64,000 nucleotides of DNA from Gnetum montanum (lineage: Eukaryota > Plantae > Gnetophyta): NCBI GenBank assembly GCA_015680685.1, contig MNCI01001630.1, positions 452,689 through 516,688 on the forward strand, written 5' to 3'. The notes under the pieces are model-generated. The model was not told where the DNA came from. It was given only the letters and a program-made list of their open reading frames with translations, and did no database searches. The position numbers and the translations under genes are program-made. Each line of letters opens with the position of its first letter. Position 1 is the stretch's first letter. Of the stretch, positions 1 through 64,000 are shown in pieces.

Positions 1-631
1 ACTACTATTGGGATTACCAAGCGTAGATCCTAGGTACGCTATTGGGTTACTAAGTAGTCACACTTAAATGCTCGTGATTAAGTCGTACTCATTCCATAGC
101 TAACAACAAGAATAGTAAATGATGCTAAAGAAATGTTAACTAAGAAAACAATAAATAACAATAATAATTAAATAATTAAAACTAAGTGAATGCTGCAATG
201 ATGAAATAATCTCAATCTTTATTGCCGATCATGTGCGTGTCCAAGTACGTCACACTCGAATAAAGGTTTCGTACAATTACAAGCATCACACTGCGAGCAT
301 GCACTTGGGAAAATAATTTAACTCCTACGGAAACAAACTGCAAGAGCTTCCCTACAATTAACTAAAAGATGCTTAAGTGTGGCAAGTGCGCACTTATTTA
401 TAGCTAAAAATTGACTTTGCGTCGACGCATGGGTGGATGTGTCGACGGGGCCCCGTATACGCGGCCTAGTTAACGCAGCCCCAATATCAGGGATCTGATA
501 TCAGGGCCTATCAAACCAGGTCTTCGATAACTAGGCTCCAATAACTAGGCCTGACAAACCATGACTCATCAATAATCATTGTGTTCGGAGAGCCGAGTAA
601 AGGACCAAGGTGGAATGACAAGGGTGTGACA
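1..631 (-). mobile_element. Gypsy-type LTR (partial, runs off the window start)
   Basis: The minus strand starts TGTCACACCC at 631. Positions 60-420 are the reverse complement of 4820-5180 (e.g. CCAAGTACGTCACACTC / GAGTGTGACGTACTTGG). Confidence 0.7.
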
Positions 632-1880
632 TCAAGGGGATTCATAGATTTTCTTTGGCTACTTCTATATGTTCTATCGTGTTGCCGAGGTTGTAACTAT
701 ATCCTTGTAGATCTAATGAAAAATGGGAGTAAGAGCAACTCAAATGGCACTAAATAAGCTTCTGTGGGTCCCATTAGAAAGACATGTACCCATGCATGAA
801 GGTAGGTGACTTCATAAAGCCAAACATGAATCAAAAAAAAGAAAAAGAAAAAGAAAAAGAGAAAAAAGAGAAGAAGGAAAGAAAGAGAGTGAGTCATTAT
901 GACACTCCTCTCCTGCTCCTTCCTTGAACAAAACGCCAAGTGATGTTACTCCTTGAAACTCTGGTAGGCTTATGGTTGTTTGTCGATGGGATGACATGAT
1001 GTGATGTAACTACAATGTGGTATGGACTTGGTTTGGAACTTGGAAAGCCATACACAAGGTTATTTAATCATTAATTGCACACAAGATTCCATTGTGACCA
1101 TCATGAGAAACTTCATGTCTTGATTTATGTGATCCCTTCTATGTCCATCTCATCTCGTTGTCCGAGTGTTCATAACTTATGGTTGATGTAACATAGAGTT
1201 ATTATCTCAACTCGGTGGTTTTAACATGTGTGTTTTGTTCATAGGTATATGTTGCATTCAACTTCTCTAGTGCCTATGGACATTAGAGGTGTGGTTCCAC
1301 AAGGACATCATATGCTAGAACCTACTTTGGGGAGGACCCACTTGTGTAACTTTTGTAACTTGCCCTTGTTGCACACAATGCATTATTTTACACCCTTCGA
1401 CTACTTACCTAAGTGAACTATCCTTTCCCTTATCATTGTAGTCAATCCTTTCTCAACAATTAGTATACACCCTTCATCCTAGCCCCTTTTCACAAAATTT
1501 TCATGGATGATCCCACACATGATATACTTCTAGTGCCTCAAAATTAATTTTCTAAATACCCCAAAAGCTTCCAATGCAATTTCCAATGCTTCATTACACA
1601 TCAAAAATTTCTTATTTTCACTTAGTCCTTGCATTCAATGAATTTCTGTGAGGACATGATATTGCATCTCCCCTACCTATATATACTCATGGCCCTGTCC
1701 ACTTTAAGTTCATTTCTCTTATTTGACACTAGGGGAGTTGTTGAAATTTTCCTTTGCGACCTAGTGCTTTACTTCTCCATCTTCCAAGCACAATATCTTG
1801 CTCTCTAATATTTCAATTTCAATTCTGTTTGATCCTAGTTGAACCTAGAGTGTTCCACTTAGTCATGGGGGAGTACTATA

Positions 1881-4570
1881 GTGGGAGGTGTGCAAACTTT
1901 TTTCGAAATTTGTCATCATCCAAAATTTGCAACAATACAATTTGGCCATGCAGAAGGTGGCGAAGTTAGAGCCCCAAAACTAGGGCAACATCTTACGCTA
2001 TCCCTTGAATATCTCCAAGCCATTCGAGAGAAGTCCACCTTTGCAGCTATGATAGTGGAGCTCAATTTTGGGCCTTTCACTGAGTTTGCCCCTAAACCAA
2101 TGAAGACTCAACTTAAGACATCTCCACTATGGCCCATCCTCTCGAAGAGTGGTGACTGGTATTTGGGTGAAACATACCAATTCTAACATGGAAAGGAAGA
2201 AGGCACTGTTGCAAATATAGGTGGTGATTCTATTGATTTTTCTACAAAGGCTAATGTAGAGGTCCTAAATCTTCCAAACAAAGGACCAAAAGTTGCTCAT
2301 TTGTCCACTCATTCAAATGCAGACGTAAGGAAATTATGGTTGAAATGGGCTTATGACAAGGAGAATAAAGTTTATGGAGAATTGACCCTGGAGGAGAGGA
2401 TCTACTTTAAGATCGACACTTATCACCTTTTCCCCACCAAAGGTTTAAAGAAATTATCTACTTATGGGATGCGGGGCAATGGGATTTTGATGGGAAAATT
2501 TAATGCGAATCTACCCCATTTATATTTGACAGAGATGTTAAGGTGATTTGAAGAAAGGAAGACGGGGAAGCTTGCATTGCCTTTCCCTTGCCTTATCAAG
2601 AAGCTATGTAGATGTGCTAGAATCTTGGGCTACATGAATGATGTCCCTAAAAAGCCCAAATCGCTTCATATGCTAAATAGCTCAAATTGCCAGCACCAAG
2701 GAAAGATGTTGACGAGCAATTAGAATAAGAGGAAGAGCAAATGGTTGGGCCCACTGCACCTCAAACAGCTAGACCCAACCAATAATAGGTAATAGGGCGC
2801 AGCACACAACCCATAAGCCAACAAGTCCAACAATCACCATTGCCATAACAAGACTATTGATTGTCTATCAGTCACCTCTGAACAATCGCTGAGACAATCA
2901 GTTGGGGAAGTTGTGAGGCCAAAAACCTATTCAAGGTCATTGATGATGTTATACAACCCACTATTTCAGTTGACCCTGCAAGTGGACATATTTCATTAAT
3001 TTTAGGAGGAGAGTCCTAGTGATCTCAGTAGATCTCTAGAAATGCAGCATCCTTCCAGGTCAGATTGGAAACTGGTGAGGATGCCATGGTGATGGTCATG
3101 TAGCAACAGGATGCAGTAAGCATAGCAGAGGTGGTCACAGATCATATCAAAGAATCATTTAACATCCCTATTGTGCCATCAGTAGATTTCACAGGAGCAC
3201 ATGATGATTTAAGTTTTGGCCAGTCCCTCAATGACTCCTGCAGAACATGAGGATGCTTTGGATTACTTGCTACAAATAGGACAAATTATGACATCTTTGT
3301 TTGACATCCCCTAAGATGTCATAGTAGCACAATTAGACCTCATGTCCACCAAAGGAAAATTAGTCATGGCTGAATTTAGGGCCAAGCACGTGGAACCAGA
3401 GTTGAAAAGATTGCAAGAAAAGCTTGTCACCCTACAAGTTGAATGAAGGGATCCTTCCCAATTTATCACAGCTAACCAATTAGACATTTTCAAAACCGAG
3501 CAACTGAATAAATTATTGGAAGAAAATAAAAAGATGGTAAGGGAAAAAGAACAGGCTGATTGAGATGCTTCAAAGGCACAAGCTTAAATGTATGCACATG
3601 CCAAAGCTCTCAAGGCCTTACAAGAGGAGAATAAACTACTTATTGCTGAAAATATTCGATTAACAAAAATTAAGAAATAGAAGAACCTTCTTGAAGAAAG
3701 TTTCCAACAAATGCGAGAATAACTAGTTCGGGTCAACCAAGACATGAATCACTTGGGTAGGGAGAATAGAATCCTCTCCATGGAGGAGGTCCACGCCATC
3801 CAACAAAAGAAAGCCATAGAAATAAGTGCATGGAAAAATGAGGCTAAGAAGCACAAAAAGTTAAAAGAACACGTTCGTGACTAAGTGGGAATGTGCACGG
3901 AAATCATCAAAAAGGAGATCTGTATGGCTAAGACCCACATTAATTCTTTCAGTGCTCAACACATTGATTGGCGAGCTATATTGGATACTTATGCCTTCGT
4001 CTACCAAGTAGAATTGAAAAGTCGGGACCTGTAGATTTAGGACTTAACAGAGTACATGGAGTTGGCAAACCTACGATATGCCAACTTAGCCATGTTAATA
4101 GCAGGGTACCTGAGAATTGAGCTCGAGAAGCAGGTAGTTGCCACTTATGCTAAGTATGAGACAAAGTTTGTGGAACATAAGAAGACATTGCAAAAATTAG
4201 AAGTAGCAAACTCTGAATTAGAGGTGATTAAAGCAAGCTACCATGACCAAAAAGATGTAGTAGAAAACTTGGCTCAATGGCTAACAGATTAACAAGAATT
4301 ACGAGACAAAGCCAAAGCCTATGCAGAAGAACGACGATAGTTTGCTGCATGGTATGTTAAAGCAAATCAAATGTTTTCATAACTGTTGTGTCTATGGGAG
4401 GTGCCAACTCCATTAAACATTGGAACGTCATCATGGACTGTACATGACCCTCGAATAAAATAAGAAAAACTGTAGGCACTTCTCACCCGTCAACAATTTT
4501 AGAAGTTTGCAAGGGTAGACAAAGGGAAAGCACAAATGGAGGAGCCACCACCTCTAGGAACCACATGAGT
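1881..4570 (+). pseudogene. Decayed accessory (env-position) ORF of a Gypsy-type LTR retrotransposon: Athila/Transposase_32-like domain plus long coiled coil
   Basis: Stop-interrupted frames read IDFSTKANVEVLNLPNKG...NANLPHLYLTEML...LPFPCLIKKLC, then an E/K/Q-rich heptad region (3350-4350) ending in VDKGKAQMEEPPP. It lies just upstream of a PPT-like tract and LTR at about 4730. Confidence 0.6.
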
Positions 4571-4729
4571 CTGAACAATTTTGTATTTTGTATCCAAATT
4601 TTGTGTTTCCATATTACGACATGGTGAGTCAGTAGTAGTCAATAATCCCATACCTTCATAATGTGTTGTAAGAGACTCATTTCTCATTGTATTAACTTGA
4701 GGGTGAGTTTTTATTCAATCATGGAGGTA

Positions 4730-5230
4730 TGATGAATTGTGGTTTACGAGGCCCCGATATTGGGTACGCGATATTGTGGCCTAGATACGATATCATATAC
4801 ATGATATCATGATTCCTGTGTTAGCCTATAAATACAACACTCAGGTGCACAGCAAGAGGGGAATTAGATCATTAGAAAGTTAGAAGTTCTTTTCTTTTGG
4901 CAGTTTAGCTTTCAGTTATTCTCAGTGCATGCCTACAGTGTGATGTTTGTAATTATACAACACCTTTGTTTGAGTGTGACGTACTTGGACACATGCATGA
5001 TCAGCAATAAAGATCGAGATTACTTTCGTCATTGCAGCATTCACTTAGATTAATTTCATTGTTTTAATTCTTTAATTATTTAATGTTTTCTTTAATTACA
5101 ATCCAATTTATTGTTATTTACTTTTTCTATCATTAAGTGGAATGTGTACGCCTTAATCACGAGCGTTTAAGTGTGAATACTTGGCATGTCCAGTAGTAAC
5201 TCCATGAAGTCTAAGACGTGTACGAATGGA
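4730..5230 (+). mobile_element. Gypsy-type 3' LTR (right end approximate)
   Basis: TG start after AACTTGAGGGTGAG...ATGGAGGTA, TATA-like CTATAAATA near 4827, and an inverted match to the LTR at 1-631. Confidence 0.6.
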
Positions 5231-6889
5231 TAAGGATAGATACCATCACCATAGGCTAATTTAGGTTTTACTCTTATTATTAATTTGATCAATTTATCTT
5301 TTATGTTATCAGGAGTAACATAGAGTTAGGACAACATCATATGCCTCACTCTAGACTAAACCATAGATGACAAAGCTACTACTAGCCTAGGTGGGAAGAT
5401 AGCGAACTGTGATCAATATATAACTGTCTAGGTGCCACAACTAGTTCATTCGCGAAGTTTGACTGGATCGCACGTACATGCTCGTATTTGTATGGTTGAG
5501 TGTAGGGGTACTTTGCCACTCATCAGTAGGCTCTATTGTAGTGGTGATCCCTCTAATGCTCATGATGCTTTCTTATTTCATATTTGATTCTTTCGCCTCA
5601 TTCTTCATGATCACCTTTCTCTTTATTAGGATGTCTTGTTTTGTTTGCATGTCTCTCATGATCTCTTCTTTTTTCCCCATCATGATCCCTCAATCTTCAT
5701 TTCCTCTTGTTAGAATCTGTTGATGAATGTGAGGAAGAAGATGGAGGAGTTAGAGAATAATGTTGGCTGGTCTCCTTTTGTGATTTCTTGATTCATCTCT
5801 TATAGATCCATTCGAGGTCTTAGACCTTGAATTCCTCCTAAGTTTGGAGTCCTCCTTATTTCTTCTAGGGGTTTCTACAAGAGCTAAATGTAGCTTTATT
5901 TTCATGGGATCTTTAATATAAATTACTAGTGTTTGGGAATGAGATCCATGAGTTTGATAGAATTTTTTGGCTTGGAATAAAGCATCTTCTTTTGCTTTTA
6001 GGATAACTATCTATGGTGCCCTCTTCCCTTTATCTTGTTCATACCTTGCTTTCATAATGGCATCCCTTCTTACTTGAGCCTTCGTTAGCTAATATGGCTT
6101 AGTCATATTTTAGTGAGATATCTTTCTTACGCATGGCCAAGATTTGACCTCATGAGGACTACTTGAAGTATTGATAGTGCCAAATGTTTAGGTGATAGGA
6201 CAATATTACCGTGTAAGTCTTTTCATTTGAGTTGTTCATCCTAGTGGAAAATGAATGTAACATTAAGATAATAAGAGATAGTAGGAGCATATGAAATTCA
6301 AGTTTTCATCAATGCACTCCAATCTTCTTCATTGTAATCTTTGTCATGAATTTAATTAAGATCAATAATAGGTGGATATTTTACTTAGTTGTAGAAGCCA
6401 TTTTAGTTTGTTTGATGCTTAAGTGTGTATACGTTTTAAGAAATTTCTCTAAATATAAAATATGTACTTTGTGATACTTGATGTAATGAACTTTGTAAAA
6501 TCAACTAACTAGCAAACATTAACATATCCCCAACAACAACACTAACGATGAATAGTTGGATATTCGAACACTTAACCATGTAAGTCACAAGTGTTCGTAC
6601 TTGACTAGATTGTAATCTGCAAATGGGCAATGTAAGTATACTAGCAAGTTGATGTTAAGTTCATGATCGTTGTCTTCCCACTTAGAGTTAGCAAGGTGCA
6701 AATCATATGGTTTAACTCTTAATGGGATATGTGATGAATTGATGTTGTTTAGCTTTAAGTATCCTAAGTGTGAACATGAGGAAAATGATTATAAATTCTA
6801 ATTCTAAGTACAATGGAATTGTAAATCTATTCTATCCTATGCCAATAAGTATCTGTTCCTAGTTTTCCGTACATGTCCTTAGTTGATGT

Positions 6890-7380
6890 AATTGTTACTC
6901 AAATTACTAAGTAACTTCACTACTGAGTGAATCAAGCAAAGTCACTACTGGGTTACCAAACAATTACACTTTATGCTTGAAACCAATTGTACTTATTCCA
7001 CCTTACTAATAGGCATTGAAATAGTAAATTATTTAGTAAAAGTAAATAACTAAATAAAAGTAAACATGATAGAAAAGTAAATCTATGCTAAGTGATATAC
7101 TGCAATAATGAAAAACAATCTTGATCTTTACTGTTGTTTATGAATTGTGTCTAGGAACAATCCACTCGAATAAAGATTCTGTACAATTGCAATTTACCAC
7201 ATTGTGGACATTTACTTTAACTCTAACTTTATGAAAACAAATTGCAAGAATTTCACTAACAGTTAGCAAAGACTTGTCATTTTGATGTGATGGTGGGTTG
7301 GTATTTATAAGCATGCTTATGGCCCACAACATCGTATCTACGATCACATATGCAAAGCTATGATATTGTAACACTCCAAC
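6890..7380 (-). mobile_element. Older diverged copy of the same LTR family
   Basis: Same-orientation similarity to 1-300 (ACTACTGGGTTACCAA; CTGCAATAATGAAA; CACTCGAATAAAG; GTACAATTGCAA). Confidence 0.55.
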
Positions 7381-8345
7381 AAAACTTGTTTGATCAATAA
7401 CTAAATTTGTATAATAAAGATTAGATATACATAATTGAATGTGCATAAAAAATGAAATATGGATAGCCAAATACTTATAAAGGCATAATAACTAACAAAA
7501 AGAAAAACTCCTTGGGGTAAATTGGATTTTAACATTTGATAATAAAATATATGGTAGATCTATCACTGAGCTCTAATAGTAGTAAAACAACAAGCACAAA
7601 ACTTTAACAAAATGGCCTAGCAAGCAAATTATATTCACTCATGTAAGAAACTAACAACAACATTGACAACAAAAATAGTAATAACAATAATGATAATAAT
7701 ATAATCTTATGATTGAACCAAGAAAATTAGAGCTAATCTATTGAAATGCATCTAACAACATTAAAGAATTAATTATATGCATTAAATTAAATAACTAAAC
7801 CTTTGAAAATTTTTAGGTTGCGATAAACATATTATTTGAAGACCTAAAAAGAATAAGTTCAAATTTAGATACATAGGTTCCTTTGAAATTCTTGAATGTG
7901 TTGGACTTGTTGCCTATAGATTAGCCTTACCTCCTAGATTGTATTTTGTGCATAATGTTTTTCATGTTTTCATGGTTAAAATAATATGTTTATGATTCTA
8001 AGGATGTTTTGAAAGAGGAAAACATTCAAGTTAGTCCAAGTTATACCACTTCAACCCAACCACTACGAATTTTAGACTATAGAGTTCTCATACTCCAACA
8101 CCACACTATCCCCCAAGTACATATGGAATGGAGTGATGATAGCTCATGGTATCATTAATAATAAAAAATTCTTAGTTTTTGAAGATTATGTCTCATGATA
8201 AGCTTGTGCTATATATACCAAGACCTGTAATTAGCTTGTGGTGTGTATGCCATGATGTGTGGTCAACTCATGGTGAAATATCACACTCATATGGTCTATT
8301 TTTCTTTAATTTTTTTTAAAGCATTTACTTTTATACATTATATAA

Positions 8346-8430
8346 TGAGGTGTTAACCTAGTGGTAAGACTTGTGATTTGAAAACTCCAAGTGATGGGTT
8401 TGATTTTGATGGGCAATGCTAAGTTATAAA
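8346..8430 (+). mobile_element. tRNA-derived SINE-like remnant
   Basis: Degenerate A box (TAACCTAGTGG) and B box (GGGTTTGATT). It shares the TGAGGTGTTA head and AAGTTATAAA tail with 8771-8855. Confidence 0.45.
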
Positions 8431-8770
8431 GTTGTGAAGGTATATTGTATTAAAGTTTGGATAAAAATGTCACATGATTTTTATCCCATGGAGTTAATTG
8501 TTGATCCTAAATTTGAAAGTTTTTACTTACAACCACTTGGATAATATTTAATCTATTAGACAAAACTAAATTTTTCTTTATGTCTACTAAGCCCTTATTG
8601 AATGTAATAGATAATTAGAATTCCTTTTATAGATTATTTATTAGATTTAGGATCAAAGGTTGTTTTCCTCTATAATACATGTTGGATAACTATGGAGATC
8701 CTTATAGGTTTCATATTATCTTAACCATCATCAAAAGAACTATATGACCTTAACTGAACTACATCAACAA

Positions 8771-8855
8771 TGAGGTGTTAGCCTAGTAATATGGGTCTTG
8801 GCTTGGTAACCCTAGGTCACAGATTTGATTCTACTAGCTAGCACCAAGTTATAAA
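8771..8855 (+). mobile_element. tRNA-derived SINE-like remnant, second copy
   Basis: TGAGGTGTTAGCCTAGTAA...AGATTTGATTC...AAGTTATAAA, a paralog of 8346-8430. Confidence 0.45.
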
Positions 8856-9899
8856 CTTTTATAAATCTTGAGATGTACCTATGTTTCAATTATTTCGAGT
8901 TTCAACACACCCTTTTAATTGAACTACGTCAAAAGAGTATGTAAGCTTATTAAAGAGGCTTTGCCCAACATAACTATATCATATGACATTACATGTACAG
9001 ATCATGCATCCATGGTTATAGGTAAGTGCCTACTAATGCCACTATTTGACGGTTAGTTGTCCAATTAGTATGCATATATCAAATAGTAGAGTGCACTTCA
9101 TGTCGTACGCACATGGCAGTGGAGTGCATTGCCATGCAGCTCAATAGTGAGGGTTATTTTTTAATACAAAGCCATTCAACCATTAGCAAGGATCAAGTGC
9201 AAGGAAGGCAACATATTTTCTCTAATGCTACCTTTTTAAATCAAGAAAAACAAGAGTTGAAAATAAAATATTGCATGCGAAATCCAGTTTTCCATGAAAG
9301 TTCGTGAAGAAAAACAAGAGCTGAAAATAAAATATCGTGCACGAAGTAACAGTGTTTGAAAAAAGGCCACCAAATTAACATTAATTTTTTCATTCTATCT
9401 TGTGGTTACCTAATTTCCCTGTAACTCTCGGTCCCATAGCTAATGCATTGTTAGCTACTGTGCCCTTCAAAACTTTTCTAATAAGATACAAAAACTGCAC
9501 AAAACCGCACAATGCACACACAATGCCCTCACGTGCATGCACCATCAGAGAGCATCAGTGACGTGCTGCAGAATTTTACACGTTTTTGAGATTCTGATTT
9601 TTGCCAGTACCAGGAATAACGTGTTTTGCAAGATGGAATTTGCAGGACCGATAGCTACGCTAATCCTATAACAAAGGGCGACTGAATGGTTTATTGGGAC
9701 GATGGTCAAACCTTGTCTTATGACAATGGATGACCGAAATTTCAGACAAATCAAACCATGACAATGATTGTGTCTAAATAATTTAGCAGGACAAATTAAA
9801 GTGTAACAGGAGGTGCCCGAGCAGTGTACCGAGATGTTAAAAGAAATGAGAGAGAGTGGGTGCGAGAATAGGCCACCGGACAAAATGCTGGTTCTGCCA

Positions 9900-9932
9900 T
9901 TGGGATTGGGATTAGGATTGGGATTGGGATTG
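9900..9932. repeat. (TTGGGA)n hexamer microsatellite upstream of the gene
   Basis: TTGGGATTGGGATTAGGATTGGGATTGGGATTG seen directly. Confidence 0.85.
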
Positions 9933-10060
9933 GCTTCTCGGCCAAAAACTGAAGCCAAGAGGAGGTGTTGCCGCTGCATCCAGGCTCGATTTTGATTCGG
10001 GTATTCAATGGCACAACACACAAAATACTGAGAATAGTCAATCGTGACATGAGAAATTAA

Positions 10061-10140
10061 AGCGGTCTCACACAAACACTGTTTGGAGGAAGAAGAAGAA
10101 AGCGGTCTCACACAAACACTGTTTGGAGGAAGAAGAAGAA
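10061..10140 (+). repeat. Perfect 40-bp tandem duplication in the probable 5' leader
   Basis: AGCGGTCTCACACAAACACTGTTTGGAGGAAGAAGAAGAA occurs twice, followed by a GAA-rich tract before the ATG. Confidence 0.95.
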
Positions 10141-10191
10141 AAAAGGAAGAAGAAGAAGAAGCAGAAGAGGAGCAAGCAAGAGTAGCCGTGA

Positions 10192-10425
10192 ATGTCAGGG
10201 GCAGGGATGCACCATCCTCATCCTCCTCCTCATCATCATCACCATCCACATCCACATTCACATTCACAGGCGGCTGCTGCTGCTGCTCAGTATCAGCACT
10301 GGATTGCTGCTGCTGCAGCAGCTGCTCCAGCGCCTGCAACACCAGCAGCAGCAGCAGGTGCTGCGGCACCTCCGGCCATGCACGCCGATTCGCCCTATTC
10401 TGCTCACTCTTCCTCCTTCGAAGAG
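10192..10425 (+). CDS. Exon 1: His/Pro- and Ala-rich N-terminus (MSGAGMHHPHPPP...SSSFEE)
   Basis: ATG at 10192, donor GAG|GTTTGC, phase 0. The MxGAGxH start matches the family. Confidence 0.88.
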
Positions 10426-13400
10426 GTTTGCATCGCTCATCATTTGCATTTGTCCTTTGCCTTATTTGCATTCGTCATTTACCTTAGCCTAAAAAAGAAG
10501 ATTTAAGCTAAGAAGATTTCGCTGTGCAAGAGGCTCTATGGCAGAAGCCGCCGAATTTGTTCATTGAAAGTTATTTCTCTTTGTACGAACTTTGCCTAAA
10601 GGTGTTCAAGATTATTTGAATCTTCTCTTCGTGAATTTTATTTGAAGGATGAGGTACACTGATTGGGAAGAAATTGTATTTTATGCTTTAATTCAAAACT
10701 TTGAGGCTTATGGTGTAATAAAATTATCAAATTATGTTGAGGCTTATGATGTAAAAATATATCAAATTACGTTAAGGCTTATGGTGGTGTAAAGGAAGAT
10801 TCAATAGACTGTTTATTTTTGACATCCGTGGTTTCAGCTGCTGTGTTGCACCATTCGTTGGGCTTGCTCATTCCATGTATGCTCCATGAAAATACTTGAG
10901 GGAGCTTGTTTAGCCTTTATTGCTTTTTGGGGACAGGTTCGTGTTCATGCTATGTTTGGGAAGAATAAATAAAAATTTCTTTGTAATGATTTTCTTGCTA
11001 GTTATTACCGGCTGTAAGAACCCTTCTGTTTCAGGTTATTACCGGTCATAAAGACCCCTGCCTTCCTATTGTTCAACCTAGTGCCGAAAAAACTTGAAGC
11101 AGGTTTTAAACTTCTAATTCTTTTTAATGAACCTCATGAATTTCTTTGTTAGAATAAATACATTCCAGTAAATCAGGCAATGCAGTCTTATTAATATTTG
11201 TTACAATAAAGATATGTGGTTGCTTGCATATCAAGCAACTTATTTCTAAATCTATCTTTAGATTTTTCATGGCTTCTTCACCTTCCTTGGATCATTTTTA
11301 GATCTAATTTAGACATTTCAAAACTTCCTTTTAGATCATTCCAAAGTCATCTTGGAAGTCTTGAGTAATTGCAAATATTAATAATCCATCTTTTAGATGG
11401 TCTGGCTTTGATTCTGATGGGTAGGTTGATCTGACACATTGTTATGTCTAATGAAAGTATTGCAAAAGTTCATGTTGGCTATATGTCTTGGGGATATATA
11501 TAGTTATCTAGTTCTAATTTCCAAAACCACCCCTCTCCCTCTTAATCTTGAATTTTAGCACTACCAAGTAATCATATTTTAATGTTTAATAAAGCTAGCT
11601 ATTTTTAACTATAAATGCTTGCTTCTTATCCCTTTAAGGTTTGATGTAGCTATTCTCTTCTAGACGGTTGCTAATTGTGCATAGGCTTAGGATATAACCA
11701 CATAAGTTATTTATGGTCCATCTTTTTATGGGAGGATGTTGGACCCTAAAATGTTTTATGAATATTAAGAAAAAAATTAAAGTACATTACATTCTAAGCA
11801 ATGAGGGGAGGTGAAACTCCAAAACAGCATGGGAAACAAAAGCTTGCTGGTTTTGGGATGCCTATTTGGGTGTTTATTCTTACAATAAACTTGAAAATTT
11901 AAGAAAAAGTTTATTATTCAGAGAGGGGGGTGGGGTGTGGGTGGTGGGGGAGTGTTGGTGTCTGGTTTTTTGGCAATGCCCAAAATTTTCTTTTTTATTT
12001 TCCAAGTGTCCAAAGTCATGTTGTAGTTAGATTTTTTTATGCCAAAGTAATGCGCCAAGAAGGAGGCAAGAAACGCCATGAAATAGGTGAAAAATAGCTT
12101 AGGAATAGCTTGGTTTGAGCAAATAGATTAAAAAAGGAAGGAGGGGACTGATGAAGCCTTTATGTTGAGGATGTCAGATGTCACAAAGTTCTCCCATTAT
12201 TCAACTATAAATAGAAGCCATGGACCTCATTATAATGACACAATCAAGTAACAAAGAGTTCAAGATGAGCTGTGTCAAGTTGTTTTTCTTCCTCTCTTGC
12301 TTCATTTTCTTTCTTCCCATTTAGTGTCATCTATTGATGAGCTTCACGAGCATTGAATTTCTCTCATTCTTGCAACCATAATTTCTCTCATAAATGCTCT
12401 CCCATTTGCAGGCCAGTAACTCTCAAGTCTTTCAAAAAATTTCTCATAATGATTTTTTTAATACCCTTCTCTGAGTTGTTTCACATTCTCTCAATTTACC
12501 TTGACAAATTCTCTCAAATGAATTCACAAACACTCTTACATGTTTCTCTCAACTTTGCATCACAAGATAGTTTAAGAAATGCATCTATGAAATACTAAAT
12601 TTGTGTTTTAATTCTATGGTTATGTCAAGTTCATATGCATGAATGTGTGGGAAGAATGTCATAGATGCAAGTGTTTGTTGAAATGTATAGTGATGTTTCT
12701 TGACATAAAAGGCAATCTTTATTATGATATTTGTCCTGCCTTTTCCTTTAATTTGTTAAGTAAATGATGTCTATCAAAATTGTTGTAGATTTAGATGCAC
12801 TTGTCCATTCATGGAGGCCTTTTTTGATGCTTTATGGGTCTATGTTATGTTGAAGAAGAGGCCCTCTTGATGCCTCTATTTTGCATATGAATTTCTATGT
12901 ATTGTTGAATATCTTGAACATCCAAGCCTTGCATATGCGTAGTCCTTTTTGCTCACCAAATATGAGCACTCCTATCTTGATTCCGGCCCAAATTATATGA
13001 TCAATTTGATTTATATGAAGGTCATTTAATGTTGAAGATGAAAGCCTTCTTTTTTTGAAATCATGGGCATGAATTTCCAAGTGTAATTGTTATGTTTGGG
13101 CCTCAAATACCATGAGCCTTGCACCTCTCACTACATAAAGAAGATTTGCATACTTTGTTCAAAAATTCAAGCTCATTGCCAAGCCAAATTACTTTGCCAT
13201 TTAAGCCCTAAATTATCTCTTCCAATTTCCTAAGACAAGAGCTGATATGTTGTTCAAATGACTGAATTCTTTTATCAAATCACAGATTAGGGATTGTCAA
13301 TTTATTTGCCTATGTTGTCATGCCAAAATTTAAACCTAAAAATTTGAATCAAGGCTAATTTCATTTTAGTTTTTGTTTTTTGATCCAACGTGATCCTAGA

Positions 13401-16400
13401 TTGAGTCACAAATAGCTTGCCTCCCAATTGCATTGGAGGTTGAGTAGCATGACCAAAGAGTCCCTTGACCCAAGGACACATTAGAGTTATGTACCATTTT
13501 CTTTAAATAGAGTTCATGCCTAGTTAGCATTGTAGTTGCGTTTTATATGCAATGGTTGTCTTTTATGTTTTTGTAGGGCTGGTTACCACATGATTGTGCC
13601 TCTAGCATGACCCACAATTGTGATGCCCTTGTGACTGCCAACAAAATAGAGGAGCAAGATTTGTGGTCTAGTTGTGCTGCGGTTGTGGTCATAGAAAGAA
13701 CAAGCAAGATGCCGCATTCCCTATTGGTGCACATCTTGTGGTATTCTTTTTGCTGGTTTATGCATGATGCAATCATAATCTATTCATGTTTGACATCACA
13801 ACCCCCTTTCAACTTGTAGTGAAGTTGTAGTTTGTTCTTTTGGAGCCACCAAGCCTTAGTCTTGATTTTTTCCTCTTCCATTGCATCGACTGGCCCTCCA
13901 TGCCTTTTGCTGCCAAATCTTTGATAGTTGGGTCTTGAGAAAATTTGACCATAGATACATCTCAAGACATATAGCCAACATGTTATATTAGAAACACTAT
14001 AGAGGAATATAATAATGTCTCAAATGTAACTTGAATTGGCAACTTCTTGCTAACAAGACAATGAGATAATCACTTGAGCCACCTATCAATTGCAAGAAAG
14101 GAAATTTATTATTGGTGGGAAATATGGTTTTCATTTGGACAATCTTTACATTGTTTTTAATGTTTTTACTTCAGTTGAAAATAGTGAATGTATTTGAGGC
14201 AATAATAGAAAGCTATGATGTAGTAGGAAACTTTTCAAAAGATTTACATGCATTAGAAAATTGTGATACATATTATGGTTCATTATTGTTGCACCACTTG
14301 GAGGTAACCTTGCATTAAGAACCTTTACCATTAGTGATAGGTTGCTTGTCAAAATTATTTTTTATCTTTGAGTTAACATTGTTTTTGTTGAATAAGGATG
14401 GATTTATCATATGCATTATCTGCACAGATTGATCAACACTTCTTGTAATAAAGGTAAAAATATCTGTGGAAACTTTTGTTTCCTTTAGTTTCTCTACTAT
14501 TGCTTTTTTCCCTATCCTTAGTAATAGTTCTGTTTCTTGTATCTTGGGCTCCAACATGGTTTTTTATATTTTCCTTAAGTAGAAAATGACATACACTAAA
14601 CAAATGCTCTTCATGATGATAAAAGCTAGAGGAGTTAGGGTGATTATAATACATAATTATCTAAATGTAAGCCTTCCTACTTGCTTGGAAACGTAAATTT
14701 AAAATAAATGCACTAATTAAAATCTTACCAAAAAAACTCACCAAAGTGCATGATTCCCTAACTTTGATATGTTTCATTTAAGGGGTAGGAGCCACCTTAG
14801 CTTTGGACATGTTGCTAGCAAAAATGGGGTATAGAGACATCACAACCTTTACAAGGTGAATTATCCCTCCTGACTAAACTCACTACCTTGCAAGATATAA
14901 ACCAGTGATTCAAATAAATATTGTAGTACAACCATGACCATCAGATAGTACTAGTTTCACTACCCCAAAGGTTATAACTCATACTTTTAAAATGTGAATT
15001 GGATCACAAATCATTTTCATTTTTGAGATTTTGGATTATTGATTATTTAGAAGTATGACCTGGAATCATCGAGAATCATAATATTGAAATAAGATAAAAT
15101 GTATCAAATTTCTAACAATCCTGAAATTGCTACTTACAATTGGAATCACAATTCTAGCAACAATTCATATAAGTATAGTATAATGTAATGACTCAAGGAT
15201 GATTAACGTCACAAGGATGACTATCACATGGACCAAATCCACTACCTTGCAATGTATGACTTAGCTAGCACAACTTCCTTATAAGACCTCATCACTACGC
15301 TACAGGGAATAAAGTGTGGAAATTAAATAAATTTACAAATTCATATTTTTACCCTGTAAAGCATGAGTTTCTTATACCTGAAACAAAGAAAAGTGCAACT
15401 TGGAATTCAAGAAAGTACAAGACTAAACCAATCATCCATACTACAAGTTCAATTCAAGATTGAAGAAAATATACAAAAGAATCTCTTTGCACAAATGAAC
15501 CGTTTGTTGAAGCACACTTGGCATTGAGGAGGAAGCCCTTGAATCAAATGCATAAGCCTTTAAATACTTGCATGAAGCCTTTGGTTCTTGATCAACATTA
15601 GAGAATCTCACAAATGAAGGCTTTGAAATGTAGTTTGAAGGACCATGAAAGAATAGAAGAATGAAACAATAGATTTATCTTATCTTCTCTTTATATTAGA
15701 ACACATGCTTTTCTTTTGCTCATCTTGCAACCCTAGGCAAGTAGCTATTGAATGCAATGATGATTTTATATGTTATCCAATAGTTATAAAAGATATCCTC
15801 TTTACATACAGGGTATCTTTTGTCTATAAAAGATGTCTTTTAAATTTCGAGGATGTCTTTTTCATTCATCCATTGCCTTGGATAAGTTGTCCTTTGGCCT
15901 AGAGGACATTTTCTAAATTTTAGTGTGTCATCAAACAAGGTTTTTTCTTTCCTTGAAAGATGTCTCCAATCAACAGCTTTTCTTGGTTAGGTCATTCTTA
16001 AAATGTAAGTTGTCTTTCCTTTTAGCTTGTTTAATAGAAGTCATCTTTTATTTTTAGAAGATATCTTTAGCACAAAGAACATCTTCTATATGTATGTTCT
16101 TTTGAGCTAGTACCGAAAGCCAAGTTGTCTTTCTCGGTTAAGGAAGTTTTTCAATCTTGAAAAACATGCCAAATTATTTTTTTAAAGCATGTTCTTGTGA
16201 TCACACATAAGGAGTCCAAACACACACAAAAGCTTGCTCCATTTACAAGTATTTGGCATGAATTGTGTTAGTATTCTATTGTTTCTTTCTCTCTCTCTTT
16301 TTGTATTATGGATTATTTGAATTTTGTGCCTAAGAAATTGTACCTTTATAACAAATAATTAATCATCTGTTAAGCCAACCAGTGTGATCCATAAAAAAAA

Positions 16401-19400
16401 GACCACAGTTTAAGGGTTTACCTACCCTGCAAATTCATTTCTTTGTACAAGTTATCAACATAGTTTCAAAGGTATCCTTTGAGCAAATTTCGTATTTTTT
16501 TCTTTGCATATGCATTTGATGGATCTAGCAATCTACTTTTAATACATTTTGATGTTACAAAATAGTAAGGCTACTTAGAGTGTTACATTGTATCGGAGTT
16601 AGTTTCAACAAAGAGGAAGAGAAATGATGAAACTCCTTCTAGTTACCAAATGCGAAGCAAATCTGTAAAAGATGGTATTACAACATTGTAGAATGTGGTT
16701 TCCAAGGTGCAAATGCCAAAGAGTCAGTTTCTTATGAAGGACACCTATCATTTCTAGAAAGATCAAATTGCCTTGATCCTCATAGTCAATGATTTGTTAG
16801 TATATTGCAATTTGTTGGTATATTGCAAAAAACCCTCATCACCAAATGCATTATGGGAATATAGACTAGCTAGCTTTACTACAACATCCATTATAAAAAA
16901 CATAGCGAGCCTAGAAGTTGCAAGAATTGTCTATGAAAAAAAAGATGCCTTTGATCTTTGGATAACACTGTACAAAATGTATGGAGAAATAAACAAAGTG
17001 AAGAAGAGAAATCTGGTCAGAAAAATTAGAACGTACTGAGTGCAACCTAGCTAGATCATTAATAAAATGGTAACCAACTTGGCCCAATGGACAACGTAAC
17101 TTGCAAGTACTGGTTATGAAATCGAAGATGAGGACTTGGTTGTAGTTGCCTTAGATTGTGTTCTATAAAAATATAAAGGTCAAGGAGATGCCTTGAATAT
17201 AGCACCCACCAAAGATGAGGACTTGATTGTAGCCATCTTAGATTCACTTTCGTAAAAATATAAAGGTCAAGTGGATCCTTGAATATAACACCTACCAACA
17301 AAGTCAATCTTAAAGGCAATGGAGAGGAGATCCATTGCAAGGAAAACCAAGATAGTGAAGGGCATAAGTCCAAATTGTAGTAGCAGAGGCAAGATTGCAT
17401 GGAAACACCAATACAAAGAAACTAAGGTTGACATGACAACAATGGAAGAATTTAGGATTAGAACTTGCTTCTTATAGTGTATACTTAGAAATTCTAAAGA
17501 TGGTAAAGGAGGCCCTATCCAAAACACATTCGAAAAGACAACGAAGATGAAATATTACATGTTGAAGAAAAGAGAAGTTTGGTAGTACCAGCACCATTAG
17601 TTAGAAAGACTATTAAAAGTCAGTGAGTCTTCATAACAAAAATAAAAGATGGTACGTTGGACAAGTACAAAGCTAGAATTGTGCGAAAGATGGAGATTTA
17701 GCAAAAACACTAAAAGAGGTTAGGCTTTCACTAGGAGTGATTGTAAGGTACTTGTTTCTCAAGTTGTAAGACCTGGGTTTGAGCCTAGGTGTAGCCACTC
17801 AAAGAGGCTAAGCTTTCACTCATCCACTGACCCTCCTAGGACCCTGCCTTGGTGGGACAAGGTTCGAGCCATTGGGTGATGATCCTTTTGATCCTTAAAG
17901 CTACATTTGCAAGTTAAAGAAAATACATCATAGAGTTGATAAAAGAATGTAAACTTGAGAATGCATCATCTTGAAGAATGTTGTTAATAGTTGGATTTAA
18001 AACTAACCTCTCTTTGTATGCACTTCTAATGCATCTAACAATATACTTTGTAATACATTTTGATGAAGCCTTCCAAGCCTCAAGGCCATGCCAGATCAAT
18101 CTTTTAGACATGTTTTTTCAATCAAACATAATGAGTTGAAACACACACAAAAGTTTGCTCTATGTACAAGTGTTTGACATCAACCAGAACTTAGGCAAGG
18201 TCAATAGATTGTTACTTCGTAGTTTCTAAGGTGATTCTGGGTATTCACCCCACAGTTTTTCTTATATAAAAACTCAATGATGAATAACAATTGGAGCAAA
18301 TTACATATTCTTAATTGTAGAAACTTAATGCAAATAAATATTAACTACCTGGAGAATGACTTAAACAGCAATCTTATAAGCAATCTTGTTGAAATGAGGA
18401 GGCTAAGCTTCCTATTTAGGTTTTTCTTTATGACGGCAATAGTGGTGAAATGAATTATTTAATCATTCCTTGTTTTGGAGACCAGACCTTTTTATTTTTA
18501 CTTCTTGCCGTCTTTCCCATATTTTTGTGGCTCCGGCTGATGATCCTTTTTGTCTTTTCCATGTTTTTGTAAAAAAAATAAAATAAAATTATCGCCTTTC
18601 TTAAAATATTGGTTTTTAAAAGGGTTAGTTTTATTAAAAGATATCTTATTATTTTTTTCGGTGCATTCCTTATAGAAGTTGTGCCTTTTGAGACATTTAA
18701 AATCATTGGAAAGCATGTGTTTTGTAAGTTGTGAACTCTCAAAGCTGGACCTGTGGAGAAGTGTATGTTACTAAGAGGCATTTGTGTAGAATACTGATTT
18801 TTTGTCTTATTTTAAAAGTTATTTTATGCCAATCCACAGGTCATTAGCTAAGGAAAAATGCTTTGAGAAAAACTTCAGTATGGTAGCTCAATTGTAAATT
18901 GGAAAGCTGTAAGAATGTGTTTGGTTATGATGTCATGCGTTCCTTATAGAAGTTGTGCCTTTTGAGACATTTAAAATTATTGGAAAGCATGTGTTTTGTA
19001 AGTTGTGAAGTCTCAAAGTTGGACCTGCGAAGAAGTGTATGTTACCAAGAGGCATTTGTGTAGAATACTATTTCAAAATTAGAAAAAAATTCTGATTTAA
19101 TTATGCTTTATGGTTAAGGAATGTTCTTTTAATCCATTTCTGTTAGGATGTTATCTGTGAGATGGTCATCCAATCTGAAAGATGTTTTTATGTGATGTAA
19201 TAGTTAACGGAGAAATACATCTAATGAATTTATTATAAAAAGACATGACTCTCTATTCAATGAACACATCGGTACAAGAGGGTCTCAGTGGATTTAAGGA
19301 AATACATTCCTTTTCAGTTTTAATAAACTATTTCCAAGGAAAGTGGTAAGTGTGTCTGAAAGTCTGTAGATATATATATGTACAAGAGACAAACATGAAC

Positions 19401-22400
19401 CCAACGGAACTATTGTATGTAGCAACATGAACCAACATGAACGAGGCACTCCGATTTTTGGCTAGAGTACTACCCGAACTCGTCTAAGTGTGCTAATAGT
19501 CTTTATTAAAAAAATAAAAAGAAAAGTTCGTACAAGGAAAAAGGAGCAATCTGTCGATAGACGGATAGTCCAAGAGGAGCCATGTGAGATTGTACCGAGA
19601 TACAGTATTGGTGTGCTTAACTAACAATTCAAATCAATCCATTATACAAGTTTGTAGTAATTCGTGAATGTACATATGAAAAGAAAATTGTGATACACAA
19701 TTTTGTTATTATGAAACCTGTGAATTGATTGGGATTAGTACTACATATTAGTTAAAGTCCTTGGTAAATTTCTACAATTTTCTGTTTTCTTTTTAAAAAT
19801 AATATTTTATATATACATTTGTATGATAGAAAAGTTCCTGATATTTTCTTTGCAACTATTGATTGTAACTATTAGGTCTATTTACTGTTTTAGAATGACT
19901 AATAATGAAACTCAAGATCACTGAAAATCCGAGTAATGTTTTTACTATTTTAAAACTTAAAAGGTAGCTGATACAATGTTGCATTTTATTATCATTGCTA
20001 AATACTTCTTGATAAATTCAGGTTTTAGCAGAGTGAGTGCGAGCGGAGTGAATGGGTATAGTGTGAGTGAAGGGAATGGGCATAGTGCGCACGGCAAGGG
20101 CGTGCGGCCTAGTCCGTAGGCGGCTGGCCATGAGGGGCACGCTATGGGGGAATATGTTGAGGGGGGCTCTGGGGCGACGAATGGGGACATTGAAGAATGC
20201 TCTCGTTCGGATGGCGTCATGCACCTTCGGGTCAATGGGCTGTCGATGGAGGAGGTGAGGACGATGGAGCGTAGTCTAATAGGATGCTTTGTATCTTCTA
20301 GCACCCACCCCCGAATGGACCTTATCCGACGGTGGACAAAGGAGGTGTGGGGAGAAGGGGCAGTGGACATGAGAAGCCTATCGAAGGACTTGCTCCTGTT
20401 TATTTTTTAGATGATGGAAGATCGTGATATGGTGCTCCAAGGTGGGCCGTGGTTCTATGGCGCTAGAGGGCTTGCTTTGACCCCTTGGTGGTTAGGGGCA
20501 CATTGAGAGCCGGACCTGTTTGCTTGTGCCCTAGTGTGGGTCTGTGTTTTTGGGATTCTGTGGGAGATGTGGAGCCTAGACTTCCTCAGGTAGATTGCTG
20601 GGTTTTTTAGTGAATTTATTACCTTCGATAAGGTGACACAGACAATGGAACGAATGGGTTTTGCTCATTTTTTGTGTGTGGCGGACCTTATCCTTGAAGG
20701 ACTTAATCAAGGAGGTTGTCCTCGAGCTCCCTGGTGGTGAGGAACAACTACGAGCTAAGTTTGAAAATTTGGAGATTGAGCCACCAGTGGAGAAAGCACT
20801 GCCCCCTTGAAAGGGATGGGGGGGTTTGCTCCCTTTGCGGGAAGAATGGGCATCGTGAGCCTGACTGTCAAGCTCGGGGTGGGGGAGCGAAGCTGGTGTG
20901 GGCTAAGGCGCATGAGCCGTGAGGTGGTGGGGATTTGATGGTGATTGGGTGTAAGGGATGGTTGTTCATGCCACCCCTGCCCCCTCCCCCATAGTGGTGG
21001 GCCTCTCCACTGTGGCGGGAGTAGGCCCTATGCTCTTCTCTAGTCTCTTTGCCATCAGTTGAGCCGATGGTACCTAGAATCGTGCTTCCCCCTCTTGGCG
21101 ATTAGGTTAATGTGGTCTGGGGGAGCACAAGATCTCAAAAGCCCGAGGAGGACTACCCTCAATTAGAGGATTTTGGATGCACCCTGATGTCACTAGTAGG
21201 GGGTCACCTTAGCCACCCTCTGAAAACTTGGTGCGGGAGAAGCAAACAAAAAGGAATATTGACTTGGGACTACAATAGACCCTGCGGGAGGTCTACCAGC
21301 GCCACTTGATTGGGCATGCATGAAGCTACTTTCATGGAATTGTAGGGGACAGGGTACACCCTATAAAAGAAATACCCTACAATAGATTGTTCACACTAAA
21401 GATTGTGACATTGTATGCCTTTAGGAAACCAAATTGCAGGTGGCAGAGGCTTGCCACCTTCATTGGGATGGCTGGAAGGTGCACCTGCGGCCCTGCGTGG
21501 GATGGGCAGGAGGCTTGGCTATCTTGGAGTGCTTTGAAATGCTCTTAGTTGACTCGTCGTAGTGGGCCCTGATTCTCCACATTCCCTCCTTGGGCCTGTG
21601 GTTGACCAACTTCTATGGGGCCCAAGCTTGGGAGCATAGGCCTTTGGAGTTGGAGCGTGTGGTGGCATTGGTGCAGGATCGTCGAGCATGGCTAGTTGTG
21701 GGGGATTTCAACCAGCGGCTTCACTCATGGGAAAAGTCTGCTGTTGGCTGCTCCCCTCCCCTTGGAGCCCAGGAGTTTCAAGACTTCTTGACGTCTTACT
21801 TGCTAGTTGACTTGGCAATTGAGAATTGTCAATTCACTTGGAGCAATAGGTAGAAGGGGGTTGACTGTGTACTCTCTAAAATTGATCAAGTTTGCATTAG
21901 CTCGAACCTCCTTTTGAGATTGGATGCGTGGGTCACAAGACAAGAGAGGGTCACCTCGAATCACCGATCGCTCATTTGCTGCCTTGGGCCTTCTAGGAAA
22001 TGGGCCTCTCGGTCATTTCGGTTTGAAGTGGCTTGGTTGCTCAAGCCCTAGTTATGCCCCTTGGTTGAGGACATTTGGGCGGACTACCAGTCGGGCCAAG
22101 GGGATCCTAGGAACTTTCTTCGAGAGGGGCTCTTCCATTTGAAGTGGGCTATCAGATCCATACTTGTGGAGGAGAAGTTCTCGTTCTAGATGGGCTGTGC
22201 AACCCTTCAATCCAGATTGGCCGAAGTGCAATCTCAACAAGAAGCTAGGGAGGACTTGCAAGATGAGGAGTAGAACATTTTGATGTGATTGCAAGCGCTT
22301 GACTTAGAAGAAGAAATCTATTGGAAACAAATGATCGTGGGTTAGGTGGCTCAGGGAGGGAGATAGATAGACGAAATTCTTCTTTGCTGTGGCCAAATCC

Positions 22401-25400
22401 CATGGGTGGAGCCAACAACACATGTTGTAGACTGACATGGGAGATTGGGTTGATGATCCAAAGGATATTGCTAGAGAATTGGCAAGGTATTGGGGGGTGA
22501 TTTGGGCAAAATGGCCTACAATGCCCATGTCAGTACGGGTTCCACGAGTGTTGGGAGAAGACGAAAAAGCTCGGTTGTTGACCCCGTTTTCTTGGTAGGA
22601 GCTGAAAGTGACTATTGGGGCCATGCCAGGAGGGAAGGCACCTAGGCTGGATGGTTGGAGTCTCAAATTCTTCAAGGAATTTTTTGATATTGTGGGACCC
22701 AACATCCTAGATGTCTTAAATTTAATGCTAACCAAGAGGTAGGTCTGCTGTGAGATCAACTGCTCCCGAATTGTATGCATTCCTAAACGCACTGATGCCT
22801 CTTCTCCGGCCCATTTTTGACCCATTGGGGTTTGTAACGTGTTGGTCCATATTTTCTCTAAGATGCTTGTGCGGAGGTTGGTCCCTATCATGCCTAGACT
22901 TGTTGGTGACAACTAGATGAGGTTCATTCAGGGACAAACCTTGCAAGACCAGGTGCTCCTCATGTAGGAGCTCCTTCACTCCCTACGTCTCTCGAAATTC
23001 CCTGGGCTGTGCCTCAAGTTAGACATTGCCAAGGCATACGATACGGTTAGTTGGGAGGCGCTTGTCCTCATTATGAGGCAGAAAGGATTTGATCCAGAAT
23101 TCATCCAACTATGTATTCACCTGCAATCTTCAGCCACATTCTCCTTCGATGTTTTGGGGGGGGGGGGGGGGGGGGGGCGCTATGGGGACTCTCGTCCCTC
23201 GGAAGGGGATTACGGCAAGGGGACCCTCTTTTGCCTTTGCTCTTTATCATCGGCATGGACCTATTGAGATACTATTGCAAGGCTGTGGGAGTGGGAGGCC
23301 TGAGAATTGTTGGGGTGGAATGTTTGGATGAGCACTATGCAGATGACATGATGCTGATTAGTCGGGTTGGGGTCCCACAAGCGCAAGGCATTGACCTAGT
23401 GCTTACATGGATGGTTGATGAGCTTGGCTTGGTGATAAATTGTGAAAAGTTGTCAGCACACTTCCTCAACGTTGATGCTCAAGTGAAAATCCGGGTTATG
23501 TAAATTTTGGGGGTTCCTTCGAGAACGATTTGAGACTCCTACTTGGGCGTTTCGCTATTTAATTGGGGACGATGTGTGGCTTGGGGGGCGGATCTAGAAA
23601 AAATTGAGACTCGGGTAGGAAACTGGGCGAATTGTTTCCTTACTCATAAAGGGCGGCGGGTGCCAGCATTGGGGGTGCTGGTAGCAATAGCACACTTTGT
23701 GGTTGTTGTCGCTACCCCCTGCGTGCTGTGATCTAGGCTATTGATCAACATGTGCGTAATTTCGTGTGGTCAGGAGGTAGGGGGGGTGCAAATTGCACTT
23801 GGCCAGTTGGAATCAAATTGTGAGCCCTCGGGTTGTGGGGGGTTTGGGGATTTCTAAATTTGAGGACAAATTGAGGCTCGGTCAGCAATGCATGCTATTT
23901 CGATTCACCCGCCAGGAGGAGGAGACGGCCCAGTGGGTATAGATAATGAATGCCAAGTACGTTAGATGGCAGTCGGGGGTGCATGATTCGAGGCCATGGT
24001 GGACACTTTGCCCCCATGCACAACGAATGCAATTGCGGGGGTGGTTGGATTGCGAGCTGCGCTGGCTGTTATCTGGCATGTATTCGTCAGTACTTGGATG
24101 CAGATATGGTAGGGCCGTTTGCCCAAAAAAATTAAAGTCTTTTTATGGCTTCTCAAAAGTAATGCCTTGTTGGTACGGGCGAATTTAAGGAGGCGGGGCT
24201 TCGATGTCGATGCCACCTACTTGCTTTGCAGGAATGAACCTGAAATTGTCTCGCATTTCACCTTTTAGTGTCTCTACATGCGTGCCATGTGGCATGCAAT
24301 GGGTTGGCCTCCCCCTTTGATGCTCTTGGGAAATTCGAGGCTACATTACTTTTATGGGAAGCCTAGAAAACTAAAAATCATAAAGTTTTTCAATAGCGTC
24401 GATTGCCCCCCCCTGTGCAGGTGGCTTCATGGGCTGCAGGAGTGTGGGAAGAAATCGTGGTTGCAATGGGGGTTATGTCGACCTACAAACCTAACTGTGA
24501 TGTGTTTCAGGCAAATACCAAGCTCTAGGGGATGGTAGAACATTGTGGCTGGGACAATGTCTTGCCGAGGCTAGTGGGTGACCCATCCCTCCCAGATGAT
24601 GCCTTTTTTACCAACTGGCGGGATAACCAGACAATTTTCCAGGGCATCGAAATTACCCTAATGGAGATAGTGATTGCCAGATATCTGGGGCCCAAGAAGA
24701 GGGTGAAATCATTTTGACCACTACCCAAGGGTTATAGGACGTTGACATGTTCTTTATTGGGCTAGTGCCACACACGTAGAGTTGGTAGGTGCCCAAGTTT
24801 GCTTTCCACTTGTTTGGGTGCAGGCTGCTGAGTTGGTTGACCAGTTTTTCATCCAATTTGGCAATGGGTCCAAACTCCAAGGCACACTTTGTGTTCCTAA
24901 AATGTTTGAAATTGGGAGTTAGGGTTAACTTGCCTCACTTTTTCCTGTCTGTCTTGCAACAATAGAAGAGGGGGTGCCATTTTGGGCTTATTTTGGCGCT
25001 TTGGTGCGGCCGCGGTCAGGCCTAGGACTGTTTGGGCTCTCAGGGTTGTCCTGGTCACAGGAGGGTCTGTTTGGTCCCTTTGGGTCCTCCTGGTTGGGGG
25101 CCATTCCTGCAGTGGTTTATTCCCATAAGCGCTCTAGCCTTTAGGAGTTGGGTGTCTCGACCCCTATGGTGGTGGTGGATGCTTTTCCATAGACGGAGTC
25201 TGGACGTGATGTGTTACAGGTAGAGGAGCTAAACCATGTGGGAGAGGAGGTGGTGGCTGTTGCTCATGCTAAGGAATAGCGAGAATGGCCAGATGGGAGG
25301 AAACCCTTGCTCAAGTGTAGGCTGACTTGGAAGCCTGCTTCCAGGAGTGAGAGCAGGAGTTGCCTCGGCAGCAAACCTTGATGGCGGAGGCTGCCCAAGC

Positions 25401-28400
25401 CCGGTTGGCTAATGAGCTCCATGCCCAGATTCATGAGGAGTTGCTGCAGGAGGAGGCTACTTGTAGAGAGTGTGAGAGGGCGGAGCATGTGCAAAAAGAG
25501 TGAGAACAGGAAGAATAAAGACAAAGATAGAGGCAGCTGGACCAAGCACATGAGCAGAGTGCACGACAATGGCTTTGGGAGGGGAGATGCTCGTACGTTG
25601 TGCTAGGCATAAACTGTGACTGCTCCTGGGGGGTGCTCTGACGACACATCCACCGTATGTCCGCGTGTTTCCATCTGGACGGGGGTACACTAGTTGAGGA
25701 GCAGAGTCATTGGGAGGTTGCCATGCAAGAAATTTAGAAGGCAGCTTGTTTCATGGATTTTGAATGACACTGTAATACTTTGGATATCCTCCATGTTCTC
25801 GAGCATTTGCACTGCCTGTGTCATAGGTTGTTGGCATAGCCGTAGTCTCCCTCCTTTGAGTTGGGATCCTGTTCTTGCTGTTTCCAGTTGGCTGATTTGG
25901 CCTTGTTTTGTGTTGTGGGTCCATAATGTCTGAATTTGGGGTTGGGAGGGAGGGGGGGAATGCCCTGCACCGCCCCCACCCTATTTTATTGATTCATGGC
26001 GGTTCCCCCCCCCCCCCCCCCCCCCACCGAGTCGTGGGTAAACCCGTGTGGGCCACCTCTGGTGGCCTGATTTTGTAATTTTAGCTTTTTTGTACTGTTG
26101 CCTTGATATCAATATAGTCAGTTTATAATATGAATGCCATGAGTTTTCTTTCACCCAACTTAACCAACATTTCCAATCAAATATAATCAAATTGAAAGAG
26201 CAATGGTTAAGATGGAAGTTAAGATATAACAAGTAGTATTATAATAAAAATATACCTTTATATTTTTAGCATTCATCAGCTGTTTATATATTTTGAAGTA
26301 TTTGCTTTTTTTTTTTGGTTAATTTGCAATCATACGTATTTTGATTACAAAGAATCAAGGCTTATGAAGGTGTTTAATTGTTGATGCTTTTTATAGGTAA
26401 GGACAATTTTTTTGTTTGGATTTCCAAAGGATGTCAAAGAGCGAGAACTTCAAAATTTGTTACGATGGTGGCCTGGCTATGAAGCATCTCAAATCAATGT
26501 CAAAGGTGATCAAGCTATGGGATTTGCACTTTTTTCTACAGCACAATTAGCAATGCAAGCAAGGGATGCCCTTCAAGTGAGTTTAGCGTTATTTCTTAAC
26601 AGTTTTATATACGTTATTATTTACATTTTCTAATTAAATCTTGATGTTTTGAACTCACAGTTTCGAAATTTTGTTGATGTGTTGCAGAATCTTGTGTTCG
26701 ATGCTGAAACTAATTCTGTTTTACGTGCAGAAATGGCAAAGAAAAATCTCTATGTCAAAAGAGGTAAGCGTTCTTAACTTTTCCTGAATCATTTCTAATG
26801 TTTTTCAAATTGAATATTATTTTTTCTTTTTGGGAAAAGCATTTGTATGTGAAGGATATATTTAGATATTTTCAGTTTTAACGTTTTGGTTTTTTCCATT
26901 CAAAACATGGTCAGAGATGTAAAGCATGATTATCACCATAATTTAAAGATTTTTTAAATGATGCAACACCCTACGAAGTCAATTAGCAAGAGACATGTAG
27001 TGGTGCATGAAGAGATGATCTAGGCCTTCTAATACCAACTAGACGTGACACTTGCAAACCAGAGAAATATGGAGGAGTAAATTTCTATGATATATTATCG
27101 AAGGATTCTGTCTTGTAAACATACTTTGTCATAATTAACACATCTTAAAAGGGCATGACCCCATTGTTTGATAATGCTGTTGTGATTTGGGGGTATGAAT
27201 ATACAATGCTGTGCAGCAAAAATCCGTTTTACTGAAAGCCAGTTGTGACTTGCTGAGCACATGGTGTAATGTAATGTTGAAAGCCAAAAAAATTAATTCC
27301 ATTAACAGTAACATTGAAATATTGCCAAGTTTCAACCACCATTTAACATTCAGAACATTTCGAAGTCTTCAATCGATTTTGACGTGACTCTAACAAGTTT
27401 CATTATTGGAAATTTTATAACAGCAATGAGATCTCGAAAATTGTAGATCCAACAAAATCTAACATTTTCTTTACTTTTCGTTTCTTTTAATCATCCTACT
27501 TCCTAACTCCTTCACCTGATTGCATTCTAGTTTCCTGGAATAATCTTTAAGAGTGTGCGACTCAAAAGTCCTAGTAACGCATTAGTCAAGTTGCCAACTT
27601 TGTAGGGATTACTATCACGTGATGTGAGGTTATCGTACAAGCACATACATGGCAATAACAATAATTACATTTGCCATAAAAGAAGTATTCACTACAAGCA
27701 TGCAATGTTGAAAACAAATTGATGCCGTATGTAAAACATATTACTTACAATATAATTGGGCAACTAGAGAATTTACTGGTAAAACATAATTCCACCTGAA
27801 AACAATATCTTGGTGCATCCAGCAAGGACATGCCAGTATGTACATATCAACAATCATGTCATCTAATAAATGCTTCTCTAACAATTGATCTCATTCTATG
27901 ATTTAACATTCTTCTATGGCTCTAACCATACCCTAAATTCTACTAGTTGCTATGTGGAGCTCAAACTTCAAATCTTTCTTGGTGGCCATTCATTATCATC
28001 AAACCCCATGCATGGATCTTCTGAGATGGTTCTTTCTTTTTCACATATAACCTTGTGTATGCATCTTCACAGAAGGCCTTCCATCCAGCTCCACACTGTA
28101 CCTTGTGCATGGACTTCCCAGATGATCCTCCTCTATTCACTTTGTTTGCAATCCTGCTGTGGCTATATAGTGATCCAACACATAGATTAAAAATGTGGAT
28201 CAGATCATGGGTTGCCTTGTCAGGCAAAAGATTTTGGATTGCGGATCACTTGGAATTGCAATCAGAATTGTGTGGAATCGGATAAGTTAAAAATAATTTA
28301 AAACAAAGATTTTAAAATATTTTTGCAATAAACAAATATTTTTGTTAACAAAAACATTAAAAAAACAATATTTCATTCAGACAAGTGAGGGAGTTAAGGC

Positions 28401-31400
28401 TTCTTGTTTTCATGATACTTGTTTCTGCTATTGGGTAACCTCATTTGGAACATGGCATTCATTAATGGGCACTTGCATGGGCAGGGTATACATAGATTGC
28501 ATCCATAATTGTGGCATGCTAGTAGTAGTGATTCTGAATACTTCCATCAGGTTTCCAACTCAAGGCATTGACATTGGTGGCAGTCATAGTCATTCTAATA
28601 TTGCACTGCTTATGAATGCCCAAACTGCCAAGAAAAAATACAGACTATTACCAGTACCAAGTTTCAATGATCTTCATGATCAGACTACCACTACTGTAGT
28701 TGAAAATGGTGTTAAAACCACTGATGCATCACTTGAAGCACTACTGCCAACATGTTGCAATAAGTCCCTTGTCCCACCATAGTTGTTGCAAGAACCTCTA
28801 TAATGTTACATTCATGTTTCACTCAATTTGGTTGGTTTATCCAATGAATCCAACTGCAGGAGGACACAGATGTAGATAGGCCATGACAATTGAGTACGAA
28901 ACTGTGGAGTCATCCAAATCTGTTTCCAAACTTATGATTTTAAAATACATATTTTTCTATGGATCACCATGTACTCAAGATCGCGATTCTGATCTAATTC
29001 AATAAGTTTTTTTGTGGATCTGGATCTGGAATTGTTTGGATCATGGGTGCAAGCTGCATTCTTAATCTATGATCCAACATCTATGTTGCCTAGATCATTA
29101 TAATAATCCTAGACTTGTTTTAACAATATGGGGCTAGCTACATGGGTTCTCTTTTGCCATTTGCCTCTACCAAAAGCTAATGCTTGATCTATTTGTAATT
29201 TTTTGATATCTACTTTAAGTGTTTCTTTTTATGATATATTTGGTCTTCTTTTTTGCCTGTTTTCTAGAACTGTGATTTGGCAACCTGTAACATCCCATAG
29301 ACATGTTGGAGATAGTGTAAGATGTGTCATCATGTGGACCATCAAATTTTCTCTCAATTTTATGTTTCATGTCATGTTTAATTTGAAGTCATGTAATTTT
29401 TTTTAGTTTTCAAAAGTTAAGAGTTATTAGGAATTAGTTTTTAATTTCCAAAGTTTGAAGTTTATGTTTTATTTCATGTAAGTGCATGTGCACACTTCAC
29501 TTTTGTAATGGATCAGTGATCCCACATGTAATCCTCATCCAAGTGAGGCATCCCCAAAAAGTATAAGAAGAAGTTCTCTCTTCCATTGTAAACTTGATGA
29601 GAGCACTTTGTTTTAAGTTGAAGGTGAATAGAAGAGAAGAAGTGTGCTGGTGGTTCCTTAATTTTCTTGTGGTGACTTTTCTTTTTTGTTCTCTCATTCT
29701 CACAAAAAGAATTCTCACAATGAGTTAAGATCCTCACAATTCTTCCATCAAATTTCTCACAATGTTTTTACAAGTTCGTACAATCTGATCGCAATCCTTT
29801 CATTTCCACAAGTTTATCTCTTAATTCTTAGTTTTATAGGCATTTAAATTACATAGGAAAGCTCATGTTTATGTTTGAAGAATCTGTGTTTTAGAAGCTC
29901 AATTAGAAGTGTTTGATGATTTGAATTGGCAACTCTAGCAAGGATTTTATTCATTCCTTGTTGTAGAAGCTTTGCATGTTGGAGGATCTATTATTTTGTC
30001 ATTTGAATCAGTGGTTTATGTTAAATTGTGGATGTTTTGGAGAGCTCTCTTGCGGCTTTTCATTATCTTCACCCTTTCTCACAAAATTTCAAAAGCATTT
30101 GAGGTTGTAAGCTAAATTGGCATTAAGGATTGATTGATTTAGTATTGTCTCATAGTTCTGAACATTTGGGTTCTAGATCTAAGCCCCCTTTTTTTTTATA
30201 GAAGAGTTTGGGCAATTATATTAAGATCAAGTCCAGTTTTGCCCACCTGTGAAAATGTCAGAACCCTTACCAATACAGCTAGCAGAAACCAAAAACTTCC
30301 CCTTCCTTGATTGAAACAGACAAAGGAAAATAAACGAAAGAGCAAAACAACCAGCAAGCAACTACCACAAAGGTGGGCTCCCTCACCCACCAACAAGGAG
30401 CCCACAACCCTATAGACATTTGGGTAGATTGATACACCTACAGGTCGCACACTCCTGAGTGTGAATCGCCTCAAGATCAGCCTAGTGCCTTTCCGTATCA
30501 ACAAAGGTTGCAACCTGTTGAAACTCCTTAAACTCCTCCTTTTTTGGCACACTCCACTGCTTTGCTAGTACCATTCAGATGAAGCTGAGCTGCAGTCCTC
30601 CTTATATGTCTTCACAGTTTATGCCACGAGGTATTGCAGTTAATGTCCATAATAATGTACAGGCACTTCCCTTCCTGTAACCAAAGCCATGTGTTGTGCT
30701 TATGAGCTCTATCCTGCTACCATTGTAATTGTTCAGCTTCCAACCGATCTCGCTCTTGTAACTCCTACTCTTGTTTCCATGGTGCTCTTTGCTGCTCCTC
30801 CTACTACATCTCAATGCGTATCTGTCTACCCAATTTTTCTCCTAGCATAGCCCTGGCCACCACCTCCTGTAGGTCCTGCCGTCTCTTTGACTCTTTTTCT
30901 AGCTTGGTGTGGTACATCTTTGCCTGCACCATAAGACGTTGGAATTCCTCCTTAGAGGGTTGAGGTGTTGTTTTTTTCTCAAAGTTGTCATTCTTACAAG
31001 TCATTTTGAGGTTTATGTCATGAAATCAGTTTGCATGGGATAGTAAATGCAATTGCACGTGTGTTTTTAGAGGTTTATGTTGGTCTTTGATGTATCACGA
31101 CACTATGGCCAAAGTTCGGAGAAGATTTGATGTTGTTTGCCCTTGAATTGAGCTTGTTTTGGGCATTTAATTTTTGAGTTTCAGGTCATATCGTTGGGCA
31201 TAGATTCTAGCGATACTAATTGATATCATTGTTCAGGATATTGATTTTCATAAATTTGGTGATAAGAATCGATATGTTTGTATTTTGAAAATGTTAAAGT
31301 GCCAAACATATCGTTGGATGCCACTCTAGTGATCAAAATTGATATAGTTGTTTTCTATCTTGCCTGATATTGATCTAGTAATGCCAATCAATATGTTTGT

Positions 31401-34400
31401 AGAAAAATTGTGAGAACTTGTTGATAGGATATCGCGCGAGCGATAAGGATTGATAAGTAGAAGAAGGATCTCAATTCTAATTGTGCCAGTTGACATCCGG
31501 TGATATCATGAGATTTGTAAGTGATTTATTGCCATTGAGCCTAGATCTTGGGCATTTTGGTTTGTGATTTTGTTGCATTATCTTCTGTTGCTGATCTCCA
31601 ACAAGACACCTAAGGATATCTATAGGATGCTATAGAGGAAAACCTCACAAAGCTACTTAAAAGACTTATCTGGGTAAAGATTAACACCTGAGACAAAAGT
31701 TAAATTAATTAAGTTCTGAAAATATTCCAGTTAAATGCAAAGGAGAAAATCAACAAGGCTAGGCTTTTCCTCATCAACTTACCCTTATAGGACCCTGTTA
31801 GGTAGGACCCTGTTAGGTGGGATAAGCATTGAGCCTCTAGGTGATGACCCCTTTTTAAAAATCAAATCTGATTTGTCATAGAGTATGCAATTTGAAAGTA
31901 TCTTGAAACTACCCATATTCACAGTAACTAATGACACGTTTGAACCTAGTAAATGACAGATAAGAATCGGTAGGAAATATGTGCAAACTAAGAGGAGATT
32001 ATAAGTAGTATCATTAAAATAGCCAGTGCTAGAGACATTATCAAAACATCTGAGACATGCATTATTTAGGTGTCTAGAATGTGTGAAATCATATCTGAGA
32101 AAATAACAATAAATAAACCAGAAAATACTGTAAACAATGTGTTAAACCCAAGCATGTAACCATATATAACAATGAATTCAGTCTCTAGGAATTCCATATA
32201 ATAAATTCTGAAAATTTGCAAGATCAGAAATCAAATCATGTTGAAATTGAAGAAAATTAAACTTCAAGAAGTTTCAACAATCAGCATTCATTACAGAAAT
32301 CAAAAGAAGAAGATCAGGCTAGACTTTGGCATTGGAGAGTGCATCATGCATCCTACACAAACATTCAGAAAATGGTTGAGAATGAAAGAGCATTTGGCAT
32401 CAAAATCAAAGACATTCCAGGTGAGACTTCCTCTTCAAGACCAATTTATTGTTCCCATGATGATATATTACCCCCCAAGACCAATTGTATAAATATAAGG
32501 GTTTTTCCCCTCATTGTAATAATGTTGGAATATTCTTATTATAGAAATTCACAAATTACATTTTATTTTCAGCTTGTTCTCAGCCATTCATAGCCATTCA
32601 CAATCTATTCACAGCCATTCAAAAGCATTCACACTCATTCACAACTATTTACATTTGATTCACAATTCATTCATAACAATTCACATTGAATTTGATTTAG
32701 AGTCATTCTTAATTGATTCTCAACAAAACCTTGGTTTTTGGTCGTGGTATGGCAACTAGTCATTGAGTCATTGATCTAGTGACATCATAAAAAGTTGTTA
32801 AACAATCACTTGGGTTGACCCAAATGGACTAAACCAATTTGGATCAACCCATATTATGAGGCACTAATTGCCAAAAACCTATGATTAGTCATTGGTATTG
32901 TTGGGAGGTATGGCATTGCTTCACTGCAGTCTGATTGAGAAGTTCATGTCCTTTGGACCTTGGCTGAGGGTTGAGCAAATTAGGCAATGGGTGTCATCCT
33001 CCTGGTAGGTGGGTAGCGTCGAGGTTCAAGCATTGCAAGAGGACTTGCTACTTTTTGTGTTCCAGTTTGTGGCTGATAGGGATGCAACACTGCAAGGATG
33101 GCCTTAGTTCTTTGGTGCTAAGGGGCTCACTCTGACCCATTGGCCTTCGAGGGCACATAATTATCTAGATTTGTTTGAAAAGGTGTCGATGTGGGTTAGG
33201 GTTTTGGGCTTGCCCTTGGAGTTCTAGTCTCTTGACTTCCAGAAGATCCTTGTGAGGTTCTTTGCGGAGTCTATTGCTTTTGACAAATTCACCGCCTCAT
33301 AAGAGAGGATGGGCTTTGGATGGATGGGATGCTACAGGATGTCTAGATGAAATTGCTGTATGGAATGGAGGTATTGAAGGTTGAGTATGAAAATATTCTT
33401 GTTAAGGATAAAGAGACACACAAGATAGAGCAAATGAAGACAACTCAAAACAACCTTCATTGTCAGGTTTGCGGGAAGGGTAACCACCAAATCGACATTT
33501 GCAGGTTCCGTGGGGATGGTGGTAGGTGATAGGGGCTAGGATAGGAAGGGTGGTAAGGTTCTAGGGTAAAAGAATAAGGCTAAGTCACTATTGCGTTCTG
33601 CACAACCTGTTTTGAGCCCTCACGGACCCAAGATCTTGAATTGGCTTTCTATCCTCTAGGATGCTTTTGAGGCATAGACTAGGGATGAGGCATTGTAGAT
33701 GCAGAAGGAGCCTACGGTGGTGGCTGTAAACTTGGAGTCACAATTGGATGATGTTGCTGTGGGTGGCCCGACCACACCTCACCACCCACCTCGTGTGCCC
33801 CCCCCACCCCCCCATCCTAGGGGACTTCACACTTAGTCCTTGGGTTTCACTGGTGAGGGGGTTGGACTTTCCTAACAACAACCCAGCCCCCAAAGATAGG
33901 CTAGGAGGATTTAAGTTTAAACCCAGAAGTAAAGAAATTAGGTAGATCCAACCTACATGAATTGCGATAGAAGAAGGTTGCTTAGGAATTGGATTTGGGA
34001 GTACATGGGATCTTGAAATAGGTCTACAAGAAATAGTCTACTGTTAGACCATGAAAATCTTGTTATGGAGTTGTCAAGGATAGGGTATACCACACAAACA
34101 AAATACCCTATAGGAACTTGTGAAGAGAGAAAATTGCGATGTGGTTTGCCTTAAGGAAACTAAGTTGTAGAGTGACCAAGGGCAGGTGCTAGGTTTGTGG
34201 GGGTGGTCATTATTTTTTGTTGTTGCCAGAGGCCGTGTTTGAGGACTGGCAATCATTTCCAAATACACGACACATGATATTTGAAATTCCATGGAGCCTT
34301 ACCATTTTCTTGTTTGAAGAGGTAATCTTCTTAACCAATTTCTATGGCTTGCAAGGCTAGTTAGATTAGCTACATGAGCTCCTCTTGGCCACATTTAAGG

Positions 34401-37400
34401 TTTATGGCCACAATAGGTGGTTTGTGGTTGAGGACTAAAACCGGTGGCTATATGATTGGGAGAGAGTAGGGAAGGGTATGATGTCGCTGCAGGGGAAGAT
34501 TTGTTTCACAAATTTCTCTCAGATTTCAATTTGGTGGACTTAGAGATTCAAGGTTGCAATTTACTTGGACCAATAGTAGAAGAGGGGAGGATTATGTCAT
34601 GTCCAGGATTGATAGGGTTTGGGCTAGCATAGTTATGTTGCCTAGGAGGTAAATGATAGTTTGGGCTAGCATAATTATGATGCCTAGGAGGCAAATTATA
34701 GTGACACCGTTGGAGAGATGGGCTTCTAATCATATGGTCTTGTTGTGGGATGTTTGGCGGTCCCTCCTTGAGGATTAGGGGGGTCGGAGGTGCCGCTTCA
34801 AGTTGGTGTGGTTACAGAAACAATGGCTGGCTTGGTTGGTCCAACAAACTTGGGCTTCTTAACTAGGGCCAAGGAATTGAAGGGACTTTCTCAAATGGGG
34901 CTTGCAGAAGGTGAAAGGTGGGATCATGTCCTAATTAAAAGAAGACAAGTACAATTTCAAGTATCTTAAGCATGATCAAGTCCTTAGACTTCAAAGAATC
35001 CAACAGTTGCAGGAGGCAAGGGAGGACCTCTAGTTTGAGGAGTATGAATCACCTAAAGAATTGTAGTAGCTTGATTGGGATGAGGAATTGTATTGGAAGA
35101 AGAGATACCTCATTTGGTGGTTGATGGAAGGAGACCAAAACACAAAATTCTTTTTTGTGACTACTTGCGCTAGCAAAAGGTCCAAGGCCATGACACTTGT
35201 AGATGAAGAAAACAGGTGCATCATAGACCTATGGCTCATCACCTAGTGATTGCAAGGATTCTAGAAAGAGATTTGGCAAAAATGATGAACTTTCGCCATC
35301 GTGGTCCCAATAAGATGGATCCTTTCCCACAAGGATAACCAAAAACGTCTCCAAAGCATTAGCAATTTTGAAGTATGGGAGGCCATTTCAACCATGAAAC
35401 TTGGAAAAGTGCTTGGTTCAAATGGATGGCCTGTTGAATTCTTTGCTGAATTTTTCAAGATTTTGTGACAGGATTTGGTCGATGCTTTCAATCTCATGCT
35501 TTGTTGGGGACAGGTTAGGAGGGAAATCAACTCTTCTAGAATTGTCTTTGTGCCAAAAGGGGAATCTCCAATGAGTCTTGCAGATTATTGGCCTATTGGG
35601 GTTTGTGACAGTCTCCTACAAATCTTTACCAAGATCCTAGTTTGCAAGATACAACCATTGATCTTGAGCCTAGTGAGTAGACATCAAGCAGGTTTTGTGA
35701 AGGGAAGGTGTATACATGATTATATCTTGTTTCTGCATGAGGCCCACCAGTTGATAAAAAAGCAAAATTTCCAAGTATGTCTATGAAATTGGACATAGCA
35801 AAAGCTTGTGACACTGTTAAGTGGGAAGCCCTAAGACAGGTCATGTTGCAAAATGGTTTCCATAGTAGATATGTAGACCTTTGTCTCTAGATCCAACACT
35901 CTAGAGTGTTCTCCTTTGACATTAACGGGTGACTTTGGGGGTTTGACTCCCCCTAGCAGGGATTGCACCAAGGGGATCCTCAATCTCTCTATCTTTTCAT
36001 CTTGGCCATGGATATGATGCACAAGTACTGTCAGATGGAAGGGGTTAGAGGCATGGAGGTAGAGGGTATTACATGCATTGCCAATCATTATGCAGATGAT
36101 ATTTTTTTGACCGCCAAGCGTGGTATGTAAAAAATGCCTTGCAATGGATGACTAATAAGATGGGGCCAAAGGTGAATTGGGCGAACTTTGCTACACATTT
36201 CACCCATATTGATGGCAACATGAGATGAAGAGTCATTGGGATGCTGGAAATTAGGCTAGGTCATTATGAGGATGCCTATTTAGGAATCCCCATCTTTAAT
36301 TGGGGATGGATTGGGACATGGGTTGCTTTTTTGAGCAGAATGCAGGTGAGGATAGGTCATTGGATGTTATGTTTTCTGTACAACAAGGGCAAAGTTATGC
36401 TTGCTACTCTTGTCTTGGTGGCTATGGCAAGGTATGTGGCCTCTATATTTTCCCTGTCACATCAGGTTGTTAACACGATTAACTAGATTATGATGGACTT
36501 TGTCTAGTCAAGAGGGAAGGGAGGTCAAAGGAGATACATGGTTTATTGGGAAAAATTACCCACCTGAATGGTGTTAGGGGCTTGGGGGTGCCGCACTTTG
36601 AAGATGTTCTCCTTTTGACACACATCAATCTAATGAAAAAGGATTGCAGAGGATGAGGACAACATTGAGCAGAAGGCTCCATGGGCATAGGTGGTGCAAT
36701 GGAAGTACATGTTTTGGGAATGTTCGAGTAATGATTCCATGTTCTAGAAGAACATTTGCAGGTGCTATCGAATGCTTTAGCAACTATCCATTATAATCAC
36801 TTAGACATCGGCTGTTGTGTTGCTGCAAAAGTAGGGTCTGACAAATGCCTAGTGCATAATCTAGAAGGGGCGACTTCTAGAGAAGATTAAAATTTTCATC
36901 TGGTTGCTACAAAACAAGGTCATACTAACCTGTGCCTTTCTTACTAATTGAGGCCTTGGTATCAATGATGCTTGCTTGCAATGCAACACTTTGGAGCCTA
37001 AAATGCATGACCACCTGTTCTTTAGCTGTGCCTTCTCTATGTAGGATTGCCAAGTTGCGCAAATTGATCCTACTCTGCAACTGCATGGAAATTGCTTTGT
37101 TATAGCGGTTGCCTAGTCCATTTGGAAGGCAAGGAACAAAGTTGTTTTCATGAGTGCACGAGTGTCACTATTGGGTATTGTGGGTGTTGTTGCTTGTTGA
37201 TTGTGGAAGGAGGTGTTGGCTACTATGAGAGTGATGCCAACCATGGAATCGGACCACACTCTGTTCTAGGAGAATTAGGAGCTTTCAAGTATAGTGGTTA
37301 GGGTTGGCTGGAAGGAGCTCATGTTGTCTATCCTTGGTGAGCAAGGCTTGTAGGACTTGAGTTTTTTTCTCTTAGTGTAAAAATGATGTCACAACTTTTA

Positions 37401-40400
37401 GGGGCATGTGCATCATGCTCACCGAAGATGCCATTGGTGGGTACCTCTCCCTGCTGTGGGAAGGGGAGGTTATCCTATCGTTAATTCCTAGTTTCTAGGA
37501 TGTGGCTTCCTTCTTTCTAGGGGAGGTTTCCCGCACCTTCAGTGGTCAGGTTTCGTGCATGTGACTCCCTCTCCTTTGGCAAGCCACGATGGAGCTCGTT
37601 GAGCCTTTTTTCATACAAACAAGGAGCTGGTTGAAACTTTAGGGCACTCACTTTGTGTTTATACTTTGCCTAAAGCTTGGCTGGCTGGTGAATTTGTTGC
37701 GATACTTCTTGGCGATGTTTTGATAGCATTGCCATCGGAGACATTTTGGACTTATCTTGGCATTATGGTATGTCGTGAGGATGCCTAACTTGGTGTTGAT
37801 GGTTGGTGTTTTACAATTAGTGGACTTCCCAAGGGTTTATGTCTGCCGTGGGATTTGCTAGGGTTGGAGTTTTGAGTGGCTTGGGGAACCATCATCGTCT
37901 GCTGTGCCTGATGGTGCCCAGGCAATCTCCTCGGCTTTGCTAGACGAATTGGTGGATGACTGGAAGAAATAGCTCCAACAACACCTGTGCAAGAGGGAGA
38001 GGGAGAGGGAAATCCAGGAGCAACTTGAGGGTTTGTTTAAGGCTAAGTTGAATAGATAGCTCCTAGAGGTTGAGGAACACATTAGACTCTGTCCTGGGAG
38101 TAGGAGGAGGCCCTTAGGGAATAGCTTTGGCAGGAGCAGGAATAATCAATGATGGAGCATGAAAGGAAGTGGTGGAAGGAGATGGAAGCCGAAGACGTAG
38201 TCCAACGTAGCCTTCTGGAAGAGTGCCTTTGATAAGAGATAAATGAACAACTGAGAAAGGAGGAGAAGGAATCAGAGGAGAGGGAGCAGGAGGAAGCATT
38301 CCAAAGGATAAAGTAACTATTGGATGAGCACAACATGCAAGAGCGCTAGGCAAAGGTGTAGGCTGTTGTCGGAAATCAACAGCAGAAGATATGCAGCAAA
38401 AACCAGAAACCGAAATGCCCAAAATCAAGCCCCAATGACATGAAATTATTTACAAATCTGATGCTATCACTGAATGTCGCTTGGAGTGACTAAAATCGAG
38501 ATCTTGCTTTTGCTTATCGAGGTTAATTGCTTGGGAAAGATGGCCATGAGAAACTCTCTAGAATTTTTCTGTAAACTTATTGCACTTTATCGTGGTAGCG
38601 ATATTTACACTATTGAACTTTGTCGTGGCAGCAATGATGACGCTATCAAACTTTGTTGTGGCAGTGATGATGACACTATCAAACTTTGTTGCGGCAGCAA
38701 TAACAATCGATATGCACTTTATTGTTGGATTGATAAAAACATCGATATACTGAAAATTATATTGATCTCTTATCACTGGATTGATGGAAATTTAATATGA
38801 CCTGCAACCTGGAAGATAAGAAACCAAAACAAGCTTGATTCAGGGGAAAATTACGACAAATCTTTTTCAAACTTCAGCCATAGTGCCGTGATACATCAAA
38901 GACCAATATACATCTCAAAAAACAGCCATGTAATGAGATTTGATATGACATGCAAATGAGTTTATGAAATGGGCTTCAAAATAACTTGTGAGTATGACAT
39001 TCTTGAGAGAAAATAACAGCTCAACCCTCTAAGGGCTTAGATCTAGAATCCAAATGTTCAGAACTATTAGACAATACTAAATCTATCATTCTTTAATGCC
39101 AAATTTTGCTTACAGCATCAAATGCTTATGAAATTTTGTGAGAAGGGGTGAAGATAATGAAAAACCCCAAAAGAGCTTTCCAAAACCTTTACAAATTAAC
39201 ATAAAACACTGATTCTAATGTCAAAATAATAGATCCTCCTTGCTAGAGTTGCCAATTCAAATCATCAAACACTTCTACTTGAGCTTCCAAACATAGATTC
39301 TTTAAACATGAACATGAGATTTCATGTGTAATTCAAATGCTTCTAAAACTGAGAAATATAAACTGAAAATTGAGAGAGAAAATTGTGAAAATGAGATCAG
39401 ATTGTGAGAAATTTTGAGAACATTGTAAGAAATTGGATGAGAGAATTGTGAGGATCTTAGTTCATTGCAAGAAATTCATGTTGTGAGAATGAGAGAACAA
39501 AAGGAAAATACACACAAAAACCTTAAAGAGCCACCAACATGCTTCTTCTCTTCTGTTCACCTTGAGCTTGAACTTGAAACAAAGTGTTCTCATCGAGTTT
39601 GAAATGAAGGAGAGGATTCCTTCTTATACTTTTTTTGGGGATGTCTCACTTTGATGAGGATTACTTGTGGGATCAATGATGCATTACAAAAGTGATGTGT
39701 GCACATGCTCTCACATGAAATAAAACATAAACTTCAAACTTTGGAAATTAAAAACTAACTCCTTATGACTCTTTATGATTTCTAACTTTTGAAAACCAGA
39801 AAAATATTACAGGACTCCAAATTAAACAGGACATTCAACATAAAATTGAAAGCAAATTCGATGGTCCACGAGGACACATCTCACACTATCTTCAACAACT
39901 GCTAACGCCAAGAGGTGGCTTCATGAAGGGAACTGCCCCTATGTGGTTTTGGGGATCCACAGAGAAACCCGTGAAAGGACCTTCATAGGTATATTAGGCA
40001 GGAGCTCTGCACGATGCATCCCAACAAGATGTGTCATCTTCCCTGCCATGTGCAAGAGCAATAGGAGGACAGGTTCAAGATGTTTCAGCAGGTTGCAGGG
40101 TTTCTGCCTTTGGAATAGGATAGAGAAATTTTAGATAAAGTGCATAGGCAGGAATGGCCTTCCTGTCACTATAGAACCCTGGCTTTCCCAATATGAGCTA
40201 CCATTTTGTTGCTTCTATGATGGCTATTTGGTTAGATTTCAGGGGTCTGCTAACTCTGGGTTTTGATAGTAATACAAACAGGCACGGGTTACCTTTACTG
40301 GTAATTTTATTGTTCAAGTTGAGGCGGTGTCACCCCCTACACTTCAAAATGTTTTAACTTTGAAGTGACACAGTGCTGGTTGGAACGGGGGTCCCACTCC

Positions 40401-43400
40401 CCACCCCCAGTTTTTGTAATTTGTAAATGTTGCCTTTTCTGTAATTTAATATCCCTGTTCCTTCTCAAAAGAAAAGAAAATGATTCTCATTGAGTTTCAA
40501 ATCATTGTCAGGTTTGAATTCACAGATTTAAATTTGACATTCACCTTTGATTTTACTCCCAAGAAGTTGAACAAAATGTTAATAATCATTATGATTTACC
40601 AACTTATTTATGAAGGCAGCTGGGGTATATAACTTTTGACCGCTCAATTTAATGTTTTTGGGTAAACTAATTTTGGCAGCTTTACATAGGGGAAAACCAT
40701 GGGTTCAGGTGATGTGTGTCAAGTACCATTACAATTTACATAGGGGAAAACCATGGGTTCAGGTGATGTGTGTCAAGTACCATTACAATGCTCTTTTGTT
40801 TCACAATGCACCTCTTATAACTTGTGCTAGCACAACATGGTAGAGTTGTGAGAAGCTAAAAGTTAGGTTTGAGAGAAATCTGCATGTTGAAGGGCAATCT
40901 GTTCATTGGGAGATTCTAATCAGTATAAGTTGAATGATGCTTATACAAAATTGGCTCCAGGTATTAAGGATCCTCTCAAGGAGGCATGGTGAAAGGCTGT
41001 TATGATTCCAAAATGCAAAATTTTTATGTGCAAGTGTCTATATGAAAAATTACTTGTGAATGTTTTTTTACACCATACAGGTTTGATTACAAGTGAGCTT
41101 TGTATGATGTGTATTGCACAACCAAAGACCATTAATTGTTGTTTATTTCAGTGTCCTACTATGCAATCATTTTAGCAAGAGCTTGCATACAACTAGCACA
41201 CGCTGGAACTACATGTCCATTCATGATGTAATTTCTTGAACTTCTCAAATTTGAGAAAAATGGAAGCGATGCAAACATAAAACTCTTATTGCCTCTGCTT
41301 TTCATGCTTTATGGTGTTGCAGAAATTGGTGGGTCTTTAAACAAGAGCACTGCAATTCTAGGATTAAGGTTCTAAGGTTTGTTACAGATTGTTTTTCTTT
41401 CTTTTGCTACCATGGTGGTGGTGATTTTTGAGGAAAAGCTGCGGATGTTTATTCATTTGAAAGAATTTTGTCTGATGTTGTGCCTTCCTTCCTTGTTTTT
41501 ATGTTCTGATTTCTTTTCTTAATTGTTTAGTATGGAAGGCCTTCTTTTGTTTTATATTGGAAGCTTTGGTAGCTCGACTTTCGTATGGCTTTTCCTTCTA
41601 TTTTCTAGTTTTCTAGGATTTTCAGTTATATCTTTGGTATGGTTGACAATGTAATCAACTTTCAGTCTTCCAAATGTGCCATGGCCACCATAGAACTGGG
41701 TTTGCCTTTCTTTAAAAAAAAATTATCAACTTCAATGTGTACTTTTAATATGAAAAATGTATAACCATGCTAGTTACATACTAAACTAATTAGTAGTTAA
41801 TGATAAATGAAAAGACATGTTGATTTGTGCGTGATTGCAACTCTACCTTTTTGGGATAAAAGAGGCTTGCATCTGAGTCTATATATATATATATATATAG
41901 CACAGACACACACCAACCATCGAGTAGGTCAGTGGTTGCAGATATATTTTTCTATTTTTCATTTGTTCAGTTGTAGTCATGCTTTGATTATTGTGCATGA
42001 CATTTTGGTGTTTACCTCATCATTGTTACCTATTTACTATTATATCTGTGAGTATATCATATCACGGGGGACAATTTAACTGTTCTATAAAATAGTTGCA
42101 AACATGGTGTTATCTTTTGAACTCACTATGTATTGTTGTGTTCTTGTTTATCTTACAAAATACAGTACTTATCAACAATGGGCTTCGTAATTATTAACCC
42201 CTGCGGTTTGATTCAATTCATTACGTCATTCATAAATCCTTAATGAACGAAGTTTTCCACTTCCTGTGGACCACAAATTCCAACATAGACACACAAGGAT
42301 ATCAAGAGTTCAAGCTTCAATTTAGCAGATAGTGAACCTCTTCTGACCCTAAGATTTTTCAGGTAGATAGTTTGCTCTGATATGATTCCAACATGCCCAA
42401 GATCATTCAGAAATTTCAACGAATGAGGAAGTTATGGCTGTCACCACCTTAGCTTGATTAGTCAAAACTAGCGACCAATTACTTGGGGAAATTCTTGATA
42501 GGTATCACCAGCATTAAACTTACTTTTAGGGTTGTGCTACGTTAAGTAATTTATAAATTTATTTGTCAATTACAGATTGCAACTCAAGAAGAAAGAGGTC
42601 ATATACACTCATGCCCAACTTGCATCCGCAGTCACACCCTTTTGAAACTTGCAGCGGACTTGCGATCTACTTGCAATGGAAACTTTTTACAATGTTGCAT
42701 TCTAAATTCTGAAATCAATGCTTCTGCACACCTGCACCTTCCTCTTTGCTATCGTAATAGGTGTTTTCTTTGTGCTTTTAAAGGACATATTTTCCAATTA
42801 AAGCTTGTTCTACTTCGGCAATTGGAGGCTTAAAAAGTTGACAAATATTTTGGTTAGGGTGGCTTTCATACATGTCTTTGCAACCTCTATTTTCTTTAAT
42901 TGAATATCTTAAACTTCAATAAATTTATTAATTTACCTTGGTATTTTGAGCTGGTGCTATGTCATTGAGGCATTGCTCACTTGGTTAGAGCATACGGCTT
43001 GTAGTTTGTAAGTCATAGGTTCGACTCCAAGGGATATGTTGAGAGGTGTGTCATCTAGGGGTATGGTAAAAATATACATTTAAGGACTATTACATTAGGT
43101 AAACAGCCAGCCATTGTAAATCATTGTCAGATCTTTGGCCTAGCTTAATGGTCAGCCTGTTATAGATGAGATAAAAACACCAATATGAAGACTTTGAGCT
43201 GTTGCTATGTTGTTGAAGATCTTATATTTGCAGTTTTGGGCTTGGTATCTCCTAGGTTCATGCAAGATTCCATGTCAGCCAATATTGCTTTGGTCCGTTA
43301 TTAGTGGTATCTCTTTGTCTTTACGTAAGGATGGTTTGCACCCTTAGCCACATCTGCATCGTCACTCTCAGGACTTGCATTCTTGGACTTCTTCCTTTTC

Positions 43401-46400
43401 TTGCTTTGCTCTTAGGTCAGAGTGCTTTCCTCCTTTCTCCACTCCATTTCAATTATAATAAATTTTATCAAAGCAGTAGGCACATTATTTTTTATGTGCA
43501 TTTTTAAATTGCTACTAAGATGCCTTCTTTATCTTCTTTGATAAATGTAAATTGCAAATTTAGCTGTTCTGTCTTGCGACAATAAGTTGCTTGTTTTTTT
43601 TAAAGCAAAATGTTAGACAACTTGGCTATTAAAAAGCACATGCTACTGATCTTGATTTATAAATGTAGAAATTGATAGAGCTACACAATTTTAGCCAACC
43701 TCATCCTATTGGGACAAGGCTAGGATGATGATGATAGAGCCAGCCAATTTCCTTTGAAGCCTGAGAAAAAGCATCATTTTATTAAGTAAAACTTCACCTG
43801 TTGTCAGGCGTTTTTTTCAGTTGGGCAGTTCTTACAATTTCCAAGTGTTACTATTGAAATTACCTCCTTCATAGCAATCCTTTATGTAGCTGATCAGACC
43901 TAGCAAGAGTTTCTCTTGCTACAGTCTCATTTATTCTCATTTATCCTTCATGAGAATTGATCATTAAGGCCCGAAGACTAGTCTCATTTGGTTGCTTTTA
44001 GATATTGCATTGAATAAGCAAAGAGAAAACAAGGTCAGTGGAGGTGCATTTCCTCCAATGGGACGGGTGGAATACCCAAATGCACCCCTGCTTAGGCAGA
44101 GCCGGTGGCATTGCCATCCTTGCCCGATACACCATGAATCTCGTGGATGTTTCCCATTGGGCCCTCACTGTCCAGCTCCCCTCGCAGGGGGTTTGGCTGA
44201 CCAATTTCTACGGTGCACAGAATTGGGAGCAGCGGCTCCAGGAGTTGACACGGGTGGCGCGGCTGGTTTCGGACCATAGGTCATGGATTTTGGCCGGGGA
44301 CTTCAACCAGCGCCTACATCCGTGGGAGAAATCTGGGGGAGCTGCCCCCCGCCACCTGGAGCGACTGAATTCCAGAGTTTTCTTACGACCTTTTCTTTGG
44401 TTGACCTGCCCATTGAGAACTGTCGGTTCACCTGGAGTAACTGAAGGAAAGGCCCGGATCGGGTCCTCACCCGTATTGATCGGGTTTGCGTCAGCACGGA
44501 CATGTTACTCCGTTCCTCAGTGCGGGTGACGGGACATGAAAGGGTGGCTTCTGATCACCGCTCGTTGACCATCACCATCGGACCAGACAAGCCCGGCATC
44601 CTGCGCCCCTTTCGTTTCGAAGCTTCCTGGTTAGCCAAACCATGGTTGAAGCCACTGGTGGAGGAGATCTGGACGGACTATCAGCCCGGCCAAGAGGACC
44701 CTCGAAACTTCCTACGGGAAGCTTTACTCCTGCTGAAATGGGCTATCAAGAGCCTGCCGGTGGCTGACAAGTTTTCCTTTCGAACGGGTTTGGATGAGCT
44801 TCGGGACAAGCTCGGCCGGATACAAGCCCGACAGGAGGCGGGGGAGGATCTCCATGCAGAGGAGCAGCGTGCGCTGCGGTAGCTGCAGGCCCTGGATCAG
44901 GAGGAGGAGACCTACTGGCGGCAGCGCTCCCGGGTGCGCTGGATCAGGGACGGAGATCGGCAGACCAGATTCTTCTTTGCCATGGCCAAGTNNNNNNNNN
45001 NNNNNNNNNNNNNNNNNNNNNNNNNNNNNNNNNNNNNNNNNNNNNNNNNNNNNNNNNNNNNNNNNNNNNNNNNNNNNNNNNNNNNNNNNNNNNNNNNNNN
45101 NNNNNNNNNNNNNNNNNNNNNNNNNNNNNNNNNNNNNNNNNNNNNNNNNNNNNNNNNNNNNNNNNNNNNNNNNNNNNNNNNNNNNNNNNNNNNNNNNNNN
45201 NNNNNNNNNNNNNNNNNNNNNNNNNNNNNNNNNNNNNNNNNNNNNNNNNNNNNNNNNNNNNNNNNNNNNNNNNNNNNNNNNNNNNNNNNNNNNNNNNNNN
45301 NNNNNNNNNNNNNNNNNNNNNNNNNNNNNNNNNNNNNNNNNNNNNNNNNNNNNNNNNNNNNNNNNNNNNNNNNNNNNNNNNNNNNNNNNNNNNNNNNNNN
45401 NNNNNNNNNNNNNNNNNNNNNNNNNNNNNNNNNNNNNNNNNNNNNNNNNNNNNNNNNNNNNNNNNNNNNNNNNNNNNNNNNNNNNNNNNNNNNNNNNNNN
45501 NNNNNNNNNNNNNNNNNNNNNNNNNNNNNNNNNNNNNNNNNNNNNNNNNNNNNNNNNNNNNNNNNNNNNNNNNNNNNNNNNNNNNNNNNNNNNNNNNNNN
45601 NNNNNNNNNNNNNNNNNNNNNNNNNNNNNNNNNNNNNNNNNNNNNNNNNNNNNNNNNNNNNNNNNNNNNNNNNNNNNNNNNNNNNNNNNNNNNNNNNNNN
45701 NNNNNNNNNNNNNNNNNNNNNNNNNNNNNNNNNNNNNNNNNNNNNNNNNNNNNNNNNNNNNNNNNNNNNNNNNNNNNNNNNNNNNNNNNNNNNNNNNNNN
45801 NNNNNNNNNNNNNNNNNNNNNNNNNNNNNNNNNNNNNNNNNNNNNNNNNNNNNNNNNNNNNNNNNNNNNNNNNNNNNNNNNNNNNNNNNNNNNNNNNNNN
45901 NNNNNNNNNNNNNNNNNNNNNNNNNNNNNNNNNNNNNNNNNNNNNNNNGACATTCAACCAGGGACCCCCAACGACACATACTTGGGCATCCCCCTTTTCC
46001 GGTGGGGAAGGACCACGGCGTGGGGCCATCTGCTGGAAAAGATGGAGCGTAGGGCAAGCCACTGGGCTAACAGATTCCTGAGCCGCAAGGGGCGCCTGCT
46101 GGTGGCTGCAGGGATCCTCGTGGCCACCACGCGTTTCGTGGCGGCAGTAGCCGCCCCCTGGTACCGTCATTAATGCCATCAATACGTCACTTCGTCTGGG
46201 GGGGGCAGAGGGGGGAGCAAGCTGCACTTGGTCCGTTGGGAGCAAGTGGCGCGCCCACGTGGTGCGGGCGGCCTGGGCATCACGACGTTCGAGGACGAAT
46301 TGATGCTGGGGGGACAACGGCCCGTTCTCTGGCTCTCGCGGTCTCATCGGGACCCGGTCCCATGGATTAATATTATTCGAGTCCTTGGGGTGCTAACATC

Positions 46401-49400
46401 ACGTGGGGCCGTAGGGCCCCAAGGGAGCGGCGCCCCCCGTGCGGCAGGACCAGTCGACTTTCGCCCCCCCAGAAACCCCCAGCCCCCCTGCAACCTACGC
46501 CTGGAGCGAAGAGCAACGAAAGAGGGTGGTGGAGGAAGCCAGAGAGGCGGAAAGAAGGGAGTGGGAGGCAAAGTGGACGGAAGCCTTCGCCCAGGCCCGC
46601 AACGAGTTAGAGGCCCAGTTCTGGGCAAGGGAGTAAGAGCGGGCTAGGCAGCAGGACATCATGGTAGACGCTGCCAGGGCTCGGCTCATCGATGAAATCA
46701 GAGCCCAGGTGCGGGAGGAGCTCGCGCAGGAGGATGAGTCCCGGAGACAGAGACAGCAGGCGGAGCAGGAGGAGCGGGCCCGGCTTATGGAGGAGGAAGA
46801 GCAGAGACAGCGGCAGCTGGACCGTGCCCACGAGCATAACGCCAGACAGTGGTTACGTGGGGGACGGTGCCCATACCTTACGTTAGGTATCAGTTGCGAG
46901 AGTTCATGGGGCGAACTACGTAGATACATCTGCAGAACCTCGACGCACTGCCACCTCGACGCAGGCACCTCCCATGAGGACAGAAACAGAAGGTAGGCGG
47001 CCATGCAGGGTATTTTACAGGCGGCCAGTTTCATGGACACGGAGGAGCACCGAAATACTCTGGATCTTCTGCATGAGCTGATTCATCCCGACTGTGCTTG
47101 CAGGCAGCTTCCTACGAACCCCTAAGTGGGAGGGCGCCCCCCCCCTCCCCCACTATCTCCTTTTGGGGTTGGTGTTTCTCGATTTTGTCTCGCGGATCTC
47201 GGCCCCCGGCCGGCTAGCCTAGGTGAGATGCCGTGATCGAGGGATCCTTCCCCCTCGGTGTGGCCACCGTTGGTGACCCCCTGTTGTAATCTCTTGTAAC
47301 ATATTTTTGATCTTTTCCGTAATAGAATCCCGAACACTTTCTCAAAAAAAAAAAAAAAAAAAAAAAAAGGCCAAAAATTTATTTGCTTTATGGATTTTAC
47401 TAAAGCTTTTGACTTTGTTGTGAGAGAACAGGTATGGAGCAGACTTATCAAACTTAAAGTTGACATTTGTTTATTTAATGGTAACTAAAGTTTATTGAAA
47501 GATAATTTTTGACTTAAAAGATGATGAGACTACACAATCTTGTCAGTTTTACAGTAATATACGAATAAAGCAAGGCTGTCCTCTTTTACTAATTTTGTTT
47601 GACATTTTTATTGATGAACTAGAAGAGTGGATTAAAAGGGTACCGACAAATCATGCTATTAGAATGGATCAGTCATTGTTACAACTTTTAATCTTTGTAG
47701 ATGATGTAGCACTAATAGCAAATTTAGAAACAGTTAAATGCAATGCTACATCAACAACAAAAATTTTGTGAATGTACAAAAATGAAGGTGAATGTTGAAA
47801 AAATAAAAATGCTAATTTGTCGGAAATCGTGCTTGATGCTACTCCTGCAATGCCCAAATCTCTAGGGGATGCTTCTCCTATTGATTTGGGTGTTGGCATT
47901 TCCTGCTCTCGGGATCCAATTCATAGTGGTGGAGGTTTTAGAGGCCACTACGTAGGGTCATGGGAGGTTTCTAGTCTCACTAGAATCTAGGAGGGTCAGT
48001 AGGCCTCTAATACTGATGGCTCATAGCAAGAAGACACAAATGGAGATTGACTTGGGTTTTTAGTCAACCTTGAAAGAGGTCTATAAGAAACGGTCTACTA
48101 GTAGACCATGAGAATCTTGTCATAGAACCATAGGGGTCAAGTATGCCGTATAAAAGAAATACCTTGAAGGAAATTGTACAAAGAGAAGACTGTAACATGG
48201 TGTGTTTGTAGGAGACAAAGCTGCAACATACAGAATCCCATTTTCTATGATGGGCCAGATGGCAGGTGTAGCTTGTCACTTGTTGGGGTAGGGCATGGGG
48301 CTTGGCTGTCCTCTTATGGTTGTTGTTCGACTTAGTGGATTCATCTACTTGGAGTGTAACTTTTTTGATGATTCTTTTGGAATTTGGCTTACTAACTTCT
48401 ATAGGGCTTAGGATTGGGAGGTATGGCTAGAGGAGCTTAGGAGGATTTTGCTGTTGGTGCCTGATAGATGACAATTGATCTTGGTTGGGGGATTTCAACC
48501 AATGGTTGCATGCTTGGGAGAAGTCTGGAGGCAACAACATGGACCCCCTCGTAGTCAAGAATTCTTGTTCTTTCTCTAGTTCCATGACCTCGTGGACATG
48601 GCAATCAAGGACTACCTTTTCACATAGAGTAATAGGTGATGTGGGAAGGACCGTGTCATGTCCAAAATTGACAAAGTTTGGATAAGTATTTTGATGAACT
48701 TTGAGGTCTAGGTATTGGGGAAGGAGAGGCAGGCCTTTGATCACCATTCGGTGGTCTACTAGGTGGGGAGAATACAAAGGCAAACTTCCTTACCTTTTCA
48801 CTTTGAACATTCGTGGTTGTTGAAGCCCTAGCTGAGGCCCTTAGTGATGGAGATTTGGGTGCATTATCCTACGTAGGTTGATCTGCAGGACTTTCTTAAA
48901 GATGGGCTAATCAGGCTTAAGAGGGCCATCTATTCTAAGAAGACAGAGGAGAAGTTTTCCTTTTGGGCCAACAGAGCCACCTTGCAAAAACAATTAGCCA
49001 ATCTCCAAGCTCTACATGAAATGGGGGCATTGTTAGAGGAGGTTGAGCAAGAAGTTCTCAAAGAGCTACAAACGCTTTTTGCTGAAGAGGAGTTGTATTG
49101 GAGACAATGGGCATGGGTTAGGTGGCTGAAGAAGGGGGATAGAAATATGTGGTTCTTCTTTGCCACTGCTAAATCAAATAGATAGCCCAAAAGGATACAT
49201 CAGTTGGTGCAGGAACCACTCTTGTTCATGCATAGAAGATTGCACAAATGGTGCACACGTTGTGGGCTAAGATATGGAGTAAGCACAACACCCTCCTGCT
49301 ATCTATGTTGGTGCATATTGTGATTGGTTAGGCGGAGAACCACATGCTATTGGCGCCTTTTACGTGGGTCAAGTTGGAAGAAGCTATGGTGTCGATGAAA

Positions 49401-52400
49401 GCCAACAAGGCCCTTGGTCTTGATGAATGGCCTATTGGATTCTTTAGGGTGTTTGCTGATATCCTAGGGAGGAATCTTTTAGATGCTTTTAACATGATGC
49501 TCCAGTGGCAACAAGTTTGTTGGGAAATTAATTGTTCCAAGATTGTCCTTATTCCCAAAATGGCCAACCCTATATACCCATATAGTTTCGGCCAATTGGG
49601 GTGTGTAACACCTTGCTTTGCTTGTTCACTAAAATGTTGGTTCATCGTTTGGCCCCATTTATGCCATGCATGGTGGGGGCACATTAGGCTGATTTCATCA
49701 AAGGTTGTTTCCTCCAAGACCAGGTAATTTTGATGCAGGAGATCCTTAATTCGTTGTTGCGATGGGGGGGACGTTGACGTTTGAGCCATCCTATCTATGG
49801 TACCAAGGGAGAACTGAGCTATGGGACTTGGTGCATTGTGTGGGATGGGAGTCTTTGCTTCCCAAGCTGGTGGGGGATTCTGCTTTGCCATATGGCAAAT
49901 TTTTTGCCAACTGGCATGATACTTCGATGACTTTCCATGCAGTCAGGATTGACCTCACTGAAGAGGCTTTGGCTAGGGCTTTAGACATGCCTATGATGGG
50001 CGAAGAGATTTTGCGTGTTACTAGAGGGCTCTAGGATGTCCAAGGTTTCTTTATGGGGCATATTCCAAGAACTGTCAGTGGTTAGGTGCTGCGGTCCACC
50101 CTGTCCAATTTATGGCAATTGGCGGCCAATTTGGTTAAAAGATTTTTCATTCACTCTTGGAACAGGTTGAAGCTTCAGGGCACACATTTTGTGTTTCGGA
50201 AGTGTCTCTAGATGGGATGCCAGGTTAATATTCCTTAGTTTTCTTGGCTTCCTTGAGACATGGCAATCAGGGAGACACTTGGGGTTAATTTTGGCCCTAT
50301 GGAGAGCGCTTGGGGAGGATCATGTTTTGTGTTTCGTGCGTTCTTTTAGTCACTCCATCTTCTATAGACGGAGGAAATTTGAGGGAAGCTCTATGGAAAG
50401 CCCATGTGGCACAGTGGTTCTAGCGCTTATGGCCACTGGGAGGTGTTCTGTCGTGGTGGATTTGGGAGAGGAGCCTGTTCAGTCCGGGAACGACCCTGTG
50501 GGGTTCAAGGTGTAGTTGGGTTTGGCTTGTGAGGAGGCAACTTCGGAGGCTCGGGCTGAGGAATGTCATGTGTGGGAGGCTAAGTGAACTGCACGTGAAT
50601 AATTTTTCCAACATCATCTTCATGAGATGGAGATGCAACATGGGGAGGAGTTGGAGGTGCTCCATCAGCAAAGTTTTGCCAAGGATGCTAGGGCACAGGT
50701 TTCTCTTGAAGAGCAACTCAAAAAGGATATCAGGGAGGAGCTGCAAAAGAAGGAGCAACGTTAGAAAGCACTGGAGTGGGAAGTTGACGAGCACAGAGCT
50801 TGTGAGTCCTAGGAATACATCAAATGGCGGAAACAATTAACGTGGGCTCATAAGATTAATACCATTGCCTAGATGTGTGTGAGAAAATGCTCATATATGT
50901 AGATGCAAATTAATTGTGTAGTTTCTTGGTAGGAGCTTTGCTGCAACATCGGGCTTTTCTTGACGAAATTGCACTTGGATGAGGTTGGATCAGCTGTCTC
51001 CCAGGCTAGGAAGGCGGAAGCCTTTAAGCTTTTCTAGGAGGTGGCCACCTTTGTGGACTCTAAGGAGCATCGTGCACAACTAGACGCCTTGTACTCTCAG
51101 CTCTCTTAGAATTGTTATTGTGACCATATGCCCTACCACCCTTAGGGGTGGGGAGGGCTTCTCGGTTTTTGTGTTTGGTTTTCTTTTGTTTTATGTCGGT
51201 TGGGATAGGGTTCTGGTCGTCGGTTGTTTATCTGGGTTTGGTTTCTTTTCTTCATGTCGTGGCTTTCCCTTGACATTTTTTGTCTTTGTTGTTTTTGTTG
51301 TTGTTTGGGTATAGTTTTGGTGCTGCTACAAATGTCATGCTACGCTCCTTGTATGTGTTGCCTTATGTGCACAAGGCTTAAACATTAAATGATATATGCC
51401 CATTATGTATGGGGCACTTGAAACGCTAAATCATTTTATATACCAGTGCATGTACGCCATGGACACTTGGTGGGCTATGGCGCTCCCTTCATCGGTTAGA
51501 CTAGATGGTGATTCCAAAGTGGTGGTTGGGCTTTGGACTCTATGGAAGACACAGAACAATTGGATTTTTTGCTTCTTGTAGCTTCCTCTACCTATGTTGG
51601 TTGGTTGTGGTGCTCAGGGTGAGATTGTGACATGAAGCTCTAGTTGCCATTGTGATGACACCTACATTTGAGCCTTATTGCATGGTGTTCTAGGCAAAAT
51701 AGGTGTTTTGGGGGCTTGTGGCATGGACTGGTTGGGCAGATGTCCTTCCTATGCTAGAGGGGGAGCCTGACCTCGGGGATGGATCATTTTACAAGAACTA
51801 GGCTGTCAACTCCACCACGTTTTGGGGGGTCCAAATTGAGCTTATAGAGGCCTCACTTTCGCATTTGTTGGGTCAGCTATTGGGGAGGTCATCCTTCCCA
51901 CCAGGCAAGGATTGTAGGATGTGGAGGGCTTCTTCTTGAGGCCCATACCTAAGACAAGAAGTGGGTAGGTGCCAAAGTTGGCTTTGCCGCAACTTTGGTA
52001 GGACGCAGCTGAGCCCATTGACCATTTCTTGGTCTAGTTGGGGAATGTATGGAAGTTATAGGGGGTGCACTTCTCTTTTCTGAAGTGCATGTGGCTTGGC
52101 TGTAGTGTTAATATTCTTAGGTTTTTTCTATCATTGCTTTGTAGCTAGAGACATGGTTGCCATTCGGGTCTTATTTTGGCCCTTTGGAGGGTTGCAAGGC
52201 CGGTGGCTCCACAGCAGCCACGGCTTGAGCCTTGCTTGGCGGTGTGTGGTTGGTGGTTTGTGAGGGGGTGTTCAGCTCCGGCCCCGCCTCAACCCAAGTT
52301 TCCCATGGGGGAGGTGGTTGGGTCTTTGAGAGTGCTGGTGGTGTGATCCCTCCCCTGACAGTTGGGGTTTTTCCCCCCTACCAATTTTGGTTGTACATAA

Positions 52401-55400
52401 CTTGCGGATTTGTTTTCTTAATAGATTCGCCCAAACTCTTCTTTGTATATTACATCTTTGTTTACAACGAAGCTGTGTCAAAATACACATTATAATTCAT
52501 AGCAAACATATAAAAATTTTAGTGTTTATATATGTGTATTTGTAATAGAATAAGAATATTATAAAGTCGCTATTTTACTACCTTGACTCACCATTTCTGA
52601 GCAAAATCTAATATTTGTGAATTGTTTCTATGGATCCATATAAAGAAATAGTTTCTATTTTAGCACAGTATTGCATTGCTTTATCCATTAGCATGTGTCA
52701 TCCACATACGTATGTTTTTACCATAGGTACTCTCCATGTACACGTATTTGGAAAATTGACAAGACAGGCTTTTTTGAACTTCAAACCTGTCTGTACACGT
52801 ATTTGGAAAGTTGACAAGTAAGACCTTTTTTTAAAATCCAAACTTGTTATACGTATTAGAAATACTGTTCTTGTGTTCTTGATGTAGAACAGTTTTAGGG
52901 CGTGTATTCTCTTCTACTACATCTTTCGGCTGAATAGGAATTTGAGGCTGTTTGTAACAGACCAGAATTAGAATTACTTTGATTCTGATAATTATAGAGT
53001 AGCACATTTTCCCAAATTATATATCTTGTAATCTGGTAAATTGCTTTGCTTCACGATCCTACAGCCAAATCCAAGGTCATCTCTGTCATAGCCTACAAAA
53101 CAAAAAGAGATTGGTTGGCTCTGACATGATGTTTTGGTCTATTTTCCTTCTGAATGTGCATATGCACTTCACCACCTAACATTATCTGTAGCTAAGTATT
53201 TTAGTTTTAAACTAGTCTGGATTTCAGCCATAGTAACAAATGCTTTGAAAACATGAAAACAAGGTTTTCTTGTTTTATCTGGAAACACCCATTCCACTAA
53301 AAGTAGTAAAATATAAAGAGCCAACCGATGATGCAGGATTCAGAGAACTGAAAATAACACAATAGATAAAATAATAAAGTGAAGTTTACTGTTTTTTATA
53401 TGCTTTAGTTCACTACTAATACCATAATAATAATATCTTTGCAAAATATTATCGGTTATCTAAACATGCTGGAATTAAAGAATGATATCTAAGGAACTGT
53501 GCTCTTAGAATGGCTTGCAATTTTACAGAGGCGGAAGGATTCGGTAACAATTAGAGAGAGATTCAGCTTGAAAATAATGTTTTTTTTTTTTCAATTGTAT
53601 ACTTATAGCTGTTTTGTTTAAATTTTGTGATATACACGATGATGTTGGCATTGTGACCCCAATATGTTCTCAGTTTATGCTACAATTCAACATTTTCTTC
53701 TGTTGCAGCAGCAGCCACAACATCATTTCTTGAAATAGTTGCTACCAAGGTGTACATATTACCAAATTTATACTGACCATTGCCACAGAAGAAATGAACT
53801 TCTAAATCATCAATCTGAGTAACTAAGATAATGTTTGTTGAGGCAAATCAAACTGCTGTAATAACATGCTTCCTATCCCAGCAACATTTCAAGGGTTTTC
53901 GTTATCATTAAACATGATGCATGATGAAATAGACTGATAAGAATAGAAGACAAACGTCTCAGCTGAAATATGAAATGAACCACCTATTTCAATAAACGAG
54001 ACATCTTCTACTGCGTCCAAAGACAACAGTGTTCATGTTTTAGATGCCAAGAAACAAAAAGCTGCTTCACTGTCTGTCATATGTATCTTGGAAGCCGCAA
54101 TAGCTGATAATTTCCTTTTCATTCTTTTCTTGTTATGTTTTTCCTTTTAAGCCTTCCGTGAATGAGGCTTCTTTGTATTATCCTTTCTCTTGACACAGTT
54201 AACTGTAAAGATTCTTATTTTGAGTGTGTTCAACTTTACTCTTTAAATGCTGTTGGTTGGGCCTACCTCCAGTTTCAATCACCAATACATTACATAATGC
54301 AATAATGCTTGACCAATTTTTGATAACCATGATAGTGATTCAAACCTGACGTTCTGTTGAATGCTTTTCCTAAAATTTTTTTTAAAAAAAAGGAAAAAAA
54401 GTTATGTTGTATGCGCTTTTTAACAGTGTCTGAAAAACACAAGGATCTGATTCATTTGGAAGGATGCTTGAATTTTGCTCCTCAAAACAAGGACAAACAA
54501 AGATAAAGCCTGCAATTGTATCTTCTTCCAATCCTCGGTTGTCACAATAGATTGCTAAGATGACTAGCACACTATCTTTGTGTTAAATTATCTTTCACCA
54601 CAATGTTCTTTGTGTTTCAGTTTCGACTAATAGCCAATTGAGTTACCATTGACATGATTATGTTCACTTGAAGCTGGTGCCTATCGTATTTCTAATTCAC
54701 AATATGACCAAATTACTACATCAAGAAATTAATACGTATAATATGACCAATTTAAAAAATTTTGTAGTAATTCTTTTATTCTTCAAAATTATCTAGTGTT
54801 CTCAGTATCACTGCAGGAAGTTTCTATGCCCCTGATTTTTTTTACAGAATAAATCATATGCTATGGATTGGGATTTTTCAGCCTCATATGCCAAGAGGCA
54901 AAGTTTTTTCCCTACATAACAATATAATTTGATGTCAGTTCTGCAGTTCTTCAGGATGAATAATGCTTGTTATTTTCGGGCTGTACTCCATATTTTCATT
55001 ATTAATTAAATTGTATTTTTACATGCTCAAAGATAAATCTGACCATTGGCATTTGCAATTTAACAAGAAATTTTAGTTGCATGGTATAATGCAGTCTTAA
55101 CATTCTGTTAATATTACTATTATTATTATCATTTGTTCAGTCCTAATACATATACATGTTTTTAAAATTTGATCAGTCTCAGACACAAACACTTTGGACC
55201 AGAGTAAAAGAATGCGGACAGTTGGGGATTACACTTCTGCAGCCTACGCTGCTCCTGCTACATTTGTTTCTCCCGGTCCATCTGTTTGGGGTCCTCAGAG
55301 GTAGCCCTCCTGGTCTGAATGATTTTAGTTCTTTTTCTTGTATGGTCTCAAACCATTAAATGCTCTGTAGGATTAGCACTTCATCTGGTGTAATATAACA

Positions 55401-56793
55401 TGTTGGTCATATTTTATTTCTCCTTATTTATGGATACGTTAGTATACCTCATACAGTCATGGTTTTTTAAACAAAGTATACATTAGTCCATTAAAAAAAA
55501 TTGAAAGCTGACATTGATGTCCCCAGTTATTTGGCAGCCCCACATGCACCCTTTGATCCATATGGTGGTTACCCTGTTCCCCATGTTGCTCCAGTTCCGT
55601 TGGCCATTGCTCCTGCAGGCTATGCTCCAGTACAGGTATGGTGAATTCAAAGCTAAAAACATGAGTCACGGTTGAGTTGGTTATGGACTTATCATTAAAG
55701 TACCTTTAATTATGAGGTCATCACTTCAATCCTTATATGTGTATGCGTCTGGCAACTCAGCTAGTAAGCTTAATGAATATTAGAAAAAAGGTTTATATTG
55801 TTTTTGTTATTTAATAGTCCTTAATAATATAGCAATCCACCTATGCCGTCAATAACTTTTATCATTGGTCTCTGCTTGATTTTTTCTGTTGAATGTGTAG
55901 AATATGAAGGATAATCCTCCATGTAATACTCTTTTTATTGGTAATCTTGGAGAGAACACCAGCGAAGCAGAACTTAGAGGACTTTTCAGCAGGTAAAAAT
56001 GTTGCTAGAGTTTCTCCCTAATCATTGTTGTATTTTCTCTCGGTTGTTTAATCAGCATTTTTAAAATTAAATTACTTTAACAAAGCTGTTAAGTGAAAGC
56101 TATTCTCTAGTTTCCATCCCCTGAAAAATATTGTCAAACAGGCAATCTGGCTTCAGGCAGATGAAAGTGTTACGACAGGGAAGGAGCACAGTTTGTTTCA
56201 TAGAATTTGAGGTAAAAACATTTGTGTAAAAATTTTGTTGTTTATGTTCATTGGATTGATGGAACTGGTTTATATTGGTATGTCTTCTACTCTTTTGTTT
56301 AGCGGAAGGTGTTTTTAGACATAGTTGAGAACACTTATTGTTTGGTTTCTAGATTTGCAAACGCTTGTTCATTGATCATTCTCAAAACTGCGTGTCTATT
56401 TTGTGGATAAATTACATCAGTTTTTACTTGGATTTCTTCTCGAGGAGTCAGTTAATTAAGTTTACACATTTTACGCTTATCATCATCCTTTGTGCTTTTT
56501 TCAGTTATTTTTTCCTAATTAATGAACACTTTCATACAGGTTAAATTTTTGGTTCGACGGTGGATGACTGAACAATCTTACCTAATGCATCTTTATCTTC
56601 TCTTCTATATATATTCATTTCTAAGTTTAGGTGTCCTGTTATGTCTTTCCGTTTATCAGTTAAAATGGAAATTTACAAATTTTCAGGATGTTAACAGTGC
56701 AATGGCTGTTCATAATAACTTGCAAGGTGCGATTCTTGGTAGTTCTGATCGTGGTGGCATGAGAATACAATATCCTTCTTATTGTCATATGTT

Positions 56794-56824
<31 letters not shown>

Positions 56825-57001
56825 TTTGGATTCTGAAGAACATTTTCACTGCATCACCTTAACATGAGCAAGTATTCCAAAAATCCATATGGAAGGAAAA
56901 AAGATGCAAATGGAGGACATCAACCACGTGCAAACAATAGCTCTGCTGCATTGGGGCCATCTCAGCAGAATCTCAATTCATCACAGTCACCCTCTCATTG
57001 A
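10192..57001 (+). CDS. Two-RRM RNA-binding protein (RBPMS/couch potato/Scw1-like plant family, At3g21215-like), 365 aa; join(10192..10425,26397..26576,26688..26763,55177..55300,55527..55635,55901..55992,56142..56211,56687..56769,56872..57001)
   Basis: The exons sum to 1098 nt with consistent phases. RRM1 reads VRTIFLFGFPKDVKERELQNLLRWWPGYE...MGFALF...LRAEMAKKNL. RRM2 reads DNPPCNTLFIGNLGEN...VCFIEFEDVNSA...MRIQYSKNPYG. Seven introns are GT-AG and one is U12-type. Confidence 0.93.
11737..13980 (+). mobile_element. Probable LTR-derived segment in intron 1 (Copia-like LTR)
   Basis: TGTTGG start after a purine tract, CCAACA end, CTATAAATAG, and TTCTCTCA-rich transcribed-region motifs like those in the LTRs at 29304 and 58660. 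No target-site duplication (TSD) found, so the ends are uncertain. Confidence 0.35.
17127..17302 (+). repeat. Imperfect ~87-bp tandem duplication inside the Copia remnant
   Basis: GATGAGGACTTG...AAAAATATAAAGGTCAAG...CTTGAATATA occurs twice. Confidence 0.8.
17716..17889 (+). mobile_element. Au-SINE-like element
   Basis: B-box-like GGGTTTGAGCC and a 3' GACCCTCCTAGGACCCTGCC...GGTGGGA...GGGTGATGATCCTTTT tail. The same tail occurs at 31757-31856. Confidence 0.5.
18667..19070 (+). repeat. ~130-bp direct repeat pair (18667-18795 and 18940-19070)
   Basis: TTCCTTATAGAAGTTGTGCCTTTTGAGACATTTAAAAT...AAGAGGCATTTGTGTAGAATACT occurs twice. Confidence 0.9.
20019..26130 (+). mobile_element. L1-type LINE copy A, near full length, decayed: ORF1 plus ORF2 (EN-RT-zf-RVT plus unusual C-terminal extension)
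   Basis: ORF1 from 20144 is DUF4283-like (SLIGCF...VLQGGPWF) with knuckle CSLCGKNGHREPDC. ORF2 from 21320 has MKLLSWNCRG, GDFN, KLDIAKAYD, GLRQGDPL, YADD (near 23336) and KIKVFLW. The extension spans 24400-25830. Ends are approximate. Confidence 0.92.
26397..26576 (+). CDS. Exon 2: RRM1 N-terminal part
   Basis: TTATAG|GTAAGG acceptor and CAA|GTGAGT donor; 60 codons. Confidence 0.95.
26688..26763 (+). CDS. Exon 3: RRM1 C-terminal part (NLVFDAETNSVLRAEMAKKNLYVKR)
   Basis: TTGCAG| acceptor and AG|GTAAGC donor, phase 1. Confidence 0.95.
29304..31603 (+). mobile_element. Solo LTR 1 (about 1.54 kb plus a nested LINE fragment) with perfect 5-bp TSD AGACA
   Basis: AGACA|TGTTGG...CTCCAACA|AGACA; inverted homolog of 38367-39897. 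Confidence 0.9.
30189..30950 (-). mobile_element. 5'-truncated 3' fragment of the LINE family (coiled coil, J-like module, 3' UTR, poly-A) nested in solo LTR 1
   Basis: T run at 30189-30197. The minus strand reads QDRAHKHNTWLWLQEGKCLYIIMDINCNTSWHKL*RHIRRTAAQLHLN...EEFKEFQQVATFVDTERH. The segment is absent from the sister LTR. Confidence 0.88.
31757..31856 (+). mobile_element. Au-SINE-like 3' fragment
   Basis: Similar to 17810-17889, with an internal TAGGACCCTGTTAGG duplication. Confidence 0.45.
32895..40480 (+). mobile_element. L1-type LINE copy B, older and diverged, interrupted by solo LTR 2
   Basis: ORF1 remnant with knuckle CQVCGKGNHQIDIC near 33460. ORF2 starts at 34051 (MKILLWSC), with QAGFVKGR, YADD at 36089 and IWKARN near 37120. 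The extension resumes after the LTR with HPNK, then the tail CTCAAAAGAAAAGAAAA. Confidence 0.9.
38367..39897 (-). mobile_element. Solo LTR 2 (1531 bp), same family as solo LTR 1, with degenerate TSD GCTGT/ACTGC
   Basis: TG...CA termini; reverse complement of 29304-31603 minus its insert; ~33-bp subrepeats at 38580-38720. Removing it rejoins the LINE frame (..AKV*AA|NAKRW). Confidence 0.88.
40681..40788 (+). repeat. Perfect 54-bp tandem duplication
   Basis: TTTACATAGGGGAAAACCATGGGTTCAGGTGATGTGTGTCAAGTACCATTACAA occurs twice. Confidence 0.95.
42969..43030 (+). pseudogene. tRNA-like sequence (tRNA pseudogene or SINE head)
   Basis: TGCTCACTTGGTTAGAGC (D arm / A box) and AGGTTCGACTCC (T arm / B box). 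The acceptor and anticodon stems do not pair well. Confidence 0.55.
43692..43735 (+). mobile_element. Tiny RTE-like LINE 3' stub
   Basis: TAGCCAACCTCATCCTATTGGGACAAGGCT followed by a (GAT)n tail, flanked by a degenerate TSD GATAGAGC..CAATTT. Confidence 0.5.
44033..47368 (+). mobile_element. L1-type LINE copy C, youngest (CpG-rich, A25 tail), 5'-truncated in EN; RT hidden by the assembly gap
   Basis: WILAGDFNQRL, ASDHR, RPFRFE and YLGIPL motifs; coiled coil and J-like module at 46480-47125; poly-A at 47344-47368. Confidence 0.93.
44992..45948. other. Assembly gap (957 N)
   Basis: Run of N. Confidence 1.
47830..51320 (+). mobile_element. L1-type LINE copy D, with the RT core and zf-RVT internally deleted and the extension retained
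   Basis: ORF2 ATG at 48108 (MRILS*N), GDFNQ, and an RT N-terminal part up to QEILNS near 49750. It then jumps to MGGTLTFEP... and on to the J-like module ending near 51108. Confidence 0.88.
51340..52445 (+). mobile_element. L1-type LINE 3' fragment E: zf-RVT end, accessory-like domain and 3' UTR, with no coiled coil or J module
   Basis: LWTLWKTQN, MTPTFEP, FYKN*, HSGLILALW, then a family-type 3' end (TTGTA...AATAGA...AACTCTTCT). Confidence 0.8.
55177..55300 (+). CDS. Exon 4: linker (DQSKRMRTVGDY...VWGPQ)
   Basis: GATCAG| acceptor and AG|GTAGCC donor; family-typical DQSKRxRT motif. Confidence 0.9.
55527..55635 (+). CDS. Exon 5: Pro/Ala-rich linker (YLAAPHAPFDPYGGYP...YAPVQ)
   Basis: CCCCAG| acceptor and CAG|GTATGG donor. 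Confidence 0.92.
55901..55992 (+). CDS. Exon 6: RRM2 start (NMKDNPPCNTLFIGNLGEN)
   Basis: GTGTAG| acceptor and AG|GTAAAA donor; RNP2 motif LFIGNL. Confidence 0.95.
56142..56211 (+). CDS. Exon 7: RRM2 (QSGFRQMKVLRQGRSTVCFIEFE)
   Basis: AAACAG| acceptor and GAG|GTAAAA donor; RNP1 motif. Confidence 0.95.
56687..56769 (+). CDS. Exon 8: RRM2 (DVNSAMAVHNNLQGAILGSSDRGGMRI)
   Basis: TTTCAG| acceptor; ends at CA|ATATCCTT, a U12 donor. Confidence 0.92.
56770..56871 (+). other. U12-type (minor spliceosome) intron, AT-AA termini, 102 nt, with internal (TA)n
   Basis: 5' ATATCCTT, branch site CACCTTAAC at 56855-56863, and no polypyrimidine tract. Only the AA| boundary restores Q-Y-S-K-N-P-Y-G. Confidence 0.85.
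56872..57001 (+). CDS. Exon 9: (Q)YSKNPYGRKKD...SPSH stop
   Basis: Conserved YSKNPYG; TGA at 56999-57001. Confidence 0.9.
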
Positions 57002-58659
57002 CAACAGCCCCAAGGTTTATTACAAACATTGAAGTGATGTATTCTGTTCTCACATGCATCCTTTGACCATGTGCATCATGTGTGATATCCTCATCCTCAT
57101 CCTCATCATCGTAATGGGGCACTAGGCAGTTTGATTGCATCATTGTTTCCCTTTAGTGCTGTGATTAGCTTTTAGCCTAAGTGTCTTCTCATGTGAATAT
57201 TGTTTTTTATTTGTTCGTGAGTGCATGTAAAGGGTAGAAAGGTGTATCATTGTTTGGTAAGTTGGGAAACATGCATCAATTTTGCAGGGCAAAGGGTAAG
57301 ATGTTTTTTTAGAGGATGCATTGAATTCCAATAAAACATGTGTCACATGTTTTCTTGCTAGCATTAATCATTGTGACTCTAGGACTTACTTTTTAAGTAA
57401 CAAGAGGAACATGTTCTAGGTTTTAATATTGTGATTTATTAGCTGCATGCATTGGCTTTGATATTGACCTTTTGTGCATGTCTTGTGCCAAAAGCATTAT
57501 GCGGTTTTCTGATATTTTTAGTACTATATGCATAAATTTTAGTCATGCTTGTTCTGAAACCTTCATTTTCTTCTATTCTTCTTACAATTTTTTTTTATAA
57601 AAAAAACGTGTTTTCTTAGCATTCTCTATTTGTCATAGTCTCTTCCCCATCTATATGCTTGATTGAACACCCAGATATTCTTTTTAGCTATTGTTATTCA
57701 CTTCCAAGAGTACAGTCATTGTGCTTTGAAAATATTCGACATTTGCTAATCGAATGGAGCATTTCCTTATGCTGATGCTGCAAAGGAAAAACTTTGGAGA
57801 GCATGAAGGAGTTGCGAGGTTCAAAATTGTATGGTATCATTTCTGAACTGTTTCACTCTTTCAGAAAACATTACTTTGCATTTTTATTCCCTTTTGGTTT
57901 TGTTTTCTTTTTAACTAGGGTGTTTTGCCCTTGGGTTGGAAGGATGGGGCTTGTTTTCTTTATGATAGATATGTTTGGAAATTGTTCTATGTTACTTGAA
58001 TGCATTGTGATCTATGATACTTGAGTGGATTGCATAAAGTGATTTGAGCTTTTTTGTTCTCGTCCTTAGTCCGTTTATTTCTATATAATAATGTCTTTTT
58101 GGACATTTTCCACAGGTATCCATCCATCGTTAAAAAGTGAAGGATAAGCGTGATTCTCTTTTTTAATTTTCCTAATTTCATATACATAGATTACGTGATC
58201 TTTATAAATTGAGCAATAACTAGAAGCTATTGATTGTGGAAGTGTTGGCATCGATGCATTGTTTGGTATGATATGAACATACATTTCTTTGTCATCGTGA
58301 TCTATGTAATTTTTATAAACTTGTTTTTTTTCTTCGAAGCAATGAAAATATGTTCTACCTTCTATCTCTCACTTCGGATGTTTGTCAATTGTTATGCTGA
58401 TACTTGGGCAGGACATGAGCTTTTAGGAAGAGTTTTTTAACAGGACTAAGAGTTAGGCTCTCATACCAAATGTTGAAAAACGATGTATAAGCATGATTTT
58501 TATTTTTGAATTGTCCTGATTATATAGGTATAAATTGCATGTACTTACCGAATATGGAGAACCTTATATAATATTAGGTTGGTCCCAGTAAGGAATAAGT
58601 TATTTCTTTCATATTGTACTATATTTTTCACCTTTTCGGAGCACCTGGAATTTGTTGGG

Positions 58660-60494
58660 TGTTAGAGATGAATGAAGGAACATGATCATGGATCTGTTAC
58701 AAAAGCATCTAAAAAGCAAAAAAGATAACAATTTAAGATAATCACAGTTATCATAAGTAAAAATAGGATTTATTAATTATTAAAGTTTGGAGTCCAATCA
58801 GGTATTTCTTGGGATCTCAAAGGTGACCAAGGAAGGAACATGATCATCTCAGAGATCAACAGTAGAATAAGGTCCTCTTGAGCTCCTTGTCTCTTGAATT
58901 TCAACTTAAAAATCCACCTGAAACAGTGACTATGAGTTGACCACGAGTGGTAGGGTCACTTGTGGTGAAAATCAAACAGACCATAAGTTTTGGTGATATC
59001 GTGGTTTTTCAGACCACAAGTCATGGTTAGGTCATGGTGGCTAAAATAATGAGAAAATTTAGAAAGGGCTGGCTGCATGGGATTCTAGAGCATGGGTCAT
59101 GGTCAAGACCACAGGCTAGACCATAGGTTGTGATCAAGTTGTGATGGCCGTTTTGAAGGCTTGTACTTCAAACTTCTGACCATGAGGCCACCATGGGTCA
59201 TGGTAGCAGAAAGTTTACAAACCACGAAGGGACCACAGTTTGTCGTCAATGTCAAAATTGGAAAACATAAACAACAAGTTATGGGATATTTGTGGAGGTA
59301 AAAACATGATTCGTGTGGGGTTGTGATGAGGAAGAACATGTCTTGTGGTGAGTTATAGATCTGAAAATGAAAAATAGCATGAGTTTGAATCACGACCTGA
59401 GAAGGGTAGGGAAGGTAGGCAAGATGATTTTCAGCCTCTTAAAATAGTGGATGAGGCTTTACAACATAAGAATACATCAATTAACATAGAATTCATGGGA
59501 ATTTATGCAACTTGGGCCTGAACAAGGAAGGACATGAAAAATCCTTTAAGTCTCCATCAGCTACCTTCATGTATGCATGAATTTGGAAGAAAAGCATGCA
59601 ACAAACATCCAACAAGCCTCCAATGGCTGAGATGTGTGCCCAATTCACCAAGATTTAAGCACGGAATGAACTAGACGTCTTGAAGGAGCAAGAAGCCCTA
59701 AAGGGGGACGCACTCCTTGTGAAAAATTTGTGCAGTTAGAGATGTAAAACAGTATTTAGAATCGATTTGGATTTGAACCTCCTCTCAAACAACATCAAAT
59801 GCAAGGAAGAAACATGAATCCTTTTTCACACATGCATATAATTATTGACTTCAAACATTAACATAAAGCATGAAAATGCATGAAAGAAAGAGTTTAAGAA
59901 CTTAAATTGAGAGTTCCATTTGAGGGAATCCTTCAATCCTTGAGAGAGCATTGAGAGATACTTCAGAGAATTGTGAGAAATTTATGTGAGAGTGGCTGCA
60001 AGAATTGTGGTTGAGAAAATCATGAGTGGAGGAAGGTTCAACTCATGTGAGAATGACCATTGAGAGAATGAAAGAAAATGAAGGAAAATTCTCAAGAGAA
60101 CTTTAGCACAATGAACTTGGAATGAATGCACAAAATGAAGGGAGAAATAACTCTTCTATTGCTTCAAAGCTTCCTACTACAATGGCATTGAATGAAGAGG
60201 GGGTGCCCCTCTATTTATACCTTTTCAAAGGGGAGAGCATCGCCCAAAATGGTATGTGTCAACATGAAAGCCTATTAATTGATTTTCTTCTTTTAGCATT
60301 GCTCTCTTCCCAATGTTTTTTTTCCTCTATGAATGAACATCACAATTCCATGACTTCTACCAGCTCCTATGGCTTCTACTATCTATCACATGACTTCAAT
60401 ACAACTACAACTTGGAGACAAAGATAGAAACAAAGACAAACTTCACATGAGCGAGCATCAACGATGTAGGAGCACATTCACGCTATACTCAACA
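58660..60494 (-). mobile_element. Copia 3' LTR (about 1.8 kb; distal end less certain)
   Basis: On the minus strand, PPT AAAGGAGGGTG is followed by TGTTGAG at 60494. A TATA-like TATAAATAG lies near 60215, and a candidate CTAACA end at 58660. Confidence 0.65.
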
Positions 60495-63400
60495 CACCCT
60501 CCTTTAGTATGTAATGTGTGACTATTGAATGGTTCGAGGATTGAGGGTTCTTGCCATTATATTCCACCTTTGTCACTGCAATGATCTTGAGTAAGTAGTC
60601 AGTGTTATGTGCTTGAGGAGGCTTTGTGAAAAGGTGTGCAAGTTGATGAGTTGATTGCACATGCTTGGGAAGAATCGCCCCAACCTTGACCTTTGATTTG
60701 ATGAAGAGATACTTGAGGTCAATGTGCTTAGACCTTTTGTGTAGCACATATGCCTTTGTAAGTTGAGTAGCCACCATGTTGTCCACCATACACTCAATGG
60801 GTTGTTGCACATGGAAGCCCAATTGAGTGAAAAGCTTCCTCAACCATAATGCATGCTGCATAGAATTGGCCATTGCTATGAACTTTTCTTCATAAGATGA
60901 TAAGGCCATGCTCACTTGCTTTCGGCTGCTCCAATAGATAGGATTCAAGCTATGAAAGATGATAGGGCCTAATGTAGACTTTTTCTCCTCTAGATCTCCT
61001 CCTCAATCAACATTGGAGAAGACATGGAACTTTCTAACACCTTCTACAAATTTGATCCCAAATTCAGCAGCCCATTTACATACCTCAACACATATTTGAG
61101 GGTAGTCATGTGAGAGTTTCTAGGTTGTTGCATGAACCTTGAAAGATAGGATACAACAAATCCAATATTGGGCCTAGACTGGCACAAGAATTTAAGGGAC
61201 TTCATCATGCCTCTATAGAGAGAGGCATCAACCAAAGGTATATCATCCTTGTTCTTGAGCTTGTGATGAGGAGGGAGTGGTGTAGTTGCTATCCTTAGTG
61301 TTGGAGCCTATACTTCTCTACTATGGTTTGAGCATACTTGGTTTTGTGCATCATCAACACCTCTTCTTCTTGGTCCACTTGTATTCCTATGAAGTATTTG
61401 AGGACCCCTACATCCTTCATCTCAAATTCTTTCATAATGTCCTCTTTGAAATTTTGAAGTAGTCTTTCACTACTTGAGAGGAATACAATAGCGTCCACAA
61501 AGAAGGAGATCATTATGGCATGTTGGCCTTGGCCTTCGTGCTTTATGTATAAAGGGGGCTTAAAAATACAAGGCTTATAGCCTTCGCTCATTAAGTAGTT
61601 ATTGATCCTATTGTACCATGCTCTTGAGGCTTGCTTTAGGCCATAAAGGGCCTTGTGGGGTTTGCACATCATGTGCTCTTCACCTTAAATTTCAAATCCT
61701 ACCAGTTGTGTTATGTAGATTTCCTCATTTAATGTTCCATTAAAGAAGGCTGAATTCACAACCATTAGATATAGCTTTAAAATTAGATGGGCTGGCAATG
61801 AGATTAAAAGCTTGACTATTTTAAACCTTACAACTAGCACAAATATTTCTTCATAGTCTATATGTTTCTTTTGTTTAAAGCCCTTTATCACTAGCCTTGG
61901 ATTATATGAGGCTATGTTATCCTATTCATCATATTTAGTTTTATATACCCAGTTAATGTCTATTACTTGCTTACCTTTGGCCCTATCTACCAAACTCCAA
62001 GTTTGATTCTTCATGATTGCTTGGTACTCCCTCTCCATAGCTTCCTTTCATTTTTTCAATCTTCAATGTTTCATCAACATTTGAGGGCTTATGTGCAAGG
62101 GCTACATATGCAACATGACTAATTGCTTGGCTTCTTATCATCCTTCTCTTGAAATTGTCTAGCATGAGTAATGGTGGGTGGTCTATCATCACCCAAGGCC
62201 TTGGTTCATAGGCCTCCTCTTGGCTGTTGCTACTTGATGTTTCTTAAAATGAATCAAACCCTAGAGTTTGTTCATCAAAAACCACACCTCTAGAGCAAAA
62301 CTATTTTTTTTCTCCAATGGGTCAAAGCATTTGTACCCATTTTTCTTGGCATCATAGCCCATGAAGACACTTTCCATCCCCAATCATCTAACTCCCTACA
62401 ATTGCATTAGGGTTCTTTATATAACACATACCTTGGGACTTTTAGGTGTTAGAGATTTAGCACTTTGCCATACAACATTTTATAGGGGCTTTTCTCTACA
62501 TTGCAGGAGTTACAAGCCTATTTAGAATGCATACAACAACATGGATGACCTCATTCCAATAAATATTGGGAATAGAGGCATGCTTTAGGGGACATCTAGA
62601 CATTTCTTGGATTGCATAATTTTTGCTTCAGCCACACCATTGCTTTGTGGTTTGATGAGTGATGTTGTGTGCTGTATGAAAATCTTCAAATTCATGGTTA
62701 ACAAACTCAGTACCTTTGTCACTTCTAATGGGTTTAACCTTAGTGCTTAACCAAGTCATTATCAACTTCCTAAAATTTTGAAAGATGCCACATACTTCAT
62801 TCTTGGAGTGAAGAATGTATGCCCATGCATACCTTGAGAAGTCATTAATAGTCACCAAGAAATATTTGCTACCTCCATGTGCAAGTGTGGGCATTGGGCC
62901 AACAACATCCATGTGTAGGAGTTCCAAGGTTTTGCTCCTTTCCATTTGGTTTGAGTGAGGTAGGGCCTTTTGCTTGTCCTTTATGCATACTTCACACACT
63001 TCTTATAGCACCTTCAAGAATCTACATTCAATGGCTACTTGCATCATTATCATCTTTTGGATATTGAAGTAGGAAGCATGTCCTAACCTCCAATGCCAAA
63101 GTCTTGCTGCTTCATGCTTCTTGTTTGGCTTTTCTATTTGAGTCTACATAGCTCCAAAATAATATATTGGGTTGTTATGCATGGGGACTTTTGCTATTAA
63201 CCTTTTGGAATCATTGATAGTACATACATCATTCACAAGTACAACCTAGTTTCTCCTCTTAGTCATTTGTCCAATGGACAAGGAGTTGGGCAATTGAGGG
63301 ATATAGAATACATTATTAATATGCACTTGAGTGGCGTTTTGCAAAGTGATTAAACATTAGTAGAGCCTAGATAGACTCTTGAAATTCAATAAAACACTCT

Positions 63401-64000
63401 TTATTAAGAGTCATATGGTTAGAGAACCTTTTATCTAGTATGCATGTGATGGAGTCAATTTACATGCACTTGAGTGTCATCATTCAAAGTGATTAAAAAT
63501 TTGCCTATGCCTTCTATTTTCACATAAGCCCCATGACCAACCTTAATAGAGCCTAGACTTTTAGACTCTTGAAATTCAACAAAACACCTTATTAGGAGTC
63601 ATATGGTCAGAGCACGCACTATCTAGTATCCATGTGATGGAGTCAATTTTCTTTGTCATGCAAAATGAAGCAAAGTTGGAGTTTGCTTGAGAGTCTTGAA
63701 GGGCTGTTACGTTTGTCTTGTGAGCCACCTTGGTCATTGGCTTGACCTTGCTTGGATAAGTTTTCAATTGTCAAGTTTTGAAGCCCTATTTTCTACCAAC
63801 ATGTGTCTTCATAGTATCCCTTTATGTTGCAAAATTTGTACCAAGGGATGTATGATGATCCTTCATGATAGTTATCTCTTGCTTGAAAGGAACCTCTGCC
63901 TCCTCTTTGGCCTCTGCCTCTTTGTCCTCTTGATGGTTGTCTTTCGTCTTGGAATGATGAAGATCACCCCTTCGTGAAATAGGATGACCTTCCTCTTCCA
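60495..64000 (-). mobile_element. Ty1/Copia retrotransposon internal region (gag end, PR, INT, RT, RNase H), decayed
   Basis: WILDSACSDHMT (PR), LELLHMDVVGP and IRSDKGTEF (INT), KALYGLKQASRAW (RT), WSSRKQ and RSKHID (RNase H), in Copia domain order. Confidence 0.96.

Follow-up and report, generated by a model that had tools for sequence, protein, structure and literature searches.

The 64,000-nt stretch of Gnetum montanum DNA analysed here (hereafter the window; contig MNCI01001630.1, positions 452,689 to 516,688 of the forward strand) contains decayed copies of a plant L1 retrotransposon, labelled A to F, whose ORF2 frame continues past the zinc motif (zf-RVT) into a tail of ~490 codons that holds no RNase H. 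The tail consists of an accessory domain with N- and C-terminal halves (accN and accC), a variable linker, a putative coiled coil and a domain weakly recognizable as J-like. The features, in window coordinates, are as follows:

20144..20900, + strand: Copy A ORF1 of the plant L1 type, decayed, with Met at 20144 (Pfam DUF4283, E 1e-20; zf-CCHC, E 0.013)
21320..24091, + strand: Copy A ORF2 with endonuclease (EN), reverse transcriptase (RT; YADD near 23336) and C-terminal region, carrying stops and frameshifts (translation; Pfam RVT_1, E 2e-9)
24092..24335, + strand: Copy A zf-RVT (Pfam, E 3.4e-14)
24352..24465, + strand: Copy A WKxRN motif and the next helix, forming the ORF2/extension junction (102 nt from the W codon at 24364 to ATG 24466)
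24466..24734, + strand: Copy A accN, beginning at the shared Met (pN/pS 0.59; Welwitschia homologue P0024, E 3.9e-8)
24735..24737, + strand: in-frame TAG of Copy A (equivalents at 37496 in B, 50032 in D and 51915 in E)
24738..25010, + strand: Copy A accC, with DVxxFFxG, KLQGTHFVF and HFGLILALW in succession (pN/pS 0.36; alignments)
25011..25287, + strand: Copy A variable linker, frame broken; many contigs clip or skip here
25288..25563, + strand: Copy A E/Q/R-rich segment, a putative coiled coil (composition; alignment; pN/pS 0.50)
25564..25836, + strand: Copy A J-like domain, with HLD (25672) replacing HPD and a terminal CxC (pN/pS 0.44; Hsp40 J-domain profile match)
36883..38400, + strand: Copy B 3′ part with zf-RVT, WKARN (37123) and accN, then in a second frame TAG 37496, accC, linker and coiled-coil start (Pfam; alignments)
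44025..47371, + strand: Copy C, 5′-truncated, with EN, an internal deletion, coiled coil and J-like domain (46502–47122) and a poly(A) tail (alignments)
48070..51145, + strand: Copy D with EN, RT start, a deletion near 49750, accN, TAG 50032, accC, linker, coiled coil and J-like domain (alignments, frames)
51400..52420, + strand: Copy E with zf-RVT end, WKxxN motif (51543), accN, TAG 51915, accC and 3′ end (alignments)
30170..30960, − strand: Copy F, 5′-truncated, with coiled coil, J-like domain (HLN) and A-rich tail (alignments)

The copies are best explained as decayed members of a high-copy plant L1 lineage. Copy A is a single element that runs from ORF1 through EN, RT and zf-RVT to the J-like end, and both its ORF1, with DUF4283 and a CCHC knuckle, and the ORF2 order EN, RT, zf-RVT are those of the plant L1 clade. 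Copy C ends in poly(A) and Copy F in an A-rich stretch; a candidate imperfect target-site duplication, judged by eye, was seen for Copy C, with none clear for Copy A. In each DNA run, over 1200 contigs map to the stretch. Copy B is truncated ahead of the J-like domain, and the 3′ end of Copy E has neither coiled coil nor J-like domain. Copy C, the least decayed of the window copies, contains an assembly gap (44992–45948), and its internal deletion removes zf-RVT and the accessory domain; words of its 3′ part are present in 18 of the 24 sequencing runs listed, and no RNA run is listed among those that contain them. RNA run X24 has 420 reads on the stretch, from both strands and 352 of them less than 90% alike, but as the copies are intronic these say nothing about L1 expression.

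The preliminary description of this DNA had proposed an ORF2 without RNase H, and this is borne out: in Copy A and Copy B, RVT_3 (PF13456) is missing from all three frames that follow WKxRN, and an RNase H profile run against 858 six-frame tiles gave no match. Of 1113 candidates from a search with the EN, 23 were recovered, all 26–34% identical; the EN itself is assigned by its likeness to PF03372-bearing L1 proteins (27–34% identity). Among six relatives checked, five end in RNase H and one shortly after WxxRN. The RNase H motif of one such relative (P0010) lies 64 aa behind WxxRN, whereas the window extension has its Met 34 codons behind. Phylogenetic placement of the RT in an L1 tree, which the same description had called for, split the four EN/RT-bearing copies from all 24 relatives (28 rows, UFBoot 100); the tree is unrooted and the copies form a group of their own, so it does not tell loss of RNase H from never having had it. 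Ta11-type plant L1 elements share the DUF4283/CCHC ORF1, the EN-RT-zf-RVT ORF2 and an extra domain behind the zinc motif, but that domain is a C-terminal archaea-like RNase H of ~150 codons, as against ~490 without RNase H in the window (PMC5348765, PMC5203782).

The frames described for copies A, B and D were also confirmed. In Copy A, 24352 (LWEA-stop-KTKNH), 24460 (VAMG), 24475 (MSTYKP) and 24532 (MVEHCG) share one frame; in Copy B, zf-RVT (36883; Pfam, E 1.8e-6), WKARN (37123) and VGWKEL do so up to ~37362; and in Copy D a single frame with 11 stops spans 50189–51142 and takes in HLGLILALW (50276), HLD (50972) and the coiled coil between them. Copy D also has an accN free of stops as far as TAG 50032, and its linker, coiled coil and J-like domain fall in one frame (50252–51142). 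Frameshifts interrupt Copy A just ahead of WKxRN, within the linker, and near 24686, 24780 and 24885; its zf-to-W spacing is 236 nt versus 240 in Copy B. Every anchor-to-anchor interval divides by three in one or more copies, with frameshifts that vary from copy to copy. For the proposed ancestral order, EN-RT-zf-RVT-accessory domain-linker-coiled coil-J-like, the in-frame continuation past WKxRN, the missing RNase H and purifying selection on most of the extension are supported. Only Copy D reads through the linker to HLD in one frame, and it is mainly this copy that gives the linker its frame.

Four of the six tail parts evolved under purifying selection, so that neutral evolution does not describe them. 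Between copies ~40% diverged, pN/pS was 0.59 for accN, 0.36 for accC (CI 0.26–0.48), 0.50 for the coiled-coil segment and 0.44 for the J-like domain, each CI lying below 1, in frames picked from the same data and with Copy A in every pair. These values are comparable to that of the RT-end/zf region (0.52, CI below 1), and shifted frames gave 0.85–1.75 for the same four parts. The 34-codon junction, at 0.77 (CI 0.53–1.17), is indistinguishable from 1, and the linker gave no selection signal over 49 codons of B versus D.

A different question is posed by the codon at A24735: four copies reach it (A, B, D and E), and each has TAG there. The preliminary description had taken the interrupting stops to stand where W, Q or R is expected; in the A/B/D/E alignment this applies to 15 of 21 stop-bearing columns, where another copy has a W, Q or R codon, but 5 columns have none and A24735 is a stop throughout. 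The same codon tempers the expectation of one ORF2 of ~1500 aa: the extension is in frame and no common stop lies at the WKxRN junction, yet an in-frame TAG stands 90 codons into the extension in 4/4 copies. We lean towards the reading that the tail probably formed a translated part of ORF2p and a protein-binding module, and that the shared TAG is a Gln codon decayed in parallel. The ancestral codon would have been CAG, a methylated CHG site that mutated independently after each insertion, in which case active elements would have made one protein of ~1500–1600 aa. Consistent with such decay, CAG-to-TAG changes occupy about half of the slots at nearby Q columns, TAG fills 10 of 40 slots at other Q/W columns, and 17 codons beyond A24735, B has CAG where A, D and E have TAG. 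Against it, an all-copy stop is unusual: we estimate the chance of one such column at ~0.07–0.3 (range 0.02–0.5) before P0024 is counted.

A serious, if less probable, alternative is that the TAG is a genuine stop passed on by descent: accN would then close most ORF2p molecules, and accC, the coiled coil and the J-like domain would be reached by low-level readthrough of UAG-G or by a splice using TAG|G as acceptor. The context TAG-GAY-GTN is identical in 4/4 copies that are otherwise only ~58–62% identical, and P0024, an ORF on a transcript of another genus, Welwitschia, which is stop-free for 91 codons and keeps three W, ends at the residue preceding this codon. Furthermore, none of 310 three-copy columns in EN-RT carries a stop in all three copies (3 do in two, 20 in one). 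Conservation resumes at the codon right after the TAG and no ATG common to the copies was found downstream of it, two findings that also speak for one continuous tail with a decayed Gln codon; strong selection there without a shared ATG would fit readthrough, for which UAG in MuLV gag-pol is a precedent (PMC5009743). Against a real stop stands the frequent CAG-to-TAG decay nearby, and the end of P0024 may be either a stop or the end of the transcript. The 80 nt 3′ of the TAG have no shared low-energy fold in these decayed copies (z 0.78, 0.63, 1.94 and −2.3), nor was a U-rich acceptor tract found at the TAG. Its position is also odd for a main terminator, seemingly within a single domain, which we presume from the order of Transposase_32 motifs and from the Atlas lead given below. 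Among 40 of the 605 variant rows, A24735 is absent, but so are several private stops of Copy A, which makes its absence uninformative.

Like the additional 3′ ORFs of some LTR elements, the extension might also be a separate ORF3, with its start at an ATG common to several copies (A24466), ORF2 ending near KVFQ and the in-frame link incidental; this we consider quite improbable. A, B and D have the ATG at one and the same codon, where P0024 also begins, with no variant at ≥35% in four runs; the junction selection signal is not clear, and Copy E is off frame there (106 nt). Copy A has a TAG at 24394, where C makes up 16–50% of contig depth and at least half of the depth is therefore not C, similar to a stop inside the coiled coil (31–36%). 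On the other side, the 102-nt spacing from WKxRN to Met is equal in A and B, Copy B has AGT at the 24394 codon, and Copy E has ATT at the Met. The W-E residues of the helix are retained as far as the Met. A conserved stop between WKxRN and the extension, which would have separated the two, is not common to the window copies: the pre-Met stops of A, B and E fall at different codons, and those of Copy A are absent from B and E. Codon 24364 is mostly sense in contigs of other copies (200/307 and 231/314 of depth). Among 35 listed variants from four DNA runs, covering the region more than ~45 nt from the ends (stop 24526 falls outside), none creates a stop before ATG 24466. Copy D, without RT end and zf-RVT, is uninformative on the junction itself. 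That the L1 merely carries the extension along, as a transduced host or LTR-element fragment without a role for it, is scarcely credible: parts are indeed lost in some copies (Copy E has no coiled coil or J-like part, Copy C no accessory domain), but the pN/pS values of 0.36–0.59 largely refute it, and the contig numbers and the Welwitschia homologue also argue against it.

Returning to the favoured reading of a translated tail, P0024 is the only outside homologue of the accessory domain, being the single match of its profile among 1.84 billion representatives. Among named Atlas clusters, the accN homologue lies closest to Transposase_32 (0.89, on 49% of members) and ATHILA (0.88), language-model scores that lie under 0.9, and it is on these scores that the likeness to Transposase_32 (PF20167), ATHILA ORF1 (PF03078) and the plant mobile domain rests. 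Pfam hmmscan of the decayed copies and P0024 gave no match to PF20167 or PF03078, and the AlphaFold model of the domain (pLDDT 52) found no meaningful fold match in PDB, BFVD or VIA-align at that low confidence. As a lead, then, the domain may derive from an extra ORF of an LTR retrotransposon of the Transposase_32/ATHILA kind; such proteins are separate ORFs of LTR elements, unlike the in-frame L1 tail (PMC11728184, PMC6317226, PMC8616336).

The coiled coil is assigned from E/Q/R-rich composition. For the last domain, the best PDB profile match is weak, an Hsp40 J-domain (6rzy_A, E 0.07 and 0.049), aligned without gaps over 62–64 residues with H-x-D in register with HPD, and on this sequence likeness we tentatively call it J-like. 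The loop reads HLD in A, C and D and HLN in F, with Leu codons CTG, CTC, TTG and CTG (A, C, D, F), so the HPD typical of PF00226 occurs in 0/4 copies, and Pfam gave no DnaJ match. With an AlphaFold model of pLDDT 51, Foldseek placed DnaJ chains at ranks 1, 2, 4 and 5 (E 1.3–3.0), while VIA-align returned generic helical bundles with no J-domain among its best 50 rows. The window holds no stop-free J-like domain; protein searches retained 0/20 candidates with the J-like piece and 0/7729 with an alignment of the extension (A6), and DNA scans gave no match for two degenerate patterns in metagenome contigs, or for one pattern and P0024 in viral contigs. Matches to Cas4 (E 0.64), a glycosyltransferase (E 1.9), JetC, SipA and Clc-like proteins were taken as chance. 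J-like domains without HPD bind J proteins, not Hsp70 (PMC3196505), and the J protein SILENZIO acts with HSP70 in transposon silencing (PMC8616336). From such J-domain and J-like proteins (SILENZIO, CJD1/ARC6, Tim16), the window domain differs in its HLD/HLN and in being retrotransposon-encoded.

The accessory domain, coiled-coil arm and J-like domain without HPD are predicted to form a protein-binding module. L1 ORF2p stays bound to the RNA that encodes it and moves with it to the site of insertion, and the tail would thereby carry the J-like surface there. Having no HPD, this surface would leave Hsp70 unstimulated and would instead bind host complexes of J proteins and Hsp70, or compete with them; where these serve transposon silencing, new copies could be helped to escape it. 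This counter-silencing role is the least sure step, less likely than not even if the rest of our favoured reading holds. A bolder combination, which we hold unlikely, is that a gymnosperm L1 gained LTR-element accessory and J-like domains on ORF2, dosed by a leaky UAG, with most ORF2p ending early and the readthrough form bringing a J-like decoy of the host Hsp70/J-protein silencing machinery to new insertion sites.

If true, a high-copy plant L1 with a module resembling host J-protein/Hsp70 silencing parts would be a direct candidate for transposon counter-silencing and would attest that LTR elements can pass genes to non-LTR ones, and the shared TAG would be either methylation-driven parallel decay mimicking a conserved stop or a case of recoding within the ORF2 of an L1. 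In main texts, we found no paper on a LINE encoding a J-like or LTR-type accessory domain; the tables of domains that accompany PMC5203782 may be relevant here. The LINE ORF2 C-terminus accepts foreign domains, RNase H in plants and a viral helicase in insects (PMC5348765, PMC5203782, PMC4686597, PMC6338049). R1/TRAS LINEs of insects, whose ORF2 ends in a fused viral SF1 helicase that is proposed to counter silencing, resemble the window elements in their in-frame foreign accessory domain, but belong to another clade and host, and the window module has no helicase and is non-enzymatic and multi-part (PMC4686597, PMC6338049).

The six decayed L1 copies (A–F) are intronic, as follows from the start and exons of an RRM-type gene:

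10190-55960, + strand: RRM-type host gene, starting near 10190 and spanning at least 45 kb
~26396-26580, 26690-26762 and one near 55913, + strand: exons of this gene

The first intron of this gene measures ~16 kb, and within its introns copies A–E lie in sense and F in antisense orientation. Copy A is a near-complete L1, with a DUF4283/CCHC ORF1 from 20144, ORF2 from 21320, RT and a zf-RVT at 24092-24335, thereby joining ORF1, EN, RT, zf-RVT and the J-like end within a single copy. Identity to A over aligned bases is ~58-62% for B, C, D and E, and 53% for F. The family is large, since 1497 and 1212 contigs from two DNA runs match the 2.1-kb 3' part of A at 80% or more.

The preliminary description had the tail behind zf-RVT and the WKxRN motif continuing in the ORF2 frame in copies A, B and D, and translation bears out all three statements. 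It also placed the interrupting stops where W, Q or R would be expected; in the A/B/D/E alignment, 15 of the 21 stop-bearing columns indeed show one of these residues in another copy. Copy A carries a frameshift immediately before WKxRN that B lacks, and in B the zf-RVT, WKARN and extension share a single frame. The WKxRN tryptophan and the shared Met lie 102 nt apart in A and B and 106 nt apart in E, and the junction stops fall at differing codons (A 24364 and 24394, B 37198, E 51628). At 24364, most contig depth of other copies has a sense codon (200/307 and 231/314), while at 24394 the base C accounts for 53/106, 16/100, 70/147 and 66/178 of the depth in four runs. Since the comparable share at a stop inside the coiled coil (25528) is 36% and 31%, the values at 24394 do not point to a fixed stop. 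Among 35 variants listed from four DNA runs, read by eye, not one creates a stop upstream of the ATG.

At each step between anchors, the spacing is divisible by three in at least one copy: Met to the TAG at codon 24735 of copy A (A24735) is 270 nt in D, TAG to the ILALW motif is a multiple of three in A, B and E, and ILALW to the HLD loop is 672 nt in D (670 nt in A). A shift near 24686 is private to A, with an extra base there in 7 contigs and 19 contigs clipped at 24687. W24364 and the stop at 25837 are ~490 codons apart, which would bring a fused ORF2 to ~1500-1600 aa.

The tail on this plant L1 ORF2 is real and under selection. With frames chosen from the same alignments and copy A in every pair, pN/pS (bootstrap CI) was 0.52 (0.42-0.66) for the RT end plus zf, 0.59 (0.47-0.74) and 0.36 (0.26-0.48) for the accessory-domain halves before and after A24735 (accN and accC), 0.50 (0.40-0.63) for the coiled coil and 0.44 (0.33-0.58) for the J-like domain. 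Shifted-frame controls gave 0.85-1.75 across the four tail parts, whose in-frame intervals all lie below 1, contradicting for these parts the neutral evolution that the preliminary description had set against a fused tail. The junction value of 0.77 (CI 0.53-1.17; 48 codon pairs) does not demonstrate selection there, and the poorly aligned linker (49 codons) carries no selection signal (pS 0.19, pN 0.41).

The claim that this ORF2 lacks RNase H is upheld by a Pfam scan, which found no RVT_3 in three frames behind WKxRN of A or B, and by a profile built from five RVT_3-bearing relatives, which recovered its own five sources and matched none of 858 six-frame tiles at E 10. Calling the tail's position the RNase H slot is likewise fair, because Ta11-type L1s (PMC5348765) and the RNase H-bearing relative P0010 place that domain at the ORF2 end behind a CCHC motif. 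A UFBoot support of 100 sets A–D apart from all 24 relatives in an unrooted EN-RT tree (28 rows, none dropped); this topology does not demonstrate that the tail replaced an RNase H.

The codon at A24735 reads TAG-GAY-GTN in all four copies covering it. We lean towards a decayed sense codon. A genuine stop, which we regard as the less likely but still serious alternative, would account for this agreement and for P0024, a Welwitschia transcript ORF that begins at the shared Met and ends one residue short of the TAG; as a control, the 310 EN-RT columns in which A, B and D are all in frame include 20 with a single stop, 3 with two and none with three. Against it, the TAG apparently falls within a domain, where a true terminator is less to be expected. 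In the four-way block, stops take 10 of 40 slots at the ten Q/W columns besides this one and about half of the slots at Q columns; 17 codons downstream, B has CAG where A, D and E have TAG. The old copies are short of CAG and CTG (observed/expected 0.56-0.89) and C is not (1.4), the pattern that CHG decay predicts. The chance of one four-of-four stop column is 0.02-0.5 (per-copy rates 0.25-0.5, 6-11 sites); our own estimates are 0.07-0.3 and a further two- to threefold reduction once P0024 is counted. The copies share neither an ATG behind the TAG (first in-frame ATG 12, 63, 21 and 174 nt downstream) nor a detectable stem-loop, so the downstream part would be read via a sense codon or a leaky stop.

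Neither accessory half matches Pfam, and 1.84 billion representatives yielded a single homologue, from Welwitschia, so this plant DNA likely belongs to a gymnosperm host. For P0024, the Atlas returned 30 unnamed clusters (best 0.94); the nearest named ones are Transposase_32 (0.89, on 49% of members), followed by ATHILA ORF1 (0.88); kinship to these is a lead, and the motif order presumably resembles that of a Transposase_32/ATHILA-type family. The structure model (pLDDT 52) found no fold match.

Searched against PDB, the J-like profile matched an Hsp40 J-domain best, in a gap-free alignment of 62-64 residues that sets HLD against HPD, at weak E values of 0.07 (sole match) and 0.049 (best of 3). 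From a poor structure model, Foldseek placed DnaJ chains at ranks 1, 2, 4 and 5 (E 1.3-3.0), and the rows listed by VIA-align were generic bundles only. Copies A, C and D have HLD in the loop and F has HLN; HPD is absent from these copies in the window. Judging from the codons, Leu is likely ancestral here, because the codon is CTC in C, where decay is least advanced; in the other copies it could also stem from CCG decay. A loose read end in RNA run X24 reads H-T-D by eye.

Frame, selection and RNase H absence are observed. Carried on ORF2p, the tail may act as an interaction module, and our tentative preference is for a decoy or adaptor that would counter silencing by J proteins, given these precedents: J-like domains without HPD neither bind Hsp70 nor rescue dnaJ cbpA and partner with J or J-like proteins (PMC3196505); TE silencing involves SILENZIO, MBD5/6 and HSP70 (PMC8616336); TE-encoded PMD proteins have been proposed to counter silencing (PMC8616336); and so, similarly to what we propose for this tail, has a helicase fused to an insect LINE ORF2 (PMC4686597). 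Targeting or RNP chaperoning may instead be its role. Literature listings and abstract openings contained no TE-encoded J-domain, the listings had nothing on plant non-LTR ORF2 with a DnaJ domain or on this tail architecture, and 'DnaJ' is absent from the main text of PMC5203782; a selected tail on a plant L1 ORF2 thus appears unreported.

Further features of the window are:

29304-31604 (-) and 38366-39897 (+): AT-rich repeat in opposite orientations, 74-80% identity
38590-38720 and 40690-40790, + strand: short tandem duplications, from translations
44992-45948: assembly gap of 957 N within copy C, over RT

Both B and F carry the AT-rich repeat as an insertion at the 3' end, and a J-like fragment picks up again at 39910-40017. 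Copy C sits inside the RT of another, AT-rich LINE (43930-44030 and 47372-47800, +), whose interrupted frame, ...RYCIE*AKRKQG, resumes past C's poly(A) as QKFICFMDFTKAFD; a candidate imperfect duplication of ~12 bases accompanies it. In C (46380-46500, +) the RT C-terminal region is joined to the linker without zf-RVT and accessory domain, and this copy could be a non-autonomous derivative; words of its 3' part occur in runs from seven organisms. Copy E (52195-52420, +) passes from the accessory domain to the 3' end without coiled coil or J-like part, which would reflect an internal deletion or else a subfamily of shorter elements, and the 3' ends of E and F have the motif CCCAAACTCTTCT in common.
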